A DNA stretch of 64,000 nt. Source: Opitutia bacterium. GTDB lineage: Bacteria > Verrucomicrobiota > Verrucomicrobiia > Opitutales > UBA953. The position numbers were made by a program, and so were the translations under genes. Where the stretch lies: the NCBI GenBank assembly GCA_003569165.1, contig BGOI01000005.1, positions 9,560-73,559 on the forward strand, written 5' to 3'. Under the pieces are notes generated by a model, which made no database searches, was not told the DNA's origin, and was given only the letters and a program-made list of their open reading frames with translations. How positions within the stretch are numbered: the first letter of the stretch is position 1; each line of letters begins with the position of its first letter. Positions 1 through 64,000 of the stretch are shown in pieces.

Positions 1-897
1 GGTCGGACGCGATTCCGCGCCGATCTGGTAAGGGATGCCGATGGACTCGGCGGCTTCGACCATCTGGTCGTAGACGATGGGGTTGATGTTCGGACCGCGG
101 GCGATGATGGGTCCACCGGAAAGGGTGAAGCGACCGAACTTGCGGTTGTCGGCATCCGGGTGGTCGGTGGCGTGACCGACGTCGACGGCGATGGCGACCT
201 GCGGGCTGATGCCCTGGGCGGAGACCTGCGCGCCACGCGTGCCAATCTCTTCTTGGGTGGTGGCGACGGAGACCACGCGGGCGGCGAGTTTCTTCTCCTT
301 CGAGAGGCGGCGGAATGCTTCCATGCACACGTAGGCGCCGGCCTTATCGTCGAACGCGCGGGCCACGCCGATGCTGCCGCGGAGGATCTCCGGGCCGTCG
401 GTGTAGATGGCGGGATCGCCGATGCGGACGATCGTGAGGGCATCGGCGCGGTTGTTCACGCCGATGTCGATCCACATGTCATGACGCTCCGGGACGCGCT
501 TGCGGTCCTCGGGCGAGAGCAGGTGCACGGCGCGCTTGCCGGTGATGCCGAGCACGGGGCCGTTGCGGGTGAGGATGTGGAGGCGACGGCCGGAGGGGAT
601 GATCTGGTCGTGGCCGCCGAGGAATTCGAAGTAGAGGTAGCCCTTGTCGTCGACGTGCGAGATGATCAGGCCGATCTCGTCGATGTGGCCGGCGAACATC
701 AGGGTGGGGCCGCCGTCGCCCTTGAGCACGGCGATGCGGTTGCCGAGCGCGTCCTTGGAATACTTATCGGCCGACTTCTCGACGTGGTCGTCGATGACCT
801 TCTGGGCCGCGAACTCGTGGCCCGTCGGGGATTTGGCTTCGAGCAGTTCCTTCAGGAATTCAGGGTAACCGACGGGCTTGGCAGGCTTTTTGGACAT
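1..897 (-). CDS. M42 family metallopeptidase (FrvX/YpdE/PepA-like aminopeptidase); C-terminus runs off the window start
   Basis: Not in ORF track because there is no stop in the window. Reverse translation from ATG at comp(895-897) stays open to base 1 (299 codons): MSKKPAKPVGYPEFLKELLEAKSPTGHEF..LMFAGHIDEIGLIISHVDDKGYLYF..ARAFDDKAGAYVCMEAF..TTQEEIGTRGA..IAVDVGHATD, the M42 peptidase pattern. Confidence 0.8.
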   Translation of the reverse strand, partial: MSKKPAKPVGYPEFLKELLEAKSPTGHEFAAQKVIDDHVEKSADKYSKDALGNRIAVLKGDGGPTLMFAGHIDEIGLIISHVDDKGYLYFEFLGGHDQIIPSGRRLHILTRNGPVLGITGKRAVHLLSPEDRKRVPERHDMWIDIGVNNRADALTIVRIGDPAIYTDGPEILRGSIGVARAFDDKAGAYVCMEAFRRLSKEKKLAARVVSVATTQEEIGTRGAQVSAQGISPQVAIAVDVGHATDHPDADNRKFGRFTLSGGPIIARGPNINPIVYDQMVEAAESIGIPYQIGAESRPT

Positions 898-930
898 GCA
901 GGAAATCTACCTGTCCGGGGCGGAAAGTCG

Positions 931-1188
931 AGCGAAGGCGGGGCCTTCGCAGGGGGCATGCTGGCACGGTGACATTTGGGCATGGGGCCGAACACATCTC
1001 AACGGGAGACCGGGAACCGGATAGGATGCTGCGGTGTATCTTAGGTAGGGCCGAGCATCCTTGCTCGGCCGCGGACGACCAAGGATGGTCGTCCCTACCC
1101 ATTGCATCCCTTGTCAACTGGCCAACTGGCCAACCGGTCAACTTGGCTCTCCCCTTGTCACCGTGTCACCTTGCCCACGTGTCCCCTG
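931..1188. repeat. Composite intergenic repeat block: module C, half B, A1, D, inverted C
   Basis: Module C (GCGAAGG..CCTTCGCAGGGGGCATGCTGGCACGGTGACATTTGGGCATGGGG) at 931-987 and its inverted copy at 1148-1188 bracket GGGAGACCGGGAACCGGA (1003-1022), the A1 hairpin element (1045-1098) and CAACTGGCCAACTGGCCAACCGGTCAAC (1114-1142). All modules recur elsewhere in the window. Confidence 0.85.
1045..1098 (+). repeat. A1 element: 54-nt GTAGGG...CCCTAC double-hairpin REP-like repeat (copy 1 of 3)
   Basis: GTAGGG-CCGAGCATCCTTGCTCGG-CCGCGG-ACGACCAAGGATGGTCGT-CCCTAC. Near-identical copies at 40829-40882 (same orientation) and 39226-39279 (inverted). Confidence 0.9.
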
Positions 1189-1193
1189 ACCAA

Positions 1194-1715
1194 TCACTTA
1201 TTCCACGGCGCCCGGGCAATCAACAATCCCATGCCGCACCAATCGGTGACGCCGGCGAAGATCAGGCCGAAGCCGATGAAGCCGCTGAGGGCGTAGAAGC
1301 CGGGGTGGACATTGGCGCCGAGGAGCACGCCGCCGAAAACCAGCGTGCCGGCGGCGATGCGGACCTGGCGTTCAATCGAAATGACGCCGTTCGAAATCTT
1401 ATCCAAAGGTAGGCCAGCCTGAGCGCAGGCGGCGGTGCCACCGGTGACCACCAGAAGATGCAGGCCTTTGCCGGAGAGGCGTTCGGCTGCGACGGTGGCG
1501 CGCTTGCCAGCCGCGCAGAGGAGCACGACGTGTCGGGTGACATCGACGCCGCGGAGTTCGCCAACTTTGGCGGCGGTGACCAGTTCGAGCGGAAGATTGA
1601 TGGCGCCACGGACATGTCCGCCGCGGAATTCGGCAGGCGAACGAACGTCGAGCAGCAGTGAATTCCGCGCGCGTTCGGCTTCGATGTCGGACGCGGCAAT
1701 GGTCTCGATGGTCAT
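1194..1715 (-). CDS. Rhodanese-domain sulfurtransferase with C-terminal DUF2892-like membrane tail (YgaP-like)
   Basis: ORF of 173 aa. Rhodanese active-site loop CAAGKR. C-terminal hydrophobic tail GFIGFGLIFAGVTDWCGMG as in E. coli YgaP. Its ATG overlaps the leuA stop by 4 nt (ATGA). Confidence 0.8.
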   Translation of the reverse strand: MTIETIAASDIEAERARNSLLLDVRSPAEFRGGHVRGAINLPLELVTAAKVGELRGVDVTRHVVLLCAAGKRATVAAERLSGKGLHLLVVTGGTAACAQAGLPLDKISNGVISIERQVRIAAGTLVFGGVLLGANVHPGFYALSGFIGFGLIFAGVTDWCGMGLLIARAPWNK

Positions 1716-3376
1716 CGTTCGAGGCGATTCGCCGCGCTGACGAGGGCCTTGAGGCCGGCGAGTTCGATGTTCGCATCGACGCCGCAGCCCCAGACGGTGC
1801 GGCCGTCCTTGGACTGGAGCGAAACGTAGGCGGCGGCGGAAGATTCCGAGCCGGCGGTCAAAGCATGCGAGCGGTAATCCTTGAGGGAGAAGTTCGCCCA
1901 GCCCCTGGAATCGAGGGCGTGCACGAGGGCGCTGATCGGTCCGTTGCCTTCCCCGGTGAGGATGAGGTTTTTGCCGTCGTGACGGACCTCGGCTTCACAG
2001 CGCACGGTCTGCTTGTTGACGGGCGCGGAGCTGAACGAAACGAGTTCGAGCGGCGCGAAGACGTTGACGAAATTCTTCCGGAAGCAGTCATGGATCTCGG
2101 CGGGCGTGAGCTCCTTGCTGAGCTTGTCGGCGTGCTTGCCGATGAGGTTGCCGACTTCCGGGTGCATGAGCTTCGGGAGGTCGAAGCCGAACTCGCGGTC
2201 GAGCACGTAGGCGACGCCGCCCTTGCCGCTCTGCGAGTTGATGCGGATGATGGCCTCGTAGGAACGGCCGATGTCCATCGGGTCGATGGTGAGGTACGGG
2301 ACGTCCCAGAGGGCGTCGTGGCCGATCTTGCCGCGGCGGTCCATGCCCTTCTTGATGGCGTCCTGGTGGGAGCCCGAGAAGGCCGTGAAGACGAGGTCGC
2401 CGCCGTAAGGATGGCGGTCGTGCACGCTCATGCGGGTCACGCGCTCGTAGACCTCGCGGATGGCGCCGAGGTTGCGGAAGTCGAGGTGTGGGTCGATGCC
2501 GTGCGAGAACATGTTCAGCGCGACCGTGACGATATCGAGGTTGCCCGTGCGCTCGCCGTTGCCGAAGAGCGTACCTTCCACGCGGTCCGCGCCAGCCATC
2601 AGGCCGAGCTCGGTGGCGGCGACGCCGGTACCGCGGTCGTTGTGCGTGTGCAGGGAGACGATGGCCATCTCGCGGTTGCTGAGGTGACGGCAGAACCACT
2701 CGATCTGGTCGGCGTGCGTGTTCGGCGTGCCGGCTTCGACGGTGAGCGGGAGATTGAGGATGATCTTACGCTTGGCCGAAGCACCCCAGGCCTTCGCGAC
2801 CGCTTCGCAGACCTCGAGGGAGTAGTCGGGCTCGGTGAGCACGAACGTCCTCCGGACTGAACTCCAGCTGCCACTGCGTGTCGGGCAGGCGTCGGTGAGC
2901 TCGCGGATGAGCTTCGTGCCGGTGACGGCCATCTCGAGGACTTGCGCCTTCGAGAGATTAAAGACGATTTTCACGCTGGGCCGGATTGGTCGGCGTGTAG
3001 AGGTGGACGATCGCGCGACGGGCGCCCTTGAGGGAATCGATCGTGCGGCGGATGAGGTGTTCGCGGGCTTGGACGAGCACCTGCACCGAGACGTCCTCGG
3101 GGATGAGGTCCTTTTCGATGAGCTCGCGCGCGAAGGCGAACTCCGTGTCCGAGGCGGAGGGGAAGCCGATCTCGATCTCCTTGAAGCCGATGCGGCAGAG
3201 GGTCTGGAAGAGCTCGTGCTTCTCCGGCACGTTCATCGGGATGGCCAGGGCCTGGTTGCCGTCGCGGAGGTCGACCGAGCACCAGCGGGGGGCCTGCTCG
3301 ATGCGCGCGTCTGGCCAGCGGCGATCCGGGAGGCGGACGGTCTCGAAAGGGCGGTATTTCTGCCGGGGGATTCCAT
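1712..3376 (-). pseudogene. leuA: 2-isopropylmalate synthase (long-form LeuA), reading frame interrupted by four single-base homopolymer indels (probably assembly errors)
   Basis: ORFs 1712-2974 and 2958-3236 plus an unlisted N-terminal piece from ATG comp(3374-3376) join into LeuA ([66 protein letters not shown]). Frame breaks at G5 3365-3369 (-1), T4 2968-2971 (+1), GGG 2883-2885 (-1) and CC 2849-2850 (+1). 1665 nt equals 555 codons after correction. Confidence 0.9.
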
Positions 3377-3444
3377 GGCGGGCGAAGTGCGGATGGTGGG
3401 AAAGGAGGGGAGGGCTGGCGAGCGTGGGTTTGGGCTCCTAAAAG

Positions 3445-3479
3445 CAAAAAACCCACCCGGTAGTCCGGGTGGGTTTTTT
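3445..3479. terminator. Bidirectional intrinsic terminator
   Basis: AAAAAA-ACCCACCCGG-TAGT-CCGGGTGGGT-TTTTTT: a perfect 10-bp GC-rich stem flanked by an A-run and a T-run. Lies 23 nt downstream of the small basic protein gene (minus strand). Confidence 0.85.
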
Positions 3480-3501
3480 CGCAAAGGTGCGAGACCCGGA
3501 C

Positions 3502-3660
3502 TTAGGCGTCAGGCTTGGTCTTCGGAAGCTTGGTCACGCGCTTCAGGTCCTTGACGGTACCGCGCTTCTTGAGCAGTTCCACGCGTTCGAAGCGCTTGAG
3601 GACGTTACGCTTCACTCCGGAGGAGGAGGCGCTGGACTTGAAACTGTTGTGCTGGGTCAT
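3502..3660 (-). CDS. Small basic protein (52 aa, PVC-restricted family)
   Basis: Internal ATG of ORF 3502-3996: MTQHNSFKSSASSSGVKRNVLKRFERVELLKKRGTVKDLKRVTKLPKTKPDA. This matches my recollection of the small basic protein family restricted to Verrucomicrobia and Planctomycetes. Followed by a strong terminator. Confidence 0.6.
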   Translation of the reverse strand: MTQHNSFKSSASSSGVKRNVLKRFERVELLKKRGTVKDLKRVTKLPKTKPDA

Positions 3661-3767
3661 GGCCGTAAGGTGGGTGGAAGTTTTGAGAAAAGGGGTGGAA
3701 GGGGCGGGAGCAAGGGGAAAAGCGGGCGAAATGCCGACTTTGCCCCTTTCCCTGCCTCTTTCCTTGT

Positions 3768-5237
3768 TCAGGCGTGTTTCAGGATACCCTTCACCACGTG
3801 GCCTTCGACGTCGGTCAGGCGGAATTGGCGGCCCTGGTAGCGGAAGAGCAGGCCTTCGTGGTTGATCCCGAAGAGGTGCATCAGGGTGGCCTGCATGTCG
3901 TGGATATGGACCCGGTCCTTGGTGATGTTCCAGCCGAAGTCGTCGGTCGCTCCATGGACGTAGCCCGGCTTCACGCCGCCGCCGGCGAGCCACCAAGAGT
4001 AGGCGCGGCCGAAGTGGTCGCGTCCCTTGAAGCCAGTGCCTTGTTGGTTCTGGCCGAAGGGTGTGCGGCCGAATTCGCCACCCCAGACGACGAGCGTATC
4101 GTCGAGGAGGCCGCGCTGCTTGAGATCCTTGACGAGCGCCGCGCTAGCCTGGTCGGTATCGAGACACTGCTGCGCGAGCTGGCCGGTGGTAAGGTTGTTA
4201 TGCTGGTCCCAGCCGGAATGCATCAGCTGCGTGAACCGGACGCCACGCTCGGCGAGGCGGCGGGCGATGAGGCAGTTATTGGCGAAGGTGCCGGGCTTGA
4301 GGACTTCCGGGCCGTACATCTCGAGGACGGACTTCGGCTCGTTCTTGAAGTCGAGTAGGCCAGGGACCGACGTCTGCATGCGGAAGGCCATCTCGTATTG
4401 CGAGATGCGCGTGTCGATCTCGGGGTCGCCGACCTGACCGAAGTGCTCGCGGTTGAGCGCCTGCATGTCATCGAGCATCGTGCGACGCGCCTCGCGGCTG
4501 ACGCCAGCCGGATTGCCGACGTACGGGACCGGATCGCCGACGCCGCGGAAGCGGACGCCCTGATGCTTGCCGGGCAGGAATCCGTTGGACCAGTAGTGCT
4601 CGAAGAAGAGCTGGCCACAGGTCTTGGCAGCGTCGGAGGAGGTCATCACGACATACGAAGGCAGATCCTCGTTCATCGTGCCGAGACCGTAGGAGAGCCA
4701 GGCGCCCATCGAAGGACGGCCCGGAATCTGCGAGCCGGTCATGAAGAACGTCACGCCGGGGGCGTGGTTCACCGCCTCGGTGTTCATCGAGCGGACGACG
4801 CAGAGTTCGTCAGCGATGGCGCCGGTGAAGGGCAGCATCTCGCTCATCTCGATACCGCTGGAGCCCCATTTCTTGAAGGGCTTGATGGCGCCGACGCAGT
4901 TGTACTTCGCGTAGCCGCTCGACATCGAGGAGAGACGGGTATCGCCGCGCACGCTGGCGGGGATTTCCTGACCGGCCATCTTTTCGAGCAGCGGTTTGTG
5001 GTCGAAGAGGTCGACGTGCGAAGGGCCTCCGCCCTGCCAGAGGCAGATCATGCGCTTAGCCTTGGGGGCGAAGTGCGGCAGGCCAGGCAGACCGCCAATG
5101 GGCTTATTCGCGCCCTTGGCATCGCGGGCGAGGAGGGAGCCGAGGGCAACGGCGCCGATGCCTTGGACGCCGGCACTCAGGAAGCTGCGGCGAGTCAGGC
5201 GCTCGCGCCATTCGGAGGGAGAGAGTTCGAAGTCCAT
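3768..5237 (-). CDS. DUF1501 domain protein (alkaline-phosphatase/sulfatase-like), Tat-exported
   Basis: 489 aa. Twin-arginine leader TRRSFLSAG. DUF1501-type blocks GGGPSHVDLFD, GGEFGRTP, GRDHF. Starts 4 nt after the upstream PSCyt/DUF1553 gene. Confidence 0.85.
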   Translation of the reverse strand: MDFELSPSEWRERLTRRSFLSAGVQGIGAVALGSLLARDAKGANKPIGGLPGLPHFAPKAKRMICLWQGGGPSHVDLFDHKPLLEKMAGQEIPASVRGDTRLSSMSSGYAKYNCVGAIKPFKKWGSSGIEMSEMLPFTGAIADELCVVRSMNTEAVNHAPGVTFFMTGSQIPGRPSMGAWLSYGLGTMNEDLPSYVVMTSSDAAKTCGQLFFEHYWSNGFLPGKHQGVRFRGVGDPVPYVGNPAGVSREARRTMLDDMQALNREHFGQVGDPEIDTRISQYEMAFRMQTSVPGLLDFKNEPKSVLEMYGPEVLKPGTFANNCLIARRLAERGVRFTQLMHSGWDQHNNLTTGQLAQQCLDTDQASAALVKDLKQRGLLDDTLVVWGGEFGRTPFGQNQQGTGFKGRDHFGRAYSWWLAGGGVKPGYVHGATDDFGWNITKDRVHIHDMQATLMHLFGINHEGLLFRYQGRQFRLTDVEGHVVKGILKHA

Positions 5238-5241
5238 GGGA

Positions 5242-7743
5242 TCAGTCGCGGGTGATGGCGGCGTCGAGGTTGTAGAGGGCGAGGCAGGTTGCGGTGAGCG
5301 CGGCGTGTTCGGCGGCGGGGAGTGTCGCGTCGCGCTTGCTTTCGCCGATCACGAGTAGCGCCTCGGCGCCCTTGGCGTCGGCCGCGTAGACCGCGCGTTG
5401 ATTGGCGAGCATCTTGGCGATCAGGGCGGGTTCCTTGCCGGAGGGTTCACGGCCCAGCACGAGGGCGAAGGCGCGGGCGAGGCGGGCTTCGTCAGTCGTC
5501 TGCTCCTTCGTCACGCGCTGGGCGAGCATACGCGCGGCTTCGACCCAGGTCGGGTCGTTGAGCATCGTGAGCGCGTGCAGAGGCGAGGACGTCACTGCGG
5601 TGCGGACGCGGCAGGTCTGGCGCGCCGAGATGTCGAACATGTTCACCGGCGCGATGGTGCGGCGCCAGAACGTGTAGAGCGAACGACGGTAGAGGTCGGC
5701 CCCTTTCGACTGGGGGTAGGTGAAGTCTCGCTCCTTGGTGATGGCGAGGCTCTCCCATGGGCTGTCGGGGAGATAAGGGTAGACCGGCACGCCGCCGACC
5801 TGGGTGTTGAGCAGGCCGCTGGAACGCAGGGCGACGTCGCGGAGCACCATCGAGGGGAGACGCAGGCGCGGCGCGTGCGAGAGGAGTTTGTTTTCCGGAT
5901 CCTTCTGCAACTGCTCCTTGGTGACGTGGCTGGACTGGCGGTAGGTCTTGCTGGTCAGGATAACTTTCTGGAGGGCCTTGATCTTCCAGCCGGACTCGCG
6001 GAATTCGACCGAGAGCCAATCGAGCAGATCTTGGTGGGTGGGGCGGTCGCTTTGGACGCCGAGGTCTTCGGAGGTGCGCACGATGCCCTTGCCGAAGAGC
6101 TCCTGCCACTGGCGGTTGACCTGCACGCGGGCGGTCAACGGGTGTTCGGGACGGAAGAGCCATTGGGCAAGGCCGAGACGGTTCTTCGGGGCGTCCTTCG
6201 GCAGCGGCGGCAGGAAGCCAGGCGCGTCGAAGGTGACCTTCTCCTTCTTCGCGAGGTAGGCGCCGCGGTCGAGGATGTTGGTTTCACGCGGCTGGTCGTC
6301 GGCCATCACCATCACGCGTGGCAGGACGTCGCCGCGGTAGCCGTCGAGCAGCTGCTTGGCGCGGTCGAGCTTCTTCATCGCGGGGATCGTCTTCCGGTCC
6401 TCGGCGAAGACGTTCTTGTTGTAATGGTCGCGGAGCTTCTTCGTCTCGGCCGCGACGCGCTTCTTGTCGGGCGCGAGCAGGGCTTCGAGTTCCTTGGGCA
6501 GCATGCCCTTGTCCTTGGTCGGCTTGGCGAGCCAGGCTTCGAAGGCCTTGGTCTGAAGCATGGCGAAGTCTTTGTTCAGCGCGTCGAAGTCGCCCTGAAG
6601 TTTGGCGAGTTCCGCCGCTTGTTCGGGCGACGGGGCTTCGACGACGGTAGTGTCGAGGCGGAAGCGGCTACGGCCGCCGGTCTGCGTCTGGCCTCCACTC
6701 GGGGTGCCGCGCTCCTTCACGTGGTTGAAGGCATCCATCCACTGGTAATAGTCTTTCTGCGAGATCGGGTCATACTTATGGTCGTGGCACTGGGCACAGG
6801 CGACCGTGAGGCCGAGCCAGGTGGTCGTCGTGCTCTCGACGCGGTCGAAGAGGCTGACGTAACGCTGTTCCTCGGCGATGTTACCGCCTTCGCCGTTGAG
6901 GATGTGGTTACGGTTGAAGGCCGTGGCGATCTTCTGGTCGAGCGTCGCGTTCGGGAGCAGGTCGCCCGCGAGCATCTCGGTACTGAGCTGGTCGAAAGGC
7001 TTGTCTGCATTGAGGTTCTTCACCAACCAATCGCGCCAGATCCACTGGAAGGTGTCGCCGTCCTGCTGGAAGCCATTGCTGTCCGCATAACGCGAGGCGT
7101 CGAGCCACGGCAATACCATGCGTTCACCGTAGTGCGGCGAAGCCATGAGGCGATCAACCTGCTTACCGTAGGCGTCGGGACTCGCATCGGCGAGGAACGC
7201 GGTGGTCTCCTCGGGCGTGGGCGGCAGGCCGGTGAGATCAAGCGACAAGCGGCGGAGGAGCGTGGCCTTGGGGGCTTCGGGCGAGAGCTTCAGGCCGGCC
7301 TTGGTCAGCTTCTCGACCACGAAGGCGTCGACAGGGTTGGTCTCGCCGTTGGCCGGCAGGGCGGGGCGGATGGGCGCGACGAAGGCCCAGTGTTCCTTAT
7401 ACTCGGCGCCTTCGGTGACCCAGCGGCGGAGAATCTCCTTCTGCGCCGGCGAGATGGTGCGATGGGAATCCGGCGGGGGCATCACTTCGTCGGAATCGGT
7501 CGAGACGAGTCGCTTGATGAGTTCGCTGGCCTCGGCGTCGCCCGGGACGAAGGCCTTTTTTTCCAACGCCGCGGCACGGACGTCGAGGCGTAGCTTGGCC
7601 TTGCGCTTGTTGCCGTCGGGTCCGTGGCAGTAGAAGCAGTTCTCGGAAAGGATTGGCCGGACGTCCTCGTTGTAGTCCAGCTTCGCGGCGAAGGCGGGCA
7701 GGGCGACGACGAGGGCGGCGAGGATGAGGCTGATCCGGGGCAT
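5242..7743 (-). CDS. PSCyt1 / DUF1549 / DUF1553 protein (planctomycete cytochrome c domain protein)
   Basis: 833 aa. Signal peptide, CxxCH in CFYCHGPDGNKR, second CxxCH in the DUF1549 core (CAQCHDHKYDP), long DUF1553-like C-terminus. Confidence 0.85.
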   Translation of the reverse strand: MPRISLILAALVVALPAFAAKLDYNEDVRPILSENCFYCHGPDGNKRKAKLRLDVRAAALEKKAFVPGDAEASELIKRLVSTDSDEVMPPPDSHRTISPAQKEILRRWVTEGAEYKEHWAFVAPIRPALPANGETNPVDAFVVEKLTKAGLKLSPEAPKATLLRRLSLDLTGLPPTPEETTAFLADASPDAYGKQVDRLMASPHYGERMVLPWLDASRYADSNGFQQDGDTFQWIWRDWLVKNLNADKPFDQLSTEMLAGDLLPNATLDQKIATAFNRNHILNGEGGNIAEEQRYVSLFDRVESTTTTWLGLTVACAQCHDHKYDPISQKDYYQWMDAFNHVKERGTPSGGQTQTGGRSRFRLDTTVVEAPSPEQAAELAKLQGDFDALNKDFAMLQTKAFEAWLAKPTKDKGMLPKELEALLAPDKKRVAAETKKLRDHYNKNVFAEDRKTIPAMKKLDRAKQLLDGYRGDVLPRVMVMADDQPRETNILDRGAYLAKKEKVTFDAPGFLPPLPKDAPKNRLGLAQWLFRPEHPLTARVQVNRQWQELFGKGIVRTSEDLGVQSDRPTHQDLLDWLSVEFRESGWKIKALQKVILTSKTYRQSSHVTKEQLQKDPENKLLSHAPRLRLPSMVLRDVALRSSGLLNTQVGGVPVYPYLPDSPWESLAITKERDFTYPQSKGADLYRRSLYTFWRRTIAPVNMFDISARQTCRVRTAVTSSPLHALTMLNDPTWVEAARMLAQRVTKEQTTDEARLARAFALVLGREPSGKEPALIAKMLANQRAVYAADAKGAEALLVIGESKRDATLPAAEHAALTATCLALYNLDAAITRD

Positions 7744-7980
7744 GGGGAGATTTTAGCAGGAGGAGCCCGACGGAGGAATGGTCGGGGGCGTCGGTCTTGA
7801 AAGACCACCGCTGGGGATTAACGTTAGCAGGATTGAGACAGTCTCCGAGGGGGGAGGTTTCAATCTCTGATTAATAGCCTATTTCCCTCACGGCGGAATC
7901 CCTCATTTAAACGCCGGAAACGGATACTGGGGCTTGGTTTGGGTTTGCTGGCAAGCGGACCCTTGTTGTCATTCCGGGCA

Positions 7981-9105
7981 GTGCGCATCCTTGATCGCTA
8001 TATCCTCGCCGAATGGGCCAAGGTCTTCGCCCTGACCCTGCTCAGTTTCATGGGATTGCTCCTGCTTTCGGAGGGGTATAACTGGATTCCTGACTTCCTG
8101 GGCTGGGGTGCGTCTTTCGGTACGATTCTGCAGTTCATGTCCCTCGGCTTGGTCAAGAACCTGTCGCTGCTCATCCCGATCTCCTTGCTGATCTCGGTGA
8201 TCTTCGTCCTCGCGACGATGAACCGAAATCACGAGATCTCTGCCGCCCGCGCCGCCGGTATCGGCATGTGGCGCCTGACGGCCCCGCTTTGGGCCGCTGG
8301 CCTCTTCCTGGCTGGGCTGCTGGCCCTCCTGAACGCCGTGCTGGTGCCTGATGCGCTCGAAGCCCAGAATAGCCTCGTCGAAGAAGCCCAGTTCGCCGCG
8401 CTCAAGTCCAAAGGCGGCACGGTCATTCCGAAAGGGCAGGCTTACTCGGTCTCCTTCGAGAACGCGAAGGCTCGTCGCCTCTGGCTCATTTCCAATCTCG
8501 GTCTCTCCACCGGCCAAGCCTTCGAGGTCATCGTCCATTCGTTCGACGAGAAGAATCGTGAAATCCGTTGCGTGACAGCCCGCTTCGCCGAATTCAGTAA
8601 GCAGAGCGATGGTCGCTGGCGCTGGACCTTCCGCGATGGACGGGATATGCGCTTTGATCCAGCGACCGGCTCGCTCATGGCTCAGCCGCGCTTCAAGGAA
8701 CTCACCCTTCCGGATTACGATGACGACCCCGAGGTGATGTTCTATTCGACCAAGGATCCGGACAAGCTTTCGCTGCGCGAGGTCTCCCGCTTCGTCGACC
8801 AAGCCGGCTCGAACCCCGGCGGCCAGAACGCCGCTTACGCGATGCGTTATCATTCGATCATGTCCGCGCCGGTCATCTGCCTGATCGTCGTCGCCGTCGC
8901 GATTCCGTTCTCCGTCGGCGCCGGACGCATCAGCCCGATGGTAGGCGTCGCCAAGACCTTCGCCCTCTTTCTCACTTTCTACTTCCTCACCTCGTTCTGC
9001 GCCGCCTTTGGCGAGAGCGGCGCCCTGCCGCCGATGATCGCGGCTTGGATCCCTGCCGTGCTGGTCACGGCTTGGGTCATCCCGAAGCTGAGGTCCGTCA
9101 ATTAA
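7981..9105 (+). CDS. LptF/LptG family (YjgP/YjgQ) permease
   Basis: ORF 7939-9105. An N-terminus (V)RILDRYILAEWAKVF from GTG 7981 is the canonical LptF/G start. Multiple TM helices with a large periplasmic insert. The TTG at 7939 is the alternative start. Confidence 0.75.
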   Translation: MRILDRYILAEWAKVFALTLLSFMGLLLLSEGYNWIPDFLGWGASFGTILQFMSLGLVKNLSLLIPISLLISVIFVLATMNRNHEISAARAAGIGMWRLTAPLWAAGLFLAGLLALLNAVLVPDALEAQNSLVEEAQFAALKSKGGTVIPKGQAYSVSFENAKARRLWLISNLGLSTGQAFEVIVHSFDEKNREIRCVTARFAEFSKQSDGRWRWTFRDGRDMRFDPATGSLMAQPRFKELTLPDYDDDPEVMFYSTKDPDKLSLREVSRFVDQAGSNPGGQNAAYAMRYHSIMSAPVICLIVVAVAIPFSVGAGRISPMVGVAKTFALFLTFYFLTSFCAAFGESGALPPMIAAWIPAVLVTAWVIPKLRSVN

Positions 9106-9108
9106 TCC

Positions 9109-10263
9109 ATGCTAAGAGCTATTCGTATCCGCCCCGGACGTCCCGTGCGCGCACTCCGGGGTCACCCCTGGGCCTTCCTCGGCGAAGTCGAGTTCGTCGG
9201 CGAGCCGCCGGTCGACGGCGATTGCGTCGAACTGACCGACCTCAAGGGCCGCTGCCTCGGCGCGGGCCTCTGGAACGGCAAGTCGCAGATCGCCTGGCGC
9301 CGCTACTCGCGCCGTCCGATCACCCTCGATGGCCCGCTCCTCGAAGAACTCGTCACGGCTTCCGTCAACCGCCGCGGAGGTAAGTCGGTCTGCCGTCTCA
9401 TCTGGTCCGAGGCCGACAACCTCCCGGGCCTCGTAGTCGACCGCTATAACGACCTGATCACGATCCAAGCCCTGACCTGCGGCATGGACCGCCGCTTGGC
9501 CACGATCATCGACGTGCTGCAGCGCCTGCTGCAACCGCGCGAGATCGTCCTCCGCAACGACGCCTCCACGCGCAAGCTCGAGGGCCTGCGTCAGGAAATC
9601 CGCACGGTCTCGGGCAAGCCGCTCGAGCCTTCTTGGATGGAAGTCGGCGGCGTGCAGGTGCTCATCGACCTCATGGGTGGCCAGAAGACTGGCACCTACC
9701 TCGACCAGCTCGACCAGCATCAGAACGTCGCGAAGCTCGCCAAGGGCCGCCGCGTGCTCGACGCCTTCTGCAATCAAGGCGGCTTCGGCCTCGCCTGCGC
9801 CAAGGCCGGCGCCACCAGCGTGCTTGGCCTCGACCAGTCTGAGGATGCCATCGCCGCCGCCCGCTTGGCCGCCGAACGCAACGGACTCAGCGCCTCATTC
9901 GAAGTCGCCAACGTCTTCGATTGGTTCACGGAACACCGCGAAGCTTCCTTCGATCTCATCGTGCTCGATCCGCCGCCCTTCGCCCGCAGCAAGGACGCCG
10001 TCGATGGCGCCCTCCGCGGTTACAAGGAGCTGAACCTCCGCGCCCTCCGCCTGCTCGCCCCGGGTGGTATCCTGGCGACTTACTCCTGTTCGCACCGCGT
10101 CTCGGAAGAGATGTACCTCGAAGTCATCGAGGACGCCGCGTCGGACGCCCGCCGCGAGGCCGTCGTCCTGGAACGCACCTCCCAGCCGGCGGACCACCCC
10201 GTGCTGCTGAACTTCCCCGAGAGCCGTTACCTGAAGGGCTTCATCATCGAGATTCGGGCTTAA
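9109..10263 (+). CDS. Class I SAM-dependent rRNA methyltransferase (RlmI/YwbD-like, PUA + MTase)
   Basis: 384 aa. PUA-like N-terminus. SAM motif I VLDAFCNQGGFG and motif IV DLIVLDPPPFA. Confidence 0.75.
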   Translation: MLRAIRIRPGRPVRALRGHPWAFLGEVEFVGEPPVDGDCVELTDLKGRCLGAGLWNGKSQIAWRRYSRRPITLDGPLLEELVTASVNRRGGKSVCRLIWSEADNLPGLVVDRYNDLITIQALTCGMDRRLATIIDVLQRLLQPREIVLRNDASTRKLEGLRQEIRTVSGKPLEPSWMEVGGVQVLIDLMGGQKTGTYLDQLDQHQNVAKLAKGRRVLDAFCNQGGFGLACAKAGATSVLGLDQSEDAIAAARLAAERNGLSASFEVANVFDWFTEHREASFDLIVLDPPPFARSKDAVDGALRGYKELNLRALRLLAPGGILATYSCSHRVSEEMYLEVIEDAASDARREAVVLERTSQPADHPVLLNFPESRYLKGFIIEIRA

Positions 10264-10293
10264 CTCCCGGACCGCTTCCGCTTTCATCTCGCC

Positions 10294-10899
10294 ATGATCG
10301 TCTCCCTCCGCGGCAAACTCATCGAAGCCGGCGTCCTGCGCGTCGTCATCGAGTCGTCGGGCGTGGGCTACGAGGTCAACGTCCCCGTCACGACCGCGGA
10401 GCGTCTCCCGAAACTCGGTGCGGAAGTCTTCCTGCTCATCCATCACGTCTTCCGCGAAGACGGCCAGGCGCTCTACGGCTTCGCCGTCGCGGAAGAGCGT
10501 GAGTTCTTCAAGTTGCTCGTCGAGAAGGTGTCGGGCGTCGGCCCCAAGATGGCGCTGAACATCCTCAGCCGCCTCGCGTTGCCTATTCTGCGCGACGCGA
10601 TTCTGCGCGGGGACGTCGCTTTACTTTCCCAGTGTCCTGGCATCGGCAAGAAGACCGCCGAACGCCTCGTCATGGAGCTTAAGGATAAGGTCGGCCTCGA
10701 AGGTGCCGGCGCCACGGTTGTCTCGACGTTAGCGGCGGCGAGCGCCGTCGCGCCTACGCCGGCTTCCGACGCCCTGGCCGCGCTCATCGCGCTCGGCTTC
10801 AAGCCCGTCGACGCCGATAAGGGTGTGCGCACCGCGCTCACGAAGCTCGGCGCTGGCGCGACCGCCGATCAGTTGGTGAAGGCGGCGCTCGGGCGCTGA
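10294..10899 (+). CDS. ruvA: Holliday junction branch migration protein RuvA
   Basis: 201 aa. MIVSLRGKLIE..GVGYEV OB domain, two HhH motifs (VSGVGPKMAL, CPGIGKKTAERL), C-terminal domain III. Confidence 0.9.
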   Translation: MIVSLRGKLIEAGVLRVVIESSGVGYEVNVPVTTAERLPKLGAEVFLLIHHVFREDGQALYGFAVAEEREFFKLLVEKVSGVGPKMALNILSRLALPILRDAILRGDVALLSQCPGIGKKTAERLVMELKDKVGLEGAGATVVSTLAAASAVAPTPASDALAALIALGFKPVDADKGVRTALTKLGAGATADQLVKAALGR

Positions 10900-10900
10900 A

Positions 10901-11175
10901 GCGCCCTCGCGAGGGGACACGTGGGCACGTTGACACGTGGACAAGGGGGACAAAAAGTTGACCCGTTGATCAGTTGGCCGGTTGGCCAGAGGGAATGAAG
11001 GTAGGGGCGCCACTGCGTGGCGTCCGTTCGCGGTGGCATGTGGGTAATGAGTCCGGTCTTGGCTAAGACCCGATGACTTCTGGCTTCGGTCTCAAACGGA
11101 CGCGACGCAGTCGCGCCCCTACCCAAGGCAGCTGTCAACCGCCACCCGCCACCCGGGGCTGCCACCCGCCACCCG
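10901..11175. repeat. Composite repeat block: C, inverted D, A2 REPIN-like doublet, inverted E
   Basis: GCGCCCTCGCGAGGGGACACGTGGGCACGTTGACACGTGGACAAGGGGGA (10901-10950). Inverted CAACTGGCC-type module (10956-10989). GTAGGGG doublet (11001-11122). CCGCCACCCGCCACCCGGGGCTGCCACCCGCCACCC (11139-11175). Confidence 0.85.
11001..11122. repeat. REPIN/MITE-like doublet: two inverted GTAGGGGCGC(C/G)ACTGCGT(G/C)GCGTCCGTT arms around a 66-nt spacer
   Basis: Left arm is GTAGGGGCGCCACTGCGTGGCGTCCGTT. Right arm is AACGGACGCGACGCAGTCGCGCCCCTAC. A second doublet with the same arms but an unrelated spacer lies at 33490-33602. Confidence 0.85.
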
Positions 11176-11279
11176 AGAATGGGTGCGTGAGGACGGCACG
11201 TGGTACTATTCCTACCTCTATGCAAGCAAACCACTTGCCCGCGTGTCACGGCACCGGCACCTCCTTCGCCGTCACCGGA

Positions 11280-11633
11280 CTATGGGCCCTCGCCGAGGTA
11301 CCACAAGTACAACAACAGGAGTCCGCAGAACGATACGAACAGCTGGAGCAGGAGACTTCCGATGATGCAGAGCCAAAACGGGACTGGTTTTGGGCGGAAG
11401 TTAGCGACGGAGAAGCGGACGTTGAGTGCCATCAAGACGCACTGGGCGATGATCAGGCAAACGGCAGACAACCCGGGGCGCTCTCTTGTCGGCATGAGTG
11501 ACCAGAAAATGAATGGTGCCGCCACATTGAGCGTGCCCCACTCGGCCAGCAGCCGATACCAGCGGGAAGGTTTGCCTGTCTCAGGCGTCGTGGATGCGGA
11601 GGCAGGTTGGACGCCCGGAGGTTGGCTGGACAT
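11280..11633 (-). CDS. Hypothetical small membrane protein (117 aa)
   Basis: Three hydrophobic helices (LNVAAPFIFWSLM, GLSAVCLIIAQCVLMAL, FWLCIIGSLLLQLFVSFCGLLLLYLWYL). C-ending codon preference like neighbouring genes. No family recognised. Sits alone inside 1.1 kb of repeats. Confidence 0.45.
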   Translation of the reverse strand: MSSQPPGVQPASASTTPETGKPSRWYRLLAEWGTLNVAAPFIFWSLMPTRERPGLSAVCLIIAQCVLMALNVRFSVANFRPKPVPFWLCIIGSLLLQLFVSFCGLLLLYLWYLGEGP

Positions 11634-11690
11634 GAATCAAGCGTGGCCCCATGTTTCGGCCTGGCAATCAACGGTTAAGAGACCGTGTTT

Positions 11691-12027
11691 GGCGCCCTCG
11701 CGAGGGGTAAGTGGGCAAGGTGACACGTGGACAAGGGGGATTAACTCAAAGGGAGACTGGGAGCCGGATGTGATTCTGCGGGCATTGGTTAGGGCGGGCT
11801 CTCCGAGCCCGCCGTTGAGCCGGATGAGGTGCGAAACTCTCGTGACGAACGGACGGCTCGGAGAGCCGTCCCTACCTGCGAAGGCTTCGCCTTCGAGGGG
11901 ACATGCTGGCAAGGTGACACGTGGGCGCGGGGAATTGTATCTCCCTCGCCAACTGGCCAACCAATCAACTGGTCAACTTAGTTGCCCTCTGGCCCACGTG
12001 TCACCGTGCCAACTTGCCCCCTTACCC
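11691..12027. repeat. Composite repeat block: C, half B, GTTAGGG/CCCTAC doublet, C, D, inverted C
   Basis: C at 11691-11740. GGGAGACTGGGAGCCGGA at 11745-11769. Doublet GTTAGGGCGGGCTCTCCGAGCCCGCC ... GGACGGCTCGGAGAGCCGTCCCTAC at 11788-11875. C at 11878-11933. CAACTGGCCAACCAATCAACTGGTCAAC at 11949-11978. Inverted C at 11985-12027, abutting the dapB stop. Confidence 0.85.
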
Positions 12028-12771
12028 TTACTTCAGTCCCAACACATCTTCCATGCCGTACAGGCCGGCGGGCTGGCTCTTCAGCCAGCGGGCGGCGCGG
12101 ACGGCGCCACGCGCGAAGATCTCGCGATTGGAAGCCTTGTGGGTGAGTTCGAGGCGTTCGCCTTCGGCGGCGAAAAGGACCGTGTGGTCGCCCACGACGT
12201 CGCCGCCGCGGATGGCGTGCACGCCGATCTCATCGAGCGGGCGTTCGCCGACGAGTCCGTCGCGGCCGTGCTTGAGGGCTTCCTTGGCGAGCTTGCGCTC
12301 TTCGAGGAGAATCTTGAGGAGCGTCTCGGCGGTGCCGGAAGGCGCGTCCTTCTTGAGGTTGTGGTGCATCTCGAGCACTTCGACGTCCCAGCGGCCGGCG
12401 TCGGCGAGCGAGCGGGCGGCCTGGCGGACAAGCGCGTTGAGGAGCGTGACACCGACGGAGTAGTTGCCGGCCCAGACGACCGGAAGGCCCTGGATGGCAG
12501 CGGTGATCGCGGCCTTCTCTTCGGCCGTGTGGCCGGTGGTGCCAATCACGAGCGGCTTCTGGTGCTGGGCGCAGAGCTGCGCGACCGCGAGGGTCGCGGA
12601 GTGGTACGAGAAATCGATGACCACGTCGGCGGCACCGATGTGCGCGGAGAGGTTATCGCCCTGGTCGACGCCGGCGGCGATGACGGCCTTCTCGGAGGCG
12701 GCGACGTTAACAATGGCGAGGCCCATGCGGCCCTTGGCACCATTGAGGAGAATGCGGATGGGTTGGCTCAT
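12028..12771 (-). CDS. dapB: 4-hydroxy-tetrahydrodipicolinate reductase
   Basis: MSQPIRILLNGAKGRMG nucleotide-binding N-terminus. EMHHNLKKDAPSGTA signature. ATG 12771 preferred over the longer ORF-track start. Overlaps the dapA stop by 4 nt. Confidence 0.9.
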   Translation of the reverse strand: MSQPIRILLNGAKGRMGLAIVNVAASEKAVIAAGVDQGDNLSAHIGAADVVIDFSYHSATLAVAQLCAQHQKPLVIGTTGHTAEEKAAITAAIQGLPVVWAGNYSVGVTLLNALVRQAARSLADAGRWDVEVLEMHHNLKKDAPSGTAETLLKILLEERKLAKEALKHGRDGLVGERPLDEIGVHAIRGGDVVGDHTVLFAAEGERLELTHKASNREIFARGAVRAARWLKSQPAGLYGMEDVLGLK

Positions 12772-13700
12772 CGGAGGGAGGCGAGGGTGGCGTCGGCGAC
12801 CTTCTCGACGAGAAGGCGGTTGGCTTCGGACATCTCGCAAAGGGGCAGGCGGACTTCATCGGAGCGGATGATCCCGGCGCGCATCATACAATGCTTCACG
12901 GGTACCGGGTTCGGTTCGACGAAGAGCGTCTTGAAGATGTCGGCGAGCTTATCGTGCAGGACCTTGGCTTCGGCGAACTGCTGCGTGCGCGCGAGCTGGG
13001 CGAGCTTGGCGACCGGGCCGGGGATGAAGTTCGACGCGACGGAGATGATGCCTTGGCCGCCGACTTGGGCGAAGGGCAGGGTCAGGGAGTCGTCGCCGCT
13101 GAGGACGATGAATTCCGGATCGGACTCGCGCACGAGGCGCGCGGCCTTGTCGACTTGACCGCCGGCTTCTTTGATGCCGATGATGTTCGGATACTTCTGG
13201 CGGAGGCGCAGGGTGGTCTCGACGGTAATCTCGATGCCACAGCGGCCCGGGATGGAATACAGGATAATCGGCTTCGCGGTGGATTCGGCGAGCAAGGCGA
13301 AGTGACGGAAGAGACCTTCCTGGCTGGGCTTGTTGTAATACGGGGCCACGAGCAGGAAGGCGTCGGCACCGGCTTCGTCGGCACGCTTCGTGAGGTCGAG
13401 GGCTTCGGTCGTGGCGTTGGAGCCCGTGCCGGCCATGACCGGGACGCGGCCAGCGGAGAACTCGACCGTCTTGCGGATGACTTCGATGTGCTCGTCGTAG
13501 TCGAGGGTGGGGGACTCGCCAGTGGTGCCGACGGCGACCAGGCCGTCGATGCCAGCTGCAATCTGGAATTCGACCAGCTTCTTCAGGTCATCCCAGGCCA
13601 CCGCTCCATTGAGGAAGGGGGTGACCAAAGCCGTATGGGCTCCCACGAAAGCGCGGGGGCCGAAAGGGCGGCGAGAGGAGTTGGAACCGGTCGAAGACAT
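12768..13700 (-). CDS. dapA: 4-hydroxy-tetrahydrodipicolinate synthase
   Basis: From ATG 13700: ..AHTALVTPF.., GTTGESPTL, GIKEA (Schiff-base Lys region). The N-terminal 65 aa of the ORF-track model is an Arg/Pro-rich read-through and is rejected. Confidence 0.9.
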   Translation of the reverse strand: MSSTGSNSSRRPFGPRAFVGAHTALVTPFLNGAVAWDDLKKLVEFQIAAGIDGLVAVGTTGESPTLDYDEHIEVIRKTVEFSAGRVPVMAGTGSNATTEALDLTKRADEAGADAFLLVAPYYNKPSQEGLFRHFALLAESTAKPIILYSIPGRCGIEITVETTLRLRQKYPNIIGIKEAGGQVDKAARLVRESDPEFIVLSGDDSLTLPFAQVGGQGIISVASNFIPGPVAKLAQLARTQQFAEAKVLHDKLADIFKTLFVEPNPVPVKHCMMRAGIIRSDEVRLPLCEMSEANRLLVEKVADATLASLR

Positions 13701-13783
13701 TGGGCTGGATGTGACCCCCGAACCAACCGCCCCCTGCTGAAAGAGACAAACCCAAAAACCCCGCCCAGTAAGCCGAACCCCGC

Positions 13784-14836
13784 TTAAGGGGCCGGACCGA
13801 TGAGGATTCGGTTGTTTTCGGTATCCGTCACGTAAAGGCGACCGTCGGGTCCGATGCGGGCGCCGTGCGGGCGATTGAGTTGCGTGCCGGCCCAATCCGC
13901 GCCGACCGCGGGGCCTTTCTTACCGTTGCCGATGATGGTGCGGATGGTCTGCTTAACGGGATCGTAGAGGCGGAGGCAATGGTTCTCCGTGTCGAGGATC
14001 AGCACGTTACCCTTGGCATCCGTCGTCACGTATTTCGGGCCGCGCATCGTGGCGTCGGCCGCCGAGCCATCGGTCGCCGGACCCGCCTTGCCGGCCTTGT
14101 TCACGACCACGGTGACCTTGCCATCCTTGATCGCGGTGAGCGCGTTGCCGCCACGCAGGAGCGCGTAGACCGTGCCGTCTTGCGCCACGCAGGTCGCGCG
14201 CACGTCGCCCATCGGGGCTTCCAGTGCCGGCGTGCCGTCCTTCGGGAGGCCGCGCTTGCCGTTGCCGGCGAGCGTTGTGACGATTCGCGTTTTGAGGTCG
14301 ATCCGGCGGACGCGGTGGTTGCCGATATCGGCGATGGTCATGAACGCACCGTCAGGGCTGAGTGTGCCGCACATGGTGATATTGAATTGCGCGAGTTCGG
14401 CCGGGCCGCCGTCGCCGGCGAAGCCAGCCTTACCCGTGCCAGCGAAGAGCGTCGCGACGTGGGTCTTCGGGTCGAGTCGGACGATGCGGTGCTGGAAACT
14501 GTCGGCGAGGTAGATGGCGCCGTCGGGCGCGATGGCGATGTCGTGCATGCCGTCGTAGACGGCCGGCGCAAGGTCGAGGCGCTTGGCGGGTGCGGGGAGA
14601 TTCGGGGCCTTGCCCATGCTGTTCCACTTCACGCCGGAGACGTACTCGATCTTGCCGCCGTGCAGCTTGAAGACCCGGTTCGCGGGCTGGAACTCCACGC
14701 CGTACGCGTCGCCTTTGGCGTCGAAGGCGATGCTGAAGGGCTCGTGTAAATCCTCGGCGCCCGGGAGCTTGACGACTTCGATGGCGGCGAACGCCGAAGC
14801 GGCGCAGGCGAGCAGGGGGAGCAGACGGGAGAGCAT
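13784..14836 (-). CDS. Secreted NHL-repeat / six-bladed beta-propeller protein
   Basis: 350 aa. Signal peptide MLSRLLPLLACAASAFA. Repeated blades with G.IY.AD / G..YVTD motifs (DGAIYLADSFQHRIVRLD, GRLYVTDTENNRIL). Confidence 0.7.
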   Translation of the reverse strand: MLSRLLPLLACAASAFAAIEVVKLPGAEDLHEPFSIAFDAKGDAYGVEFQPANRVFKLHGGKIEYVSGVKWNSMGKAPNLPAPAKRLDLAPAVYDGMHDIAIAPDGAIYLADSFQHRIVRLDPKTHVATLFAGTGKAGFAGDGGPAELAQFNITMCGTLSPDGAFMTIADIGNHRVRRIDLKTRIVTTLAGNGKRGLPKDGTPALEAPMGDVRATCVAQDGTVYALLRGGNALTAIKDGKVTVVVNKAGKAGPATDGSAADATMRGPKYVTTDAKGNVLILDTENHCLRLYDPVKQTIRTIIGNGKKGPAVGADWAGTQLNRPHGARIGPDGRLYVTDTENNRILIGPAP

Positions 14837-14850
14837 GCGATGTTCATAGG

Positions 14851-15702
14851 GTGCCGGCGGTGTTGTTCAAGACCTCTGCGGGAAAATGGTTCGACCTCGG
14901 GCCCGGCGCCTCCACCTTGGCGTCTCTCGTGCCTGCACCGCTTCCATTGATCATTCGCGAACTCGGCGGCTCCGGCGCGCCGCTCGTGGTGCTGCATGGC
15001 CTGCTCGGTTCGTCGCGCAACTGGCAGTCCGCTGGCGTGGCGCTCGCCGAACGCGGCCACCGTGTGCTGGCGCCCGATTTGCGAAACCATGGGTCATCGC
15101 CCTGGGCGGACGACTGTTCCTATGCGGCGTTAGCTGGCGACGTCATCGCGATGTTGGACGGACTTGCACTCGGTCCTGTGCACCTCGTCGGCCATAGCAT
15201 GGGCGGCAAGGCCGCGATGCGTCTCGTGATGGACCGACCCGACCTCGTGTCGCGCCTCACGGTCGTGGACATTGCTCCGCGTGCCTATTCCGACCGTGTC
15301 CGCGTCGAGTTTGCCGCGATGAACGCGCTTGATCTTTCCGCCGTGAAGTCGCGCAAGGATGCGGAGGAGAAGCTCGCCGCGCAGGTGCCTGAGTGGGGCA
15401 TGCGTCAGTTTATTCTGACGAACCTTGGTCAAGATGCCGAAGGTCGCTGGCGCTGGACCGTGAATCGCGAGGCGCTGACGAACTCCTTACCCGAGATCCT
15501 CGGCAATCCGCTTGCCGCTGGAGAAGTCTGGAACGGTCCGACGCGTTTCCTGCGCGGCGGGAAATCGAATTACATCCGCGATGAAGACCTCGCGGCGATC
15601 CGTGCGCACTTTCCGCAAGCGGACGTCGTCACGTTGCCCGACAGCGGGCATAACCCGCACTTCGAGGCGCGGGCCGGTTTCGTTGAGGCGACGCTGGCTT
15701 AG
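14851..15702 (+). CDS. Alpha/beta hydrolase (YbfF-like esterase)
   Basis: HGLLGSSRNW oxyanion region, GHSMGG nucleophile elbow, C-terminal SGHNPH. Start uncertain: GTG 14851, GTG 14929 and TTG 14947 are all in frame. Confidence 0.75.
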   Translation: MPAVLFKTSAGKWFDLGPGASTLASLVPAPLPLIIRELGGSGAPLVVLHGLLGSSRNWQSAGVALAERGHRVLAPDLRNHGSSPWADDCSYAALAGDVIAMLDGLALGPVHLVGHSMGGKAAMRLVMDRPDLVSRLTVVDIAPRAYSDRVRVEFAAMNALDLSAVKSRKDAEEKLAAQVPEWGMRQFILTNLGQDAEGRWRWTVNREALTNSLPEILGNPLAAGEVWNGPTRFLRGGKSNYIRDEDLAAIRAHFPQADVVTLPDSGHNPHFEARAGFVEATLA

Positions 15703-16337
15703 GCCGCTGACTTCGCCCGGAGTCGACGCAGTCCGAGGAAGCCGAACGCCAAGGCCGCTGCGACGATGAGCATCGTGACGCCGCAGAGAATCAGCATGCG
15801 CAGTCCGAGGTGATCTTTCGCTTCATGCGCTTGGATGAGCGGCGATTCATCGCCCGCGACCATCATTACCCAGCGGGCCTTGGCGCCGGGCTTCGTTTCG
15901 TCGACCAGCCAGAGGAGCACCGTGTGCGGGCTTTCGTCTGGCAGGCGGAGGACGAAATTGCGGGGGTCGGGCGTCCAGCGCCATTCGGCGCTCTCGAGCC
16001 GGTAGTCCTTCGCCAGCTCTTCAGGCGTGTGCTGGAAGGGTGAGTCAGTCTCGAGCTTCGTGGCTGACGAGAAGTCCGGCGTACCCGCCGCCTGCGTGAG
16101 CGGGAAGAGGTCCTTGCCGGTTGAGATCGTGAAGAGCCCTTCGGCGACTTTCGCCAATTCGGCGCGCTCGCGGATGTTGAAGTTCGCCTCCAGGTCCGCC
16201 GTCACCTTGAGCGAGCACGCCCCATCGGCATGCATCGTCAGGCGCGCCAGGAGGACTTCGCCGTTATGGGCGCAGACGAACAAGGGGAGCACGAGGGCTC
16301 CCCAGGTCAGGACCAGCTGGCGCAACGCGCGGATCAC
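15699..16337 (-). CDS. Hypothetical membrane-anchored protein
   Basis: GTG 16337 overlaps the stop of the upstream propeller gene (GTGA). N-terminal signal/TM (LVLTWGALVLPLFVCA) and a C-terminal TM plus RRLR anchor. No family recognised. Confidence 0.55.
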   Translation of the reverse strand: MIRALRQLVLTWGALVLPLFVCAHNGEVLLARLTMHADGACSLKVTADLEANFNIRERAELAKVAEGLFTISTGKDLFPLTQAAGTPDFSSATKLETDSPFQHTPEELAKDYRLESAEWRWTPDPRNFVLRLPDESPHTVLLWLVDETKPGAKARWVMMVAGDESPLIQAHEAKDHLGLRMLILCGVTMLIVAAALAFGFLGLRRLRAKSAA

Positions 16338-17347
16338 TTGCGATTCCAGCGCAGCACGCGACCGAAGGTATTCCACTCGGTCTCGAGGATGTTGCCGTCG
16401 TTATCGAAAGTGATGCCGTGGGGCGAGGTGACGACGCCTTCGCGCCACTCGGCCGGGGGAACCCTAGGGGTATTCGTTTCCTTCCTGATACCCTTGTCCT
16501 TGTCATCGGCGATGCGGTCATTGGAGCCGAGCTCGGCGAGCATCTTGCCTTCCTTGTTCCAGACCGAGACGCGTCCTGCGATCTCGGCGACGCACATCAG
16601 TTCGCCATGGAAGGAGGCGGAGGAGGGATTACGCAGGCCAGTGTTGGCGATCATCGTCGGGTTGGCGCCGTCGAGGTCGACGTGGAACATACGGTTGTTG
16701 CCGCGGTCGAGGCAGAGCAGACGGGCTGGGGAGAAGCGGGTGTCGACGAAGACCTTGTGGGTGTTGGCGAAGCCTTTGCCGTCCACGATCTGCGTGGGGC
16801 CGCCGAAGACCGACTTGAACTTGCCGTCCTTGTCGAAGACGAAGACCCAGCTCTTGCCGTAGCCGTCGACGATGTAGATGTCGCCATTCGGAGCCACGTC
16901 GCAGCTCGTGAGCTTAAGGGCGTTGACGGATTTGCCCGCCTTGTCCTTGGCCTTACCCTTGTCGGCCGGGAAGGCGTCCGACTTGATTTCCATGACGACG
17001 GTGCCGTCGAGCTTAGCCTTGATGAAGCGCTGCTCGCCGAGCACTGCGCCGTAGAGGAACTCGCCTTCAGCGGACTTGCGGACCACGAAGCCGTGGAGCG
17101 ACATCGGCAGGGCGAGGGTCTTCACGTACTTGCCGTCCTTGCCGTAGACTTGGATGCCGGCGTCCTTTTCCTGGACGCTGACGTAGATAAGGCCGGCGGA
17201 GTCGACGGCGATCTCGCCGTGGCCGTTGCCGATCTGGGCCTTGCCGGGAGGCGTGCCGAGGAAGTTCGGCAGCAGTTCATATTTCACTTCGGCAGCTTGG
17301 GCGAGGGAGCACACGGTGAGGAGGGCGAGGAGGCGGAGGGTGGGCAT
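16334..17347 (-). CDS. Secreted NHL / peptidyl-alpha-hydroxyglycine-lyase-like beta-propeller protein
   Basis: 337 aa. Signal peptide MPTLRLLALLTVCSLAQA. Blades such as AGLIYVSVQ, NGDIYIVDGYG and NNRMFHVDLDG. Confidence 0.65.
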   Translation of the reverse strand: MPTLRLLALLTVCSLAQAAEVKYELLPNFLGTPPGKAQIGNGHGEIAVDSAGLIYVSVQEKDAGIQVYGKDGKYVKTLALPMSLHGFVVRKSAEGEFLYGAVLGEQRFIKAKLDGTVVMEIKSDAFPADKGKAKDKAGKSVNALKLTSCDVAPNGDIYIVDGYGKSWVFVFDKDGKFKSVFGGPTQIVDGKGFANTHKVFVDTRFSPARLLCLDRGNNRMFHVDLDGANPTMIANTGLRNPSSASFHGELMCVAEIAGRVSVWNKEGKMLAELGSNDRIADDKDKGIRKETNTPRVPPAEWREGVVTSPHGITFDNDGNILETEWNTFGRVLRWNRK

Positions 17348-17491
17348 GGGGGTGGTTAAGGGGTGGGGGTAGGGAGAGGGGTAGGGGTAGGGACAACAGG
17401 AGGCAAATGGATTTCGGAAAATGGCTTTCTGATTCTACCTACGCTCTTGGGTTGAATCTCCTATCCCCACCCCTATCCCTACCCCAACCCC
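17348..17491. repeat. Inverted pair of (GGGGTA)n-type G modules in a divergent promoter region
   Basis: GGGGGTGGTTAAGGGGTGGGGGTAGGGAGAGGGGTAGGGGTAGGG (17348-17392) and CTCCTATCCCCACCCCTATCCCTACCCCAACCCC (17458-17491). The C-rich strand faces each flanking start codon. Confidence 0.85.
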
Positions 17492-17499
17492 TAAAGCAT

Positions 17500-18117
17500 A
17501 TGACCTCCCTCCGTCTCCTCGCGGCCTTCGCCGCCCTCGTCGTTTCGGCCTCTGCCGCCGACGTCAAACTTGAGTCCGCCTTCAACGGCAAGGACCTCGC
17601 CGGCTGGAAGACCTCCGGCCCTGACGCCTTCTGGACCGCCGCTGACGGCGTCCTCACGGGCGTCAACGATCTCGCCTTCAAGGATTACAAGAAGGGCAAT
17701 ATGCTCTACACCGAGAAGTCCTATCAGGACGTCGTCATCGAGTGCGAAGTCCGCTTCAGCGGTGAGATCGACAGTGGTATCATGGTGCGCCGCGATGCCG
17801 CCGGTAAGAAGGATATCCAGATGCAGATTGGCGTCTCCCGCTCCCTGAAGAAGGACATGACCTGCACGTTCTACGTCGGCAAGTATCCCGAAGCCGGCTG
17901 GGCCCCGAAGGTCCCCGCGCTCTGGAAGAACAACGAGTGGAACAAGGTCCGCTTCCAGGCCAAGGGCGACACCTACACCGTCTGGCTCAACGGCGAGCAG
18001 GTCTCGAACTACGTCGACGCCGGTTACCCCATGGCCGCTCCGGTGGGACTCCAGGTGCACGGCGGCGTGAAGATGAAGGTCGAATACCGCAACATCGCCA
18101 TCGGCGAGATCAAGTAA
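17500..18117 (+). CDS. DUF1080 (3-keto-disaccharide hydrolase-like) domain protein, secreted
   Basis: ATG 17500 gives MTSLRLLAAFAALVVSASA. FNGKDLAGWK, DGVLTG, WNKVRFQAKGDTYTVWLNG and LQVHGG..VEYRNIAI fit the DUF1080 pattern. Confidence 0.75.
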   Translation: MTSLRLLAAFAALVVSASAADVKLESAFNGKDLAGWKTSGPDAFWTAADGVLTGVNDLAFKDYKKGNMLYTEKSYQDVVIECEVRFSGEIDSGIMVRRDAAGKKDIQMQIGVSRSLKKDMTCTFYVGKYPEAGWAPKVPALWKNNEWNKVRFQAKGDTYTVWLNGEQVSNYVDAGYPMAAPVGLQVHGGVKMKVEYRNIAIGEIK

Positions 18118-18142
18118 GCTTCGGCTGACTTTCGGTCCGAAA

Positions 18143-18168
18143 GGGCGGGCGCAACCCCGCCCTTTTTT
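18143..18168 (+). terminator. Intrinsic terminator after the DUF1080 gene
   Basis: GGGCGGG-CGCAAC-CCCGCCC followed by TTTTTT. Confidence 0.85.
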
Positions 18169-18362
18169 GTGCATGGTTACCTCAGAAAGATGACAGGCCG
18201 CAGCTTGCTGGCCCATTTAAGGACTGAATCACGCCATTTAAAAATAACTTAAGAGCGAATTACGCCGTATAACACCCCCGTCCCCTTTACAGGGGAAATG
18301 TATATATTTATTCGCAACTTGTCGGACATCTAACTGTCTCAAAGACAACCCCCGACCGACCC

Positions 18363-19694
18363 ATGAAACTCCACCGCAACTGCGAAGGAAATCACCCTGA
18401 TGTTCTCTCGGCTCTCAGCCGTCGCGACTTCATGCATATTGGCATGATCGGCACGCTCGGCCTGAGCCTGCCTAACATGCTGCGCCTGAAGGCGTCGGCG
18501 ATCCCCAGCGTCGAGTCCTTCAACGCGATGGCCGACTCCGTCATCCACATCTACCTGCCCGGCGGCATGGCGCAGCACGAGTCTTGGGATCCGAAGCCCT
18601 TCGCCTCGCCCGACTACCGCGGCCCGTACACGCCGATCAAGACTTCCATCCCCGGCGAATACGTCGGCGAGAAGTTCGTCAACATCGCGAAGATCATGAA
18701 CAAGCTGACCATCGTCCGTTCGATGACGCACGGTGAAGCGGCGCACGAACGCGGTACGCACAACATGTTCACGGGCTACCGCCCGAGCCCCGCGATCAAG
18801 TTCCCGAGCTACGGTTCGGTCATCTCGCACGAGCAGGGCAGCCGCAACAACCTGCCGCCCTACGTCGTCGTCCCGAGCCAGAGCATCCCTGACCAGGGCA
18901 CCGGCTACATGAGCAGCGCCTTCGGTCCGTTCGCGCTCGGTAGCGATCCGGCCGACAAGGGTTTCGCCGTGCGCGACCTCCTCGCCCCGAAGGACGTCAC
19001 CACGCAGCGTTTCGATCGCCGCCGCAGCATGCTCGCCGCCGTCGACGAACACTTCCGTGCCACCGAAAAGTCCGACGCCATCGGCGCCATGGACAGCTTC
19101 CAGCAGGCCGCCTACGGCCTCGTCAGCAGCGCCAAGGCCCGCGAGGCCTTCGACCTCTCCAAGGAGTCCGACAAGCTGCGCGATGAATACGGCCGCAATA
19201 CCGCCGGCCAGCGCTTCCTCCTTGCCCGCCGCCTCGTCGAGGCCGGCGTCCGCATGGTCTCCGTCACCTTCGGCGGCTGGGATCACCACTCGAACATCAA
19301 GAGCGCCTTCGACGGTCAGGCCCCGAGTTTCGACCAAGCTTTCGCCCGCCTCATCACCGACCTCCAGGACCGCGGCATGCTCAAGCGCACGCTCGTCCTC
19401 GTGAGCTCCGAGTTCGGCCGCACGCCGAAGATCAACGGAACCAACGGCCGCGACCACTGGCCGCGCGTCTTCTCCGTCGCCATGGCAGGCGGTGGCATGA
19501 AGGAAGGTTACATCCATGGCGCCTCCGACGCCCTCGGTGGCGAGCCGGACCGCGATGCGGTCGGCCCGGAAGACTTGGCCAAGACCATGTACCGCGTCCT
19601 CGGCATCAACGCCGATAAGCGCATCATGTCGGATGGCGGCCGTCCGATCGACATCGTCAACGGCGGTCGCATCATGACCGACTGGTTGGCCTGA
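18363..19694 (+). CDS. DUF1501 domain protein, Tat-exported (operon gene 1)
   Basis: 443 aa. Twin-arginine leader SRRDFMHIG. GGMAQHESWDPKP, GGWDHH, SSEFGRTPKING..GRDHW. Confidence 0.85.
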   Translation: MKLHRNCEGNHPDVLSALSRRDFMHIGMIGTLGLSLPNMLRLKASAIPSVESFNAMADSVIHIYLPGGMAQHESWDPKPFASPDYRGPYTPIKTSIPGEYVGEKFVNIAKIMNKLTIVRSMTHGEAAHERGTHNMFTGYRPSPAIKFPSYGSVISHEQGSRNNLPPYVVVPSQSIPDQGTGYMSSAFGPFALGSDPADKGFAVRDLLAPKDVTTQRFDRRRSMLAAVDEHFRATEKSDAIGAMDSFQQAAYGLVSSAKAREAFDLSKESDKLRDEYGRNTAGQRFLLARRLVEAGVRMVSVTFGGWDHHSNIKSAFDGQAPSFDQAFARLITDLQDRGMLKRTLVLVSSEFGRTPKINGTNGRDHWPRVFSVAMAGGGMKEGYIHGASDALGGEPDRDAVGPEDLAKTMYRVLGINADKRIMSDGGRPIDIVNGGRIMTDWLA

Positions 19695-19765
19695 ACCGGC
19701 GCCTGAACCCCCATCCGCCCACCTGTCGGTGCGGCGGGCGGGCTGCGCCCCGCTGAAACGTTTTT

Positions 19766-22204
19766 ATGAAGTTCCGTCACCTTGCCGCGCTCCTAATCGC
19801 CCCGCTCGTCGCTTGGGCGGCTTACCCCAGCATGACCTCGCTGAAGCCGCACGGCGGCCAGATCGGTGCTGACGTCAAGCTGACGATCAGCGGGGCCCAA
19901 CTCGATGATTTCGAGGACCTCATGTTCTACACCCCTGGCTTCAAGGTGAAGAGCGTCGAGAGCCGCGCCAGCAACAAGGTGGAACTGACGCTCTCGATCG
20001 ATAAGTCCGTCCGCGCCGGCAACCACGTCATGCGCGTGCGCACGAAGTCTGGCATCTCGCATATGCGCCAGTTCTTCGCGAGCCCCTTCGCGAACGTTGA
20101 GGAGAAGGAGCCCAACACCGAGTTCGCCACGGCCCAGCCGATTGCGCTCAACCAGACGATCGAAGGTGTGATCCTCGCCGAGGACGTCGATTACTACAAG
20201 GTCGCGGTCAAGAAGGGTCAGCGCATCGGCGTCCAGGTCGACGGCCTTCGCCTCGCCGCTATTCCCAACGGCGCGCTCGATCCGTACATCGCCATCCTCG
20301 ACAAGGACAAGTTCGAGAAGGCCTTCTCCGACGACACGATTCTGCACCGCCAGGACGGCTATTGTTCCTTCACCGCGGAATACGACGGCGATTACTACGT
20401 GATGGTCCGCGAATCTTCCTACCGCGGTTCCGCTAATTCTTACTACCGACTCCACGTCGGCGATTTCCGTCGCCCTGACGCGATTTACCCCGCCGGTGGC
20501 AAGCTCGGCTCCAAGCTCAACGTGCGTTTCCTCGAGGCACGCGATTCCTTCGCGGAGGAACTCGTCCTGCCGACGGAGAATGACGCCGAGTTCGTCCTTT
20601 ACCCGAAGTCCCAGTCGCCCGCGCCTTCCGGCAACCTCTTCCGCCTCTCGACCATCGATAATACCCTCGAGGCTGAGCCGAACGAGTCGTTCGAGAAGGG
20701 CACCCTCGCCGTCGAGGCCTCGGCTTACGCCCTTAACGGCATCATCGAGAAGCCCGGCGACGTCGATTGTTTCCGCGTCCCCCTCAAGAAGGGCCAGGTC
20801 TTCGAATGCCGCGCCCTCGCCCAGATTCTCGGTTCGCCCCTCGATCCGATCGTTAATATCTACTCCCCTAAGGGCGCTTCGCTCGTCGGCAATGACGACG
20901 GCGGAGGTATGCGCCGCCTGGATTCCCGCTTTAAGATCACCGCTTCGGTCGACGGCGTCTACACGGTCCGCATCGCCGACCACTTGGAGCGTGGCGGAGC
21001 TAACTTCGTGTACCGCATCGAGATGGTGGCCTCGCAGCCGAGCCTGACGTTCGCCTCGCCGGACTACACCGTGAACGATACCAACTACCGACAGTTCATG
21101 GCCGTGCCCAAGGGTGGCCGCATGGTGCTGCTCGAGAACTTCACCCGCAACGGCGTCGGCGGTGACTACCGCTTTGAACTCAAGGATCTTCCGGCTGGCG
21201 TGAAGCTGCTCGAAGATGCCGCGCCAGGTGACCTCCCTGGCGTGCCGCTCGTACTCGAGGCCGCCGCGGATGCCCCTCATGGCGGCGCCATCGTCACGCC
21301 TCTCCTCCAGCCGAAGGATCCCAAGAACCAGATCGTCGGCCAGATGCGTCGCACCTATGACATCGTGCGCATTGGTAATACCATCTACTATCAGGGCCTC
21401 GAAGACCAACTGCCGGTCGCCGTCGTGGATGAGGCGCCTTACTCCCTGGAGATTCAGAAGCCCGAAACCCCGCTCGTCCGTAATGGCGTCTTCAATCTCA
21501 AGGTGATCGCCAAGCGTAAGGAAGGTTTCAAGGGAGCCATCCGCGTCTTCATGTGCTGGACGCCTCCGGGCGTCTCCTCGCTCGGCGAGCAGACCATCGC
21601 CGCTGACGCCACCGAGTGCGTCTTCCAGCTTAACGCCAACGCCAACGTCGACACGAAGCCGTGGAAGTTCGTCGTGCAAGGCGAGGCCACTGCCGGTAAG
21701 GGTAACGTGTACAACGCTTCGCCGTTCGCCGAACTGGCGACCGAGGCCCCCTATGTCGCCGCCAACGGCATTCCCCTCACCGCGCTCGAGGTCGGCACGC
21801 CCGGTGTGATGGCAACCAACTTCGAGGTGACCCGTCCCTTCGAAGGCGAGGCCGTCGCCCAACTCGTCGGCGCCCCCGATACGATTCGCATCGCACCCAT
21901 CAAGGTGACGAAGGACACCAAGGAACTACGCTTCACCGTCGAGACCGACGAAAAATCCCGCATCGGCAAGACCGCCGGCATGTTCGTCCAGGTCGATATC
22001 CCGGTCGGTAAGGGCTTCGCCACGCACCGCATCGCGCTCGGTTCGATCCTGCGCCTTGACGCAGCCCGTAAAGCTGCGCCCGCGCCGGTCGCCAAGGCGG
22101 CCACGCCGTCCGCCGCCAAGGTTGCTGCCCCGGTGGCCGCCGCTCCAGCCGCCCTTTCTCGTCTCGAACAGCTCCGTCAGAAGAACGAAGCCCCCAAGAA
22201 CTGA
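19766..22204 (+). CDS. Secreted protein with two pre-peptidase C-terminal (PPC)-like domains (operon gene 2)
   Basis: 812 aa. Signal peptide. Two modules starting EKEPNTEFATAQPI / EAEPNESFEKGT with DVDYYKV / DVDCFRV and YYRLHV / VYRIEM ends. Ala/Pro-rich C-terminus. Confidence 0.6.
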   Translation: MKFRHLAALLIAPLVAWAAYPSMTSLKPHGGQIGADVKLTISGAQLDDFEDLMFYTPGFKVKSVESRASNKVELTLSIDKSVRAGNHVMRVRTKSGISHMRQFFASPFANVEEKEPNTEFATAQPIALNQTIEGVILAEDVDYYKVAVKKGQRIGVQVDGLRLAAIPNGALDPYIAILDKDKFEKAFSDDTILHRQDGYCSFTAEYDGDYYVMVRESSYRGSANSYYRLHVGDFRRPDAIYPAGGKLGSKLNVRFLEARDSFAEELVLPTENDAEFVLYPKSQSPAPSGNLFRLSTIDNTLEAEPNESFEKGTLAVEASAYALNGIIEKPGDVDCFRVPLKKGQVFECRALAQILGSPLDPIVNIYSPKGASLVGNDDGGGMRRLDSRFKITASVDGVYTVRIADHLERGGANFVYRIEMVASQPSLTFASPDYTVNDTNYRQFMAVPKGGRMVLLENFTRNGVGGDYRFELKDLPAGVKLLEDAAPGDLPGVPLVLEAAADAPHGGAIVTPLLQPKDPKNQIVGQMRRTYDIVRIGNTIYYQGLEDQLPVAVVDEAPYSLEIQKPETPLVRNGVFNLKVIAKRKEGFKGAIRVFMCWTPPGVSSLGEQTIAADATECVFQLNANANVDTKPWKFVVQGEATAGKGNVYNASPFAELATEAPYVAANGIPLTALEVGTPGVMATNFEVTRPFEGEAVAQLVGAPDTIRIAPIKVTKDTKELRFTVETDEKSRIGKTAGMFVQVDIPVGKGFATHRIALGSILRLDAARKAAPAPVAKAATPSAAKVAAPVAAAPAALSRLEQLRQKNEAPKN

Positions 22205-22213
22205 TTTCCTGCC

Positions 22214-25027
<2,814 letters not shown>

Positions 25028-25040
25028 TCTTTTCGTTCGC

Positions 25041-28000
25041 ATGTCCGCCGCCTTCCCTCATTTTCGTTGGCTGACCCGTCGTTGCCTTATCTTGGCGGCG
25101 GGGTTGGTCTCTGCCGCCTCCTGGGCGCAGGAGAACGAGAAACTCACTTACGACGACCACATCCGGCCGATGCTCGAGAACAAGTGCTTCTCCTGCCATA
25201 ATCCTGATAAGAAGAAGGGCGGCCTCGAACTCACCAGTTATGCTGGTCTCATGAACGGCGGCAGTGGCGGCGCGGTCGTTGACGCGGGTAATCCTTCCGG
25301 TAGCCGACTCTGGACCTGTAGCACGAAGAAGGAAGAGCCTTTCATGCCGCCGGAAGGCGCACCGCTCGAACCTAAGGATCTCGCGATGCTCTCCAAGTGG
25401 ATCGAGGGCGGCGTACTCCAGGCCAAGGGCAGCGTGGCCAAGGCTTCCAATAAGCCTAAGGTCGACCTTTCTTTCGCTGGCGGCGCCGGTAAGCCCACCG
25501 GCGCGGTGGCCCGTCCCGAAAACGTGTTGCTCGAGCCCGTCATCGTGACGCCGCGTACTTCCGCGGTCATCGCCATGGCGGCGAGCCCGTGGACTTCACT
25601 CCTCGCCGTCGCCGGACAGAAGCAGATTCTCCTCTACGACACCGACTCGCACGACCTCGCAGGCATCTTGCCCTATGCTGAAGGTTATGCCCGCTCGCTG
25701 AAATTCAGCGCCAACGGCTCACTGCTCATCATGGGCGGCGGTCGCGGTGGCAAAATCGGCCACGCCATCGTCTGGGACGTCAAAACGGGTAAGCGTGTTA
25801 CCGAGATTGGCAAAGAGTTCGACCAGGTGATGTCGGCCGACATCTCGCCGGACCATGGCAAGGTCGTCCTCGCTACCAACACCAAGAAGGTGAAGTGCTT
25901 CGACGTCGCTACGGGCGAGCAGCTCTACCTAATCGCCAAGCACACCGAGTGGGTGACCGGCGCCGACTTCAGTCCGGACGGCATCCTGCTCGCGACCTCT
26001 GACCGCAACGGCAACGTCTATGTCTGGGAAGCCGATAACGGCGGCGAATTCTACAATCTCGGTCAGCATAAGGGCAGCGTCACCGACCTCGCTTGGCGCG
26101 CCGACTCCAATATCCTCGCCAGCTGTTCTGCGGACGGGATCATCACCACTTGGGAGATGAAGACCGGCAAGCAGGTCGCCACTTGGGGTGCCCATGGCGG
26201 CAACGTGCAGTCTGTCTCCTTCTTGCCTGACGGCCGCCTGATTTCGTGCGGAGCCGACGGTACCACCGCCATGTGGAGCGTCGACGGTAAGCGACTCGAG
26301 CATGCTCAGGGGATCAAACAGGCTGACCAAGTTGCCAAGGTCGTCGGACTCCACGACTCCAAGACCTTCGTCTCCAGCAACTGGTTGGGTGAGGTCCGTT
26401 TCTTCGAGACCGCAACCGGTCGCGAGATCATCCAGGTCTCCAGCAATCCTGTTAAGATCTCCGACCGCATGGTCGCACTCGAGAAGCGCCTGAGCGAACT
26501 CGAGCCGGTGCTCGCGCCCTCCGAGGCTGCTGCGAAGGTCGCTGAAGCCAAGATTCCTGCCGCCGAAGCCGTTTTGGCTAAGCTTAAAGCCGAAGGCGAA
26601 CCCGCTTCGAAGAAGCTCGCTGAACATGAGGCCAAGAACACTGAGGTCACCAACGGCCTCAAGTACTGGCAGGGTATGAGGACCAAGGCGAAGACTGCTG
26701 CGGAAACGGCGACCGCCGCCAAGGGGATTGCCGACTGCCGCAGCGGCCTGACTTATCACGGCCAAGAAATCGCCAAACTGAAGCCCGCCGCCGGTGCGTT
26801 CCGCGCCGCCGAAGCGGAGGTTGCTAAAGTCCGGACCGAACTCGCCTCCGCCCAGGCCAAGGCGCGCGATGTCGCCGCTGAGATCGCCGCCCATCGCGAA
26901 CGCATCGTCTCCCTTAAGGCCGCCCAGTTCAATGTCGGCGTCCTTACCGAGCAGGATAAGCTGGCCAAGCTCGAGCAGGATATCGCCGACCTCGTGGCCG
27001 CCAAGGCTGAGAACGAGGCCGCTAAGGTGACCGCCGCAGCCCGCATTGAATCGTCAAAGAAGACTGCTGCCCAGAACGAGCAGCTGATTCCGAAGCAGCA
27101 GGCGGAGCTCGAAGCGCTCAAAGCCGAATTCACCGCGCTCGACAAGACCCTGTCGCCATTGCGCCTGAGTGAAGCTGAAGCCCTCGGCAAGATTGAGGCC
27201 CAGCAGAAGCTCATCGACGCTCAGTCCGAGGCCATCGTGCGCCTAGGCCAGGATCGCGACGCCATCGTGGCCGTCGCCACCGCCGCTGCCGCCGCTTACC
27301 GCGATCAATATACCACGCCGCTCCGCGCCCGCCTCACCGAGGCCACCGCCAAGGTCGACGAACTGAAGAAGGTCGCCGACACCGCAAAGGTCGCCGCTAC
27401 CAAGGCGAAGGCCGCCGTCGCGGACGCAGTTTCGAAATCGAAGGGGCTCGCTCTCTCCTCCGTCAAGGCCGCCGATGAGGCTAAGCAGGCCGGGGTGAAC
27501 CTCGCCGCGGCCGATAAAGCCTTCGGCGAAGCCCGCACTTTCGGTGCCGTCTTCTCCTTTAGCTACTTCTCTCGCAAGAAGCAGACCGAGCAGCAGGTCA
27601 CCGAGGCCAAGATCGCGCATGCGAAGGCCAAGGCAAGGCAGGGCATCGCCGACCAGGAGCTCGTTGCGGCCAAGTCCGTCGAGCAGACCCTCCTCGCCAC
27701 GCAGGCCGCCGCTGATGCCGCGGTCGTCGCCGCTGACAACGCGGTCGCGCCCGCCGGTGTCGCCGTGGCCGCTATCGCCAAGGAGCGTTCGATGCATCTC
27801 GCCGAACGCGAGAAGCTCGCCGCCCCCGGCGTCGCCGCCGAGAAGGATTACGCCGCTAAGCTGCCCGCTCTCCAGGCTTCCGTACAGAAGGCCAAGGAGG
27901 GTCTCCCGGTGCTCGAGAAGGCGCTTGTCGCCGTCCGGGTCCAGTTGACCGAAGCCGGCAAGCCCGTCGAGGCTAAGCGTCTCCTCGTGGATGCCGCCGC

Positions 28001-28217
28001 GAAGACCCTCGAGCTCACCAAGAGCGAGAAGGCCAACGCTGAGAAGGCGCTCGCCGCCGCCCAGAAGGATATCCCGCAGCGCGACAAGAACCTCGAGGAG
28101 ATCGCCCAGTCTTACGCCGAACTCACCCCGCAGGTCGAACCGATGAAGGCCAAGGTCAAGGCCGCGCAGGAGCAGTATTTTGCGATGCTGCCCAAGCGTG
28201 AAGTCGCGAAGAAGTGA
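25041..28217 (+). CDS. PSCyt1 cytochrome-c-like domain + WD40 beta-propeller + ~590-aa Ala/Lys/Glu-rich helical region (operon gene 4)
   Basis: 1058 aa. Signal peptide. CFSCHNPDKKKGG. WD40-like blades (GHAIVWDVKTGK, SDRNGNVYVWEA, SADGIITTWEMKTGK, GADGTTAMWSVDG). From about residue 475 (nt 26463) the sequence is low-complexity helical. Confidence 0.8.
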   Translation: MSAAFPHFRWLTRRCLILAAGLVSAASWAQENEKLTYDDHIRPMLENKCFSCHNPDKKKGGLELTSYAGLMNGGSGGAVVDAGNPSGSRLWTCSTKKEEPFMPPEGAPLEPKDLAMLSKWIEGGVLQAKGSVAKASNKPKVDLSFAGGAGKPTGAVARPENVLLEPVIVTPRTSAVIAMAASPWTSLLAVAGQKQILLYDTDSHDLAGILPYAEGYARSLKFSANGSLLIMGGGRGGKIGHAIVWDVKTGKRVTEIGKEFDQVMSADISPDHGKVVLATNTKKVKCFDVATGEQLYLIAKHTEWVTGADFSPDGILLATSDRNGNVYVWEADNGGEFYNLGQHKGSVTDLAWRADSNILASCSADGIITTWEMKTGKQVATWGAHGGNVQSVSFLPDGRLISCGADGTTAMWSVDGKRLEHAQGIKQADQVAKVVGLHDSKTFVSSNWLGEVRFFETATGREIIQVSSNPVKISDRMVALEKRLSELEPVLAPSEAAAKVAEAKIPAAEAVLAKLKAEGEPASKKLAEHEAKNTEVTNGLKYWQGMRTKAKTAAETATAAKGIADCRSGLTYHGQEIAKLKPAAGAFRAAEAEVAKVRTELASAQAKARDVAAEIAAHRERIVSLKAAQFNVGVLTEQDKLAKLEQDIADLVAAKAENEAAKVTAAARIESSKKTAAQNEQLIPKQQAELEALKAEFTALDKTLSPLRLSEAEALGKIEAQQKLIDAQSEAIVRLGQDRDAIVAVATAAAAAYRDQYTTPLRARLTEATAKVDELKKVADTAKVAATKAKAAVADAVSKSKGLALSSVKAADEAKQAGVNLAAADKAFGEARTFGAVFSFSYFSRKKQTEQQVTEAKIAHAKAKARQGIADQELVAAKSVEQTLLATQAAADAAVVAADNAVAPAGVAVAAIAKERSMHLAEREKLAAPGVAAEKDYAAKLPALQASVQKAKEGLPVLEKALVAVRVQLTEAGKPVEAKRLLVDAAAKTLELTKSEKANAEKALAAAQKDIPQRDKNLEEIAQSYAELTPQVEPMKAKVKAAQEQYFAMLPKREVAKK

Positions 28218-28221
28218 TGAA

Positions 28222-28440
28222 GGGTAGGGTTAGGGGTAGGGGTTGGGGTAGGTAATATTGGCAGGGACAGCACCACGTGCTGTCCTTGCTTGTTTGGGTA
28301 GGGTCGGGACCGCGTCACGACATAGCCTTTCGTTTCGGGTGGCGGGTGGCAGCCCCGGGTGGCAGGTGGCGGGAATAGTTTGAGCAGGGAAGGGTGGTTT
28401 GACTCAACCACCCCCAACCCCTACCCCTATCCCTACCCCT
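28222..28440. repeat. Composite repeat block: G, A4 hairpin, A3, E, inverted G
   Basis: GGGTAGGGTTAGGGGTAGGGGTTGGGGTAGG (28222-28252). GGACAGCACCACGTGCTGTCC (28265-28285). GTAGGGTCGGGACCGCGTCACGACATAG (28298-28325). GGGTGGCGGGTGGCAGCCCCGGGTGGCAGGTGGCGGG (28337-28373). CCACCCCCAACCCCTACCCCTATCCCTACCCC (28408-28440). Confidence 0.85.
28265..28295 (+). terminator. Likely intrinsic terminator of the four-gene operon (the A4 repeat hairpin)
   Basis: GGACAGCAC-CAC-GTGCTGTCC followed by TTGCTTGTTT, 48 nt after the stop at 28217. Confidence 0.6.
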
Positions 28441-28447
28441 GATAACA

Positions 28448-29677
28448 ATGCTCTCCCGTCGTCGTTTCTTGGAATCTACTTTTGTCGCCGTCATCGCCGC
28501 TTCACTCGGTGCCGCCGAAGGTAAGCGCGCCCCGCGCGTGGTGCTGCGTTCCTCTTGGCAGACGGTGAACATCGGCGACATCGCACACACGCCTGGGATG
28601 CTGGCCCTGCTCGAGAAGTATTTCCCGGAGGCCGTGATCACCCTCTGGCCGAGCAATGTCGACAATGGCGTGAAGGAGATGCTGGCGGCCCGCTTCCCGA
28701 AGTTGCAGTTCGTCGGCCCCAAGACCGACGTCGCTAAACTCTACGCCGAGAACGATTTCCTGCTGCACGGCTCAGGCCCTTCGCTCGTGGGCGAGAAGCA
28801 GGTCGCGCTGTGGCGCCAGCAGGGCCCGAAGCCCTATGGCGTCCTCGGCATCACCCAAGGGAGCCCGTCGTCCGAGACGGCCAAAATCCTCAGCGGTGCG
28901 CAATTTGTTTATTTCCGTGACTCGGTCTCGCTCGCGACTGCTAAGGCCGCTGGCGTGAAGTGTCCGGTGATGGAGTTTGGTCCGGATGGCGCGTTCGCGA
29001 CCGACCTACGCAGTGAGGAGAAGGCTGAGGCTTTCCTGCATGGATGGGGCCTCGAGCGTGGTAAGTTCCTCTGCTGTATTCCGCGTTACCGCATTACGCC
29101 CTATTGGACGATTCACAAGGAGCGCGCCTTTGATCCCGTGAAGCAGAAGCGTAACGACGAGATGAAAGAGCACGATCATGCGCAACTACGCGCCGCAATC
29201 GTCGCGGTCGTGAAGCAGACCGACCTCAAGGTGCTGATTTGCCCCGAAGACCGCACCCAGATGACCTTGGGCAAAGAGATCCTTTTCGATAAGTTACCCG
29301 ATGACGTGAAGGACCGCGTCGTCTGGCGTCAGGACTACTGGCTGACTGACGAGGCGCTGAGCGTCTACGTCCGCAGTGCGGGTCTCTTCGGTAACGAGAT
29401 GCATTCGCCCATCATGTGCGTCGGTAGCGGCATCCCCGCCATTGTCTGCCGCTGGTCCGAACAGACCTCCAAGGGCAACATGTGGAAGGACATCGGCCTG
29501 AATGAGTGGCTGTTCGACCTCGATGACGAACCGCAGCTCGCGGGCATCGTCCCGGCCGTGCTCGCCATGGCCAAGGACCCCGCCGCTGCGAAGGCCAAGG
29601 TCGTCAAGGCCCAGGCTATCCTGCACGAACGTCAGTCCGCCGCGATTGGCCGCGTCCGGAAGGGTGTCGGCGCCTAA
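28448..29677 (+). CDS. Polysaccharide pyruvyl transferase family protein with a twin-arginine-like leader
   Basis: 409 aa. MLSRRRFLESTFVAVIAASLGAAEG leader. WQTVNIGDIAHTPGMLALLEKYFP N-terminal block, typical of PS_pyruv_trans as I remember it. Confidence 0.55.
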   Translation: MLSRRRFLESTFVAVIAASLGAAEGKRAPRVVLRSSWQTVNIGDIAHTPGMLALLEKYFPEAVITLWPSNVDNGVKEMLAARFPKLQFVGPKTDVAKLYAENDFLLHGSGPSLVGEKQVALWRQQGPKPYGVLGITQGSPSSETAKILSGAQFVYFRDSVSLATAKAAGVKCPVMEFGPDGAFATDLRSEEKAEAFLHGWGLERGKFLCCIPRYRITPYWTIHKERAFDPVKQKRNDEMKEHDHAQLRAAIVAVVKQTDLKVLICPEDRTQMTLGKEILFDKLPDDVKDRVVWRQDYWLTDEALSVYVRSAGLFGNEMHSPIMCVGSGIPAIVCRWSEQTSKGNMWKDIGLNEWLFDLDDEPQLAGIVPAVLAMAKDPAAAKAKVVKAQAILHERQSAAIGRVRKGVGA

Positions 29678-29683
29678 GCTGGC

Positions 29684-30646
29684 TTACTTCTTGGCCGGAG
29701 CTTTCGTCTTCGGCTTAGCCTGTTCGGCTAACATGACCGTCACGGCCGGCGTGGGCTCGTTGACGCCCGTGAAGGCGTTGTAGGCCTGCTGGAAGGCCGC
29801 AGCATCACGGACGTCGCCTTCGGCGATGAGCCACTGGTAGCGTAGCTTGAAGGGGGCTTCCGACGTGGCGATGCCCTTCGGGAAGGCGCCGAAGCGGCCG
29901 TAATCGCGGTAGGCCGAGAAGGCCGTGTCTTTCGGGTTGGAAGAATGGTTGAGGAGAACGGCCGTGAAGGTCTTGCCCTCGACCGTGAAGATCTCGGCGA
30001 CCCAAGTGAGGTCGCGGACCTTGTGGATGAGGATGTCTTTGCCCGGGTAGACGTAGGTCGTCTTCGTGCCGTCGATTTTCTCGGAGGGTCGGAACTGCGC
30101 GCCGGCGTGCTCGGGGTCGCCATCGATTTTGGCTTCACCGTGGTCGGGCTTGAGCGTGCTCTTCATCTCGATGCCGAAGTAGAAGGGAGCGGCAGGCTTC
30201 GTGAAAGTGAAGGTGCGTTCTTCGGTCAGGATGGGCTTCGCCTGGGCACCTGCGCCTTGCCAGTCAATCGAGGCCACGAAGCCGTCGGTGGTCGGCTTGA
30301 TTGCCGTGACGACCTGGTCGCCCCCGCTCATGTGCCAGCGGTCGTAGTTCTTGCCGTCGACCGTGATCTTCGCGAAGCCGAGCATGATGCCGCGGTGGTG
30401 GGTGAAGTTGAAGCCCGGGCCCTTCGTGAGGCGCAGGGCTCCGCTGGGGTCGAAGACGTGGAGGTAGGGCTTGTAGTTATCTAGGCGCTTGGCTGGGGTA
30501 CTGACGTCGTGGGACATCATGAAGCGGGCCACAACCTTGCCATCCTGGGCGATGTCGACGGCCTCGTTCGGGGTGACCTTGATGTCGGCGGCAAAGGCCT
30601 GAGTAAGGGCAAATAGGGTGCCAAGGGCGAGGGGTAGGGGGCGCAT
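29684..30646 (-). CDS. PmoA-family / DUF6807-like secreted protein
   Basis: 320 aa. Signal peptide. NYKPYLHVFDPSG..LTKGPGFNFTHHRGIMLGF resembles the PmoA-family core. Confidence 0.55.
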   Translation of the reverse strand: MRPLPLALGTLFALTQAFAADIKVTPNEAVDIAQDGKVVARFMMSHDVSTPAKRLDNYKPYLHVFDPSGALRLTKGPGFNFTHHRGIMLGFAKITVDGKNYDRWHMSGGDQVVTAIKPTTDGFVASIDWQGAGAQAKPILTEERTFTFTKPAAPFYFGIEMKSTLKPDHGEAKIDGDPEHAGAQFRPSEKIDGTKTTYVYPGKDILIHKVRDLTWVAEIFTVEGKTFTAVLLNHSSNPKDTAFSAYRDYGRFGAFPKGIATSEAPFKLRYQWLIAEGDVRDAAAFQQAYNAFTGVNEPTPAVTVMLAEQAKPKTKAPAKK

Positions 30647-30740
30647 TGAGGGATTTTAAGCACCGAAAGGGCTCAATGGGAACCTCGGAATCTGCACCGG
30701 AAACTTTACCGAAGCACGGGGGTTGCACAGGGGTAATCCT

Positions 30741-32153
30741 ATGACCCTTCGTCCCGTTCTCGCCCTCCTAGCCGTCTTCTCGGCCGGCCTCTCCTCGCTC
30801 ATCGGAGCGACCGCCAAGCCGAACATCGTCTACATCCTCGCGGACGACCTCGGCTTCGCCGAACTCGGCTGCAACGGTTCCGACCGCTACAAGACCCCGA
30901 ACATCGACGCCCTTGCTAATGCCGGCGTGCGCTTCACGCGTTTCTACACCGTGCCGCTGTGCGGACCCTCGCGTGCGTTGATCCTGACCGGTCGTTATGG
31001 CTTCCGGACCGGTGCCGTCACCCAGGACGCCTGCAAGACCATCATCCGTACCGGCGAGAAAGCCGAGATCATGATTCCGACCGTCCTGAAGAAGGCCGGC
31101 TACGCCAGTGCGATGATCGGTAAGTGGGGTCAGCTCTCGCCGTCCGGTGATCCGTCGGACTGGGGTTTCGACCATGAACTCTATTACAAGGGCAGCGGCA
31201 TGTACTGGAACAGCAAGGTCGCCAAGCCGATGTCCGAAGGCGGCGAAGTACGCGGCGACCCCGATACCTACGTGCTCGATGGCAAGACCATCAAGGTGAA
31301 GGACGAAGAGTATATCCCTGATCTGCTGCACAAGGACGCAACCGTCTGGATGGAGGCGCAGAAAGGCCGACCGTTCTTCCTGTATTATTCGCTGTCCCAA
31401 GTGCACGGCGAGATCCTGCCGACTCCGGATAGCGCTCCGGCCCCGAAGGGTGAGTCGAATACCCAACGCGCCCAACGTCTGCTCGCGGATAACATCGCCT
31501 ACATGGACAAACTCGTCGGTAAGCTCATGGCCGAACTCGATCGCCTCAAGCTACGCGAGAACACCCTGATCGTCTTCATGGGCGACAATGGTAGCACTAA
31601 GTCGGCTGCGGTTGACGCCACCATCGGTGGACGCCGGATCGAAGGCGAGAAGGGCTCCATGAAGGAAGGCGGCGGCCTCGTCCCGTTCTTCGCCACCTGG
31701 CCGGGAGTCATGGCATCGGGTAAAGTGAACGCCAATGTTGCCGACGCCAGCGATCTCCTACCGACCTTTGCCGAGATTGCCGGTGCGCCGATGCCGACTG
31801 GCCGCGTCATCGACGGACGCAGCCTCGTCTCGCAGCTCAAGGGTGACGCCAAGTCCCCGCGCACCTGGGCCTTCTGTCAGCTCAGCAATAATTACTACGT
31901 CCGTGAGGCGGGCTGGAAGCTCGACCAGTCGGGCACCCTTTACGACATGAAGGACGCCCCGTTCAAGGAAGTCGCTGTCGCGGTCGACACCAAGGACGAG
32001 GCCGCCGTGGCCGCCCGTGCCCGCCTCTCCGCCGCATTGACGGGCCTCAATCCCGCGGCTGGCTATAAGGACGAGGTCGGCGACGGAACCGGCCGGAGCG
32101 GCAATAAGGATGAGAAAAAGCCGAAGACCAAGAAGGTCAAAGTGACGAAGTAA
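30741..32153 (+). CDS. Arylsulfatase-family sulfatase (formylglycine-dependent)
   Basis: ATG 30741 gives the signal peptide MTLRPVLALLAVFSAG. PNIVYILADDLG. Sulfatase signature CGPSRALILTGRY. Confidence 0.85.
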   Translation: MTLRPVLALLAVFSAGLSSLIGATAKPNIVYILADDLGFAELGCNGSDRYKTPNIDALANAGVRFTRFYTVPLCGPSRALILTGRYGFRTGAVTQDACKTIIRTGEKAEIMIPTVLKKAGYASAMIGKWGQLSPSGDPSDWGFDHELYYKGSGMYWNSKVAKPMSEGGEVRGDPDTYVLDGKTIKVKDEEYIPDLLHKDATVWMEAQKGRPFFLYYSLSQVHGEILPTPDSAPAPKGESNTQRAQRLLADNIAYMDKLVGKLMAELDRLKLRENTLIVFMGDNGSTKSAAVDATIGGRRIEGEKGSMKEGGGLVPFFATWPGVMASGKVNANVADASDLLPTFAEIAGAPMPTGRVIDGRSLVSQLKGDAKSPRTWAFCQLSNNYYVREAGWKLDQSGTLYDMKDAPFKEVAVAVDTKDEAAVAARARLSAALTGLNPAAGYKDEVGDGTGRSGNKDEKKPKTKKVKVTK

Positions 32154-32158
32154 ACGGC

Positions 32159-32866
32159 ATGCCCCTGCGTCTGCTCTGTACCTTCCTGCTGGCCTCGTCC
32201 GTCCTCTGCGGCGCTGACGAGGTCTTGTCGGATAAGTCCTCCCCGGCGAAGGTCTTGGCCTTGTATCAGAAGGTGCTGGCCGCGGCGCAGAAGGAGCCGC
32301 CGGCGCCTGGCTCCGTCATCTGTATTGGCAGTTCGCACATGCAGCTGTGGAAGAGTGTGAAGGAGGACCTCGCGCCGCTCACCGTGCATAACTACGGCAT
32401 CGGCGGGAGCCGCATGACCCATGCCGCCGACCTGTTCATCGACAATCTCGTCATCCCGTTCAAGCCTCGCGCGGTGATTCTGTACGAAGGCAGCAACGAC
32501 ATCAATGCTGGCACCAAGCCCGAAGATGTCCTCGCAAACTTCCAGAAGATTCATCGCAAGCTCCATGCCGCGCTACCGGAGGCCCGCCTCTACGTCCTCG
32601 GCGTCGTGCCTAGCCCCGGCAAGCGCTTCCTCAAGATCGCCGAACTCCGGAAGACGAACGCACTGCTCGCCAAGGAGTGTGCCACGCAGCCGTGGATGAA
32701 GTTCATCGACGTCACCGAGCCGCTCATCGGTGCCGACGGGAAACCGCGGGAAGAGCTCTTTATTCCTGGGAATATCCACATGCTGCCGGCCGGTTATGTC
32801 GTCTGGAAGTCCGTCATTGCCCCCGTCATCGTCCCTCCCGAGAAATCCTTTGAACATGTCAAATAG
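32159..32866 (+). CDS. SGNH/GDSL-type hydrolase (esterase)
   Basis: 235 aa. Signal peptide. Block I ICIGSSH, block III YEGSNDI. Starts 5 nt after the sulfatase stop. Confidence 0.65.
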   Translation: MPLRLLCTFLLASSVLCGADEVLSDKSSPAKVLALYQKVLAAAQKEPPAPGSVICIGSSHMQLWKSVKEDLAPLTVHNYGIGGSRMTHAADLFIDNLVIPFKPRAVILYEGSNDINAGTKPEDVLANFQKIHRKLHAALPEARLYVLGVVPSPGKRFLKIAELRKTNALLAKECATQPWMKFIDVTEPLIGADGKPREELFIPGNIHMLPAGYVVWKSVIAPVIVPPEKSFEHVK

Positions 32867-33110
32867 CCACCCCTCGGATTTTAAGCGAAACCTTAGCCGG
32901 GAGATCGCAGCTTACTTCATCGTCGTCCTGTGCGCCTTGCCAATCCGCTTCTGGCTCTATTCGGAAACCAAGGATGACGACGGCTGGGTGTCTTATCTGG
33001 CGAGCAGTACATTTAGCTATATCGCCTTCGGCCTGATTGGAGCCGTCTTCGTCTCCAAGCTCAGCCTCCGGACCAAGCTCATCCTGACCTTTATCCTGGT
33101 GGCGCTCTGA
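32856..33110 (+). CDS. Hypothetical small membrane protein (84 aa)
   Basis: Internal ATG of ORF 32730-33110: MSNSHPSDFKRNLSREIAAYFIVVLCALPIRFW.. with 2-3 TM helices. Lower GC than the flanks. Overlaps the upstream gene by 11 nt. Confidence 0.4.
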   Translation: MSNSHPSDFKRNLSREIAAYFIVVLCALPIRFWLYSETKDDDGWVSYLASSTFSYIAFGLIGAVFVSKLSLRTKLILTFILVAL

Positions 33111-33191
33111 GGGCGCCCGGCTTGTTAGAGTCTTTGTCAGAGTAGACGTAGCTAACCTGCGTAAGTCAGGACTTTCGGGCTCGAATCTAGC

Positions 33192-33279
<88 letters not shown>

Positions 33280-33306
33280 TTTGTTACCAGCTAGAAGGTG
33301 CATCAA

Positions 33307-33639
33307 AGGGAGGGCGGGGGGTGGGTCAAGGGAGATTAAAGGGAGGACTCGAGGGCCCGAGGGCCGGAGGGCCAGAGGGGTTGATTCGTTGATCAGAGGG
33401 CCGGGTGGCTGGAAAGGGGGTGGGTGGGGGTAGTTTTGTTGATCGGTTGTTCAGAGGGCCAATTGGCCGGTCTGGAGGCCAAAGAATGGGTAGGGGCGCG
33501 ACTGCGTCGCGTCCGTGGGCGGACGGATTTGGGAATACGCAAAAGCTTGCCCGAATCAGGCAAGCTAAGAGGCGAACGGACGCGACGTCGTCGCGTCCCT
33601 ACCAAGAGACAGAGGACAGCACGTGGTGCTGTCCCTACC
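33307..33639. repeat. Composite repeat block: G-rich/F, degenerate D, A2 REPIN-like doublet, A4 hairpin
   Basis: GAGGGCCCGAGGGCCGGAGGGCCAGAGGGG (about 33351-33380). GTTGATCAG / GGCCAATTGGCC D-like words (33381-33475). Doublet at 33490-33602. GGACAGCACGTGGTGCTGTCC (33614-33634) abutting the glnS stop. Confidence 0.85.
33490..33602. repeat. REPIN/MITE-like doublet (second copy of the A2 arms)
   Basis: GTAGGGGCGCGACTGCGTCGCGTCCGT ... AACGGACGCGACGTCGTCGCGTCCCTAC. The spacer is unrelated to the 11001-11122 copy and holds its own 8-bp hairpin AGCTTGCC-CGAATCA-GGCAAGCT. Confidence 0.85.
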
Positions 33640-35328
33640 TTATTTGGCTACGGCCTTCGCCCAGGAGTCTTTCAGGCCGACGGTGCGGTTGAAGACGGGC
33701 TTGCCGGGCTGGGAGTCCTTGGCGTCGGTGCAGAAGTAGCCGGTGCGTTCGAACTGCACGCGGGTGCACGGCGCGAGGGCGAGGAGGGCGGGCTCGACGA
33801 AGCCGCGGATGGTCTTGAGCGAGCCGGGGTTGAGGAGCGTGCGCCAGTCGGTGCCTTCGGGGATATCGTTCAGGTCCTCATGCGCGAAGAGGCGGTCGTA
33901 GAGGCGGACCTCGACGTCGCCGGCATGCTTTTCAGAAACCCAATGGATGGTGCCCTTGACCTTACGGCCGTCTGGCGAGTCGCCGCCGCGCGTGGCGGGA
34001 TCGTAGGTGCAGGTGACTTCGGTGACGTTGCCCAAAGCGTCCTTCTTGCAGCCGGTGCAGGTCACGAAGTAGCCCCAGCGGAGGCGGACCTCCTGGCCGG
34101 GCGTGAGGCGGAAATATTTCTTCTCCGGGATCTCCATGAAGTCGGCGCGCTCGATGAGCAGCGTCTTGGAGAAGGGCACCTTGCGGGTGCCGGCGGAAGG
34201 GTCCTCGGGGTTGTTGACGGCGTCGAGCTCGTCGACCTGTCCTTCGGGGTAGTTCTCGATGACGAGGCGGACCGGATCCAGCACCGCCATGAAGCGAGAG
34301 GAGGTCTTGTTGAGGTCGTCGCGGACGGCGTGCTCGAGCAGGGCGACGTCGGAGAGGGAGTTATGCTTCGTGATGCCGATGGTCTCGCAGAATTTGCGGA
34401 TCGCGGCGGGCGTGTAGCCGCGGCGGCGCATGCCAGAGATCGTGGGCATGCGGGGGTCGTCCCAACCCGACACGCGCTTCTCCTGCACGAGTTCGAGCAG
34501 GCGGCGCTTGGACATGACCGTGTAGGTCAGGTTGAGGCGGGCGAATTCGATCTGCTGCGGCTTGGCGGGGGTGTCGAGCGTGCGGAGGAGCCAGTCGTAG
34601 AAGGGGCGGTGCACCTCGAACTCCAGCGTGCAGATCGAGTGGGTGATGCCTTCGTACGCGTCCTCGAGCGGGTGGGCGTAGTCGTACATCGGGTAGACGC
34701 ACCACTTGTCGCCGGTGTTGTGGTGATGGACCTTGCGGATGCGGTAGATGACCGGATCGCGCATGTGCATGTTCGGCGACGCCATGTCGATCTTGGCGCG
34801 GAGCACCGCCTTACCTTCGTCGAACTCGCCGCGGGTCATCTTTTCGAAGGCCGCGAGGTTCTCGTCGACGGACGCGTCGCGGGTCGGGCTCGGCTTGCCG
34901 GGGTGTTTCTCGTCGCCGTGGAATTCGCGGATCTGCTCCTGCGAGAGGAAGCAGACGTAGGCCTTGCCCAGCTTGATCAGCTTGATGGCGTCGGCATGCA
35001 TGCGCTCGAAGTAGTTCGACGCCTGGTAGTAGTGCTCGTTCCATTCGAAGCCCAGCCAGCGGACGTCCTCCTTGATCGAGTCGACGTATTCGACCTCTTC
35101 CTTGGTCGGATTCGTGTCGTCCATGCGCAGGTGGCAGCGGCCCTTGAATTCGAGAGCGAGGCCGAAGTTCAGGCAGATCGACTTCGCGTGGCCGACGTGC
35201 AGGTAGCCATTGGGCTCCGGCGGGAAGCGGGTGGCGACGGAGACGTGCTTACCCGCGGCCAGATCGGCGTCGATGATCTGCTGGATGAAGTGGCGGTGGG
35301 CCGCCGGCGCAGGGCTTTCGGAGGACAT
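33640..35328 (-). CDS. glnS: Glutamine--tRNA ligase
   Basis: 562 aa. [17 protein letters not shown] (HIGH), VMSKRR (KMSKS). GlnRS-type anticodon-binding C-terminus. Confidence 0.92.
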
Positions 35329-35335
35329 GTGCGGG

Positions 35336-36700
<1,365 letters not shown>

Positions 36701-36710
36701 GGGCGAAATA

Positions 36711-36817
36711 GAGGGATGGAGGGCTGGAGGGCCGGAGGACCAGAGGAGGGCCTGAGGGCAGGCGGGCCGGAAGGGAAGGCGTAAAGGGGTCAGGGGGCAG
36801 GGCAAGAAGGGAGGGAC
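36711..36817. repeat. F-type (GGAGGGC/GGAGGAC)n purine-rich block in the gltX leader
   Basis: GAGGGATGGAGGGCTGGAGGGCCGGAGGACCAGAGGAGGGCCTGAGGGCAGGCGGGCCGGAAGGGAAGG... The C-rich strand is the sense strand of gltX. Confidence 0.75.
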
Positions 36818-36837
36818 GTGCTTAGGCCGACGGGCAC

Positions 36838-36864
36838 AAAAAAGGACAGGGGTGAGCCTGTCCT
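36838..36864 (-). terminator. Intrinsic terminator of the ppiD-like gene
   Basis: Minus-strand RNA: AGGACAGG-CUCACC-CCUGUCCU followed by UUUUUU. Lies 23 nt after the stop at 36887. Confidence 0.8.
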
Positions 36865-36886
36865 TTGATCGGCCTCGTGGGAGGCC

Positions 36887-38478
36887 TTACTTGGCTTGGA
36901 CGGGGGCTGGGACGACGTCTTGGACGAGGCCGATGCCGGTGAAGTAGGCGTTACGCTGGGAGACGCGCTGGACAAACAGGCGGGCTTCTTCGGCGCCGGT
37001 CTTGTCTTCGGTCAGGTCCTTCTTGGCCGGGCGGATGAAGACGTGGTCGCCGTTGGCGGTGCGGATGGCGGAGGTCAGCTTACCGACGCCAGCGGCCTCG
37101 ATGAGGAGGCCGGTGTTCTCGTTGACGCCGTTAAGCGTTTCGGGGACGGAGTAGATCGAGAAGGCTGCCGGAGAAGCCAGCGCGAGCTTTTGGGCCTTGG
37201 CGCTATCGGTGAAGGTCTTGCCAGCGGCGATGTCGGCCTGGAGGGCCTTGCCGACCTTGGCGACCTCCTCGGCGAGGAGGCGGTTGAGCTGGGACTTCTT
37301 CCAGTTCTCGACGGCCTTAGTCTTCGCTTCGTCGTAGGTCGGAAGGCGGTCGGCCGTGCGCTTATTCAGGAAGATGAATGTCGCGCCTTCTTCGGAGCGG
37401 TAGACTTCGGTGCGCCATTCCTTTTCGGTGAGCTCGGCGGCGACACGCAGGGCTTCGGCGGGGACCTTGGCGACGGTGGGAGGATTGATGACTTCGAAGG
37501 AAGGGATTACCGTGACCTTGGCGTTCTTGGCCTTAATCCAGGCGGCGAGTTCCTTGCTGTCGGCCTTGGCGGTATCGATGGCGAATTTCTCGGCGAGTTC
37601 GTCGGAGACCTGGCCAGCGAGGTTGGTGATAGCGCGGTCGGCACGGACGAGCTTCTCGAGCTCGGTGCGCTTGGCGAGGGCCCTGTTCCTTGACCTTACC
37701 GGTCTCGAACTTGAACTTCTCGGCCTGATTATAGCCCATGTTGATGATCTCGTCGTCGGAGACTGGTGCGGTGTCGGTGGCAGAAGCGGTAATGGTGATA
37801 GCCGTGACGGCGACCTGCGGGGGGAGGCGGTAGTTCTCGATGTTGGCCGTGAAGGCTTCCTTCACTTTGGCTTCGTCGACCTTGATCTCGGGTTTGAAAC
37901 CAGCGGCGGCGAAGGTGGCGACGTCGACGGTCCACTGGGTGCGTTCGCGATCGAGGATGCGCTTGATCTGGCTGGCGGTGGCGTGACCGGAGCCGGCGAG
38001 GGTGCTGATCGCTTTCTGAATGCGCCAGGTGTCCTTGATGTAGGTCTCGAAGCGGGCGCGCGTCTCGTCGTCGGACACGTTGAGCTGCTTGGCGGCGAAC
38101 TCCAGGAACTTGTTGAGGCCATCCGCGTTCTTGCCGTCGGGGGAGGTGGTCATCTCGCGGGCAACGCGACGGATCTCGACAACGGAGGGGGCGGGGATGC
38201 CGAGGGAGTCGGCGAGGCTGAGTTCGGCGACGCGCTGGACCAGGCCCGTTTTCGTTCATGCGCTGCCCGGTCATCTGGGCGAAGAAGGTCGCGTCACGGA
38301 AGCGGGCGCGGACGGTCGGGTCGTTGAGGTCGACGCCCTGGTACATGTAAGCACCGGAGCTCAGGGCGCCGCGACCGGCGAACCCGTAGAAGACGAAGGA
38401 GACCACAATGACCACGAGCAGGAATCCGAAGATGATGCGGTGGTGCTTGCCGGTGGCGTTCTGGAGCCAAGTAATCAT
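36887..38478 (-). pseudogene. PpiD/SurA-N-type periplasmic chaperone, frame interrupted by two single-base insertions
   Basis: N-terminal anchor MITWLQNATGKHHRIIFGFLLVVIVVSFVF (ORF 37729-38478). Middle part in ORF 37533-38153. C-terminal 270 aa found by manual translation (..ALAKRTELEKLVRADRAITNLAGQVS.. ending VQAK*). Extra base in CCC runs 38245-38247 and 37681-37683. 1592-2 nt equals 530 codons. Confidence 0.8.
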
Positions 38479-38533
38479 TCGGGCAACTTACCCCAGTCTT
38501 TCGGCGGGTGTCAATCAGTCCAAGCCCGCTCCC

Positions 38534-39070
38534 ATGGGCTTGCATCCGGTGGGGTTATTAACATCCCTTGGGGCCGTGCCAAAACCCCTCCATTGCATCG
38601 TCGCCGTGGCCCGTAACGGGGTCATCGGCTTGGGTGGCAGGCTTCCTTGGCATATTCCCGAGGACCTGGCCTGGTTCATGGACCAGACCGCCGGGGGTGT
38701 CATGATCGAAGGGCCGGCTTGCTACGCCGAACTCGGTAAGGCGCTGCCTGGGCGGGGGACCGTGGTCGTCTCGCGCGATCCGTCCAAGTCCTTTCCCGGC
38801 GCCGAGCAGGCGACATCCTTGGCCGAGGCCATCCTCATCGCCGAGCGCATGGACCAGTGGAAGGGGCCGACGTGGATCACCGGTGGCCAGCGCATTTATG
38901 CCGAGGGCCTACCGCTCTGCGAACGTCTGCTTATTACGCGCATCGACCGCGACTTCGAAGGAGACCGTTTCTTCCCCGCCGATTGGCAGAAGCTTTTCAC
39001 CAAGCTCGTTTCGTCGAAGGCGGGTGAGTATCAGGGATTGGGGTATGCGTTCGAAGTTTGGGAGCGCTGA
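38534..39070 (+). CDS. folA: Dihydrofolate reductase
   Basis: IVAVARNGVIGLGGRLPWHIPEDLAWF, LPGRGTVVVSRD, WITGGQRIY. ATG 38534 chosen because the longer ORF start overlaps the divergent ppiD-like gene. Confidence 0.85.
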   Translation: MGLHPVGLLTSLGAVPKPLHCIVAVARNGVIGLGGRLPWHIPEDLAWFMDQTAGGVMIEGPACYAELGKALPGRGTVVVSRDPSKSFPGAEQATSLAEAILIAERMDQWKGPTWITGGQRIYAEGLPLCERLLITRIDRDFEGDRFFPADWQKLFTKLVSSKAGEYQGLGYAFEVWER

Positions 39071-39086
39071 GCGCCAAACTTCGAAC

Positions 39087-39330
39087 GAGGGGGCACGTGC
39101 GCAAGGTGACACGGGGACATGGGGAAGGCTGAACTCAAAGGGAGACCGGAAACCGGAATGTATGCTGCGGACATTTTCCCCGCTAATTATCCGATTTCCG
39201 GTCTCCCTTTGAGTTTTGTCTCGAGGTAGGGATGACCATCCTTGGTCGGCCGCGGTCGAGCAGGGATGCTCGACCCTACCCGATGCAGCACTGTCGTGAC
39301 GCGGTACTGCCCCTACCTCGTCCTTGCCCC
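39087..39330. repeat. Composite repeat block: C, B inverted pair, inverted A1, A3-like
   Basis: GGGGGCACGTGCGCAAGGTGACACGGGGACATGGGGA (39087-39125). CTCAAAGGGAGACCGGAAACCGGA ... TCCGATTTCCGGTCTCCCTTTGAG (39134-39213). Inverted A1 (39226-39279). TGTCGTGACGCGGTACTGCCCCTACC (about 39291-39317). Confidence 0.85.
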
Positions 39331-39339
39331 CTCGCGACT

Positions 39340-40629
39340 ATGATCCATAGTCGCGCCATGCTGCTCCCCCTGCTTCTACTGGCTGCGATTCCGCCGACGA
39401 TTTCCGAAGAGGCGAAGGTCCCGCCGTATACGTTGCCCGATCCGCTCTTGTGTGCCGATGGACGCAAGGTGACCGACGCGAAGACCTGGAACGAGGTCCG
39501 TCGTCCAGAGGTCTTCCGCCTCGTTGAGGAGAACATGTTCGGCCGCACGCCGGATACCTCGAAGTTGCAGGCTGACGCCGTGGTCGAAGTTCGCGAGCAG
39601 TCCAAGGACGCCTTTGGCGGCAAGGCCACACGCACGCAGTTCAGGGTTTGGCCGATCGGCAAGAAAGGCCCGTCATTCGATATGTTGCTCTATGTACCCA
39701 ACGCGGCGAAGCGTCCGGCTCCAGTCTTCGTTGGGCTTAATTTCGGCAGCAATCATACCACCACGGAAGACCCTGCGGTCTTTGTCGCTTCGAGCTGGGT
39801 CTCCAAGCAGTGGGCATTAAAAGGGACCACGCAGGCGGATTCAGCCTTACGCGGTGGGCAGGCCCGTCGCTGGGAATTCGAGATGCTCATCGATCGCGGC
39901 TACGCTTCGGCGACGGTCTATTACGGTGATTTCGAGCCCGACCATCCTGAGGGCTGGAAGAATGGTTACCGCGCGGCAATCTCGTCTGACGGCGTCAACA
40001 CGCAGTGGAAGGATGGTGAATGGGGTGCGATTGGCTGCTGGGCGTGGGGTCTGTCCCGCATGCTCGACGTCCTTGAGAAAGTCCCCTCCGTCGATGCTAA
40101 GAGGGCCGCTGTGCACGGCCACTCGCGCCTTGGTAAGGCCTCGCTCTGGGCCGGTGCCCAGGATCAACGCTTTGCTTTCGTGATCTCTAACAACTCTGGT
40201 TGCGGCGGCGCCGCGCTCAATAAGCGCATCTTCGGTGAGACCGTCGGGGTGATTTCGGGCCATTACAAAGGCCGCGGTTTCCCGCATTGGTTCACCGCGC
40301 GCTTCGAGACTTTCTCGGAGAAGGAAGACCAGCTGCCGCTCGACGCGCATTACCTGCTCGCGCTTGCCGCGCCGCGTCCGCTTTACGTCGCCAGCGCTTC
40401 GGAAGACAGCTGGGCTGATCCCTTCGGCGAGTTCCTCGGTGCCGTGCACGCCGATCCTGTCTATCAGGTGCTCGGCCAGCCTGGCCTCGGCACCAAGGAA
40501 TACCCGCCCGTCAGCAAGCCCGTTGGAAAGACCATCGGTTACCATATCCGCCCGGGTGCGCACGATATCCTCCTCGAGGACTGGAAGAACTACGCTGATT
40601 TCGCCGACCGCGTGATGCCAGCGAAGTAA
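39340..40629 (+). CDS. CE15 glucuronoyl esterase (4-O-methyl-glucuronoyl methylesterase)
   Basis: Signal peptide MIHSRAMLLPLLLLAA. Catalytic serine motif GHSRLGKA. WAWGLSRMLD. Overall layout as in bacterial CE15 enzymes. Confidence 0.75.
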   Translation: MIHSRAMLLPLLLLAAIPPTISEEAKVPPYTLPDPLLCADGRKVTDAKTWNEVRRPEVFRLVEENMFGRTPDTSKLQADAVVEVREQSKDAFGGKATRTQFRVWPIGKKGPSFDMLLYVPNAAKRPAPVFVGLNFGSNHTTTEDPAVFVASSWVSKQWALKGTTQADSALRGGQARRWEFEMLIDRGYASATVYYGDFEPDHPEGWKNGYRAAISSDGVNTQWKDGEWGAIGCWAWGLSRMLDVLEKVPSVDAKRAAVHGHSRLGKASLWAGAQDQRFAFVISNNSGCGGAALNKRIFGETVGVISGHYKGRGFPHWFTARFETFSEKEDQLPLDAHYLLALAAPRPLYVASASEDSWADPFGEFLGAVHADPVYQVLGQPGLGTKEYPPVSKPVGKTIGYHIRPGAHDILLEDWKNYADFADRVMPAK

Positions 40630-40697
40630 GCCGTCGCTGTCGCGGCGTTTCGGGAAGGGTTGACTAACCCACGATTAGGGGGATTTTAGAACCTCAC

Positions 40698-40772
40698 GCT
40701 CCTGTATTTCAATGGATAGAATGCTAGCCTCCGAAGCCGGCGATTTGGGTTCGACTCCCAACGGGAGCACCA
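40698..40772 (+). tRNA. tRNA-Arg (anticodon CCG), CCA encoded
   Basis: GCTCCTG-TA-TTTC-AATGGATA-GAAT-G-CTAGC-CTCCGAA-GCCGG-CGAT-TTGGG-TTCGACT-CCCAA-CGGGAGC-A-CCA. One A:C mismatch in the anticodon stem. Confidence 0.8.
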
Positions 40773-40796
40773 CTTTACGCGAACCAGTTCGCGAGG

Positions 40797-40974
40797 GATA
40801 GGGACAGGGGTAGGGTTGGGTAATATTGGTAGGGTCGAGCATCCCTGCTCGACCGCGGCCGACCAAGGATGGTCGGCCCTACCTCGAGATAGAACGCAAA
40901 GGGAGACTGGGGACCGGATGATTGGCTGGGGTGCATGGCCGCAGCATTCTTTCCGGTTTCCGGTCTCCCTTTGC
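40797..40974. repeat. Composite repeat block: G, A1, B inverted pair
   Basis: GGGATAGGGACAGGGGTAGGGTTGGG-TAATATTGG (40797-40829). A1 at 40829-40882. GCAAAGGGAGACTGGGGACCGGA ... TTTCCGGTTTCCGGTCTCCCTTTGC (40896-40974) abutting the MFS stop. Confidence 0.85.
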
Positions 40975-40975
40975 T

Positions 40976-42244
40976 TTAATTAACGGACGTTTCCTGCTCC
41001 TGCTCACCCGTCACCTTACTACCGACGGTGAGCATGACGATGAAGCCGATGATCGCATAGCAGATCGAGGAGCCGAGCAGCACGTTACGCAGCTCGAAGA
41101 GATCCGTCATCACGCCCATGATGATCGCGGCGAAAGGCAGGAAGCCAAAGAAGCTTAGGCCAGCGACGGCCGACACGCGGCCGCGCAGTTCGGCGGGCGA
41201 ACGTTCTTGTACGATGGTGTTGGCCAGGCCGACAAGCGTCGAGACGCCGACCGCAAGGCAGACGAGCGAGACACCCGCCCAGATCAGTTCGTGCGACTGG
41301 CTGAGGCTGACGAGCGCACCGCAGGCGAGGACCATGCCGATGAGAATGGCGATGCGGCGCAGACTAGGGCGCAGGGCCATGATGAGGAGCGAGCCGGACA
41401 CCGAGCCAAGGCCGGAGCAAAGCATCAAGAGGCCCATCTGCTCCGGCGTGGCGTGGAGGTCGTTCTTCGCGTAGAGTGGCAGCAGGACGATGATGACCGG
41501 GAAGACGAAGAGGGTATTGGTGGCGAGGAGCGCGACCATCGCGAGGCTGGGCTTGTCCTGACGGACATGGCGGAAGCCTTCGCCCGCGCCGCCTTGGCGC
41601 TTCTGTTCTTCCTCGACGGTGCCCTGCGGTCGTCTGGGCAAAGTAGCCAGTGCGCCCATCAGCGCCAAGAAAGAGGCTGCGTTCAGATAGAAGGCCCATT
41701 CGGCGCCGTAGCGACCGACGAGATAGCCCGCGGCGGCCGGGCCGACAAGCCGGGTGGCGTGGAAGACTGCGCGGTCGACCGAGATGGCTTTAGCAACGTT
41801 TTCCTTGGCGACGAGTTCGGGGACGATCGCCGCGGCGGCGGGCATCTCGAAAGAACTGGAGACGCCCAGCAGGGCTGCGGCGACGATGAGATGCCAGGTG
41901 TGCAAAGACCCGTGGGCAATGAGCTGACCAATCGCGAGGGCGAAACCAATCTGCGCGATCTGGCAGACTTGCAGGATGAACCGTTTGTCGTGACGATCGG
42001 CACACGCCCCGCCGAAGCGGAAGAGTGCCAGCATGACGAGACCGCTCGCGAGGTGCGGCGCCGCCTGCAGCAATCCTTCGTAGTTTTGTAATCCATCGCG
42101 GACCACGACTTCGGTCATCACCCAGCCGAGTGCCATGCCCTGCATCCAGGTGCCTGTCATGGAGATCCCTTCGCCGACCATGTAGCGCGTGAACGGCCCG
42201 TTCGGGAAACGTTCAGCGGTAGGACTGGTGGAGGGGGAGGACAT
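40976..42244 (-). CDS. MFS transporter (EntS/MFS_3-like)
   Basis: ATG 42244 (MSSPSTSPTAERFPNGPFTRYMVGEGISMTGTWMQ). About 12 TM helices. The upstream 35 aa of the ORF-track model lie in repeat sequence. Confidence 0.75.
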   Translation of the reverse strand: MSSPSTSPTAERFPNGPFTRYMVGEGISMTGTWMQGMALGWVMTEVVVRDGLQNYEGLLQAAPHLASGLVMLALFRFGGACADRHDKRFILQVCQIAQIGFALAIGQLIAHGSLHTWHLIVAAALLGVSSSFEMPAAAAIVPELVAKENVAKAISVDRAVFHATRLVGPAAAGYLVGRYGAEWAFYLNAASFLALMGALATLPRRPQGTVEEEQKRQGGAGEGFRHVRQDKPSLAMVALLATNTLFVFPVIIVLLPLYAKNDLHATPEQMGLLMLCSGLGSVSGSLLIMALRPSLRRIAILIGMVLACGALVSLSQSHELIWAGVSLVCLAVGVSTLVGLANTIVQERSPAELRGRVSAVAGLSFFGFLPFAAIIMGVMTDLFELRNVLLGSSICYAIIGFIVMLTVGSKVTGEQEQETSVN

Positions 42245-42306
42245 CGGTCGGCAAAATTGAGGACATTGGCTTAAAGAGCAAAGGGAATGGTGTTGGTTTG
42301 CTGCGA

Positions 42307-42523
42307 GGTGGTAGCGGTTGGCGGTTGTGTAAGGTGAAAGGCCAGGCACTGCCTCGGAAAATTCAGGTGGCGGGTGGCAGCCCCGGGTGGCGGGTGGCAG
42401 GCCGTTGCGAGGCGCGATGCAGTCGCCTCAAACGGTTCTATGTCGTGACGCGGTCCCGACCCTACCCATCCAATGCAGGCTTCTAGGCTAGGTTTTCATC
42501 CTAGCCGCCAACCGCTATCCGCT
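42307..42523. repeat. Composite repeat block: inverted H, E, A2-like hairpin, inverted A3, H
   Basis: GGTGGTAGCGGTTGGCGGTTG (42307-42327). GGTGGCGGGTGGCAGCCCCGGGTGGCGGGTGGCAGG (42365-42400). GAGGCGCGATGCAGTCGCCTC (42408-42429). CTATGTCGTGACGCGGTCCCGACCCTACCC (42439-42467). GCCGCCAACCGCTATCCGC (42506-42523). Confidence 0.85.
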
Positions 42524-42524
42524 A

Positions 42525-43232
42525 TTACCTTTTATATGCCGCTTCGGTCGCCTTCCAGGCGGCGTCGACGGCGGGCTTCAGCACGGAGGCGATGGCCTTG
42601 TAGCCTTCGACGTCGGGGTGGAGGTTATCCTTGAGGTAGCTGCCGGGCTTGCCCTCTCCGTTCGGCAGGTTGAGCGCGACGTTGATGTCCACGTACCAGA
42701 GATTTTTTCCTTCCTTCACGATTTGTTCGAGCTGGCGGTTATACTCGTCGAGCAGAGGCCATTTGGCTTTGCGTGAAGGGGCGCGGGTGGTGGCCACGAA
42801 GACCACGGCACAATCAGGGTTCTCCTTGCGTAGGCGCGCGAGGTATTCGCGGATGCGCGCAATGGGTGCTTCGGCCGGGTCGCCGGAATTGATATCGTTA
42901 CCGCCGCACTGGAAGACGACGACGCGCGGATGGTAAGGCAGCGTGATGCGGTCCATATAGCCGAGGACCTCGGTCGTGAAGGAGCCTCCGAAGCCGCGGT
43001 TGATCACCGGGTAGGGCTTCATCTCCTCGCCGACGTTCTTCCACATGCGCAGGGTGCTGGCGCCGGTGAAGAGCAGGGCATGCTGAGGCGGCGGGTTGGC
43101 CTTATCGGCGGCTTCGAAGGCGGCGATGTCCTTGGCCATGCGCAGCGGCTGCTGGGCTAGGGGAATGTGGGGTTTGGCGACGTCGGCCGCGAAGGCGGAA
43201 ACGGCGAGAAGGCAGGCGAGGAGGGCTTTCAT
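42525..43232 (-). CDS. SGNH/GDSL-type hydrolase, secreted
   Basis: ATG 43232 gives MKALLACLLAVSAFA. LLFTGASTLRMW, NRGFGG and FQCGGNDINSG blocks. The long N-terminal extension in the ORF track is translated repeat DNA. Confidence 0.7.
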   Translation of the reverse strand: MKALLACLLAVSAFAADVAKPHIPLAQQPLRMAKDIAAFEAADKANPPPQHALLFTGASTLRMWKNVGEEMKPYPVINRGFGGSFTTEVLGYMDRITLPYHPRVVVFQCGGNDINSGDPAEAPIARIREYLARLRKENPDCAVVFVATTRAPSRKAKWPLLDEYNRQLEQIVKEGKNLWYVDINVALNLPNGEGKPGSYLKDNLHPDVEGYKAIASVLKPAVDAAWKATEAAYKR

Positions 43233-43239
43233 TTTGAAA

Positions 43240-43485
43240 GGGGTAGGGGTGGGGGTAGGGGTAGGAAAAGACAGGGAGGGGAGGAGGGCAAGGTAATGGA
43301 GGGCACGAGGGCCGGAGGACAGGAGGACACGAGTGCCGGAGGACACGATGACACGAGTGCCAGAAATTGTCGGATAAAACAGGTCAGTGGTCGGAAATCG
43401 TGAACCTTCACATCCGCGTTCTCTGGCCCTCGTGGCATCCGGTCCTCGTGCCCTCGCTTGACTAACCGCCAACCGCTATCCGCAG
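43240..43485. repeat. Composite repeat block in a divergent promoter region: G, F, inverted F, H
   Basis: GGGGTAGGGGTGGGGGTAGGGGTAGG (43240-43265). GGAGGGCACGAGGGCCGGAGGACAGGAGGACACGAGTGCCGGAGGACACGATGACACGAGTGCC (43273-43362). TCTGGCCCTCGTGGCATCCGGTCCTCGTGCCCTCGC (43419-43456). CCGCCAACCGCTATCCGC (43463-43485). Confidence 0.85.
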
Positions 43486-43553
43486 ACACCGTTCGTGGCT
43501 TTTGGCTTTCCTCTGTCATCTGTCATCGGTCATCTTCATCTATCTTCCCACCC

Positions 43554-44000
43554 ATGCCCCTCGTTCCTGGTCTCCTCAGTCCCTATGAAGCCGTGCGCGG
43601 CTTCGTGTATCTCCCCCGCCTGGTCTCGAAGATCCGCCTGCACGCGGCCGGTCAGCTGCATGCCGACTTCGTGAATAATCTCGGTAAGGCCTTCGACGAC
43701 CGTTGCTGCCAATATCTCGGGATCAAATACGACGAGCTGCGCGTGTGGGTGTTGCAGAATCCCACGGCGACGCAGGACGAGGTCCTCGCGTGGGCCGAAG
43801 CCAAGGGTCGCAAACTTTCCACGAACGAGATCGAAATCTGGAATGGCTTCATGACCAAGCGCGGCTGGCGCGACGAAGCCAACGAAGTGCTCGTGCGTCG
43901 GCTCAAGGAGAACGGTCTCCCCGCCGACGCCGGCGTGGACACGATGTTCGACTACATCGAGGTCGATGAAGGTCGCCCGGCACGAAAAGCGGCGCTTTAA
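43554..44000 (+). CDS. DUF5069-like protein
   Basis: ATG 43554: MPLVPGLLSPYEAVRGFVYLPRLVSKIRLHAAGQLHADF.. 148 aa. The family assignment is from memory only. Confidence 0.5.
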   Translation: MPLVPGLLSPYEAVRGFVYLPRLVSKIRLHAAGQLHADFVNNLGKAFDDRCCQYLGIKYDELRVWVLQNPTATQDEVLAWAEAKGRKLSTNEIEIWNGFMTKRGWRDEANEVLVRRLKENGLPADAGVDTMFDYIEVDEGRPARKAAL

Positions 44001-44177
44001 GGCGGGTTTGTCAGAATAACCTTATAATTAGGGGTTGAGAGGGAGGCGGCCAGCCCAAGGCTGACTCTCCCCTTTTTACGAACCGTATCTTTGCCGATAC
44101 TTCTTCGCTTTGCGTCGCCTTCTCACATCAACGCCCCGTCCGACGGGGAACGGTCTTCGGACCGGGGAGGGACGCGC

Positions 44178-44789
44178 ATGATCCTGTCACTGGTCTTGGC
44201 CCAGGTGGCCGAACAGGCTCCGGCGGTGGCGAAAGCGTCGCCGGCCATCGTGAATAATTTCCAAATCGCTTTACTGGCTTTCAAGTCGGGTGGCTGGATT
44301 GTCGCGCTCATCGGCGCCGCCGCGATGGTCGGTCGTCTGCTTGTCGACGAGGCCGCCGATGCCAGCTGGCAGCGCTCGCTCCGGCACGTCATCGCCGCCG
44401 CGATCTTCGCGGTCATCGCCTATTTCGTCACTTTCCAGTGGGAACTCTCGGCACTGAACAAAGCCATCGTGCAGGGGCTCTGTGGCGCCGTCGCGCCGGA
44501 ACTCGTGGACTGGTTGTCGACGACCATCCGCAAGAAACTCGGTTTCAAGGACAAACAGAAGACGCCTGCCTGGAAGAGCCTTTTCTCGCGCAAGAAGAAA
44601 CCCAAGCGTCGACGTCGTACGACCGCCAAGAAGGCCGCCCCGGCGAAGAAGGCCGCCCCGGCCAAGGCCGCGCCCAAGAAGGGTGCGAAGAAACCTGCCG
44701 CGAAGAAACCCGCCGCCAAGAAAGCACCGGCCGAAAAGAAGCCGCCCGCCAAGAAGCCCGACGACGGTCAGTCCACCCTCAATCTTTAA
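44178..44789 (+). CDS. Membrane protein with a histone-H1-like Lys/Ala/Pro-rich C-terminal tail
   Basis: ATG 44178, 203 aa. 2-3 TM helices (FQIALLAFKSGGWIVALIGAAAMV, VIAAAIFAVIAYFVTF). Tail is KKKPKRRRRTTAKKAAPAKKAAPAKAAPKKGAKKPAAKKPAAKKAPAEKKPPAKKP. Confidence 0.65.
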   Translation: MILSLVLAQVAEQAPAVAKASPAIVNNFQIALLAFKSGGWIVALIGAAAMVGRLLVDEAADASWQRSLRHVIAAAIFAVIAYFVTFQWELSALNKAIVQGLCGAVAPELVDWLSTTIRKKLGFKDKQKTPAWKSLFSRKKKPKRRRRTTAKKAAPAKKAAPAKAAPKKGAKKPAAKKPAAKKAPAEKKPPAKKPDDGQSTLNL

Positions 44790-44801
44790 ACAAAAACCAC
44801 C

Positions 44802-45254
44802 ATGTGTGCCCAGCGTAGCCGCGGTCGATCCGCCAAGAACAACCTCATCCAAGCCGAGATCGGCATCGTCGGCATGGCCGTCGTGACGTTGCTCGTCTCC
44901 CTAGCTGGCCTCTGGTTTAGCCACGAGTTGCGTGACACGACCAAGCGCGTGAAGGACACCACCATCAGTATCCAGTCTTCCTTCGAAGCCTATAAGAGCG
45001 CCATGAAGTCCGCTGATACGGGCGTCGTGCTCTTCACCGACCAAGGCACTAAGTCGGACAATAAGAACGTCGAGGTGACCGCGACCGCGGCGACCAGTGC
45101 CTTGGAAGTCGCCGAACGCGATACCAAGCAGTCCATCAAGTTGCTCGACCAGGTAATTGAACTTCTCGCCACCTATGAGACCGTCACGGTGACCTTCGGC
45201 GCCTCCGCGCTGATCTTCGCGCTCTTCGTGGCCATCCGTCGGTTCCGCATGTAA
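44802..45254 (+). CDS. Hypothetical protein with N- and C-terminal TM helices
   Basis: 150 aa. IGIVGMAVVTLLVSLAGLWF near the N-terminus and FGASALIFALFVAIRRFRM at the C-terminus. Lower GC. Starts 12 nt after the previous gene. Confidence 0.5.
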   Translation: MCAQRSRGRSAKNNLIQAEIGIVGMAVVTLLVSLAGLWFSHELRDTTKRVKDTTISIQSSFEAYKSAMKSADTGVVLFTDQGTKSDNKNVEVTATAATSALEVAERDTKQSIKLLDQVIELLATYETVTVTFGASALIFALFVAIRRFRM

Positions 45255-45266
45255 GCGGAACGTGGC

Positions 45267-46229
45267 TTAGGCGAAGTGCCCGAAGCCGCGGACCTTGATG
45301 GGCTCGCCGTCCGCGACGTCGCGGGCGAGGCCCGTGCCGGCTTCGACAACGCCGATGCGGGTGAGTGGGGTCTTCGGAAAGGCTTTACGGAAATGCGCTT
45401 CGATTAGGTCTGCACGGTCAGCGCTCACGCTGAAAAGCAGTTCGTAGTCCTCACCGTCTTGCAAGGCGTGTTCGAGAGTGGGTTTGCCGTCGGATTTGGC
45501 GAGCACGGCGGCCGCGTCGGCGATGGGTAGATGGGCCACGCTAATCCGCCCGTCGAACTTGGTTCCGAGCAGGCCGGGCAGGTCTTTGGCGAGGCCGTCG
45601 GAGAGGTCGGTGCAGGCGGTGACTTCGCCATGCCCGCAGAGCCATTCGCCTTCGGCGAGGCGCGGGGAGAAATCGAGGTGCTTGCCGTAGAGCGAGCCGC
45701 CGAGCTGGCCGGTGACGAAGAGTACATCACCCGCGGCGCACAGCTTGCGCGTCAGGATGCGATGGGCGAAACCTTGGACGGCGAGTGTGCCGATGAAGGC
45801 GCCGTTGGGCCCGCGGCAAATGTCGCCACCGACGATGCGCAGGCCGGCCTTAGCGGCGGCGCGACCGGCGCCGTGGGCGAAGTCGGTGAGCCAGCTCGCG
45901 TCGACGTCGGCGCCGATTACGAGGGAAAGCAAAGCGTCGGAAGGCACGGCTCCGGCCGCAGCGAGGTCGCTGAGGTTACGGTTTACCAGTTTGGCGCCGG
46001 CGCGGATGCCGTCGCACGCGGCGTCGAAGTGTCGGCCCAGGATCACCGAGTCGATCGTGCTCGCACGGATGGAGCGGCCACCGGTAGTCGGGAGATGCGC
46101 GCAATCGCCACCTGGTCCTTCAGGGAAAGCGGGCGCGGCTTCAGCGAGCGACTGCACCACGCGGCGGATAAGTTCTTCCTCGGTCAGCTTGGCGACCGAA
46201 CGGTCCGCGGCGGTGGTGAGGGCTCCCAT
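45267..46229 (-). CDS. thiL: Thiamine-monophosphate kinase
   Basis: 320 aa. AIR-synthase-related fold with GGDCAHL, DSVILGRHF, LVNRNLSDLAAAGA, IVGGDI. Confidence 0.8.
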   Translation of the reverse strand: MGALTTAADRSVAKLTEEELIRRVVQSLAEAAPAFPEGPGGDCAHLPTTGGRSIRASTIDSVILGRHFDAACDGIRAGAKLVNRNLSDLAAAGAVPSDALLSLVIGADVDASWLTDFAHGAGRAAAKAGLRIVGGDICRGPNGAFIGTLAVQGFAHRILTRKLCAAGDVLFVTGQLGGSLYGKHLDFSPRLAEGEWLCGHGEVTACTDLSDGLAKDLPGLLGTKFDGRISVAHLPIADAAAVLAKSDGKPTLEHALQDGEDYELLFSVSADRADLIEAHFRKAFPKTPLTRIGVVEAGTGLARDVADGEPIKVRGFGHFA

Positions 46230-46233
46230 GGCC

Positions 46234-47169
46234 TCAGAGCGTGGAGGCGTTCGGGGCCAGTTTCAACCAGAGTAAGTTCCAACCGTTGAAACAGCAGTGA
46301 ATCGCCATGCAGGTGATTAGGCCGTAACGGTCGCGGACGAGGCACATGAACGCCCCGAAGGCGAACAAGGGCAGGGCGGCGGAAGGGCTCAGATGCGCAG
46401 CGCTAAAGAGGGCGCCGGTGATGACGATGGCGATCCAGCGGCCGTGACGTTCGGAAACGGCTCCAAGGCGGCGCAGGCCTGGGTAGATCATGCCGCGGAA
46501 GGCGAGTTCTTCCATGATCGGGGCACCAATCGTCACCGCCAACGCGATCGTCAGGAAGCGCCAAGTATCGACGTCGGTCTTTAATACCGCGTCGACGATC
46601 TCCTGAGGTTCGTCGGCGGGTGGCTGGCCGGCCCAACCGCTGAGGAAGAGCTGTTCCCAGGCAACGTGGAAGCCTTTCCAGACGAGCGTGGTGGCGAGGC
46701 CCAGGGCGAAGATGGAGAGTAGTCCGAGCAGGACGCGTGGGACGCTGAAAGAGCGGAGCGCCTGAAGAATGGGCGAGCCATCGGTCTTGGGCTCATCGGT
46801 CTCGACGGAAGGGGCCCAGTCGAGCGTTCGGGGTGCGAGCGCGCCCATGCCGAGCATCGCCAAAGCCGCGGCGAGCTGCCCGCTGAACGCAGCGGTGAAG
46901 ACATGCGCTTGAGAGAAGCCGAAGTGAGTGGAAAAGCTTTGCGCCACCATCTGCGTCACCAAGCCGAAGAGAATGCCAAAGGCGAGCAGGCCGGTGCAAA
47001 GGCCCATGATCGCATCGCTAGCGGAAATCGTCGGCGCTGCGACCTTACCCGGAAGGTCCCGCCAGCACTTCAGGGCATACACGCCGATGAAAGCCGCCAA
47101 GAGACTGACGATCACGCACGCCCAGTCCCAAGGCCCGAAGGCATAGAGGGACTCCGTGAGCTCGTCCAT
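46234..47169 (-). CDS. CPBP family intramembrane glutamic endopeptidase (CAAX protease-like)
   Basis: 311 aa, polytopic. APIMEELAFRG (EExxxR), FSAAHL, HCCFNGWN. Confidence 0.8.
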   Translation of the reverse strand: MDELTESLYAFGPWDWACVIVSLLAAFIGVYALKCWRDLPGKVAAPTISASDAIMGLCTGLLAFGILFGLVTQMVAQSFSTHFGFSQAHVFTAAFSGQLAAALAMLGMGALAPRTLDWAPSVETDEPKTDGSPILQALRSFSVPRVLLGLLSIFALGLATTLVWKGFHVAWEQLFLSGWAGQPPADEPQEIVDAVLKTDVDTWRFLTIALAVTIGAPIMEELAFRGMIYPGLRRLGAVSERHGRWIAIVITGALFSAAHLSPSAALPLFAFGAFMCLVRDRYGLITCMAIHCCFNGWNLLWLKLAPNASTL

Positions 47170-47175
47170 CGTCGC

Positions 47176-48470
47176 TTAGGTGCCGAAGACCTGACGTCCG
47201 CCGACGAACGTCGCGCGGACGCGACCCGTGAGCGCGCGACCGATGAGCGGATTGTTACCGGACTTCGAGAGGAGATCTGCGGCCGCCGGCGTCCAGGCGG
47301 CCTTGGGGTCGAGGAGGACCAGGTCGGCGAGCGCGCCAGCCTTGAGCGTGCCAGCGGAGAGCCCGAGGGCCTTGGCCGGACCGTGCGTCAGGCGGGCGAT
47401 GAGGAGGGGGAGGTCAGCGTGGCCGCCGGCGACAAGCGCCGTGTGGGCGGCCGCGAAAGCCGTCTCGAGCGTCGCGGCACCGAAGGGGGCCAGGTCGAAC
47501 TCGCAGTCCTTCTCGGTGGCCGTGCAGGGCGAGTGGTCGGAGCAAATCGCGTCGATCGTGCCGTCGACCAGTGCGGCGATAAGGGCGAGGCGGTCGGCTT
47601 CTTCGCGGAGAGGCGGGTTCGTCTTCAGGCTCGTGCCGTAGTGGGCCAGCGCGGCGTCGGTGAGGAGCAGGTGCAGGGCGGAGACTTCAGCCGTGACCGC
47701 GAGCTGCTTCGCCTTGGCGCGGCGGACGATGTCGGCGGAGCCGCCGGAGGAAAGGTGCTGCAGGTGGATGCGGGCCTTGGTGAGTTCGGCGAGCAGGCAG
47801 TCGCTCGAGACTACGACTTCTTCGGCGGCGCGGGGTAGGCCGCGGAGGCCGAGACGAAGGGACCAGGCGCCTTCGTGCATCTGGCCGCCTTCGGTCATGC
47901 TGCTGTCCTGGCAATGGTCGAGGACCACCAGGTCGAACATCGCGGCGTATTCCAGCGCGCGACGCATGATCTCGTTGTTCTGGACGCCGGAGGTCGTGTC
48001 GGTGACGGCGACCACGCCGGCCTTCTTCATCGTGCCGAGGGGAGCGAGGGCCTTGCCTTCATGGCCCTTTGTGAGCGTGCCCGTGGGGAGCACGCGCACC
48101 GCGGCGTCGCGCGAGCAGATTTCGCGGAGGAGTTGAATTGTGCCGACGTTGTCCGCCGCGGGGAGCGAGTCGGGCATCGTGACGACAGTGGTGAAACCGC
48201 CGGCGGCGGCCGCGCGGGTGCCGGTGCGAATCGTCTCGCGGGGTGTGAGGCCTGGTTCGCCGAGGCGGCAGTTCAGGTCGACAAAGCCCGGGCGACTACG
48301 AGACCCGTGCCATCGATGATGCGGGCCTTGGCCTGGTCGGCGGAGGAGAGCTGGTCGACGAACTTGCCGTCGAGGGCGAAGACGTCACCTTTGGTTTCAT
48401 CGCGCTTGGCCGAGGGATCGATCACGCGGGCGCCGCGGATCCAGAGAGGGGAGTTGTCGGCGGGGTTCAT
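47176..48470 (-). pseudogene. pyrC: Dihydroorotase, frame interrupted by one missing base
   Basis: ORF 48273-48470 (MNPADNSPLWIRGARVIDPS..IIDGTGLVV) continues in another frame as APGFVDLNCRLGEPGLTPRE..FTTVVTMPDS into ORF 47176-48177 (HLQHLSSG, CSDHSP). Break at run 48287-48292 (GCCCGGGC). 1295+1 nt equals 432 codons. Confidence 0.85.
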
Positions 48471-49408
48471 CGGCTGATGGCTCCAGTGCAGAGGTGAAGG
48501 ACGGCCATGCGGACGGCGACGCCGTTCCGGACTTGTTCGAGGATGACCGAGCGGGGGCCGTCGGCGACTTCGCTTTCGACTTCGACGCCGCGGTTGATGG
48601 GGCCCGGGTGCATCACGATTGCCTCGGGCTTAAGCCAGGCGGCGCGTTCGGCGTTGAGTCCGAACTGCGAGGTGTATTCGCCGAGCGAGGGGAAGTGGGT
48701 GGTCGTCTGGCGTTCGTGCTGGATGCGCAGGAGCATCACCGCATCGCAGTCCTTCAGGGCTTCCTTTAGGTCATGGACGATGCGGACCTGCGGGAAGGCT
48801 TCCTTCAGCGAGGCCGGGACAAGCGTCGCGGGACCCGCGAGGGTAACCTGCGCGCCGAGCTTCGAGAGGCATAGGATGTTGGAGCGGGCGACGCGGCTGA
48901 AGAGGATGTCGCCGAGGATCGTGACCTTAAGGCCTTCGACCTTGCCGAAGCGCTGCCGGAGTGTGAAGGCGTCGAGCAGGGCCTGCGTCGGGTGTTCGTG
49001 GGCACCGTCGCCGGCGTTGATCACCGAGATGTCGAGGACTGAGCCTAGATAGCGGGCCGAGCCGGCGGAGGAGTGGCGCATCACGATCGCGTCGACGCCC
49101 ATTGCGCGGATGTTCATCGCCGTGTCGCGGAGGGTCTCGCCCTTCACGAGCGAGGAGGCCGTCGTATTGATCGAGACCACTTCGGCGCCGAGCTTCTTGG
49201 CCGAGATTTCGAAGGCCGTGCGGGTTCGCGTGCTCGGTTCGAGGAAGAGGTTCACCACCGTGCGGCCCTTCATCAGGTCGAGGCCCTTGCCTGGCGCGAG
49301 CGCGGGCAAGAACTGGTCGGCTTGGCGGAAGAGCAGTTCGATCTCGGGGCGGGAAAGCTCCTCGATGCCGGTCAGGTCTTTTTTCGTCCAGGTGTCTTGT
49401 GAGGCCAT
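48467..49408 (-). CDS. pyrB: Aspartate carbamoyltransferase catalytic subunit
   Basis: ATG 49408. LFLEPSTRTR, HEHPTQALLD, MHPGPINRG. Its stop overlaps the pyrC start by 4 nt. The upstream 66 aa of the ORF-track model are translated repeats. Confidence 0.9.
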   Translation of the reverse strand: MASQDTWTKKDLTGIEELSRPEIELLFRQADQFLPALAPGKGLDLMKGRTVVNLFLEPSTRTRTAFEISAKKLGAEVVSINTTASSLVKGETLRDTAMNIRAMGVDAIVMRHSSAGSARYLGSVLDISVINAGDGAHEHPTQALLDAFTLRQRFGKVEGLKVTILGDILFSRVARSNILCLSKLGAQVTLAGPATLVPASLKEAFPQVRIVHDLKEALKDCDAVMLLRIQHERQTTTHFPSLGEYTSQFGLNAERAAWLKPEAIVMHPGPINRGVEVESEVADGPRSVILEQVRNGVAVRMAVLHLCTGAISR

Positions 49409-49493
49409 GCGGTGAGGTTCCGGTGGCCCTAACGAGGTTAGGACCATTGGGAAAGTGCGGAGGCACGGCCCTTGGTCAAGGATTAGCGTCATG

Positions 49494-49710
49494 CGAGGGC
49501 TCGAGGATAGGAGGACACGAGGGCCGGAGGGCAGGAGGACCCCAGAATATGAGGGCACGAGGGCCTGATTATAAGAGGACCGGAGGGCAGGTTGGCCCGA
49601 GGGCACGAGATAATGCCACAGCGTGACCTCCTATGGCCCCAATCTGTGTAGCTCTCTAACTCATGTCTCCCGCCCTCGTGACCACGAGTCCTCGGGTCAA
49701 CGGGCCCTCC
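49494..49710. repeat. F-type repeat block with inverted arm (pyrB leader / trpA trailer)
   Basis: CGAGGGCTCGAGGATAGGAGGACACGAGGGCCGGAGGGCAGGAGGACC..GAGGGCACGAGGGCC..GAGGACCGGAGGGCAGG..CCCGAGGGCACGAG (49494-49607). Inverted arm CTCCCGCCCTCGTGACCACGAGTCCTCGGG..GGGCCCTCC (49667-49710). Confidence 0.8.
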
Positions 49711-49715
49711 TTGTC

Positions 49716-50507
49716 TTATTTTCCGAGCAACTCCCGGACCTTCGCGCCGATGGCGGCGGCGGCTTCGCCCTTCTTGTCCTTATGGGCGGCGACGACGTTC
49801 ACGAGCGCGCTACCGACGACCACGCCGTCGGCGACCTTGGCGATGGCCTGGACGTGCGCGGCGGTGGAGACGCCGAAGCCGACGCAGATCGGAAGAGAAG
49901 TGTGCTTACGGATCTCGGCGACAGCGGACGAAAGATTGGCGGCCAGTTCGGAGCGCTCGCCGGTCACGCCTTCGCGGGAGACGTAGTAGATGAAGCCGGA
50001 GGCGTGCTTGGCGATGAGGCCGATGCGCGCGGGCGGGGTGGTCGGGGCCACGATGAAGATATTAGCGAGGCTGTGTTTCTTCGAGGCTGCGATCAGTTCT
50101 TCGGCTTCTTCGGGCGGGCAGTCGAGGACGAGCATGCCGTCGGCACCGGCGGCGCGGACCTTGGCGCAGTAGCTGTCGAGGCCGAAGGAGAAAAGCAGGT
50201 TATAATAGCAATAGAGCACGATCGGCTTGTCGGTGCCGGCGCGCACGGCGCGAAGCACATCGAGCAGGCCGTCGTAGGTCATGCCGCCTTCGAGGGCGCG
50301 CTGGGCCGCGAGCTGGTTCGTGAGGCCATCGGCGAGCGGGTCGGAGAAGGGCACGCCCACTTCGAGGACATCGGCACCGTTCTTCGCCAGGGAAAGAAGG
50401 ATGGCCTTGGACGTCTCGACGTCGGGGTCGCCGGCGCAGACGTAGCTCACGAAGGCCGGGCGGCCTTCGGCTTGGCAGCGGGCGAACGTCTGGGCTAAGC
50501 GATCCAT
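49716..50507 (-). CDS. trpA: Tryptophan synthase alpha chain
   Basis: ATG 50507: MDRLAQTFARCQAEGRPAFVSYVCAGDP, LEVGVPFSDPLADG, GFIYYVSREGVTG. The ORF-track extension to 50750 reads through the tRNA-Leu gene and is rejected. Confidence 0.9.
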   Translation of the reverse strand: MDRLAQTFARCQAEGRPAFVSYVCAGDPDVETSKAILLSLAKNGADVLEVGVPFSDPLADGLTNQLAAQRALEGGMTYDGLLDVLRAVRAGTDKPIVLYCYYNLLFSFGLDSYCAKVRAAGADGMLVLDCPPEEAEELIAASKKHSLANIFIVAPTTPPARIGLIAKHASGFIYYVSREGVTGERSELAANLSSAVAEIRKHTSLPICVGFGVSTAAHVQAIAKVADGVVVGSALVNVVAAHKDKKGEAAAAIGAKVRELLGK

Positions 50508-50611
50508 GTGCGGAAGGAAGCCGGGTTTGGTCCCGAGGGCAAGGCGAAGGCGAATCCCGCCCGCTTTCCCGGGTTGCCAATCGAGGGCACGTCCGCACTT
50601 TGGAGCCGTCG

Positions 50612-50692
50612 GCCCAAGTGGTGGAACGGTATACACATCAGACTTAAAATCTGCCGCCGAAAGGCTTACCGGTTCGAGTCCGGTCTTGGGCA
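50612..50692 (+). tRNA. tRNA-Leu (anticodon TAA)
   Basis: GCCCAAG-TG-GTGGAACGGTATACAC-A-TCAGA-CTTAAAA-TCTGC-long variable arm CGCCGAAAGGCTTA-CCGGTTCGAGTCCGG-TCTTGGGC-A. CCA is not encoded. Confidence 0.85.
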
Positions 50693-50704
50693 CGACAGCA
50701 CGAA

Positions 50705-50731
50705 ACAGGCCGCACGGGTGGTGCGGCCTGT
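50705..50731 (+). terminator. Hairpin terminator after tRNA-Leu
   Basis: ACAGGCCGCAC-GGGTG-GTGCGGCCTGT (11-bp perfect stem) followed by CTTCCCGTTTCC, a weak T-tract. Confidence 0.55.
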
Positions 50732-50994
50732 CTTCCCGTTTCCGGGACAAATAAGTCCAGAGTCCTAGCTACGGGACTCTGGGGTCGGGTACGGAGAGTT
50801 TGAATCCTGATTCCGTTAGTCGCCCTCGCGACTGATGCGTCCTTTATAAGGGAGGCTCTTACCTGAGTGAAATTGACTGAGCGTGTTGTGCTCATCCCTC
50901 AGGGGGTTGTCAACGGATTCGTCGAAAACCCCGATAATATGACAGAAAAGCCGATTGGAGGCCGATAAAAGCCTCTAAAACGGGGTACCGCCGG

Positions 50995-51699
50995 TCAGCG
51001 CTTGAGGCTAAAGGGCGTGAAATCGGTGTCGGTGTCGAACGTATCGACGCCCTCAGCCTGCTTCAGCTTGGCGCAGACGACCGTGGTGACCGGCGTCATC
51101 ACCACCTCGACGAGCACCTTGAAGACCCAGTTGGCGAACATGACGGCGAGGAGTGTCTGCGGGCTCCAGATACCGATGAAGGCGAGCGGGTAGAAGATCA
51201 GGCTGTCGACGCCCTGGCCGACGAAGGTCGAGCCGATGAAGCGGGCCCACGGATGCTTGCCGCCCATGCGCACCTTCATTTTCGCGAGGACGTACGAGTT
51301 GAGGAAGTCGCCGACGAAGAACGCGATGATCGAGCCGAGGGCGATGCGCCAACCGCCGCCGAAACACGTCTCGAGCGCGGGCTGCAGCTGTGCGCTGAAC
51401 GGCTCGTTCGGGCTGGCCGGCATCGCGAGCACGACCCAGGTCATGACCGTCGCGAAGAGCATGGCACCGAAGCCGGCCCAGATCACGCGACGCGCGAGGG
51501 CGTAGCCGTAGACTTCCGTGAGGATGTCACCGAAGATATAGGAGAGCGGGAAGAACAGGTTGCCCGCGCCGAAGTCGGTCTTGCCGAAGAAAGGTAGGTC
51601 GAGCTGCACGACCTTCGCCGGGCCGATCAGGTTCGAGCAGAGCAGCACCGCGACGAACGCGCCGAGGATGAGGTCGTAGTAGCGGAAGCTGCGGGTCAT
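50995..51699 (-). CDS. Queuosine-precursor transporter family protein (YhhQ/DUF165)
   Basis: 234 aa. YDLILGAFVAVLLCSNLIGPAK, FPLSYIFGDILTEVYGY, polytopic. Confidence 0.8.
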   Translation of the reverse strand: MTRSFRYYDLILGAFVAVLLCSNLIGPAKVVQLDLPFFGKTDFGAGNLFFPLSYIFGDILTEVYGYALARRVIWAGFGAMLFATVMTWVVLAMPASPNEPFSAQLQPALETCFGGGWRIALGSIIAFFVGDFLNSYVLAKMKVRMGGKHPWARFIGSTFVGQGVDSLIFYPLAFIGIWSPQTLLAVMFANWVFKVLVEVVMTPVTTVVCAKLKQAEGVDTFDTDTDFTPFSLKR

Positions 51700-51751
51700 C
51701 GTCGCTTAGGGTGAAAGGAATAGGCCCGTTCGCCAGCGGGGGCGCAAAAAA

Positions 51752-52905
51752 TCAGCGGCCGAGGGCGGCCTTCAGGAAGGGCTCAAAGATGTCGGCCTGG
51801 CGATGGAAGCCCAAGTCGCTCGCGTGCGAGCCGTCCGTGGCGCCGTCGCTGTCGTCGCCGTAGAGGTGGTCGCCGGGCACGTAGGACAGGCCTTTGACGC
51901 CTTCCTTCACGAGCTGCTCATAAGCGGCCTTGAGCGCGGCATGGTTATCATCGTGGTGCTTGCGCAGCGAGGCCTTGAGCCAGGCGTCGGTGTTGCGTCG
52001 ATCCTCGACGAGGATGATCGGGGTGTCGGGGCGGGCGGCGCGCAGCTGCTTGACGAGGGGCACGCATTTCTCGGTGACGGCCGCCGCGTTCATGTTCGGG
52101 AGACAGTCGATGACGTAAGCAGCGGCGTCGATACGCGTGAGGAATTCGCCGACAGCCTGGTCCATGCGGCCGTTGCCGGAGAAGCCCAGGTTCACGACCG
52201 GCACGTCGAAGCGGCGACCGAGGATGGCCGTGTGCACCATGCCTGGGCGGCTGGCGCAGGCACCGTGCGTGATCGAGGTACCGTAGAAGACAACGGGCTT
52301 CGCACGCGGCTTGAGGCCGACGAATTTCTTGCCCTCAGGCACGCCGACATTGAGGAACTCGACACCATTGTAGAGCGGGAGGTAGATTGCGTATTCGCGT
52401 TCACCGGCGTCGAGCCCGTCGGCGAGGCGGAGTTTCATCTCCTGCGCACCGGGGCGGACGACCTGGACCCAGCGCCACTTGCCGTCTTTGTCACGGGCGT
52501 AGAGGTCGAGGCCGCTGACGCCAGTGGCGGGCATGTGCGGCATGCCGAGCAGCGGCTTCGTCACCTTGTAATGCGCGTAGATCGTCGTGGCGTCGGTACG
52601 GAAGCGGAACATCTGGCCCGCGCTGTCGCGGCTCAGGCCCAGACCGCAGGCGTGACCTTGCCGTCGGCTTCGGCGGGCAGGCGGTCGAAGTAGCTCTTAC
52701 GCTCCGCGTCGGGGAAGGCGCGGCCTTCGAGGTCGGTCTCACGGACGTCATGCCAGGAGACCTTCTCGTCCGCGGGGATGGCGAAACGGTCGACGGATTT
52801 GGGCGCCGCCTTAGCGGCCGCGGCTTTCGCGGCGGGCTTGGCCTGCTGAGCGAAGCCGGCGGAGCTGGCGCAGAGCAGGGCTACGAGGAGGGCGGTGGTC
52901 TTCAT
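51752..52905 (-). pseudogene. SGNH hydrolase with N-terminal GxDLY domain, frame interrupted by one missing base
   Basis: ORF 52633-52920 (signal peptide MKTTALLVALLCASSAGFA) ends ..KVTPAVWA* but continues as ..VWGLSRDSAGQMFRFRTDA into ORF 51752-52612 (GLDLY, FYGTSITHG, GFSGNGRMD). Break at CCC 52638-52640. 1154+1 nt equals 385 codons. Confidence 0.8.
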
Positions 52906-52916
52906 GGTCTTGGAAA

Positions 52917-53543
52917 TCACAGGGCGCTACCGTGCGTCAGCGCGATGGTGCGGATCGCGGCGAGCGGCTTCTCGTATTCGTCCAGCGCGGCGACGTAGTC
53001 TTCGCGGGCCTTATCCGCGCGCTGGAACGCCGACTCCGTGGAGGACTTGGTCTTGTCGAGGTTCGACTGGGCTTTCGCTTCCATGTCCTCGGCGGAGGCG
53101 AGTGAAGCCGAGGTGATGCGGATCTGTTCCTGGAGGAACTGCAGTTCGCGGATGTCGATATTCGGTTGGGAGCGGAGCAAGGCGAGTTGGGAGCGGAGCG
53201 ATTCGAGACTACGGCGGAGGCGGGTCACGCGGTCTGACTCACGGGTGACGTTGGACTGCGCGCGGTTGACGAGCGTCTCGGCCTTCGCCTTGTCCTCGAG
53301 CGAGCGCTTGTACTCGTCGAAGCGCAGTTTCGTGCGCGGGTAGTTGGCGGCCGACATCAGGCCGACCACGCCTTCCTTCGTGACATAGGAGAGCTGGTAG
53401 CGGCGATTATCGATACGCAGGATATATTTCTCCCCCGGCTGGTCGTAGATGATCGGCAACGTCTGGGGCGCGTCCGGTTCAGCGGCCTGCGCCGGGACTA
53501 TCCCGAGCAGGAGGAAGTAGAGCAGGGCGGGGAGGGCCTTCAC
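52917..53543 (-). CDS. Hypothetical secreted coiled-coil protein
   Basis: 208 aa. Signal peptide MKALPALLYFLLLGIVPAQA. Heptad-like C-terminal two thirds (LRRSLESLRSQLALLRSQ..). No family recognised. Confidence 0.55.
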   Translation of the reverse strand: MKALPALLYFLLLGIVPAQAAEPDAPQTLPIIYDQPGEKYILRIDNRRYQLSYVTKEGVVGLMSAANYPRTKLRFDEYKRSLEDKAKAETLVNRAQSNVTRESDRVTRLRRSLESLRSQLALLRSQPNIDIRELQFLQEQIRITSASLASAEDMEAKAQSNLDKTKSSTESAFQRADKAREDYVAALDEYEKPLAAIRTIALTHGSAL

Positions 53544-53574
53544 GTGTCTGTGATAGCCTGCGTCGCGGGGGCAG

Positions 53575-54186
53575 TCAAACCGCCTTCTGCAGGCGGCGCC
53601 CGGCGACGTGTTGCGTAATCAGCTGGCGAACTTCGGCGCGGACCGTCCCGCCATTTTCATCGGCTAGCCACAATTTGAGTAAGCCGGCGTAGAAGCACAG
53701 AGTCTCGCGGGCGGCTAAGGCCGGGTCGAGATTGGCGGATACCAGTTTCATCCGGACGGCTTCCCCGTAGAATTCCGTCACTTCGGTCAGGAAGAGCGAG
53801 CTGGCCGACATCAGGTCCTGGCGCACGCTGGCGAAGGCGCCGACGTATTCGCATTTCCAGAGCATGACCTCGTAGGTCTCTAGCGCCTGCCGGTCGGTGC
53901 GCAGGCGATCAAGGGCCGCCTGCAGGCCGGCCTCGAGTCGCTCCAACGCGTCCCCCGTCCGAAAGTCGTCGAACCGCAGGAGCGTTCCCGTCTGTTGTCG
54001 CACCGCCATGAAGAGGTCGGCCTTGTCACGGAAGTGCCAGTAGACCGCGCCGCGGGTGACGCCGGCCTCCTTGGCGACCGTTTCCAAGGACGTGTTCGTG
54101 ACCCCCTCGCGGCTGAAAACCTGCCGGGCGCAGGTAACGATTCGGTCACGGGTAAGGGCGGCTTCTGCTTTGGTCTTGCGAGCCAT
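53575..54186 (-). CDS. TetR/AcrR family transcriptional repressor
   Basis: 203 aa. HTH TSLETVAKEAGVTRGAVYWHFRDK. Divergent from the RND operon. Confidence 0.88.
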   Translation of the reverse strand: MARKTKAEAALTRDRIVTCARQVFSREGVTNTSLETVAKEAGVTRGAVYWHFRDKADLFMAVRQQTGTLLRFDDFRTGDALERLEAGLQAALDRLRTDRQALETYEVMLWKCEYVGAFASVRQDLMSASSLFLTEVTEFYGEAVRMKLVSANLDPALAARETLCFYAGLLKLWLADENGGTVRAEVRQLITQHVAGRRLQKAV

Positions 54187-54200
54187 GGTCGGGCAAATAG

Positions 54201-54226
54201 ATTTACATACATGTCTGTATGTAAAT
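54201..54226. promoter_or_regulatory. Putative TetR operator: perfect 11-bp inverted repeat overlapping the efflux-operon start codon
   Basis: ATTTACATACA-TGTC-TGTATGTAAAT. Lies between the tetR start (54186) and covers the adaptor-subunit ATG (54211). It is the most AT-rich spot of the intergenic region. Confidence 0.65.
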
Positions 54227-55332
54227 CTCGCCCTGTCGAGGGTCTTCTCTGTGCGGTCTTGGCGCTCGGCCTGTTCGGTTGTCGCCAGGAGTCGGCCATG
54301 CCGCCTTCCGGGCCATTGCCGGTGGCGGTCCTAACGGTGACTTTGGCGGACCTCGCGCAGACGGCGATTGCGCCGGCGCAGACCGAAGGGGTGCGCGAGG
54401 TGGAAGTGCGTGCCCGCGTGACGGGTATCTTGCAGACGGTCAATTACGCCGAGGGCGCCCAGGTGAAAGCCGGCGACCTTCTTTTCCGGATCGATCCGTC
54501 GACTTATGTCGCCGCCCATGCGTTGGCCGTGGCACAACTCGCCCAAGAGACTGCGCGGGCGCAGCAGGCGACCGATGAGGCCGTTCGTCAGGCCGAGCTT
54601 TTCCGCCAGAAGGCCGCGAGTCGTAAGGAAGCCGATGACGCAAAGGCCTTGGCCGACGCCGCAAAGGGGGCACGCGATGCCGCCGCCGCGAAGGCCAGCC
54701 TCGCTAAACTCGACCTTGATTACTGTGAAGTTCGCTCGCCCGTCGCTGGCATCGCGGGTCGTCGCCTGCTTACTGAAGGCACTTTGGTCACTCCGACCGG
54801 ACCCGACGGCCTGCTCACCACGATTGTGAACGCGGATGAAGTTTGGGCGCGCTTCGGCCTTTCCGAAGATGATTTCCATCGCCTCTTCGCCACTGGAGCC
54901 AAGTCCGCCCAAGGCGCCGAGGTCACGCTTCTGCTGCCTAACGGCACCGCTTACCCGGTGCTCGGCAAGATCGACTTCGCCTCACCTCAGGTCGACACCC
55001 GACTGGGGACGGTGCAGCTCCGCGCCCGTTTCGCCAACGCCGACGGCGGTTTGCTCGCGGGCCAGTTTGTCCGCGTTCGCGTGACCGGTGGTAAGGCCAA
55101 GGACGCCACCCTCGTGCCGCAGCTTGCGCTCGTCCAAGCACCGTCGGGACGTTCGGTCTTCGTCGTCGGTGCGGGTGATCGCGCCGAGGCTCGTCCGGTT
55201 ACCTTGGGTGAGGCCCTGGGTTCGAACATCGTCATCCTCACTGGCTTGCGTCCCGGCGACCGCGTCATCCTCAACCAGCTGCACAAGCTGCGCCCGGGCT
55301 CCCCGGTCGTCGTCGCTCCGGCCAAGAAGTAA
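54211..55332 (+). CDS. RND efflux periplasmic adaptor subunit (lipoprotein)
   Basis: ATG 54211. Lipobox LGLFGC. RVTGIL / biotinyl-lipoyl-like and beta-barrel segments. Immediately upstream of the RND pump. Confidence 0.85.
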   Translation: MSVCKSRPVEGLLCAVLALGLFGCRQESAMPPSGPLPVAVLTVTLADLAQTAIAPAQTEGVREVEVRARVTGILQTVNYAEGAQVKAGDLLFRIDPSTYVAAHALAVAQLAQETARAQQATDEAVRQAELFRQKAASRKEADDAKALADAAKGARDAAAAKASLAKLDLDYCEVRSPVAGIAGRRLLTEGTLVTPTGPDGLLTTIVNADEVWARFGLSEDDFHRLFATGAKSAQGAEVTLLLPNGTAYPVLGKIDFASPQVDTRLGTVQLRARFANADGGLLAGQFVRVRVTGGKAKDATLVPQLALVQAPSGRSVFVVGAGDRAEARPVTLGEALGSNIVILTGLRPGDRVILNQLHKLRPGSPVVVAPAKK

Positions 55333-58300
55333 ATGGGCTGGGACTTTTTCATCAAGCGGCCGATTTTCTCGGCCGTCCTCTCGCTCATCATCGTCTTGGT
55401 CGGCGGCCTGGCGTTGCAGAACCTACCGTTGTCGCAGTATCCGCAGATCGCGCCGCCCACCGTGACGGTCGTGGCGAGCTACCCGGGCGCCTCGCCGGAG
55501 TCGCTCGTCAATAATGTCGCCGCGCCCCTTGAGGAGCAGATCAACGGCGTCGAAGGCCTCCTTTATTATTCGTCCAACTCGTCCTCCAGCGGCGCGCTTA
55601 GCATTACCGTCACCTTCGAGAACGGCGTCGACCCGGACATGGCGACCATCCTTGTGGCTAATCGCGTCAAGCTTGCTGAGCCACGCCTGCCGGAGGAGGT
55701 TCGCCGTCTCGGTGTGATTACCAAGAAACGTTCGAACGACATCCTCATGTCGGTTTCGATTGTTTCACCTAAGGCCAGTCGCGACTCCGTCTTCCTGAGC
55801 AATTTCGCCTCCTCGGTGGTCGTCGAGGAGCTCAAGCGCCTCCCCGGCGTCGGCGACGCCGGCGTCTTCGGCTCCCGCGACTACGCGATGCGTGTCTGGC
55901 TAAGGCCGGACCGCATGGCTGCGCTCGGTGTCACTTCCGCTGAGGTCGTCCGTGCAATCCGTGCCACGAACACTCAGTACGCCGTCGGCCGCCTCGGCCA
56001 GGAGCCGTCGGTGGACGCCGCCTTCGTGGTGCCCGTCGTGGCCCGCGGGCGCCTGTCGACCCCCGAGCAGTTTGGCGACATCGTGCTGCGCTCCAGCTCC
56101 GCCGACGGTGTCCTCCGCCTCAAGGACGTCGCCCGCGTGGAACTCGGTTCCCAGAGTTACGAGCAGCTCAGCATGCTGGATGGCAAGCCTGTCGCCGGTA
56201 TCCGCGTCTTCCTGCAGACGGGCTCGAACGCCCTCGAGACCGCCGACCGCATCCGCGCGCGGATGGATGAGCTGACCAAGCAGTTCCCGCCGGACGTCGA
56301 GTACAGCATCCCGTTCGACACCACTCGCTTTGTGCGTTCCGCCATCGGCGAGGTGCGCAACACGCTCGTTGAAGCCGCCTTCCTCGTCGCACTCGTCGTC
56401 TTCCTCTTCCTCGGTTCGTGGCGGGCCACGCTCATCCCCATGATCGCGGTGCCCGTCTCGCTCATCGGCGCCTGCGCCGGGCTTTGGATCATGGGCTACG
56501 GCATCAACATCCTGACCCTCTTTGCGATGGTCATCGCGATTGGTATCGTGGTCGACGACGCCATCGTCGTGCTTGAGAACACGGAACGGCTCATGCGCGA
56601 GAAGGGGCTCAGTCCGTTCGAGGCCGCCAAGGAATCCGTGCGCGAGGTCGCTGGCGCGATTGTCGCGATCGTCTGCGTACTCGTCTGCGTCTTCCTCCCG
56701 GTCGCCTTCCTCGGCGGCATCGCGGGCGTGCTCTACCGTCAGTTCGCGGTGACCGTTGCCTTTTCCGTCATCCTTTCTGGCTTCGTCGCCCTGACGCTGA
56801 CGCCGACCCTTTGTGCTCTGCTGCTCAAGCCGCATGCGCCCGGCGCACCGACCGGCTGGCTGGCTGGCGTTGTTGCGGGCTTCGGACGCGGCTTTGGCGC
56901 CGTGGCCGGCTGGCATGGTCGCGTGGTCCGCTGGCTACTTGATCACCCGCGTTCGGCGGCGGGTGCCTTCCTGGCGATCGTCATCGCGAACATCGTACTC
57001 GTCGTGAAGATTCCGCGCAGCTTCCTGCCCGCCGAAGACCAAGGCTATCTGCTCGCCATGGTGGCGTTGCCGGACGGCTCCGGCATCAATCGCACCAAGG
57101 CCTTCATGGACGACATCACGCCGAAGTTGCGCGAGAACCCTGCCGTCCGTCACACCTTCGCGATCAGCGGCTTTGACCTCCTCGGCGGCGGCGAGCGCAC
57201 GAACTCCGGCACGATCTTCCTTCCGCTGAAGGATTTCGGTACTCGTCCGCCTGGCGGCGAGGCCCTCGCCCGTCAGCTCAACGCGATTGGGATGACGCAA
57301 CCCGACGGCATGTGCCTCGTGGTAAACCCTCCCGCCATTCGTGGTATCGGTAGCGCCGGCGGCTTTGAATTCTATCTCCAAGCGAAGGATGATGATGACC
57401 CCGCCCGGCTTGCGGCGAATATCGAGAAGCTGGAGGCTGCGCTCCGCGCTCGCCCCGAGCTCACCGGTATCCGCGTCTTCCTGCGGCCCGCCGTACCCCA
57501 GTTCCTCGCCGAGGTTGACGACGTCCGCGCCGCCGCCCTCGGGGTGACGTTGCCTGACCTCCACGAGGCCCTGCAGGCTACCATCGGCGTCGTCTACGCC
57601 AACGACTTCACGTTATCGGGCCGCACCTACCGCGTGCTTGTTCAGTCGGAGGCGGCCGATCGTATGGACGCCGCCGCCGCTGGCCGCGTGCATGTCCGCG
57701 CCGCGAATGGCGCGATGATCCCGCTCTCCAGCTTCGTGAAATTCAAGCCCTCCTCGGGGCCGGAGCAGCTCGAGCGGCACATGGGCTTCCTGTCCGCGCG
57801 ACTCATTTGTGCGGCCGCCCCGGGCGTGAGTTCCAGCCAGGCCATCGCGCTCGTCGAAGAGATTGCGGAGGATATCCTGCCCGTCGGTTACGGCATCGAC
57901 TGGACGGCGCAAGCGTTACAGGAGAAGCGTGCGGCGACCTCCGCCTTGCCGGCATTCCTGCTAGCGCTCCTGATGGTCTTCCTGATTCTTGCGGCCTTGT
58001 ATGAAGACCTTGCGTTGCCTTTAGGTGTGCTGCTCACCGTGCCGTTCGCGCTCCTCGGTGCGCTGCTCGCTGTGATCGTACGCGGGATGCCGAACGATAT
58101 CTACTTCCAGATCGGGCTCGTGACGCTCATCGGTCTCGCGGCCAAGAACGCCATCTTGATCGTCGAGTTTGCCGAGACCGCTCGTCGGGCCGGCCGTTCG
58201 GCGGCCGATGCGGCCATCGAAGCCGCGCGCATGCGCCTGCGGCCGCTCGTCATGACCTCGATGGCCTTCGTGCTCGGCGTTGTTCCGCTTGCCTTCGCCA

Positions 58301-58449
58301 GTGGCGCCGGCGCTGCGGCTCGCCAGTCGATGGGAACCGGCGTGCTGGGCGGTATGTTAATCGACACTTTCGTCGCCACCTTATTCATCCCGTGGTTCTT
58401 CCATCTGCTTTCGGGCCGGAAGGAAAAACCGACTCCCGTCCAGCCATGA
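55333..58449 (+). CDS. RND efflux permease (AcrB/MexB-type, HAE1)
   Basis: 1038 aa. [20 protein letters not shown] N-terminus. 12 TM with two large periplasmic loops. [20 protein letters not shown]. Confidence 0.92.
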   Translation: [1038 protein letters not shown]

Positions 58450-59846
58450 TGCCTCGCCTTGTCCTCTTGTCCGCCATCCTCCTGGGTGGCTGCACCCTTG
58501 GTCCGGATTACGTCCGGCCTGCTCTCCCCAAGGCTGACGTCTTCCCAGAAGCAGGGAAGGGTGGCGCGGCCATCCGCTCCGAATGGTGGAAGTCGCTCGG
58601 TGATTCGGAACTCGACGCCTTGGTGGCGAAAGCGTTGGTCGCCAACGCGGATCTGCGCATCGCCGTGGGCCGCGTCGAGCAGGCGGCTGCCGTCTTAGGA
58701 GAAACCGAAGGCGCCGGCCTTCCGCAGATCGACGCCGCCGGCGGGATCAATTCGAGCAAGCTGAGCGAAGGCGCTTATAATCAGAACCTGGCCACAACTG
58801 GCCGGCACCGTACCACCGCGCGCGGCGGTCTCACCACGTCGTTCGAGCTGGATTTCTGGGGTAAGCTCCGCCGTGCCGAGGAGTCGGCACGTGCACAGTT
58901 GTTAGGCGCACGCGAGGCCAGGCGCATGGTCGAACTTTCCGTCGGGGCTGCCGTCGTGCGGGCTTATGCCGCCCTCCGTGCTGCGGACGCACAATCACTG
59001 GCCGCCCAAGAAGTCTTCGCCGCGCGCGATGAGGAAGCCGCGATTATTACCAAGCGTGCCACCGTCGGTGCCGCTGGGCCGAACGAAGTCGCCCAGGCCG
59101 AAGTCGCCCGCTCCGCGGCGGTTGCCGCGCTGGCCGACGCCCGTCGGACGCGTGCCGCTGCCGAGCACCTGATCGGTACGCTGACGGGCCAGCCGGCGCT
59201 GACGATCGCGGTGCGCCGTCAGGACGGCCTCCGCCTTCCTGCTCCCGTGGCACCGGGCCTGCCCACCGATCTTTTGGCCAGTCGTCCCGACGTCGTTGCC
59301 GCGGAGCAGGCGCTCGTCGCCGCCAACGCGCGCATTGGTTACGTCAAGGCCGCGCGTTTCCCTAACTTTACTCTGACCGGCGCGATCGGCTCCGAAAGCC
59401 GGGAGCTCAACGCCTTGTTTGATGGGGCGACCGCGACTTCCTCGCTCGGCGTCGACCTGCGTTATCCCTTATTTGATTTTGGTCGCGGTGCGGCACGGGT
59501 CGAAGGGGCCGTCGCTGAGCAGCACCAGGCGGCCGCCGCCTATGAGAAGGCTTTCCTCAACGCTTGTCGCGAGGTCCGCGACGCCCTGGTCGACGTCCGG
59601 GAGACCGCGGCATCGGCCACCGCCGCCGCGCGTCGTGCCAAGGCGGCCGACGAGGCTTATCGGATTGCCATCGAGCGTGCCCGGCAGGGACAGACCAGCC
59701 CGATGGAGCTACTCGCTGCCCGCCGTCTACGGGCCGAATCCCAGGTGGCCGTGGCCAAGGTGCGCCAGGATCGCCTAGCTGCGCAGGTCGACCTCGTAAA
59801 GGCGCTCGGTGGTGCCCGGCCCGATGTCGTGCCGGCTGCCAAGTAG
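58446..59846 (+). CDS. RND efflux outer-membrane factor lipoprotein (NodT family)
   Basis: ATG 58446 overlaps the pump stop (ATGA). Lipobox LLGGC followed by TLGPDY. Duplicated OEP helical repeats. Confidence 0.88.
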   Translation: MMPRLVLLSAILLGGCTLGPDYVRPALPKADVFPEAGKGGAAIRSEWWKSLGDSELDALVAKALVANADLRIAVGRVEQAAAVLGETEGAGLPQIDAAGGINSSKLSEGAYNQNLATTGRHRTTARGGLTTSFELDFWGKLRRAEESARAQLLGAREARRMVELSVGAAVVRAYAALRAADAQSLAAQEVFAARDEEAAIITKRATVGAAGPNEVAQAEVARSAAVAALADARRTRAAAEHLIGTLTGQPALTIAVRRQDGLRLPAPVAPGLPTDLLASRPDVVAAEQALVAANARIGYVKAARFPNFTLTGAIGSESRELNALFDGATATSSLGVDLRYPLFDFGRGAARVEGAVAEQHQAAAAYEKAFLNACREVRDALVDVRETAASATAAARRAKAADEAYRIAIERARQGQTSPMELLAARRLRAESQVAVAKVRQDRLAAQVDLVKALGGARPDVVPAAK

Positions 59847-59894
59847 CCCTTTGCCTAGGATTGCCAACCGGCTCCGGATGGACTGAGGTGAGGC

Positions 59895-61340
59895 ATGTCC
59901 CCTCAGCCCGAACTCTGGCCGCAGCTGGTTGCCGTCGTCGAGAAGGACGCGTTCCTGTTCGCCGCGAGCATCGTGTTCGCTCTCGCTATCGTTCATGCGT
60001 TCGTGGCGCCGATGTTCGCCCGCGCGTCGCATCGGTTGGAGACGGCCCATGAAGAGGCCGTGAAGGCGGGCCGGGTGCCCGTCAACGAACGGGGGCAGTC
60101 TTCGGATTTCCGGGCATCGTTGCTGCATCTGCTCGGTGAGGTGGAGGCGGTGTTCGGAATCTGGACCTTCGTGCTGTTCGGACTGCTCATCGCTTGGCCT
60201 GGCAAGGGTTGGGAATTCGCCTGCCGTTATGTCGAATCGGGCGATTATGCGGCCGTGCAAGCGGGGTTGGCTCCGGTCGGCCCTTCCAAGTTCATCGAAC
60301 CCCTTTTTGTCTTTGTCATCATGGCCTTGGCTTCCGCTCGGCCGATCATGGCCCTGGCTGCGCGCTTTGTCGGCGCCGTCGCCCGCCTGCTGGGAGATAC
60401 GCCGGTCGCCCGCTGGTTCGTCATCCTTACCTTGCCACCGTTGTTCGGTTCGCTGATCACGGAGCCGGCCGCGATGACGATCGGCGCCTTGTTGCTCTCG
60501 ACCCAGTTCTACGCCCTGAAGCCGTCCGAACGGCTCAAGTACGCGACGCTGGCCCTGCTGTTCGTCAACGTCTCGGTCGGCGGCGCCTTGACCAATTTCG
60601 CCGCGCCTCCGGTCGTGATGGTCGCGGCCAAGTGGGGTTGGAGCAGCGCGGACGTGTTCCGTCAGTTCGGGGAGGCCGCCATCGCCTCGATCCTGCTTTC
60701 CAACGTAGCTTACCTGCTGGTGTTTCGGAAGGAACTGATGGCCCTCCGGCCGAGCGCTTCCACGGACGAGGGGTCGCCTGCTTCGATCCCCGTGTGGGTC
60801 ACTTCCGTTCACCTGCTGCTGATGGTATGGACGGTCGCCATGCTCGCCGGGCATCACCCCATCCTGATGGTGGGCGGTTTCCTGGTGTTCCTGGCTTTCA
60901 CCGTGGCGACGCCGCAGTGGCAGGACCAGATTCGCCTTCGTGGTCCGCTCTTGGTCGGTTTCTTCCTGGCGGGGCTGGTCGTGCTGGGGGGGACGCAGGG
61001 ATGGTGGATCTCGCCGGTTTTGGTGAGGCTCGATGAGAAGGCCTTGATGGCGGTCTCGGTCTTCCTCACCGCTTTCAACGACAATGCGGCCATCACCTAT
61101 CTGGCGGCCCAGGTTCCGGCGCTATCGGCCTCCGGACCGATTGCGGACGCGCTCCGTCACTCGGTCCTCGCGGGCGCCTTGGCGGGGGGTGGCCTGACCG
61201 TTATGGCCAACGCCCCGAATCCAGCTGGCCAGTCCATTCTTTCTCCCTGGTTCCCCGAGGGCGTTTCGGCTTGGCGGCTATTCCTCTGGGCGCTGGTTCC
61301 CACGGCCTTGGCCCTCGGGTGCTTTATTTTGCTTAAGTAA
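59895..61340 (+). CDS. Polytopic membrane protein, possibly DUF1504 / putative Na+/H+ antiporter family
   Basis: 481 aa, more than 10 TM helices. GSLITEPAAMT motif. The family call is from memory only. Confidence 0.45.
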   Translation: MSPQPELWPQLVAVVEKDAFLFAASIVFALAIVHAFVAPMFARASHRLETAHEEAVKAGRVPVNERGQSSDFRASLLHLLGEVEAVFGIWTFVLFGLLIAWPGKGWEFACRYVESGDYAAVQAGLAPVGPSKFIEPLFVFVIMALASARPIMALAARFVGAVARLLGDTPVARWFVILTLPPLFGSLITEPAAMTIGALLLSTQFYALKPSERLKYATLALLFVNVSVGGALTNFAAPPVVMVAAKWGWSSADVFRQFGEAAIASILLSNVAYLLVFRKELMALRPSASTDEGSPASIPVWVTSVHLLLMVWTVAMLAGHHPILMVGGFLVFLAFTVATPQWQDQIRLRGPLLVGFFLAGLVVLGGTQGWWISPVLVRLDEKALMAVSVFLTAFNDNAAITYLAAQVPALSASGPIADALRHSVLAGALAGGGLTVMANAPNPAGQSILSPWFPEGVSAWRLFLWALVPTALALGCFILLK

Positions 61341-61432
61341 GGGGTTGGGTGGAGAAAAAGGCGGTTTTTGACTGTTCAACCGGGCCGGAGGACTCGTAGA
61401 ATAGTTTCTCCCCAATCCCACCCCGATTTTCC

Positions 61433-62095
61433 ATGACTCCTCGTCGTCGTGCCGGTTTCACCCTGATCGAACTCCTGACGGTTATCGCCATTATCGGCAT
61501 CCTGTCGGCCGCCTTATTCCCGGCGATCCGCGGAGTCCGTAAGAAGGCCCAGCAATCGTCCGCCACGACCGCCTTCACCCAGTGGGCCGGCGGCGTCACC
61601 CGCTACAAGCAGGTCTACGGTTTCTATCCCAACATCGGCACCGCCTACGATTCGTCCAAGGACAGCCTTCATCTCCTCGAAGACCCCGACACCAATCTCA
61701 AGTTCGTTAAGGCCATGTCCGGCCGCCTCCCGACTGGCACCGCCCTCCCGACCGCCGACCGTAAGTTGCTTAACAAGACCGGCGAAGAGTTCTGCTCCTT
61801 CGGTAAGGATGATTTTGAAGACCCGGCTAACCTGACGGACACCAGCTATCTAGTGGATCGTTTCGGCAATCGTAGCATCCGCGTCATTTTCGACACGGAT
61901 AATAACACCAACATCCGCAATATCGTCGCTCCCAAGGGCGTCGATTCCATGCCAGAAGAAATTCGCGCCATTGCGAGCACCAGCGGTATCCCCGCGCGCG
62001 TCATCATTTACACCACGGACATCCTGGGCGATTTTTCCAACGCCGAGACCAGCGTGGATCCCAGTGATTACGCCCAGGTGCTCGCCATTCAATAA
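61433..62095 (+). CDS. Prepilin-type N-terminal cleavage/methylation domain protein (pseudopilin-like 1)
   Basis: MTPRRRAGFTLIELLTVIAIIGILSAALFP: class III signal with G/FTLIE. Confidence 0.85.
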   Translation: MTPRRRAGFTLIELLTVIAIIGILSAALFPAIRGVRKKAQQSSATTAFTQWAGGVTRYKQVYGFYPNIGTAYDSSKDSLHLLEDPDTNLKFVKAMSGRLPTGTALPTADRKLLNKTGEEFCSFGKDDFEDPANLTDTSYLVDRFGNRSIRVIFDTDNNTNIRNIVAPKGVDSMPEEIRAIASTSGIPARVIIYTTDILGDFSNAETSVDPSDYAQVLAIQ

Positions 62096-62922
62096 TGACC
62101 GTCCGTTCCATCGCCCGTAAGGGCTTCACGCTGGTCGAGCTGCTGGTGGTCATCACGATCATCCTGCTCATTTCCTCGCTATTCCTCGGCCTCACGCCCG
62201 GTGACGGTGGCGGTCTGCCTGCCGGGCAGCGCTTCATCGCTTCATCCGTCCGCACGGTGCGGGCGATGGCCTTGATGAATCGCGGACCTGGTACGACCGG
62301 CGTCACCTACGCCAATCGCTATCGCCTGCTCATCTTGAATGATCCGGACGACGATGTGAATCACCTCCGCCAGTTCGTCATCGCCGTTGGTGGCGTCAGC
62401 TCGGCCGACTTAGGGACCGTCGATCCGTCCACCATCACCAACACTTCGGTTACTCCCTATAAGTGGTTCTCTCCCGAGCCCGCGCAGCTGCTGCCCACGG
62501 GCGTGGTGTTTGTCCCGCCCGCCACCGATACGCAGACGACGCTGTCGATGACCGTCACCGCTAACACGCGGCGCAGTTTAATCGGGCCGCTCGCGGACAA
62601 TGCTACCACCAATACGACGGACTCTCCGGCGAGTTCTCCGCCCTGGATGATTTACGCCCCGACCAACCAGCCGGTGACACTCGCCGACATGAAGGACTTG
62701 AATCCTAAAAAGTGGTTCTACGTTGAGCTGCAGGGGACCGGTTCTTCCAATCACCTGGGTCGCGTGCTGCTCGTCCTCGCTAAAGGCGTGGTCCGTAATA
62801 CCGGCACGGGTAAGGCCATGATCGATATCACGTCAGAAAACCAGTTCGCGGCACTCTCCCTTCGCCCGAACGGCGACGTCACGATGACCCTCGACGCCGA
62901 CGAGATGGATAAGGCCAAATAA
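62095..62922 (+). CDS. Prepilin-type N-terminal domain protein (pseudopilin-like 2)
   Basis: MTVRSIARKGFTLVELLVVITIILLISS. Its start overlaps the previous stop (TAATG). Confidence 0.85.
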   Translation: MTVRSIARKGFTLVELLVVITIILLISSLFLGLTPGDGGGLPAGQRFIASSVRTVRAMALMNRGPGTTGVTYANRYRLLILNDPDDDVNHLRQFVIAVGGVSSADLGTVDPSTITNTSVTPYKWFSPEPAQLLPTGVVFVPPATDTQTTLSMTVTANTRRSLIGPLADNATTNTTDSPASSPPWMIYAPTNQPVTLADMKDLNPKKWFYVELQGTGSSNHLGRVLLVLAKGVVRNTGTGKAMIDITSENQFAALSLRPNGDVTMTLDADEMDKAK

Positions 62923-62932
62923 TTTTCTTCCG

Positions 62933-63724
62933 ATGAACCCTCCCCGCAACCCTTCGTCCGTCCGCCCAGGTTTCTCCCTGGTCGAGGTGACGCTCGCCAT
63001 CGGCATCGTCGGCGTCGCGATTCTCTCGCTCGTCGGCATCCTCGGTTCCACCTTCCAGCAGGTCGACGAAATCATGCAGACCAATCGCGCCCTTTCCGGC
63101 GTGACCCGTCTCATCGGCGCCTTGGATAATCCCCGTTCGATCGTCTACCTTGACGCCGCCGGTGAGAAGGTGCCGAACAACAGCAAGTACCTGATGGATG
63201 CCGGGCTCCCGTTGGACGGGGGTAATCCGTCGGTCTCCAACTTCGATATCGCCTACCGCCTACTGCAGGGTGCCCGCGATAATGGAGACAACGCGGTGTG
63301 GCTCTATGTCTACGAGCGCAAGATCGTCAGCTTCGAGAACGATAAGACGGGCCCCAATGCCTACGCCTTATTCTCGAATCCTTCGATGATTGAGGTGGCC
63401 TATTGCAATGGGAAGAACCTCTCATTGGACGCTTTCTCCGGCCGTAACATCATCGGCACGCCCATGCGCGTCCGCCTTTCGCTTTCCAAACTCCTGGTCG
63501 GTCAGCGGGCCGAGATTGACTCCTCAACGCTCGAGCCAAAGACCACCAAGGTCGCTGCCCCGCCCTGGGCGACGTCGCCAGTTCCCGCGTTGCCCAAGGA
63601 CTACGCGCTGGCCTATCTCCCGGTCGTCGCCGAATTCTTCTCGCACGACTACAGTCCCTACGACTCGTTCAAGACGAAGTCCGAAATTCCTTTGCTCGTT
63701 CAGAATATCGTCATCAGCCGATGA
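62933..63724 (+). CDS. Prepilin-type N-terminal domain protein (pseudopilin-like 3; resembles Verru_Chthon cassette protein B)
   Basis: MNPPRNPSSVRPGFSLVEVTLAIGIVGVAILSLVGILG. Confidence 0.8.
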   Translation: MNPPRNPSSVRPGFSLVEVTLAIGIVGVAILSLVGILGSTFQQVDEIMQTNRALSGVTRLIGALDNPRSIVYLDAAGEKVPNNSKYLMDAGLPLDGGNPSVSNFDIAYRLLQGARDNGDNAVWLYVYERKIVSFENDKTGPNAYALFSNPSMIEVAYCNGKNLSLDAFSGRNIIGTPMRVRLSLSKLLVGQRAEIDSSTLEPKTTKVAAPPWATSPVPALPKDYALAYLPVVAEFFSHDYSPYDSFKTKSEIPLLVQNIVISR

Positions 63725-64000
63725 ACACTCTCCTCCGCCAAGCCCGGGCCGGCTTCACCTTGCTCGAGGTGTTGGTCTCCACGGCCATCATGGTCATCAT
63801 CGTCCTGACCGTCGTCACCATCGCTTCCGACACGTTGCGTGTCTATGATCGCGCCGTCGCCGACCTCTCGACCCAGTCAGAGGCGCGTGGCGCCTTGGAT
63901 GCGATGGAGAATGATTTCTCGACGGCGATGCTTCGCGCCGACGGACGCTGCTGGATGGAGATCGTCGTCCCGGGTTCTACCGATGTCTCCGGCGTCCCGG
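63721..64000 (+). CDS. Prepilin-type N-terminal domain protein (pseudopilin-like 4; resembles Verru_Chthon cassette protein C), 3' end outside the window
   Basis: Not in ORF track because it has no stop. ATG 63721 overlaps the previous stop (ATGA). MNTLLRQARAGFTLLEVLVSTAIMVIIVLTVVTIASDTLRVYDRAVADLSTQSEARGALDAMENDFS. Confidence 0.8.
   Translation, partial: MNTLLRQARAGFTLLEVLVSTAIMVIIVLTVVTIASDTLRVYDRAVADLSTQSEARGALDAMENDFSTAMLRADGRCWMEIVVPGSTDVSGVP

Follow-up and report, generated by a model that had tools for sequence, protein, structure and literature searches.

BIME-like intergenic mosaics of GTAG-headed REP hairpins and inverted short-repeat arrays in an Opitutales genome

The 1,128-nt gap between ruvA and dapB lies in a 64,000-nt stretch of the genome of a freshwater member of the Opitutales (Opitutia bacterium, contig BGOI01000005.1, positions 9,560 to 73,559), which was analysed as a whole and is called the window here. 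Two clusters of short repeats occupy parts of this gap, and they are listed in Table 1 together with the other clusters of the window. A preliminary description of this DNA had the gap almost entirely built from repeat modules, but these are present only at ~10900-11217 and 11692-12022, and 11218-11691 (the middle ~510 nt) is unique sequence holding a conserved 117-aa gene. The reading frame has a GC3 of 0.75, a large protein search returned metagenome homologues that are 79-96% identical, and tblastn gave no match to it in the related loci; its predicted product is hydrophobic and membrane-like. On the ruvA side, arrays C and D (10912-10989) are an inverted copy of the 78-nt D+C' block at 1110-1187 (a prime marks inverted orientation), the T2 doublet is orthologous in the related loci L019 and L060, and array E is 97% complementary to 28335-28372 and 42363-42398. 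On the other side, the last group of modules forms a compact C…C' palindrome which ends 2 nt short of the dapB stop codon.

Table 1 Repeat modules and mosaics of the window, with the non-repeat gene of the ruvA-dapB gap.
Position	Strand	Feature	Remarks
951..1190	.	mosaic C – B half – T1 REPIN (1044-1099) – D' – C'	fold z-score -6.0
10901..10950	+	palindrome GCGCCCTCGCGAGGG, then array C (8-nt period, G-rich)	starts 2 nt past the ruvA stop codon
10956..10989	+	array D, G-rich orientation	GTTGRYC units, 8-nt period
11000..11123	.	T2 REPIN-like doublet	two inverted REPs (GGTAGGGGCGCSACTGCGTSGCGTCCGT), heads outward, 68-nt spacer
11139..11176	-	array E, C-rich orientation	7-nt period, GGTGGCG units
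11181..11217	-	decayed inverted T4-type REP	…GGACGGCACGTGGTACTATTCCTACC
11280..11633	-	117-aa ORF	non-repeat; divides the gap into two mosaics
11691..11766	+	palindrome + array C (11704-11740) + half hairpin B (11745-11766)	
11788..11876	.	T2-like REP doublet	left head degenerate (GTTAGGG), right head CCCTACC
11878..12026	.	small hairpin, then C (11898-11934), D' (11949-11978), C' (11985-12020)	
17348..17493	.	(GGGGTA)n … (CCCCTA)n inverted pair	divergent genes; arms stop few nt before start codons
28218..28447	.	mosaic G – T4 – T3 – E – hairpin – G'	spans the full stop-to-start-codon gap
33343..33639	.	mosaic F/D-like arrays – T2 REPIN (33489-33603) – T4' (33604-33639)	
36711..36781	+	single F array, 8-nt period	C-rich in leader sense of minus-strand gene 35336-36628
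39085..39320	.	mosaic C – B/B' hairpin – T1 REPIN (39225-39280) – T3'	kept in 4 species; fold z-score -10.1
40794..40975	.	mosaic G – T1 REPIN (40828-40883) – B/B' hairpin	kept in 3 species
42363..42522	.	mosaic E – T2-like hairpin – T3' – H' (7-nt units)	
43239..43541	.	mosaic G – F arrays … F' – H' – (TCTGTCA)n	flanking genes diverge
49494..49710	.	F arrays … F' inverted pair	start 1 nt from start codon

All eight module families reported previously, A to H, were found again at the positions given for them or at most ~20 nt away, the offsets arising because the short palindrome before array C had been counted in. Only one copy was discarded, namely module H at 42307, which is a 3-mismatch match within a coding region and probably due to chance; exact copies of H occur only at 42507 and 43468. 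The intergenic nature of the modules was confirmed by blastn comparison of the window with itself and with 648 kb of related loci, in which all segments with at least three short matches (14 of 14) were intergenic. The non-coding share of the window is only ~10%, and ~45% of it is made of these elements. The motif GGTAGGG occurs 30 times in the window, against 4.4 +/- 2.5 in shuffles, and 26 of these copies are intergenic; arrays with periods of 6, 7 and 8 nt were detected by TRF at the expected sites. The array at 17460-17493 and the REPs at 39225-39317 are only seemingly inside ORFs and lie upstream of the true start codons. The same words recur, among the matches listed, in about 25 related Opitutales genomes, and a genome scan found at least 109 8-kb blocks with matches in Opitutales genomes. 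Since the related loci were all gathered around T1 REPs, this sample is biased. Assembly artefacts, or fortuitous similarity of G+C-rich low-complexity DNA, may be regarded as already refuted. The H match at 42307 is of the kind that shuffles do produce; however, the observed counts were never reached in shuffles, the repeats are restricted to the small non-coding part of the window, the genomes sharing the words were independently assembled and include long-read contigs, and the stem covariation described below is perfect. The mosaics match no known RNA family at Rfam gathering thresholds, three tRNAs being the only matches in the window, and consensus scans of 33-50 kb, which were uninformative, gave no excess of promoters or terminators over shuffles.

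Module A had been treated as one module, but the REP hairpins grouped in it, all headed by GTAG, fall into at least four families and often form inverted doublets (REPINs). In all families, the head is GGTAGGG, which contains GTAG and forms the 5' foot of a 7-13-bp hairpin. DNA of T1, T2, T4 and T5 folds with z-scores of -2.3 to -7.6, and T3 folds more weakly. Two stem positions of T1 are variable, and they are complementary in each of the 175 units collected from the window and about 25 genomes (96 G-C, 79 C-G, none unpaired), using a search pattern that permitted every combination. At the one position checked for a preference between RNA- and DNA-level hairpins, the mismatches (32 T·G vs 53 C·A) had no clear bias. 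The window contains three 56-nt T1 doublets with heads outward and three T2 doublets, and neighbouring REP pairs in the related loci are head-outward in 189 cases and head-inward in 34. No RAYT gene is present within the 64-kb window. A Y1_Tnp protein (30.9 bits, cut-off 23) is encoded at 3292-3828 of the related locus L080; this locus shares its MAG with L019 and L075, both ~89% identical to the window. Among solved structures, the best match of the protein is to E. coli TnpA-REP (4ER8, E = 6e-6), the HUH motif and the catalytic Tyr are aligned, and the gene has GGTAGGG REPs on both sides. Binding and cleavage by TnpA-REP need the GTAG head (PMC3479197), and GTAG REPs, with coexisting families and dimers, were reported in 2013 to be very abundant and highly enriched in Opitutus terrae (Di Nocera et al. 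2013, PMC3733652). Judged by its sequence, the relative's gene would encode a cognate-type RAYT for the REPs described here. The earlier label of a BIME-like mosaic is apt, with GTAG-headed REP hairpins and doublets at the core and a putative REP-flanked RAYT in a close relative.

The remaining modules are arrays with periods of 8 nt (C, D and F), 7 nt (E and H) or 6 nt (G), and an ~80-nt hairpin (B). Their units include GGGGTA, GGTGGCG, GAGGGCCG, GTGGGCAA, GTTGGCC, AGCGGTT and others. D and inverted C constitute one block of 78-85 nt in a single 8-nt register, seen at 1107-1191 and 11942-12026 and, inverted, at 10912-10989. Array E alone does not fold (z = +0.6), and it is therefore an array and not a palindrome. 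The arrays sit 1-15 nt from start or stop codons, and of the window's 13 canonical G4 motifs, 11 are intergenic. In the related loci, periods of 7 and 8 nt predominate, the heptamer units make up more than 20 families and the octamer units more than 40, and 75-80% of the arrays fall in DNA left free by a crude coding mask, which takes up 76% of the sequence. We also considered the units as degenerate GTAG heads (G-N-N-G), but the likeness is clear only for (GGGGTA)n; for the other units the scheme is too flexible, and it is not claimed.

All mosaics of the window share a strict polarity which was absent from the preliminary description: they open with G-rich arrays or REP heads and close with the C-rich complements of these. 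Transitions from G to C ('+-') number 9 in the window, and there is none from C to G ('-+'). In the related loci, the corresponding counts are 33 and 2 for arrays only, and mixed islands read '+…-' in 32 cases and '-…+' in one. Module strings follow the same rule, and exceptions exist (2 of 35 array transitions, and strings such as H' T1 T1'). With this polarity, each mosaic becomes one large composite palindrome, and folding brings its two ends together: the z-scores are -5 to -10 for mosaics, compared with -1.5 to -4.5 in other intergenic regions. A chirality of palindromes and an orientation rule relative to genes are mathematically identical for any gene arrangement, and thus the two are inseparable by counting. 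With regard to the genes themselves, an SD-like motif precedes only 3 of 36, the -30..-1 region contains 40% C and 19% G, and the 40 nt past stop codons contain 34% G and 26% C.

Module order differs between loci, as had been claimed (for example, C B B' T1 T1' T3' vs G T4 T3 E G'). The further claim that modules shuffle independently is correct in that order varies, but it is too strong, because the polarity is obeyed, some modules travel as blocks (D with inverted C; the G array with a REP head), and the 39.1-kb and 40.8-kb mosaics are kept module for module across 3-4 species. Single modules are gained, lost or replaced between orthologous loci of related species. For example, REP types and numbers differ between conserved flanks at the 0.9-kb locus in five species, and changes at orthologous sites include the presence or absence of D, a half or a full copy of B, and T2 in place of T1. 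The ruvA-dapB locus also differs between species in REP type and number and in single modules. There, the outer arms are C…C' in the window and F-like…F-like' in L019, and the inner REPIN is common to both, so simple nested insertion fails as an explanation.

Such differences bear on a quite unlikely alternative, in which a few larger, non-autonomous MITE-like transposons have decayed into the mosaics, with C…C', F…F' and G…G' as terminal inverted repeats and the modules as fragments. The outer arms are inverted repeats that are 79-88% complementary, and both arms of L019 are of another type than those of the window, as if a whole element had been exchanged. Blocks recur as well, namely D+C' (78-85 nt) and B'+REPIN (103 nt), and a 220-nt composite is present in tandem duplicate in L039. 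However, a consistent full-length element is lacking: islands of the related loci contain dozens of module strings, most module types also occur singly, and orthologous loci differ by single modules. The ruvA-dapB gap and the 39-kb mosaic had no match to plasmids or phages by blastn, and no transposase with matching ends was found in the 648 kb of related loci. The gene inside C…C' of L060 encodes a predicted 820-aa protein with a signal-peptide-like N-terminus, which we judged from its sequence to be a non-transposase. Neither the insertion of D nor the surroundings of B showed a clear target-site duplication.

It is also rather unlikely that the arrays are non-mobile regulatory sequence, made and kept in place by selection, and that the REPs merely share permissive gaps with them. 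Candidates for such a role are G-quadruplex or C-rich motifs, or periodic protein-binding sites, which would act on termination, mRNA stability or SD-independent translation. This explanation agrees with the close contact of the arrays with start and stop codons, with leaders that are generally C-rich and SD-less, and with the intergenic G4 motifs of the window. Parallels are also available, since the G-rich GGGAATC array of Xanthomonas stands ~28 nt from the 5' neighbouring ORF (PMC4692102) and TAACTGA arrays of Beggiatoaceae stand just upstream of start codons (PMC4679880). However, the units are very diverse, and one binding protein is hard to reconcile with so many heptamer and octamer families. 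Furthermore, arrays at orthologous sites are missing or exchanged for unrelated units, and the same arrays adjoin genes of unrelated function.

We consider it probable that the mosaics unite a BIME-like REP/RAYT system with inverted arrays of short repeats, including the movement and polarity steps proposed as follows. First, two classes of elements, the REPs in at least four families and the arrays C to H with hairpin B, would jointly make up the mosaics. By analogy with E. coli TnpA-REP, the genome most likely has, at another place, a gene for a RAYT-type HUH/Y1 transposase that copies and moves the REPs as single-stranded DNA, and this enzyme would contact the hairpin and the GTAG head. The RAYT is proposed as the mover of the REPs only, and neither a RAYT role for arrays C to H and hairpin B nor their mobility is part of the claim. 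The arrays, mostly inverted pairs that bracket REPs, probably grew by slippage or duplication and probably spread through recombination between mosaics. Second, whichever strand is read, the G-rich arm lies 5' and the C-rich arm 3'. Transcription from a neighbouring gene into the mosaic would put both arms in one RNA, which could form a long hairpin that may serve as a 3'-end barrier or stabiliser, and an outward transcript with its start within the mosaic would carry only a C-rich, G-poor leader, the usual type for the SD-less genes of this organism. Selection on leaders and 3' ends may have filtered the surviving orientations, and the mosaics would pass from ancestor to descendant and last across species, while single modules are gained, lost or replaced locally.

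A bolder and unlikely version takes the polarity further: the uniform chirality would be functional and a general design of Opitutales intergenic DNA, with the mosaics as symmetric bidirectional insulators. Transcripts from either side would be stopped or stabilised by G-arm/C-arm hairpins or G-quadruplexes, and unstructured C-rich, SD-less leaders would be supplied to transcripts starting within the mosaic. As a further step of this version, the arrays would be made by the RAYT machinery, with (GGGGTA)n as tandem copies of the REP head GGTAGGG.

Compared with known systems, the combined REP and array mosaic favoured here is a richer variant of E. coli/Xanthomonas-type mosaics and no new kind of system. 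The hallmarks of E. coli BIMEs are Y/Z REPs, S/L/s/l/r motifs and an IHF site, and classical BIMEs also have about ten motifs; the much richer vocabulary claimed for the present mosaics is a matter of degree only. REP clusters in alternating orientation, interleaved with short conserved motifs and placed in intergenic DNA, often at 3' ends, are common to both. However, inspection by eye shows no relationship between the present sequences and the E. coli motifs, and we call the mosaics BIME-like and not BIMEs. Moreover, what accompanies the REPs here is a set of tandem arrays with 6-8-nt units and a long hairpin, and each cluster is a polar composite palindrome, often spanning the whole gap including 5' leaders. 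Intergenic mosaic elements of Neisseria, Correia elements and pneumococcal BOX are likewise modular, with a small set of units in variable order. Their units are 50-150 nt long with other sequences and without GTAG hairpins, and they are set apart by description. The mosaics resemble REP/REPIN-RAYT systems in the REP-flanked Y1/HUH gene, here in a relative, and in persistence across species, but differ from those with a RAYT in that the window itself is without one.

The closest likeness in REP form is provided by the GTAG REPs of O. terrae (PMC3733652), which likewise carry GTAG in a head at the 5' foot of an imperfect, short hairpin, have several extragenic families per genome with high copy number, and form head-outward dimers with spacers that are very short or 60-70 nt and conserved. 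Here, in contrast, the head is extended to the invariant GGTAGGG, and T1-T4 were set beside the published families GTAG-17 to GTAG-20 by description. As for the arrays, G-rich heptamers such as (GGGAATC)n occur in Xanthomonas and also in Nostoc, with ~70 convergent inverted pairs per Xanthomonas genome (Rehm et al. 2015, PMC4692102). Both they and the arrays described here are intergenic, G4-prone tandem arrays of ~7-nt units in convergent pairs with the same chirality, and in both the length and presence vary between species; cyanobacterial STRR heptamers are named alongside. Unlike the Xanthomonas arrays, those described here have many unit families with periods of 6, 7 and 8 nt and not one dominant heptamer, their units depart from GGGAATC / GGGGAYT, and they systematically bracket REPs. 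TAACTGA direct repeats of Beggiatoaceae, Cyanobacteria and Bacteroidetes also stop a few nt before start codons (MacGregor 2015, PMC4679880), but they consist of a single unit, are almost never inverted, and are described without REP association. The preliminary description knew of no account of such DNA, and in this it was only partly right: GTAG REPs (2013) and convergent heptamer arrays (2015) were already published, but we found no description in the literature of their combination in Opitutales.

For practical work on these genomes, gene callers are misled by the repeats, as two ORF starts in the window were over-extended across them, and short-read assemblies are probably broken by them. 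The combination of REP/RAYT with many array families could help to explain the origin and persistence of the cyanobacterial and Xanthomonas arrays, which have long been unexplained, and if the arrays were RAYT-made, a domesticated transposase would be building regulatory DNA. The polarity rule offers a simple handle, because a flipped mosaic should alter expression if the rule reflects function. Given that these elements make up nearly half of the non-coding DNA and contact many start and stop codons, they are likely to influence where transcripts end and where SD-independent translation starts, and this in a widespread group of freshwater Verrucomicrobia.

The repeats in this window (G+C about 64%) are real, and the BIME-like mosaic of the preliminary description is borne out in a more specific form, a mosaic of the REP type known from REP-associated tyrosine transposases (RAYTs), in which inverted arrays of short period are joined to the REPs and a strict polarity applies. 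First, the module families were recovered at the claimed positions by a repeat finder and by TRF, and the head GGTAGGG occurs 30 times in the window, against 4.4 ± 2.5 in shuffles. Second, when the window was compared with itself and with 648 kb of related loci (8-kb blocks from related genomes, gathered around T1 REPs and given L-numbers here), all 14 segments with at least three short matches were intergenic, as had been proposed; intergenic DNA makes up about 10% of the window. One supposed copy of module H, at 42307, is a 3-mismatch match within coding sequence. Two seeming overlaps between arrays and ORFs vanish with the true starts: longest-ORF starts run too far across arrays or REPs at 17407-17499 and 39232-39337, and the true starts are likely the ATG at 17500, which a signal peptide follows, and a position near 39338, as placed by aligning three relatives. 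In public genomes, orthologous stretches show 86-95% identity and come without exception from freshwater Opitutales/Opitutae (Verrucomicrobia) MAGs; exact-sequence searches with RuvA and DapB gave no identical recorded protein.

Module A, previously treated as one module, is a set of REP elements of four distinguishable types, each with GGTAGGG followed by a hairpin. They fold well as single-stranded DNA, T3 more weakly. When T1 units were gathered with a pattern leaving two stem positions free, these were complementary in 175 of 175 units (96 G-C, 79 C-G), which strongly indicates that it is the hairpin that is being maintained. Among the other modules, TRF assigned a period of 8 nt to arrays C, D and F and of 7 nt to E, H and a TCTGTCA array at 43512, and resolved G as (GGGGTA)n; D and inverted C share one 8-nt register and recur together as a 78-85-nt block. 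Module B is a single arm of an approximately 80-nt hairpin (fold z = -8.3). The (GGGGTA)n arrays at 28222-28266 and 40794-40834 hold the REP head in tandem and lead to the next REP via a common linker, GGGTAATATTGG[T/C]AGGG, which suggests that array and REP head are related. Two larger composites were also observed, an inverted repeat of 103 nt with 88% complementary arms (B' and T1 doublet versus T1 doublet and B, a prime marking an inverted copy) that encloses a glucuronyl-esterase gene and tRNA-Arg and resembles composite-element ends, and, in a related MAG, a tandemly duplicated composite of about 220 nt made of a T1 doublet and a (CAGGTY)n…(RACCTG)n hairpin.

REP types and positions of features in the window and in related blocks (L-numbers)
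Feature	Consensus or description	Position
REP T1	GGTAGGGnnGAsCATCCyTGsTCG	
REP T2	GGTAGGGGCGCGACTGCGTCGCGTCCGT	
REP T3	GGTAGGGTCGGGACCGCGTCACGACA	
REP T4	GGYAGGGACAGCACCACGTGCTGTCC	
T1 doublets	head-outward, 56 nt	1044, 39225, 40828
T2 doublets	spacers ~35-70 nt	11000, 11788, 33489
ruvA	Pfam; flanks the finding	10294-10899 (+)
dapB	Pfam; flanks the finding	12028-12840 (-)
Mosaics of ruvA-dapB gap		10900-11217, 11692-12022
ORF in gap centre	117 aa	11280-11633 (-)
Inverted repeat	103 nt	39178-39280 vs 40828-40930
Small ORFs, L110 gap	107 aa and 116 aa	1640-1963 and 2426-2776
Gene, L060 gap	820 aa	~1560-4012 of reverse complement
Duplicated composite, L039	~220-nt unit	3104-3540
Y1_Tnp, second type		L040 1-654 (-), L095 7011-7982 (+)

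The polarity was absent from the preliminary description. With G-rich arrays and GGTAGGG coded as '+' and their complements as '-', all mosaics read '+…+ -…-', and the transitions in the window were '+-' in nine cases and '-+' in none. In the related blocks, which were gathered around T1, the arrays alone gave 33 '+-' versus 2 '-+', the mixed islands gave 32 '+…-' and 1 '-…+', and the module strings agree with this G-first order. Each mosaic therefore forms a composite palindrome whose G-rich arm is 5' on whichever strand is read, and in RNA folding the outer arms pair end to end with z from -5 to -10, whereas other intergenic regions score -1.5 to -4.5. The same rule can be stated relative to genes, as gene-sense G-rich sequence after stop codons and gene-sense C-rich sequence before start codons, and the array often adjoins the codon, lying about 1-15 nt from a stop or start at 10899, 12028, 17347, 17500, 28217, 28448, 43231 and 49492. 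The start-side half fits a general trait of the genome, C-rich leaders without SD: an SD-like motif is found in 3 of the 36 genes of the window, and positions -30 to -1 before start codons hold 40% C and 19% G (36 starts, e.g. 16334-17347(-), 18363, 28448, 43554 and 61433). The 40 nt past stop codons hold 34% G and 26% C. G-quadruplexes may also contribute, as the window has 13 canonical G4 motifs, 11 of which fall between genes; some of the 13 belong to none of the listed modules, such as the one at 3692-3726, and further sites include 36748-36815.

The gap between ruvA and dapB had been described as built almost entirely from modules, and it consists instead of two mosaics around a unique centre of 510 nt. 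This centre carries an ORF for a hydrophobic, membrane-like product, with a coding-like GC3 of 0.75 and metagenome homologues 79-96% identical. The same gap holds two similar small ORFs in L110, each bracketed by mosaics, and in L060 a gene for a protein with an N-terminus resembling a signal peptide; the gap thus acquires genes within mosaics. An inner T2 doublet and spacer are common to the window, L019 and L060, and the outer arms, C…C' in the window and in L060, are F-like…F-like' in L019. This exchange of both outer arms is not explained by simple nested insertion. At other loci, the 39.1-kb (C-B/B'-T1 doublet-T3') and 40.8-kb (G-T1 doublet-B/B') mosaics retain each of their modules in 3-4 species that differ by about 10% in the adjoining coding sequence. 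At the 0.9-kb locus, the five species compared differ by single modules: the D array is there in some and missing in others, B is either a half or a full copy, and a T2 unit can stand in place of the T1 doublet; in one species the module set is wholly different. Modules therefore change individually, inside the polarity rule.

The vocabulary belongs to the clade and not to this window alone, since modules occur throughout related Opitutales blocks. Scanning species-representative genomes with the T1 pattern matched at least 109 8-kb blocks, and among the matches listed essentially all T1-bearing blocks came from Opitutales MAGs; T2-T4 and B-H are also present in related blocks. There, TRF periods of 7 and 8 are commonest, unit families number dozens, and 75-80% of arrays fall outside a crude coding mask that spans 76% of the DNA. 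A few REP-bearing blocks (L013, L014/L040, L083, L100) are in MAGs titled Polynucleobacter, Akkermansia muciniphila, Klebsiella or Aquidulcis. Since L040 matches the window at 87.6% identity over 1 kb, such labels or bins are probably incorrect.

No Y1_Tnp or RAYT-type gene was found within the 64-kb window, and three Y1_Tnp (IS200-like) ORFs in related blocks exceed the Pfam cut-off. For the one in L080, from the same MAG as L019 and L075 (those about 89% identical to the window), the closest solved relative is E. coli TnpA-REP (PDB 4ER8), with the HUH motif and catalytic tyrosine aligned. GGTAGGG REPs lie on either side of this gene, which by its sequence context is the canonical RAYT arrangement. 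In E. coli, a 5' GTAG is needed for TnpA-REP binding and cleavage (PMC3479197). A second Y1_Tnp type, in L040 and L095 (HUH motif NHFHLLV, YIHLNPVRAGIV), is bordered by GGGGTCAGGCCGTACC… hairpins, not GTAG REPs; the L040 gene lies about 4.4 kb past the stretch that corresponds to the left end of the window.

The mosaic combines known kinds of element and is not a new system. The preliminary description knew of no account of it; the REP component is already known, as O. terrae has been reported to be strongly enriched in GTAG REPs, in several families that coexist and with close head-to-head and tail-to-tail dimers (Di Nocera et al., PMC3733652). For the combined Opitutales mosaic, no paper was found in the mainly open-access literature searched. 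Xanthomonas (GGGAATC)n arrays are 89-93% intergenic, lie on average 28 nt from the ORF on their 5' side and form about 70 convergent inverted pairs per genome (Rehm et al., PMC4692102); their chirality is the same as that of the mosaics here. Heptamer arrays immediately 5' of start codons, in a setting with few ribosome-binding sites, have also been reported (MacGregor, PMC4679880). We propose that REPs would be moved as single strands by RAYT transposition, that arrays would lengthen through slippage or duplication and be exchanged via recombination between mosaics, and that the only orientations to survive would be those yielding a C-rich leader and, at 3' ends, a hairpin between G-arm and C-arm. 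We consider the G-first polarity, and how well it suits the SD-less C-rich leaders of this genome, the most promising aspects of the finding.

Follow-up and report, generated by a model that had tools for sequence, protein, structure and literature searches.

Organisation and boundaries of the four-gene locus

The window, a 64,000-nt stretch of an Opitutia genome, contains four consecutive genes on the plus strand (genes 1 to 4; Table 1), which are separated by only 71, 9 and 13 nt in the ORF list and have GC3 values of 79-88% each. The gene on the 5' side belongs to the 3-keto-disaccharide-hydrolase/DUF1080 family (17407-18117). Its intrinsic terminator, recovered by the terminator scan, consists of a core at 18147-18162 followed by a T-run (fold of -19.6 kcal/mol, z = -3.3), is kept in close relatives and is followed by an AT-rich leader. 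On the 3' side, the unit is delimited by a terminator-like hairpin with a 14-bp stem (28260-28290; -24.7 kcal/mol, z = -4.5), which relatives also share, two of them (L028 and L053) showing a compensatory A:T to G:C change; the next gene downstream has a conserved upstream block of its own. The terminator scan found no terminator between the genes of the operon, and the Rfam search in and around it recovered no regulatory RNA. The spacer that separates gene 1 from gene 2 measures about 32 to 75 nt in relatives and likewise yielded no convincing promoter or terminator. It contains a GC-rich hairpin, which was not called an attenuator because its fold is no better than that of shuffled sequence (z = -1.4). 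The 9- and 13-nt gaps, the lack of an internal terminator, the one motif at the 5' end and the one hairpin at the 3' end are compatible with a single transcript. The gene sizes and spacing given in the first-pass annotation, as well as its boundaries (a terminator plus an AT-rich region upstream, a hairpin with a T-run downstream), were borne out by ORF coordinates, terminator scan, folding and GC content.

A sigma-70 promoter scan upstream of gene 1 returned nothing convincing. The sole conserved block in alignments of the diverged upstream regions is TTCGCAAC-N16-TGTCT, which occurs once in the window and is found in 52 of 59 Opitutales loci, mostly 47-49 nt 5' of the ATG; among its matches in about 2 Mb, 52/59 are located at the gene 1 upstream position. 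The motif is a candidate promoter of the ECF-sigma type, with no ECF sigma gene to pair with it inside the window, and in several Opitutales it also precedes the DUF1080 homolog.

Table 1. Coordinates of genes, protein motifs and non-coding features of the locus (positions in the window).
Feature	Position (nt)	Strand	Remark
Intrinsic terminator of upstream gene	18147-18172	+	5' limit of the unit
AT-rich leader/promoter region	18163-18362	+	GC 45.5% (core 39.6%) vs 63.5% in the window
TTCGCAAC-N16-TGTCT	18311-18339	+	Candidate promoter; ends 24 nt 5' of ATG
Gene 1 (ORF)	18363-19694	+	443 aa
Gene 1, SRRDFM	18417-18434	+	Tat motif
Spacer of genes 1 and 2	19695-19765	+	71 nt; GC-rich hairpin inside
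Gene 2 (ORF)	19766-22204	+	812 aa
Gene 2, PPC-1	20102-20461	+	Pfam PPC, 49.3 bits (threshold 25.9)
Gene 2, PPC-2	20669-21025	+	22.2 bits (threshold 25.9), sub-threshold; full-length profile match
Gene 2, LSRLEQLR helix	22154-22177	+	C-terminal, after disordered Ala/Pro linker
Gene 3 (ORF)	22214-25027	+	937 aa
Gene 3, CLECH	22328-22342	+	PSCyt1
Gene 3, CNSGGCH	22967-22987	+	CX4CH variant, PSCyt1-like domain
Gene 3, Big_2	23249-23500	+	Pfam
Gene 3, CAQCHNHPFD	24035-24049	+	PSCyt2/DUF1549
Gene 4 (ORF)	25041-28217	+	1058 aa
Gene 4, CFSCH	25185-25199	+	In PSCyt1 (Pfam, 50.6 bits)
Gene 4, WD40 propeller	about 25575-26450	+	Pfam, 87.1 bits (threshold 27)
Gene 4, helical tail	26451-28214	+	Composition, heptad periodicity
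Terminator-like hairpin	28260-28295	+	Weak T-run; 3' limit of the unit

Domain architecture of the four exported proteins

Gene 1 encodes a DUF1501 protein (Pfam, 362 bits) with a twin-arginine leader, in which R20, R21 and F23 do not vary between phyla; the same holds for the motifs RSM[TS]HGEAAHERGTHNMFTGYRPSP, GWD[HM]H and EFGRTPK..GRDHWP. DUF1501 is placed by Pfam in the alkaline-phosphatase superfamily, and it is from this assignment that gene 1 may be labelled metallo-hydrolase-like and regarded as the putative catalytic metalloprotein of the set. The sulfatase formylglycine motif C/S-x-P-x-R (the CxPxR nucleophile) is absent from the protein and from its invariant columns, so that hydrolase chemistry is not established. 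Sequence searches of solved structures returned no significant E-value for gene 1. The match to arylsulfatase 8di0 was weak (E = 0.36-0.59) and restricted to the C-terminal motif (SSEFGRT vs SSDHG), while hhalign against sulfatases gave a weak E = 0.017 over 41 columns only; the same metal-ligand motif region also weakly matches the sulfatase encoded in the window itself. The NCBIfam search assigned no family to genes 1-3.

Gene 2, with a signal peptide read from the sequence and a predicted Sec export, consists of a TIG-like domain, PPC-1, an Ig domain, PPC-2, four further beta-sandwiches, an Ala/Pro linker and a C-terminal helix. PPC-2 has the same E-x-E-P-N / D-x-D signature as PPC-1, and residues 425-770 have no Pfam match. 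The AlphaFold model (pLDDT 88.9, pTM 0.81) is all-beta, with eight beta-sandwich domains in a chain, and Foldseek with this model retrieved only strings of Ig/macroglobulin (MG) domains (TM < 0.2) and the tandem collagen-binding domains of ColG, and no enzyme fold. The model suggests that gene 2 is a rigid multi-domain scaffold with a flexible linker. A C-terminal motif of the LSRLEQLR type is present in 119 of 120 diverse homologs and is kept down to 30% identity. The gene 2 profile was built from a Planctomycete-only alignment; a match to Qn_am_d_aIII was treated as noise or as a generic Ig fold.

Gene 3, also predicted to be Sec-exported, has the domain order PSCyt1, Ig, PSCyt1-like with the CX4CH variant, Big_2, PSCyt2/DUF1549 and PSD1/DUF1553, in which PSCyt1, Big_2, PSCyt2 and PSD1 were all found by Pfam. 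Both the CX4CH motif (CN.G[GS]CH) and CAQCH are present in 58/58 complete orthologs, whereas the first CxxCH (C[LV]ECH) occurs in 50 and is missing in 8, the first PSCyt1 domain being dispensable in Planctomycetota and some Verrucomicrobiota. To judge from the motifs, CAQCHNH and CX4CH are putative sites of haem attachment, and a conserved His (VPHSG) in the PSCyt1-like domain with CX4CH is a candidate ligand; the PSCyt2 motif CxxCH-x-H-x-F-D may instead be a metal site. In the model (pLDDT 65), both Ig domains are well defined, and confidence is low for PSCyt2/PSD1 with its conserved loops, because the alignment comprised only orthologs of at least 70% identity. Foldseek with this model matched the Ig domains only and gave no PDB match for the low-confidence helical PSCyt2/PSD1 part. 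Sequence searches of solved structures likewise hit gene 3 through its Big_2 Ig domain only (teneurin-like proteins, LigA), and PSCyt1 had only marginal matches to class I cytochromes. A sub-threshold match of PSD1 to tRNA_lig_CPD (19.8 bits) was treated as noise.

Gene 4, the third protein with a predicted Sec signal, combines an N-terminal PSCyt1 domain and a WD40 propeller with a helical/coiled-coil tail of ~590 aa, which is rich in Ala, Lys, Glu and Leu and shows heptad periodicity in patches. All 50 orthologs have the CxxCH motif and a PFMPP motif, whose Met is a candidate distal haem ligand. Conservation is lowest in the tail, which varies by lineage in length and sequence and is about 200 aa long in Gemmataceae, so that the whole protein ranges from about 690 to 1190 aa. 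Despite weak SMC/ASRP matches, the tail lacks the full-length SMC architecture and its ATPase head: TIGR02168 scored 29.5 bits (cut-off 567), and through coiled-coil segments only.

The domain content proposed by the first-pass annotation was largely upheld: DUF1501 with its SRRDFM leader in gene 1, and CFSCH, propeller and long helical tail in gene 4 (by Pfam, composition and heptad periodicity). The CLECH, CNSGGCH, CAQCH and DUF1549/DUF1553 elements of gene 3 are likewise present, with two Ig domains in the model rather than the one annotated. Of the two PPC-like domains ascribed to gene 2, the first is well supported (49 bits), and the second is recognised by its signature although it falls below the Pfam threshold.

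Conservation, prior description and relation to known systems

All 36 Opitutales loci and 45/46 Planctomycetota loci share the four-gene order, a positive outcome of the synteny check that the annotation had proposed. It also occurs in Gemmataceae, Phycisphaeraceae and one 9.3-Mb genome, and in one Phycisphaeraceae locus a toxin-antitoxin pair separates gene 2 from gene 3. Akkermansia and Kuenenia are reported to lack the module. Dispersal is the rule in Verrucomicrobiaceae, with all four genes side by side at only 2 of 10 loci; the cluster is split in most Prosthecobacter/Brevifollis genomes, each gene still being retained, and co-transcription is therefore not required. Gene 1 of Verrucomicrobiaceae often stands alone beside unrelated housekeeping genes, and in Brevifollis it adjoins genes for a TPR protein, NuoF, a methyltransferase and an HTTM protein, an uninformative neighbourhood. 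The stoichiometric complex suggested by the annotation is plausible, although weakened by this dispersal. Four independent exported proteins, which are co-regulated but form no complex, would be in keeping with the scattered yet retained genes of Prosthecobacter/Brevifollis; we regard this explanation as highly improbable, given a gene order kept since the split of Planctomycetota and Verrucomicrobiota at >80 loci and the co-retention of the genes in assemblies that have them on different contigs.

Verrucomicrobial classes share 81-90% identity in gene 1, which is 57-61% identical to its Planctomycetota counterparts, and gene 3 has 56-57% identity between phyla, whereas the genes flanking the operon share only about 70% identity within Opitutales. 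Such a difference points to purifying selection on genes 1 and 3.

The same cluster has been published, domain for domain, as a conserved PVC module by Kamneva et al. (2012) (Genome Biol Evol, PMC3542564; section 22, Fig. 4), and hence does not constitute the undescribed system that the first-pass annotation had seen in it. The architecture given there comprises a DUF1501 protein that carries a Tat signal, a PPC protein (with a signal peptide, one or several PPC domains and conserved signature-less regions), a PSCyt1/Big_2/PSCyt2/PSD1 protein and a PSCyt1/WD40 protein. As described in that section, domain architectures, gene order, Tat and Sec signals and distribution among PVC bacteria are the same as at the present locus, without essential difference; the window operon is a further member of the module, its Opitutales instance. 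The part of the 2012 text that deals with the cluster does not mention the second Ig and the CX4CH cytochrome-like domain of gene 3, the long coiled-coil tail of gene 4, the LSRLEQLR helix of gene 2, the promoter-like motif specific to Opitutales or the splitting of the cluster in Verrucomicrobiaceae. The annotation's other statement, that the families are uncharacterised, stands: in the literature on DUF1501, DUF1549, DUF1553 and PSCyt we found no paper assigning a function, and those that mention these families give none.

Two-gene PSCyt1/PSCyt2/PSD1 + DUF1501 pairs are massively amplified in Planctomycetota and Verrucomicrobiota, and a canonical pair is located in the same window (3768-7743, minus strand). 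These pairs consist of the same two core families as genes 1 and 3, but in reversed order (PSCyt gene first), without a PPC or WD40 partner and with only 24-28% identity to genes 1 and 3. The four-gene version fits Pfam less well (DUF1501 362 vs 484 bits), yet it is far more conserved among orthologs. The association of DUF1501 with PSCyt2/PSD1 is documented in PMC3542564 and PMC5615132. In the DUF1800 + DUF1501 operons of Proteobacteria (PMC5122149), a Tat-exported DUF1501 protein likewise stands beside a partner with no assigned function, but the partner family is another one and cytochrome-type, PPC and WD40 components are lacking.

The operon might also be a specialised relative of the two-gene pairs, which are thought to be polysaccharide-utilisation-like, and serve nutrient scavenging: DUF1501 would strip sulfate or phosphate esters from imported oligomers, which PPC, Ig and WD40 domains would bind. 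The neighbours in the window (a DUF1080/3-keto-disaccharide-hydrolase gene, a sulfatase, a GDSL esterase and a glucuronyl esterase), the promoter-like motif shared with the DUF1080 homolog, and the link drawn by He et al. (2017) (PMC5615132) between PSCyt genes and sulfatases and carbohydrate-binding modules are all consistent with it. The sulfatase, esterase and DUF1080 neighbours are, however, not kept outside Opitutales, genes 2-4 have no carbohydrate-binding module, gene 1 lacks the sulfatase nucleophile motif, and its identity between classes far exceeds that expected for an enzyme adapting to its substrates. We consider scavenging unlikely. The match of gene 1 to type I sulfatases and the alkaline-phosphatase superfamily is weak and confined to the C-terminal motif, and the protein differs from the former in lacking CxPxR, in its His-rich invariant site and in its Tat export.

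Two other comparisons concern the accessory proteins. The PPC pair of gene 2 shares E-x-E-P-N / D-x-D with clostridial collagenase ColG, and the Foldseek match is to its s3a-s3b tandem (5iku), but gene 2 has no peptidase domain, its PPCs lie inside an eight-domain chain, and its Ca binding is putative, being read from the sequence signature. Like cd1 nitrite reductase and the quinohaemoprotein dehydrogenases, gene 4 has a propeller behind an N-terminal c-type cytochrome domain and is predicted to be periplasmic. Its propeller is nevertheless of the canonical WD40 scaffold type, with no cofactor signature and with a long coiled coil after it, so that the likeness is one of layout only.

Proposed working of the module

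The best explanation of the data, which we put forward tentatively and with slightly less than even confidence, is that the four proteins are subunits of one periplasmic assembly, an instance of the PVC four-gene DUF1501 module. Gene anatomy, export signals, conservation and synteny are observed; the association of the proteins, the part played by each, haem binding and the class of substrate are inferred. Gene 1, with a putative alkaline-phosphatase-superfamily-like fold and an invariant site rich in His, Glu and Asp, would be folded and loaded with metal in the cytoplasm, exported through the Tat pathway and act as the catalytic subunit. Gene 3 would be its dedicated partner, as PSCyt2/PSD1 proteins pair with DUF1501 in many two-gene versions. 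Once exported by the Sec pathway, genes 3 and 4 could relay electrons or sense a ligand or the redox state through their putative c-type haem domains. The Ca-type PPC and Ig domains of gene 2 and the propeller and coiled-coil tail of gene 4 may bind, space and oligomerise the assembly, with the LSRLEQLR helix as a candidate tethered docking peptide. Because the four-gene version is far more conserved than its two-gene paralogs, its substrate is probably invariant, endogenous or universal rather than one of the variable nutrients.

The haem-type motifs also lend themselves to another explanation, an accessory complex of redox metabolism or respiration in the periplasm, in which three or four c-type haems would pass electrons between a DUF1501 metal centre and the respiratory chain and the reaction would be an oxidation or reduction, not a hydrolysis. 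The invariance of the CxxCH/CX4CH motifs and of the PFMPP Met among orthologs, the Tat export of gene 1, typical for cofactor-containing redox enzymes, its His-rich invariant site (HGEAAHERGTH, GWDHH, GRDHW) and the absence reported for Akkermansia and Kuenenia fit such a complex, and Kamneva et al. (PMC3542564), in their section on the module, proposed electron transport. On the other hand, part of the range can do without the first PSCyt1 domain of gene 3, the PSCyt2 motif may bind metal instead of haem, and the cluster contains no linked redox partner gene. To our knowledge, moreover, no redox enzyme occurs in the alkaline-phosphatase superfamily, and the respiratory complex appears to us a minority possibility.

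In the same section of PMC3542564 a correlation of 0.852 of the module with intracellular membranes ("compartmentalisation") is given, in line with a structural role, in which the coiled-coil/WD40 and multi-Ig proteins would form a periplasmic scaffold of the enlarged, invaginated PVC envelope. The length of the gene 4 tail and the rigid eight-domain chain of gene 2 agree with a cell-plan element of this kind, but the correlation may merely track phylogeny or lifestyle, gene 4 is least conserved in its tail, which is much shortened in Gemmataceae, and the most conserved proteins are the enzyme-like genes 1 and 3, which are not scaffolds. We rate this role as rather improbable. The more elaborate form of the proposed assembly is speculative and also carries little probability: a PVC-specific periplasmic machine, in which a metalloprotein of the alkaline-phosphatase fold, connected to c-type haems and carried by a WD40/coiled-coil stalk, would catalyse a redox-coupled reaction new for the superfamily, with a conserved substrate in the envelope or periplasm, and which would be near-essential in aerobic free-living Planctomycetota and Verrucomicrobiota.

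DUF1501 and PSCyt/PSD are among the largest function-less protein families in Planctomycetota and Verrucomicrobiota, and no other version of them is as conserved as the four-gene module, whose order is the same in both phyla. As the module re-discovered here was already published, the value of the present analysis lies in sharpening experiments, not in discovery; the handles it offers are the invariant residues, the candidate docking peptide, the haem-type motifs and the candidate promoter. Owing to its conservation between phyla and, at >80%, between classes, gene 1 is the best entry point to the function of the superfamily.

Identity of the operon and its boundaries

The operon is a real, well-bounded new instance of a published, functionally unsolved PVC module, and not a new kind of system. 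In their analysis of DUF1501 gene neighbourhoods, Kamneva et al. (2012; PMC3542564) described "the most complex gene clusters" as consisting of four genes, encoding a DUF1501 protein (with a twin-arginine signal in some), a protein with a signal peptide and weak PPC domains, a PSCyt1/Big_2/PSCyt2/PSD1 protein and a PSCyt1/WD40 protein, the same four architectures as in our operon. Their cluster correlated with intracellular membranes (0.852), and they suggested membrane targeting and electron transport, leaving the function open. Among the papers searched, those mentioning DUF1501, DUF1549, DUF1553 or PSCyt assign no function to them, and cite Kamneva et al. or list the domains. The operon was initially annotated as an undescribed and uncharacterised system; because the cluster was already published and the papers searched give it no function, only the second description holds.

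The genes are separated by 71, 9 and 13 nt (genes 1-2, 2-3 and 3-4, respectively), and their GC3 values of 79-88% support the coding nature of all four. A terminator scan and folding located a clear intrinsic terminator of the upstream 3-keto-disaccharide-hydrolase/DUF1080 family gene, followed by 200 nt with a GC content of 45.5%, against 63.5% in the window. The hairpin 3' of gene 4 (14-bp stem, z = -4.5) is kept in related genomes, where a compensatory change replaces A:T by G:C, and the next gene, which encodes a polysaccharide pyruvyl transferase, is preceded by a conserved block of its own. The operon is therefore bounded on both sides, as the first-pass annotation had proposed. The block itself, CAGGGAAGGGTGGTTTGACTCA, is near-invariant in six related genomes and includes TTGACT, a -35-like hexamer.

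Hexamer tracts resembling telomeric repeats were also observed, as (GGGTAG/GGGTTA)n on one strand and (CCCTAC)n on the other; CCCTACCCCTA has 20 matches (≤1 mismatch), compared with 0.31 expected. In two sets, the tracts make up inverted-repeat pairs of 25-40 nt around intergenic DNA just 5' of start codons; in the pair preceding the pyruvyl transferase gene, the C-rich arm is conserved in relatives and the G-rich arm is variable. These tracts could be leader elements that form G-quadruplexes or long hairpins, or could belong to a small repeat element. An ordinary RND efflux operon regulated by TetR lies elsewhere in the window, and a Na+/H+ antiporter gene comes after it.

Features of the window and, where a contig handle (L number) is given, of related loci from other genomes
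Feature	Position	Strand	Remarks
Two-gene pair, canonical type	3768-7743	minus	
DUF1501 gene of the pair	3768-5237	minus	489 aa; 4 nt after its partner
PSCyt1/PSCyt2/PSD1 gene of the pair	5242-7743	minus	833 aa
DUF1080 family gene	17407-18117		upstream neighbour
Intrinsic terminator	18147-18172		
Promoter-like motif	18311-18339		core at 18314-18339
Gene 1	18363-19694	+	443 aa
Gene 2	19766-22204	+	812 aa
Gene 3	22214-25027	+	937 aa
Gene 4	25041-28217	+	1058 aa
Hairpin 3' of gene 4	28260-28290		
Conserved block	28375-28400		
Pyruvyl transferase gene	28448-29677		
Telomere-like tracts, paired	17364-17392 with 17465-17493; 28222-28253 with 28410-28445		
Telomere-like tracts, further sites	43238-43266; 30629-30639; 40805-40815		
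RND efflux operon	53575-59846		membrane-fusion protein, AcrB-type pump, outer-membrane factor
Motif just 5' of DUF1080 homolog	L050 2409-2434; L052 159-184; L059 1491-1516; L222 803-828; L224 1867-1892; L225 861-886		
Nucleotidyltransferase/HepT pair	L083 11453-12107		Phycisphaeraceae
Gamma-carboxylase homolog	L170 13332-14909	minus	Brevifollis gellanilyticus

Conservation, synteny and a candidate promoter

A metagenome-assembled genome of freshwater Opitutales (L002) matches the window at approximately 98% identity. Relatives were detected in 232 species-level genomes with Verrucomicrobia patterns and at least 581 with Planctomycete patterns. Among loci with enough flanking DNA, the four-gene arrangement described in the first annotation was kept in all 36 of the Opitutales-type and 45 of 46 from Planctomycetota, and broke down in the Verrucomicrobiaceae (2/10). 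Pfam-annotated contigs revealed the same order in a 9.3-Mb genome and in Gemmataceae and Phycisphaeraceae. Gene 2 of Prosthecobacter/Brevifollis often stands alone or has only gene 3 beside it, gene 1 being located on a different contig of that assembly with unrelated neighbours, and in Luteolibacter flavescens adjacency is limited to the DUF1501 and PPC genes. Since the order is kept in both phyla, yet the genes are split in Verrucomicrobiaceae, the module is ancient and usually operonic, the operon not being obligatory.

In one otherwise intact Phycisphaeraceae cluster, a nucleotidyltransferase/HepT toxin-antitoxin pair lies between genes 2 and 3. In Brevifollis gellanilyticus, a vitamin-K-dependent gamma-carboxylase homolog (HTTM domain, 298 bits; VKGC lumenal domain, 159 bits) is encoded some 4 kb away from a stand-alone gene 1 ortholog. 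Nine cluster-bearing contigs (L003, L013, L017, L043, L047, L112, L142, L143 and L156) have record titles that name Akkermansia muciniphila, Klebsiella, Polynucleobacter or Candidatus Kuenenia stuttgartiensis; because their sequences are Opitutales- or Planctomycete-like, these metagenome-assembled genomes look mislabelled and offer no evidence of the module in the named organisms.

Prosthecobacter-type genomes, which belong to a different class, share with the window proteins 81-90% identity in gene 1, ~70% in gene 3, ~60% in gene 2 and 62-65% in the cytochrome and propeller part of gene 4; the corresponding values in Planctomycetota are 57-61% (gene 1), 56-57% (gene 3), 38-39% (gene 2) and 36-47% (gene 4). 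Genes flanking the operon fall to ~70% already inside Opitutales.

Diverged Opitutales upstream regions could be aligned only over TTTATTCGCAAC-N16-TGTCTCAAAG. Its core, GCAAC-N16-TGTCT, has a single match in the 64-kb window; it is found in 52 of 59 Opitutales loci, mostly 47-49 nt 5' of the ATG, and is absent at that position in 64 Verrucomicrobiales and 18 other loci. Over ~2 Mb of Opitutales loci, 52/59 matches occupied the pre-gene-1 position. At least six further matches precede a DUF1080 homolog in other genomes; none was found before the window's own DUF1080 gene, the immediate upstream neighbour of the operon. The shared motif suggests that the operon and the DUF1080 homolog may form a small regulon in several Opitutales. 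Its AAC-N16-(C/T)GTC layout presumably resembles that of ECF sigma factor promoters, by which analogy it is a candidate ECF-sigma-type promoter; the 64-kb window contains no sigma factor gene.

Architecture and putative function of the module

Gene 1 is a DUF1501 protein (362 bits in Pfam), whose Tat leader SRRDFM is conserved across phyla, with R20, R21 and F23 invariant, as are the blocks IHI[YF]LPGG.A..[ED]S[WF]DPKP, RSM[TS]HGEAAHERGTHNMFTGYRPSP, GWD[HM]H and EFGRTPK.N.T.GRDHWP. Sequence and profile comparison gave weak links to sulfatases, and a motif search of gene 1 did not find their formylglycine motif. Two gene-1-type copies, with ~81% and 72-74% identity to the window protein, occur in some Prosthecobacter/Brevifollis assemblies (contig pairs L202/L239, L206/L241 and L209/L242), so that the putative catalytic gene is not single-copy in every genome. 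The window's two-gene pair is only 24-28% identical to operon genes 3 and 1, and Pfam models fit these paralogs better than the operon genes.

Gene 2 has a Sec signal peptide, a leading TIG-like domain and two PPC domains, one above the Pfam threshold and one a sub-threshold full-length match (22.2 vs 25.9 bits), both with the E-x-E-P-N and D-x-D signatures that are near-invariant in the family. In its confident AlphaFold model (pLDDT 88.9, pTM 0.81), some eight beta-sandwich domains are accompanied by a disordered Ala/Pro linker (770-797) and a helix at the terminus (799-808). Foldseek matched this model only to Ig/macroglobulin-type chains and Ca-bound ColG tandem collagen-binding domains, and found no catalytic fold. 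Of 120 diverse homologs, 119 have the helix motif LSRLEQLR, as do most of the 50%-identity cluster representatives whose identity is only 30-40%; the family comprises 2,640 such clusters (E ≤ 1e-30), nearly all ~800 aa.

Gene 3 consists of PSCyt1 (CLECH), Ig, a second PSCyt1-like domain, Big_2, PSCyt2 with the invariant motif CAQCHNHPFDRW, and PSD1. The second PSCyt1-like domain has CX4CH (CNSGGCH) in place of CxxCH, and VPHSG at the MPP site of PSCyt1. The gene 3 model is mediocre (pLDDT 65), with the lowest confidence in the conserved PSCyt2/PSD1 loops, and a Foldseek search with it found no solved structure resembling the helical part. Gene 4 combines PSCyt1 (CFSCH) and a WD40 propeller with a ~590-residue tail, rich in Ala/Lys/Glu/Leu, with a 3.5-residue periodicity in patches and only weak matches to SMC-type models. 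The haem-type motifs of genes 3 and 4, three or four in the module, are retained throughout. Because the first PSCyt1 domain is missing from Planctomycete gene 3 and the gene 4 tail varies from ~200 to ~700 residues among relatives, the conserved core is made up of gene 1, the body and helix of gene 2, the Ig-CX4CH-Big_2-PSCyt2-PSD1 part of gene 3, and the cytochrome and propeller of gene 4.

The module comprises one Tat and three Sec substrates, among them a multi-domain, non-enzymatic binder with a conserved helix on a tether and a propeller with a variable coiled coil. The four genes are strongly conserved jointly. We tentatively favour, at a little under an even chance, a complex in which DUF1501 is the catalyst. 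The four proteins would assemble in the periplasm, the DUF1501 protein, pre-folded and metal-loaded, would act as catalyst, PSCyt2/PSD1 would be its obligate partner by analogy with the two-gene pairs, and the remaining parts may provide a scaffold and an electron or ligand relay. So high a degree of conservation suggests that the substrate is invariant and not a range of nutrients. A redox role may be played, given the invariant site rich in His, the export by Tat and the cytochrome domains attached. A nutrient-scavenging hydrolase system and a redox or respiratory accessory complex are both unlikely readings; a structural element of the cell plan is more doubtful still, and unrelated, co-regulated proteins are highly improbable. 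For work on the module, the present analysis supplies specific residues, motifs and interfaces to test.

Follow-up and report, generated by a model that had tools for sequence, protein, structure and literature searches.

The hairpin modules considered here, short palindromes outside genes that bear an unpaired GGTAGGG head, resemble the described GTAG-tagged REPs, which are organised in REPINs and BIMEs (PMC3733652, PMC3337134). In most GTAG families, head-to-head (HH) dimers are the privileged arrangement, and strong enrichment of both GTAG repeats and HH dimers is reported for O. terrae (Di Nocera et al. 2013, PMC3733652). Likewise, HH dimers are common in the Opitutales blocks described below, the hairpins are clustered in mosaics that lie mostly downstream of genes, and, as in REP-RAYT systems, RAYT (REP-associated tyrosine transposase)-like Y1_Tnp genes of relatives are flanked by matching REPs. 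The blocks are best read as akin to intergenic repeats of the REP/BIME type, with a strict orientation rule as the new element. Unlike REPs, the edge elements that carry this rule are non-palindromic tandem arrays, mostly unpaired and mostly not adjacent to a REP. With very few exceptions, the orientation of these arrays is fixed relative to the adjacent gene end, which we did not find reported in the literature on REPs, and the blocks are retained at orthologous positions in different species.

Short-unit arrays are also known from cyanobacteria, in which short tandemly repeated repetitive sequences (STRRs) form dispersed intergenic arrays of approx. 7-nt units belonging to several families; such heptamer arrays were reportedly described in heterocystous species by Mazel and colleagues in 1990. 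The arrays studied here are similarly dispersed, intergenic, short in unit and divided into several families, but they occur in another phylum and have other units, the two being compared by description. To our knowledge, no orientation rule relative to gene ends has been described for cyanobacterial STRRs. Pneumococcal BOX (boxA-boxB-boxC) and Neisseria Correia elements are modular and intergenic, have complementary terminal modules and affect the expression of neighbouring genes. The present blocks share the modular build, the intergenic location and terminal modules that are complementary and could pair into a long stem; unlike BOX and Correia elements, which are defined mobile units with fixed ends, they end in variable arrays that often stand alone, and their internal modules recombine freely. 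Finally, over tens of nucleotides, the RNA that exits a spacer is rich in C and in pyrimidines and poor in G, like rut sites and leaders that function independently of Shine-Dalgarno (SD) pairing, except that here the matching composition is also found on the antisense strand at 3' ends.

The window, a 64,000-nt stretch of contig BGOI01000005.1, comes from a freshwater member of the Opitutales; its genes were identified by Pfam and its tRNAs by ARAGORN, and all features below are numbered on the + strand. The block at 28218-28447, whose coordinates and sequences proved to be as the earlier note gave them (sequence reading, TRF, inverted-repeat search), combines GTAG-tagged REP hairpins with tandem arrays (units of 6-8 nt) in a mosaic. 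It separates a + strand gene for a PSCyt1 and WD40 beta-propeller protein (25041-28217, Pfam and ORF list, TGA stop at 28215-28217) from a + strand polysaccharide pyruvyl transferase gene (28448-29677, Pfam). Its G-arm (28222-28252), a hexamer array (GGGTAG/GGGGTA/GGGGTT)n found by TRF, the G4 scan and as part of inverted repeat I12, has a period of 6, 5.2 copies and five G-runs and begins 4 nt past the stop codon. The linker TAATATTGG (28253-28262), the junction between array and REP head, recurs at 40821-40830 within a direct repeat (D8, 28226-28266 versus 40794-40834, 83%). It leads into a GTAG-type REP hairpin (28260-28297; sequence and folding), GGCAGGGACAGCAC-CAC-GTGCTGTCC, with the pyrimidine/U-rich tail TTGCTTGTTT. 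The inner hairpin (28264-28285) with this tail is a weak candidate for the terminator of the upstream gene; a paralogue of the REP hairpin with a terminator-like match lies on the - strand at 33611-33638, directly past the glnS stop codon. A second GTAG-tagged module, GGGTAGGGTCGGGACCGCGTCACGACATAG (28297-28325), is 94% matched by 42438-42473 (inverted repeat I13). It is followed by module E (28335-28372), four GGGTGGC heptamers around AGCCCC, which is 97% identical to 11139-11176 and 42363-42398 (inverted repeats I7 and I9) and is an internal module that occurs in either orientation. A small hairpin, GGTGGTT-TGACTC-AACCACC (28393-28412), picked out by its conservation among orthologues, precedes the C-arm (28412-28440), a hexamer array (CCCCTA/CCCCAA/TCCCTA)n (TRF, I12) of period 6 with 4.8 copies and five C-runs that stops 7 nt short of the ATG at 28448. 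No clean direct repeat of the target-site duplication type, as a MITE would have, was found at the borders of 28218-28447.

The earlier note had proposed that, in the sense of the flanking gene, the module next to a 3' end is always G-rich and the module next to a 5' end always C-rich. When each named spacer was read, all nine 3'-end cases and all ten 5'-end cases of the window were reproduced, and no outermost module had the wrong orientation. The rule was then tabulated in the window and 115 loci of related Opitutales MAGs, fetched by the 19-mer core of module E, which is present in at least 115 stretches of such MAGs. Genes in these loci were called with our own codon-score caller; the 3'-end results are independent of start-codon choice. 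Among TRF arrays with a period of 5-9, an absolute GC skew of at least 0.4 and a distance of at most 60 nt from a gene end, 56 are G-rich and 2 C-rich in gene sense near 3' ends, and 85 are C-rich and 1 G-rich near 5' ends. Orientation is thus far from random. On the + strand, 18 of the 19 window spacers measuring 100 nt or more are G-richer at the left end than at the right (p = 7.6e-5), as are 230 of 248 spacers of the window and the 115 loci together. This polarity persists when orthologues are collapsed (182/198, p = 8e-37) and in spacers without the E core (127/142), and is absent from the E. coli K-12 control (10 vs 14). These counts confirm that the strand rule is real and that it generalises beyond the window to related Opitutales.

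The four gene arrangements (->->, <-<-, -><- and <-->) are all polar, with counts of 72/78, 50/50, 69/78 and 39/42. The strand rule is thus a spacer-edge rule, in which every spacer is G-rich and then C-rich on either strand: some 60 nt read from gene into spacer are G-rich, and some 60 nt read from spacer into gene are C-rich and G-poor. Since it is valid in all four arrangements, the rule is uninformative about gene orientation, and the 9/9 and 10/10 cases are not 19 independent gene-sense tests; they represent one bit per spacer edge. Arrays at 3' ends are equally strict whether the spacer is tandem (27:3) or convergent (22:2), and their median distance from the gene end is approx. 20 nt. 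By comparison, polarity is followed only weakly by internal arrays located over 60 nt away from gene ends (109:55) and by the E core (57:30). Leakage of a C-rich coding strand into spacers through wrong gene starts was rejected as a source of the pattern because 3' ends, defined by unambiguous stop codons, carry the opposite, G-rich sign. Transcription-coupled mutation bias was set aside as well: this process is unable to give dispersed repeat families an orientation, and trailer and gene body are opposite in sign. No description of the strand rule was found in the literature on Opitutae intergenic repeats and Verrucomicrobia G-quadruplexes.

The other repeat blocks of the window show how varied the interior of a spacer may be. 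Between the M42 peptidase and rhodanese genes (953-1187; repeats, TRF) lie a B octamer G-array (953-989), a module (991-1039), a REP HH dimer (1044-1099), a C array (1115-1143) and a B C-array (1150-1187). Two B-armed blocks (10914-11262 and 11704-12020) flank the ORF at 11280-11633 and contain REP HH dimers (11001-11123 and 11778-11876) and module E in C-rich orientation (11139-11176). An A-type G-array (17359-17393) adjoins the 5' end of the - strand propeller gene, and its partner C-array (17460-17493), in the same divergent spacer, lies 8 nt before the DUF1080 ATG. At 33300-33638, unpaired D-type G-arrays (33350-33379) upstream of the - strand tRNA-Ser gene are combined with a REP HH dimer (33487-33603) and the terminator-like REP past glnS. 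Unpaired D-type G-arrays (36711-36815; TRF, sequence) make up the C-rich leader of the - strand gene gltX, whose ATG is at 36700 according to our own gene call; a canonical terminator for the next - strand gene lies at 36838-36870. Past folA (39088-39317) are found a B G-array (39088-39126), a module pair (39127-39220), a REP HH dimer (39225-39280) and a further REP (39289-39317), and past tRNA-Arg (40794-40973) an unpaired A G-array (40794-40822), a REP HH dimer (40828-40883) and an inverted module pair (40888-40973). F heptamer arms, G-rich at 42308-42328 and C-rich at 42505-42524, enclose module E (42363-42398) and a REP (42438-42473) in a block with orthologues at two of the loci (L050 and L057). 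A divergent spacer (43239-43541) holds A and D G-arrays (43239-43265 and 43299-43361), D and F C-arrays (43421-43459 and 43461-43485) and a (TCTGTCA)n array (43512-43541). Finally, D octamer G-arrays (49494-49610) are the leader of pyrB and a D C-array (49667-49710) lies past trpA, both genes being on the - strand.

The earlier note had placed at the centre of its mechanism a single large stem, in which the two arms pair in a read-through RNA, insulate or terminate it and sequester the region that immediately precedes the next start codon. The window arms do show 85% complementarity over 40 nt (28214-28253 versus 28407-28446), and folding of the whole spacer predicts an outer stem of approx. 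30 bp (-119.7 kcal/mol, z -4.9), as that note had expected of the sense RNA; the antisense strand, nevertheless, folds at least as well (z -7.2). Complementary arms are found in about 8 of the 12 window blocks, overall for 38 of 120 edge arrays and most commonly in convergent spacers (10/42). The remaining 82 of the 120 edge arrays have no complement above shuffle level in their own spacer (partner score 13.9 vs 13.2 for shuffles), and such unpaired arrays obey the rule too, by 30:5 at 3' ends and 49:1 at 5' ends. Moreover, arms are complementary also in divergent spacers (17348-17499, 43233-43553), where no single transcript contains both. Among the six orthologues of the 28218-28447 spacer, the outer stem is predicted in four; L059, L095 and L025 keep 21-28 arm pairs with GGGCTA-type units in both arms, whereas the arm unit types do not match in L066, which has eight pairs, or in L087, the closest relative, which has none. 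Mismatches between co-directional arms do not favour pairing in sense RNA (16 would be G:U pairs in sense RNA vs 28 in antisense RNA); a sense-specific wobble signal is carried by ordinary non-REP hairpins (51:13, approx. one-third of them with T-rich tails) compared with 25:17 for repeat modules. No U-tract follows the C-arm, the next sequence being TGATAACAATG, so that the large stem does not qualify as an intrinsic terminator. Covariation of the arms across the six orthologues gave no clean compensatory signal, the arrays not being alignable column by column. The large stem is a minority feature, and it is highly improbable that it is the structure through which the arms act.

Another possibility is that G-runs on the strand entering each spacer form G-quadruplexes or R-loops, in DNA or in nascent RNA, that make arriving RNA polymerase (or replication) stall at each gene border. 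The G-arm of the window contains a textbook (G3+N1-7)4 motif at 28222-28248, with another on the opposite strand at 28411-28439; canonical motifs are concentrated in non-coding DNA (0.75 vs 0.074 per kb in coding DNA), and those at spacer edges lie in rule polarity in 61 cases vs 6 opposite. G-runs are also kept while the bases between them change. Such a barrier is nonetheless very unlikely to account for the rule, as many rule-obeying families have no G3 runs (GCGGTTG, GAGTATC, GATGACA, GTTGATCG, GTGCAAAG). In addition, counting no further than 45 nt from the stop codon, the G-arms of L087, L025 and L066 have only three G3+ runs each, short of a canonical motif, and in L087 the adjacent REP head supplies one of them; of the two arms, the C-arm is the constant one.

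The hairpin modules themselves are imperfect palindromes of 20-40 nt (e.g., 28264-28285, 1044-1099, 11001-11029 and 33487-33516), which carry the unpaired GTAG end as GGTAGGG heads. Copies of the motif GGTAGGG/CCCTACC number 528 in 162 kb of non-coding DNA vs 64 in 623 kb of coding DNA (3.3 vs 0.1 per kb), and HH dimers with GTAG outside are present in the window at 1044-1099, 39225-39280, 40828-40883, 11001-11123 and 33487-33603. RAYT-like genes were found not in the window but in relatives (L017, L105 and L048), with one GTAG REP type on both sides in the first two: the ORF at 101-568 of L017 scores 29.2 bits for Y1_Tnp (cut-off 23) and has GGTAGGGTTGAGCGCCCTCGCTCAACC on both flanks, and the ORF at 391-891 of L105 scores 21.6 bits, below the cut-off of 23, and is flanked by GGATGACCGGGCCGGTCATCCCTACC.

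This link to REPs and RAYTs suggests a reading in which the polarity is a by-product of REP/REPIN/BIME architecture with no function at gene borders: outward-directed G-rich heads of nested or adjacent HH dimers would leave a G-arm on the left and a C-arm on the right, and lone arrays would be remnants of pairs. Besides the privileged status of HH dimers in most GTAG families and their enrichment in O. terrae (PMC3733652), the outward direction of the heads (165:80) and the confinement of G-rich 5' arms to REP-type hairpins (184:16 vs 93:104 for other hairpins) agree with it, as does polarity that is near-perfect at edges and weak inside, which is expected of strings of HH dimers. However, arrays are stricter (98%) than REP heads (about 67-75%). 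The edge arrays are direct tandem repeats of 6-8 nt and not palindromes, so they are not REP units; within 45-60 nt inward, only 42 of 118 are accompanied by a hairpin and 39 of 118 by a GTAG head, and most lack any trace of a partner. Since partnerless arrays obey the rule and only approx. one-third of arrays adjoin a REP, the palindromic architecture cannot be the cause. C-rich leaders that occur without any module and the strong conservation of blocks across species (see below) also speak against a neutral by-product, which we consider rather unlikely. Two simpler origins of the arrays were tried: extension of REP GTAG heads was rejected on the same low frequency of adjoining heads, and slippage of locally skewed sequence in situ is unlikely as the sole origin because identical unit families recur at many unrelated loci.

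The composition of leaders extends beyond the repeats. The last 60 nt before a gene have C at 0.37-0.41 and G at 0.17-0.22, and the last 20 nt have C at 0.41, G at 0.17 and a skew of -0.43, a composition that bears out the C-rich, G-poor leaders of the earlier note and fits its rut-like or unstructured-leader option, with Rho dependence being a prediction from composition. The skew remains in spacers without any module k-mer (-0.23, 32:9) and in operon-internal spacers of 8-30 nt (-0.24 and -0.36 in their two halves). The G-rich trailer, by comparison, is pronounced with module k-mers (+0.23, 175:31) vs without (+0.10, 18:11) and is absent from the short operon-internal spacers. C-rich, G-poor leaders are thus general and module-independent in this SD-scarce clade, and the G-rich trailer is module-dependent. 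An SD-like core precedes only 40 of 461 genes, and the relative IMCC26134 is listed as SD-scarce (PMC10783764).

TTGACT at 28399-28404, 44 nt upstream of the ATG, is invariant in the six orthologues, and TTGAC peaks in frequency 30-50 nt upstream of start codons; from its sequence and position, TTGACT may be a candidate -35 box, in which case most of the C-arm would be promoter DNA. A promoter comprising the C-arm (TTGACT-N17-TAnCCC) was rejected, as its -10 element is poor and its spacing to the ATG is inconsistent at other loci. Scans with a consensus sigma-70 promoter and a consensus terminator showed no enrichment (for the terminator, 11 matches vs 14.5 expected). With Rfam 15, tRNAs alone pass the gathering score, and permissive E-values also bring nothing relevant; 28150-28500 yields chance matches to miRNA-precursor hairpins alone (E 0.08 and 0.7).

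The block at 28218-28447 occupies one orthologous locus in six species, the window and five others. In the five orthologous spacers, the core (28253-28406) is 92-99% identical, which agrees with the earlier view that the blocks are more than neutral junk. Identity at third codon positions of the flanking genes is only 63-83% in four orthologues and 92-97% in L087; the spacer core is therefore more conserved than synonymous sites are in these genes. Part of this conservation could reflect gene conversion among copies instead of purifying selection. In particular, the GTAG-type REP hairpin at 28260-28297 is almost invariant across the six orthologues, module E is invariant, and so is TTTGACTCA of the small hairpin, with its arms nearly so. 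Arm units turn over (GGGGTA, GGGCTA, GGGCCA) while the G or C runs persist, with five to six C-runs in the C-arm of all six. Orthologues differ by module swaps and not by gain or loss of a whole unit, and orthologous spacers exchange modules, even arm families, with polarity kept, as in the ruvA|dapB spacer, which has F arms in L070 (265 nt) vs B arms in the window. An exact-protein look-up of the downstream gene for strain-level arm variants returned one 2.9-kb contig, which begins approx. 100 nt upstream of the pyruvyl transferase gene and leaves the spacer outside.

We infer, at a probability of roughly 0.4, that the polarity results from filtering of orientation by selection on gene expression: repeats would spread at the DNA level and persist beside genes only in the orientation that fits the local composition. 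Multiplication would occur by RAYT-type transposition (REPs) and by slippage or recombination (arrays). In an SD-scarce clade with C-rich mRNAs, an array would be kept only if its orientation fitted two composition requirements. First, RNA entering a start codon would have to be G-poor, which would leave it with little structure and few upstream AUG, GUG or UUG codons. Second, RNA past the stop codon that ends a transcription unit would have to be G-rich and C-poor, in a segment adjoining, and distinct from, the terminator hairpin. Complementary arms, and with them a big stem, would arise only where one family chances to occupy both edges.

The near-equal strictness at 3' and 5' ends and the array families shared between them hint at a single orientation-blind principle and not two requirements. 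Such a principle could be a border code, strict in orientation and blind to gene orientation, in which RNA exiting a spacer begins with a G-poor, YC-rich array that acts as an "exit ramp". Where a start codon follows, the ramp would serve as an SD-independent leader; where none follows, as in antisense RNA or convergent read-through, it would load Rho and the RNA would be terminated. The G-rich arrays past stop codons would then represent antisense exit ramps seen on the complementary strand. Equal strictness of the same array families at 5' and 3' ends, whether paired or alone, would thereby follow from one principle; this proposal seems distinctly unlikely to us.

Selection of arrays by orientation is the preferred reading. 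If the rule is functional, nearly every transcription-unit border in these bacteria would be marked by cheap, fast-evolving tandem arrays, in which the identity of the G-rich strand would alone be fixed. The repeats are also the reason that assemblies break in these spacers, and polarity, G-rich and then C-rich on either strand, could aid the delimitation of genes and start codons in Opitutales MAGs. The lineage is uncultured and SD-scarce, and its promoters, leaders and terminators are essentially undescribed. A functional rule would offer a handle, readable from sequence, on start-codon choice without Shine-Dalgarno pairing, on the confinement of transcription to genes and on the taming of mobile REP-type repeats.

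The genes of the window (G+C 63.5%) agree with the names assigned in the earlier note: M42 peptidase, rhodanese, ruvA, dapB, a WD40/PSCyt1 protein, pyruvyl transferase, glnS, gltX and folA; the MFS transporter, two SGNH lipases, DUF5069, pyrB and trpA are likewise confirmed, and three tRNA genes are present. About a dozen spacers are made up of recurring modules. These are tandem arrays of family A (GGGGTA hexamers), B (GGACACGT octamers, with CAACTGGC octamers on the inward side), D (CGAGGGCC octamers), E (GGGTGGC heptamers) and F (GCGGTTG heptamers), together with hairpins that carry a GGTAGGG head and frequently occur as inverted dimers. In spacer 28218-28447, the stop codon is followed, after 4 nt, by a G-rich A array (the G-arm), a linker, a GTAG hairpin with a U-rich tail, a second GTAG module, module E, a small TTGACT-bearing hairpin and a C-rich A array (the C-arm), which ends 7 nt before the ATG. 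The G-arm (28222-28252) includes TTAGGG and TTGGGG units, the same as the telomere repeats of vertebrates and ciliates, a likeness that is probably coincidental in arrays of G-runs. At 43512-43541, the F C-array is separated from the start codon of DUF5069 by another heptamer array rich in pyrimidines, (TCTGTCA)n; the related units GATGACA and GATGTCA are found with the G side in after 3' ends in loci L078 and L084.

All three window copies of module E (28335-28372, 11139-11176 and 42363-42398) have an exact 26-mer in common. Its 19-nt core, for which one genome per species was scanned, occurs in at least 115 stretches, nearly all from freshwater Opitutales/Opitutae MAGs and covering at least 30 species-level bins; such sequence conservation is unusually strong for a dispersed non-coding element. 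The orientation of module E inside spacers is weakly polar (57:30). The core is also carried by contigs filed in MAGs of unrelated taxa, namely L029, L078 (a Polynucleobacter MAG), L016 (an Akkermansia MAG) and L088 (an Asaia MAG), probably because short contigs bounded by repeats were mis-binned. The pyruvyl transferase of the window is encoded in exact form by a single public contig (L117; Logan DRR333373, 2.9 kb), which begins approx. 100 nt upstream of that gene and does not span the spacer, as would be expected if assemblies break at these repeats.

It had been proposed that arrays are G-rich after stop codons and C-rich before start codons, with no counter-example. All 19 listed cases hold when every named spacer is read, and outermost modules of the opposite orientation are absent from the listed window spacers. 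In the window and the related loci among the matches listed, which were picked through the presence of module E and whose genes were called by a codon-score ORF caller trained on these data, the left end is G-richer than the right on the + strand in 230 of 248 spacers of 100-900 nt. As orthologues raise the raw counts, collapsed figures were also obtained for the loci among the matches listed: the polarity is retained in 182 of 198 spacers (p = 8e-37) and, upon removal of E-containing spacers, in 127 of 142. Arrays in the same loci (TRF, period 5-9, strong GC skew, no more than 60 nt from a gene end), read in the sense of the gene, are G-rich rather than C-rich at 3' ends (56 vs 2) and C-rich rather than G-rich at 5' ends (85 vs 1). 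As a control, 50 kb of annotated E. coli K-12 sequence lacks the polarity (10 vs 14).

Expressed on the + strand, the rule states that the left edge of a spacer is G-rich and the right edge C-rich, and reverse complementation leaves it unchanged. Among the matches listed, it is valid in all four gene arrangements (<-<- 72/78, <--> 50/50, ->-> 69/78, -><- 39/42) and thus holds no information on gene orientation; moreover, at 3' ends it is equally strict in tandem (27:3) and convergent (22:2) spacers. Each spacer edge contributes one bit, namely that the strand read 5' to 3' out of a gene into the spacer is G-rich there. The 9 of 9 and 10 of 10 cases reported before therefore do not test a sense rule independently; the polarity as such is still far beyond chance. 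A single orientation-blind principle, by which a C-rich ramp begins every RNA leaving a spacer and serves translation before a start codon or otherwise loads Rho, appears unlikely.

The earlier note had also suggested that the two arms fold into one large stem in read-through RNA. Such a stem is predicted for the window spacer (-119.7 kcal/mol, z -4.9), but the predicted fold of the antisense strand is no weaker (z -7.2). Among six orthologous spacers, the stem comprises 21-29 pairs in four, eight in L066 and none in L087, the closest relative, whose flanking genes are 96-99% identical. The C-arm is constant in all six (5-6 C-runs), and the G-arm is reduced in L087, L025 and L066: counted up to 45 nt from the stop codon, three runs of at least three G remain, and in L087 one of them is part of the neighbouring REP head. 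Transition mismatches between the arms of co-directional spacers yield G:U 16 times in sense RNA vs 28 times in antisense RNA. From these pair and wobble counts, the big stem is an occasional consequence of one family occupying both edges and not the conserved feature, and it is very unlikely to be the mechanism. A sense-specific wobble excess is found in local hairpins near 3' ends (76 vs 30). It originates from ordinary non-REP hairpins (51:13), approx. one third of which bear T-rich tails (28:5) and which behave as true terminators; in REP-type hairpins the ratio is only 25:17.

The GGTAGGG-headed hairpins are members of the GTAG-tagged REP class associated with RAYT transposases. O. terrae is highly enriched in GTAG-tagged REPs, and head-to-head (HH) dimers with GTAG outside are the privileged arrangement (Di Nocera et al., PMC3733652). 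The density of GGTAGGG/CCCTACC in non-coding DNA is 32 times that in coding DNA, and within spacers the motif has a polarity of 3:1. In tblastn searches with E. coli RayT, three loci were found to contain RAYT-like (Y1_Tnp) genes: L017 (101-568, passing the Pfam Y1_Tnp cut-off), L105 (391-891) and L048 (approx. 6400-6850). In L017 (flanks 11-37 and 566-660) and L105, the same GTAG REP stands on both sides of the gene, and downstream of the L017 gene an HH dimer is followed by module E and then by (GAGTATC)n and (CTTTGCAC)n arrays. For hairpins, inverted-repeat architecture partly explains the polarity; a G-rich 5' arm is limited to REP-type hairpins (184:16; other hairpins 93:104). That the polarity as a whole is a pure by-product of HH REP dimers is rather unlikely. 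A REP head or hairpin adjoins only approx. one third of edge arrays. For 82 of 120 edge arrays, the spacer contains no complementary counterpart, with scores no better than those of local shuffles. Unpaired arrays nevertheless comply (3' ends 30:5, 5' ends 49:1), and of the five exceptions two are artefacts: one lies beside a tRNA missing from the gene list and the other is a chance match in Streptomyces. The strict-rule arrays are set apart from REP hairpins and are not members of the GTAG REP/RAYT class.

The view that the blocks are not neutral junk is borne out by comparison across species. Block 28218-28447 is syntenic in L087, L059, L025, L095 and L066, and its core (28253-28406) is 92-99% identical between the window and these orthologues; identity of the flanking genes is 82-99% overall and, at third codon positions, 63-83% in four orthologues and 92-97% in L087. 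Arm units change fast (GGGGTA, GGGCTA, GGGCCA) and retain their G or C runs. In other orthologous spacers, modules and even arm families are exchanged and the polarity is retained: the ruvA/dapB spacer has F arms and module E in L070 (265 nt) and B arms and an extra ORF in the window (1128 nt), and the M42/rhodanese spacer differs in L103, L111 and L098. This ORF (11280-11633, 117 aa), which has no Pfam match and is missing from L070, is flanked by two near-identical B-arm heads approx. 790 nt apart (10900-10950 and 11690-11740), and the region looks like a repeat-mediated insertion or duplication.

C-rich, G-poor leaders are a general feature. The last 20 nt upstream of start codons have C 0.41 and G 0.17 on the sense strand, and the bias persists in spacers devoid of module k-mers (skew -0.23; 32 negative vs 9 positive) and in operon-internal spacers of 8-30 nt. 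An SD-like core precedes 40 of the 461 genes (9%) called in the window and loci, and C occupies position -1 in 63% and -2 in 56% of genes; the related isolate IMCC26134 has been listed among SD-scarce organisms (PMC10783764). Coding strands are richer in C than in G (0.353 vs 0.296), and G4 motifs within these genes favour the antisense strand (36:10). The G-rich trailer is dependent on modules (skew +0.23, 175:31, with module k-mers vs +0.10, 18:11, without) and is absent after operon-internal stop codons. In many loci, a TTGAC(T/C/A) box is most frequent at 30-50 nt before the start codon, and TTGACT at 28399-28404 is invariant among the six orthologues of the spacer. If this box is a -35 element, leaders would be very short and C-arrays would lie largely within promoter DNA. 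The longest ORFs of gltX (36700-36805), MFS (42244-42349), pyrB (49408-49606) and SGNH (43232-43346) extend into C-rich arrays; codon score, Pfam start positions or an array-edge start codon place the real starts at or downstream of the arrays (gltX 36700 and MFS 42244 by the gene caller; pyrB at or before 49494 and SGNH 43232 as read from the sequence). Automatic annotation of such genomes would tend to over-extend N-termini into repeats.

No description of near-absolute tandem-array orientation relative to gene ends was found in the literature searched, and Rfam has no matching families; the arrays bear only a loose likeness to cyanobacterial STRR arrays and to the modules at the ends of BOX or Correia-type elements. 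G-quadruplex or R-loop barriers have been considered, as non-coding DNA has a 10-fold excess of G4 motifs, which are polar at spacer edges (61:6), but several rule-obeying array families have no G-runs, and this explanation is quite unlikely. The pattern is strikingly clean and clade-wide, and a function is putative, judged from sequence. The best explanation, given a probability of roughly 40%, is that repeats multiply at the DNA level and survive beside genes only in a composition-compatible orientation. REPs would be multiplied by RAYT and arrays by slippage or recombination, and only the orientation that suits two composition requirements would survive. RNA running into start codons would have to be G-poor, a general and well-supported pattern, presumably to avoid structure and to keep upstream NUG codons few in an SD-scarce system. 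Where a transcription unit ends, a G-rich, C-poor trailer is shown as a pattern, and RNA downstream of the stop codon would have to be of that composition there.
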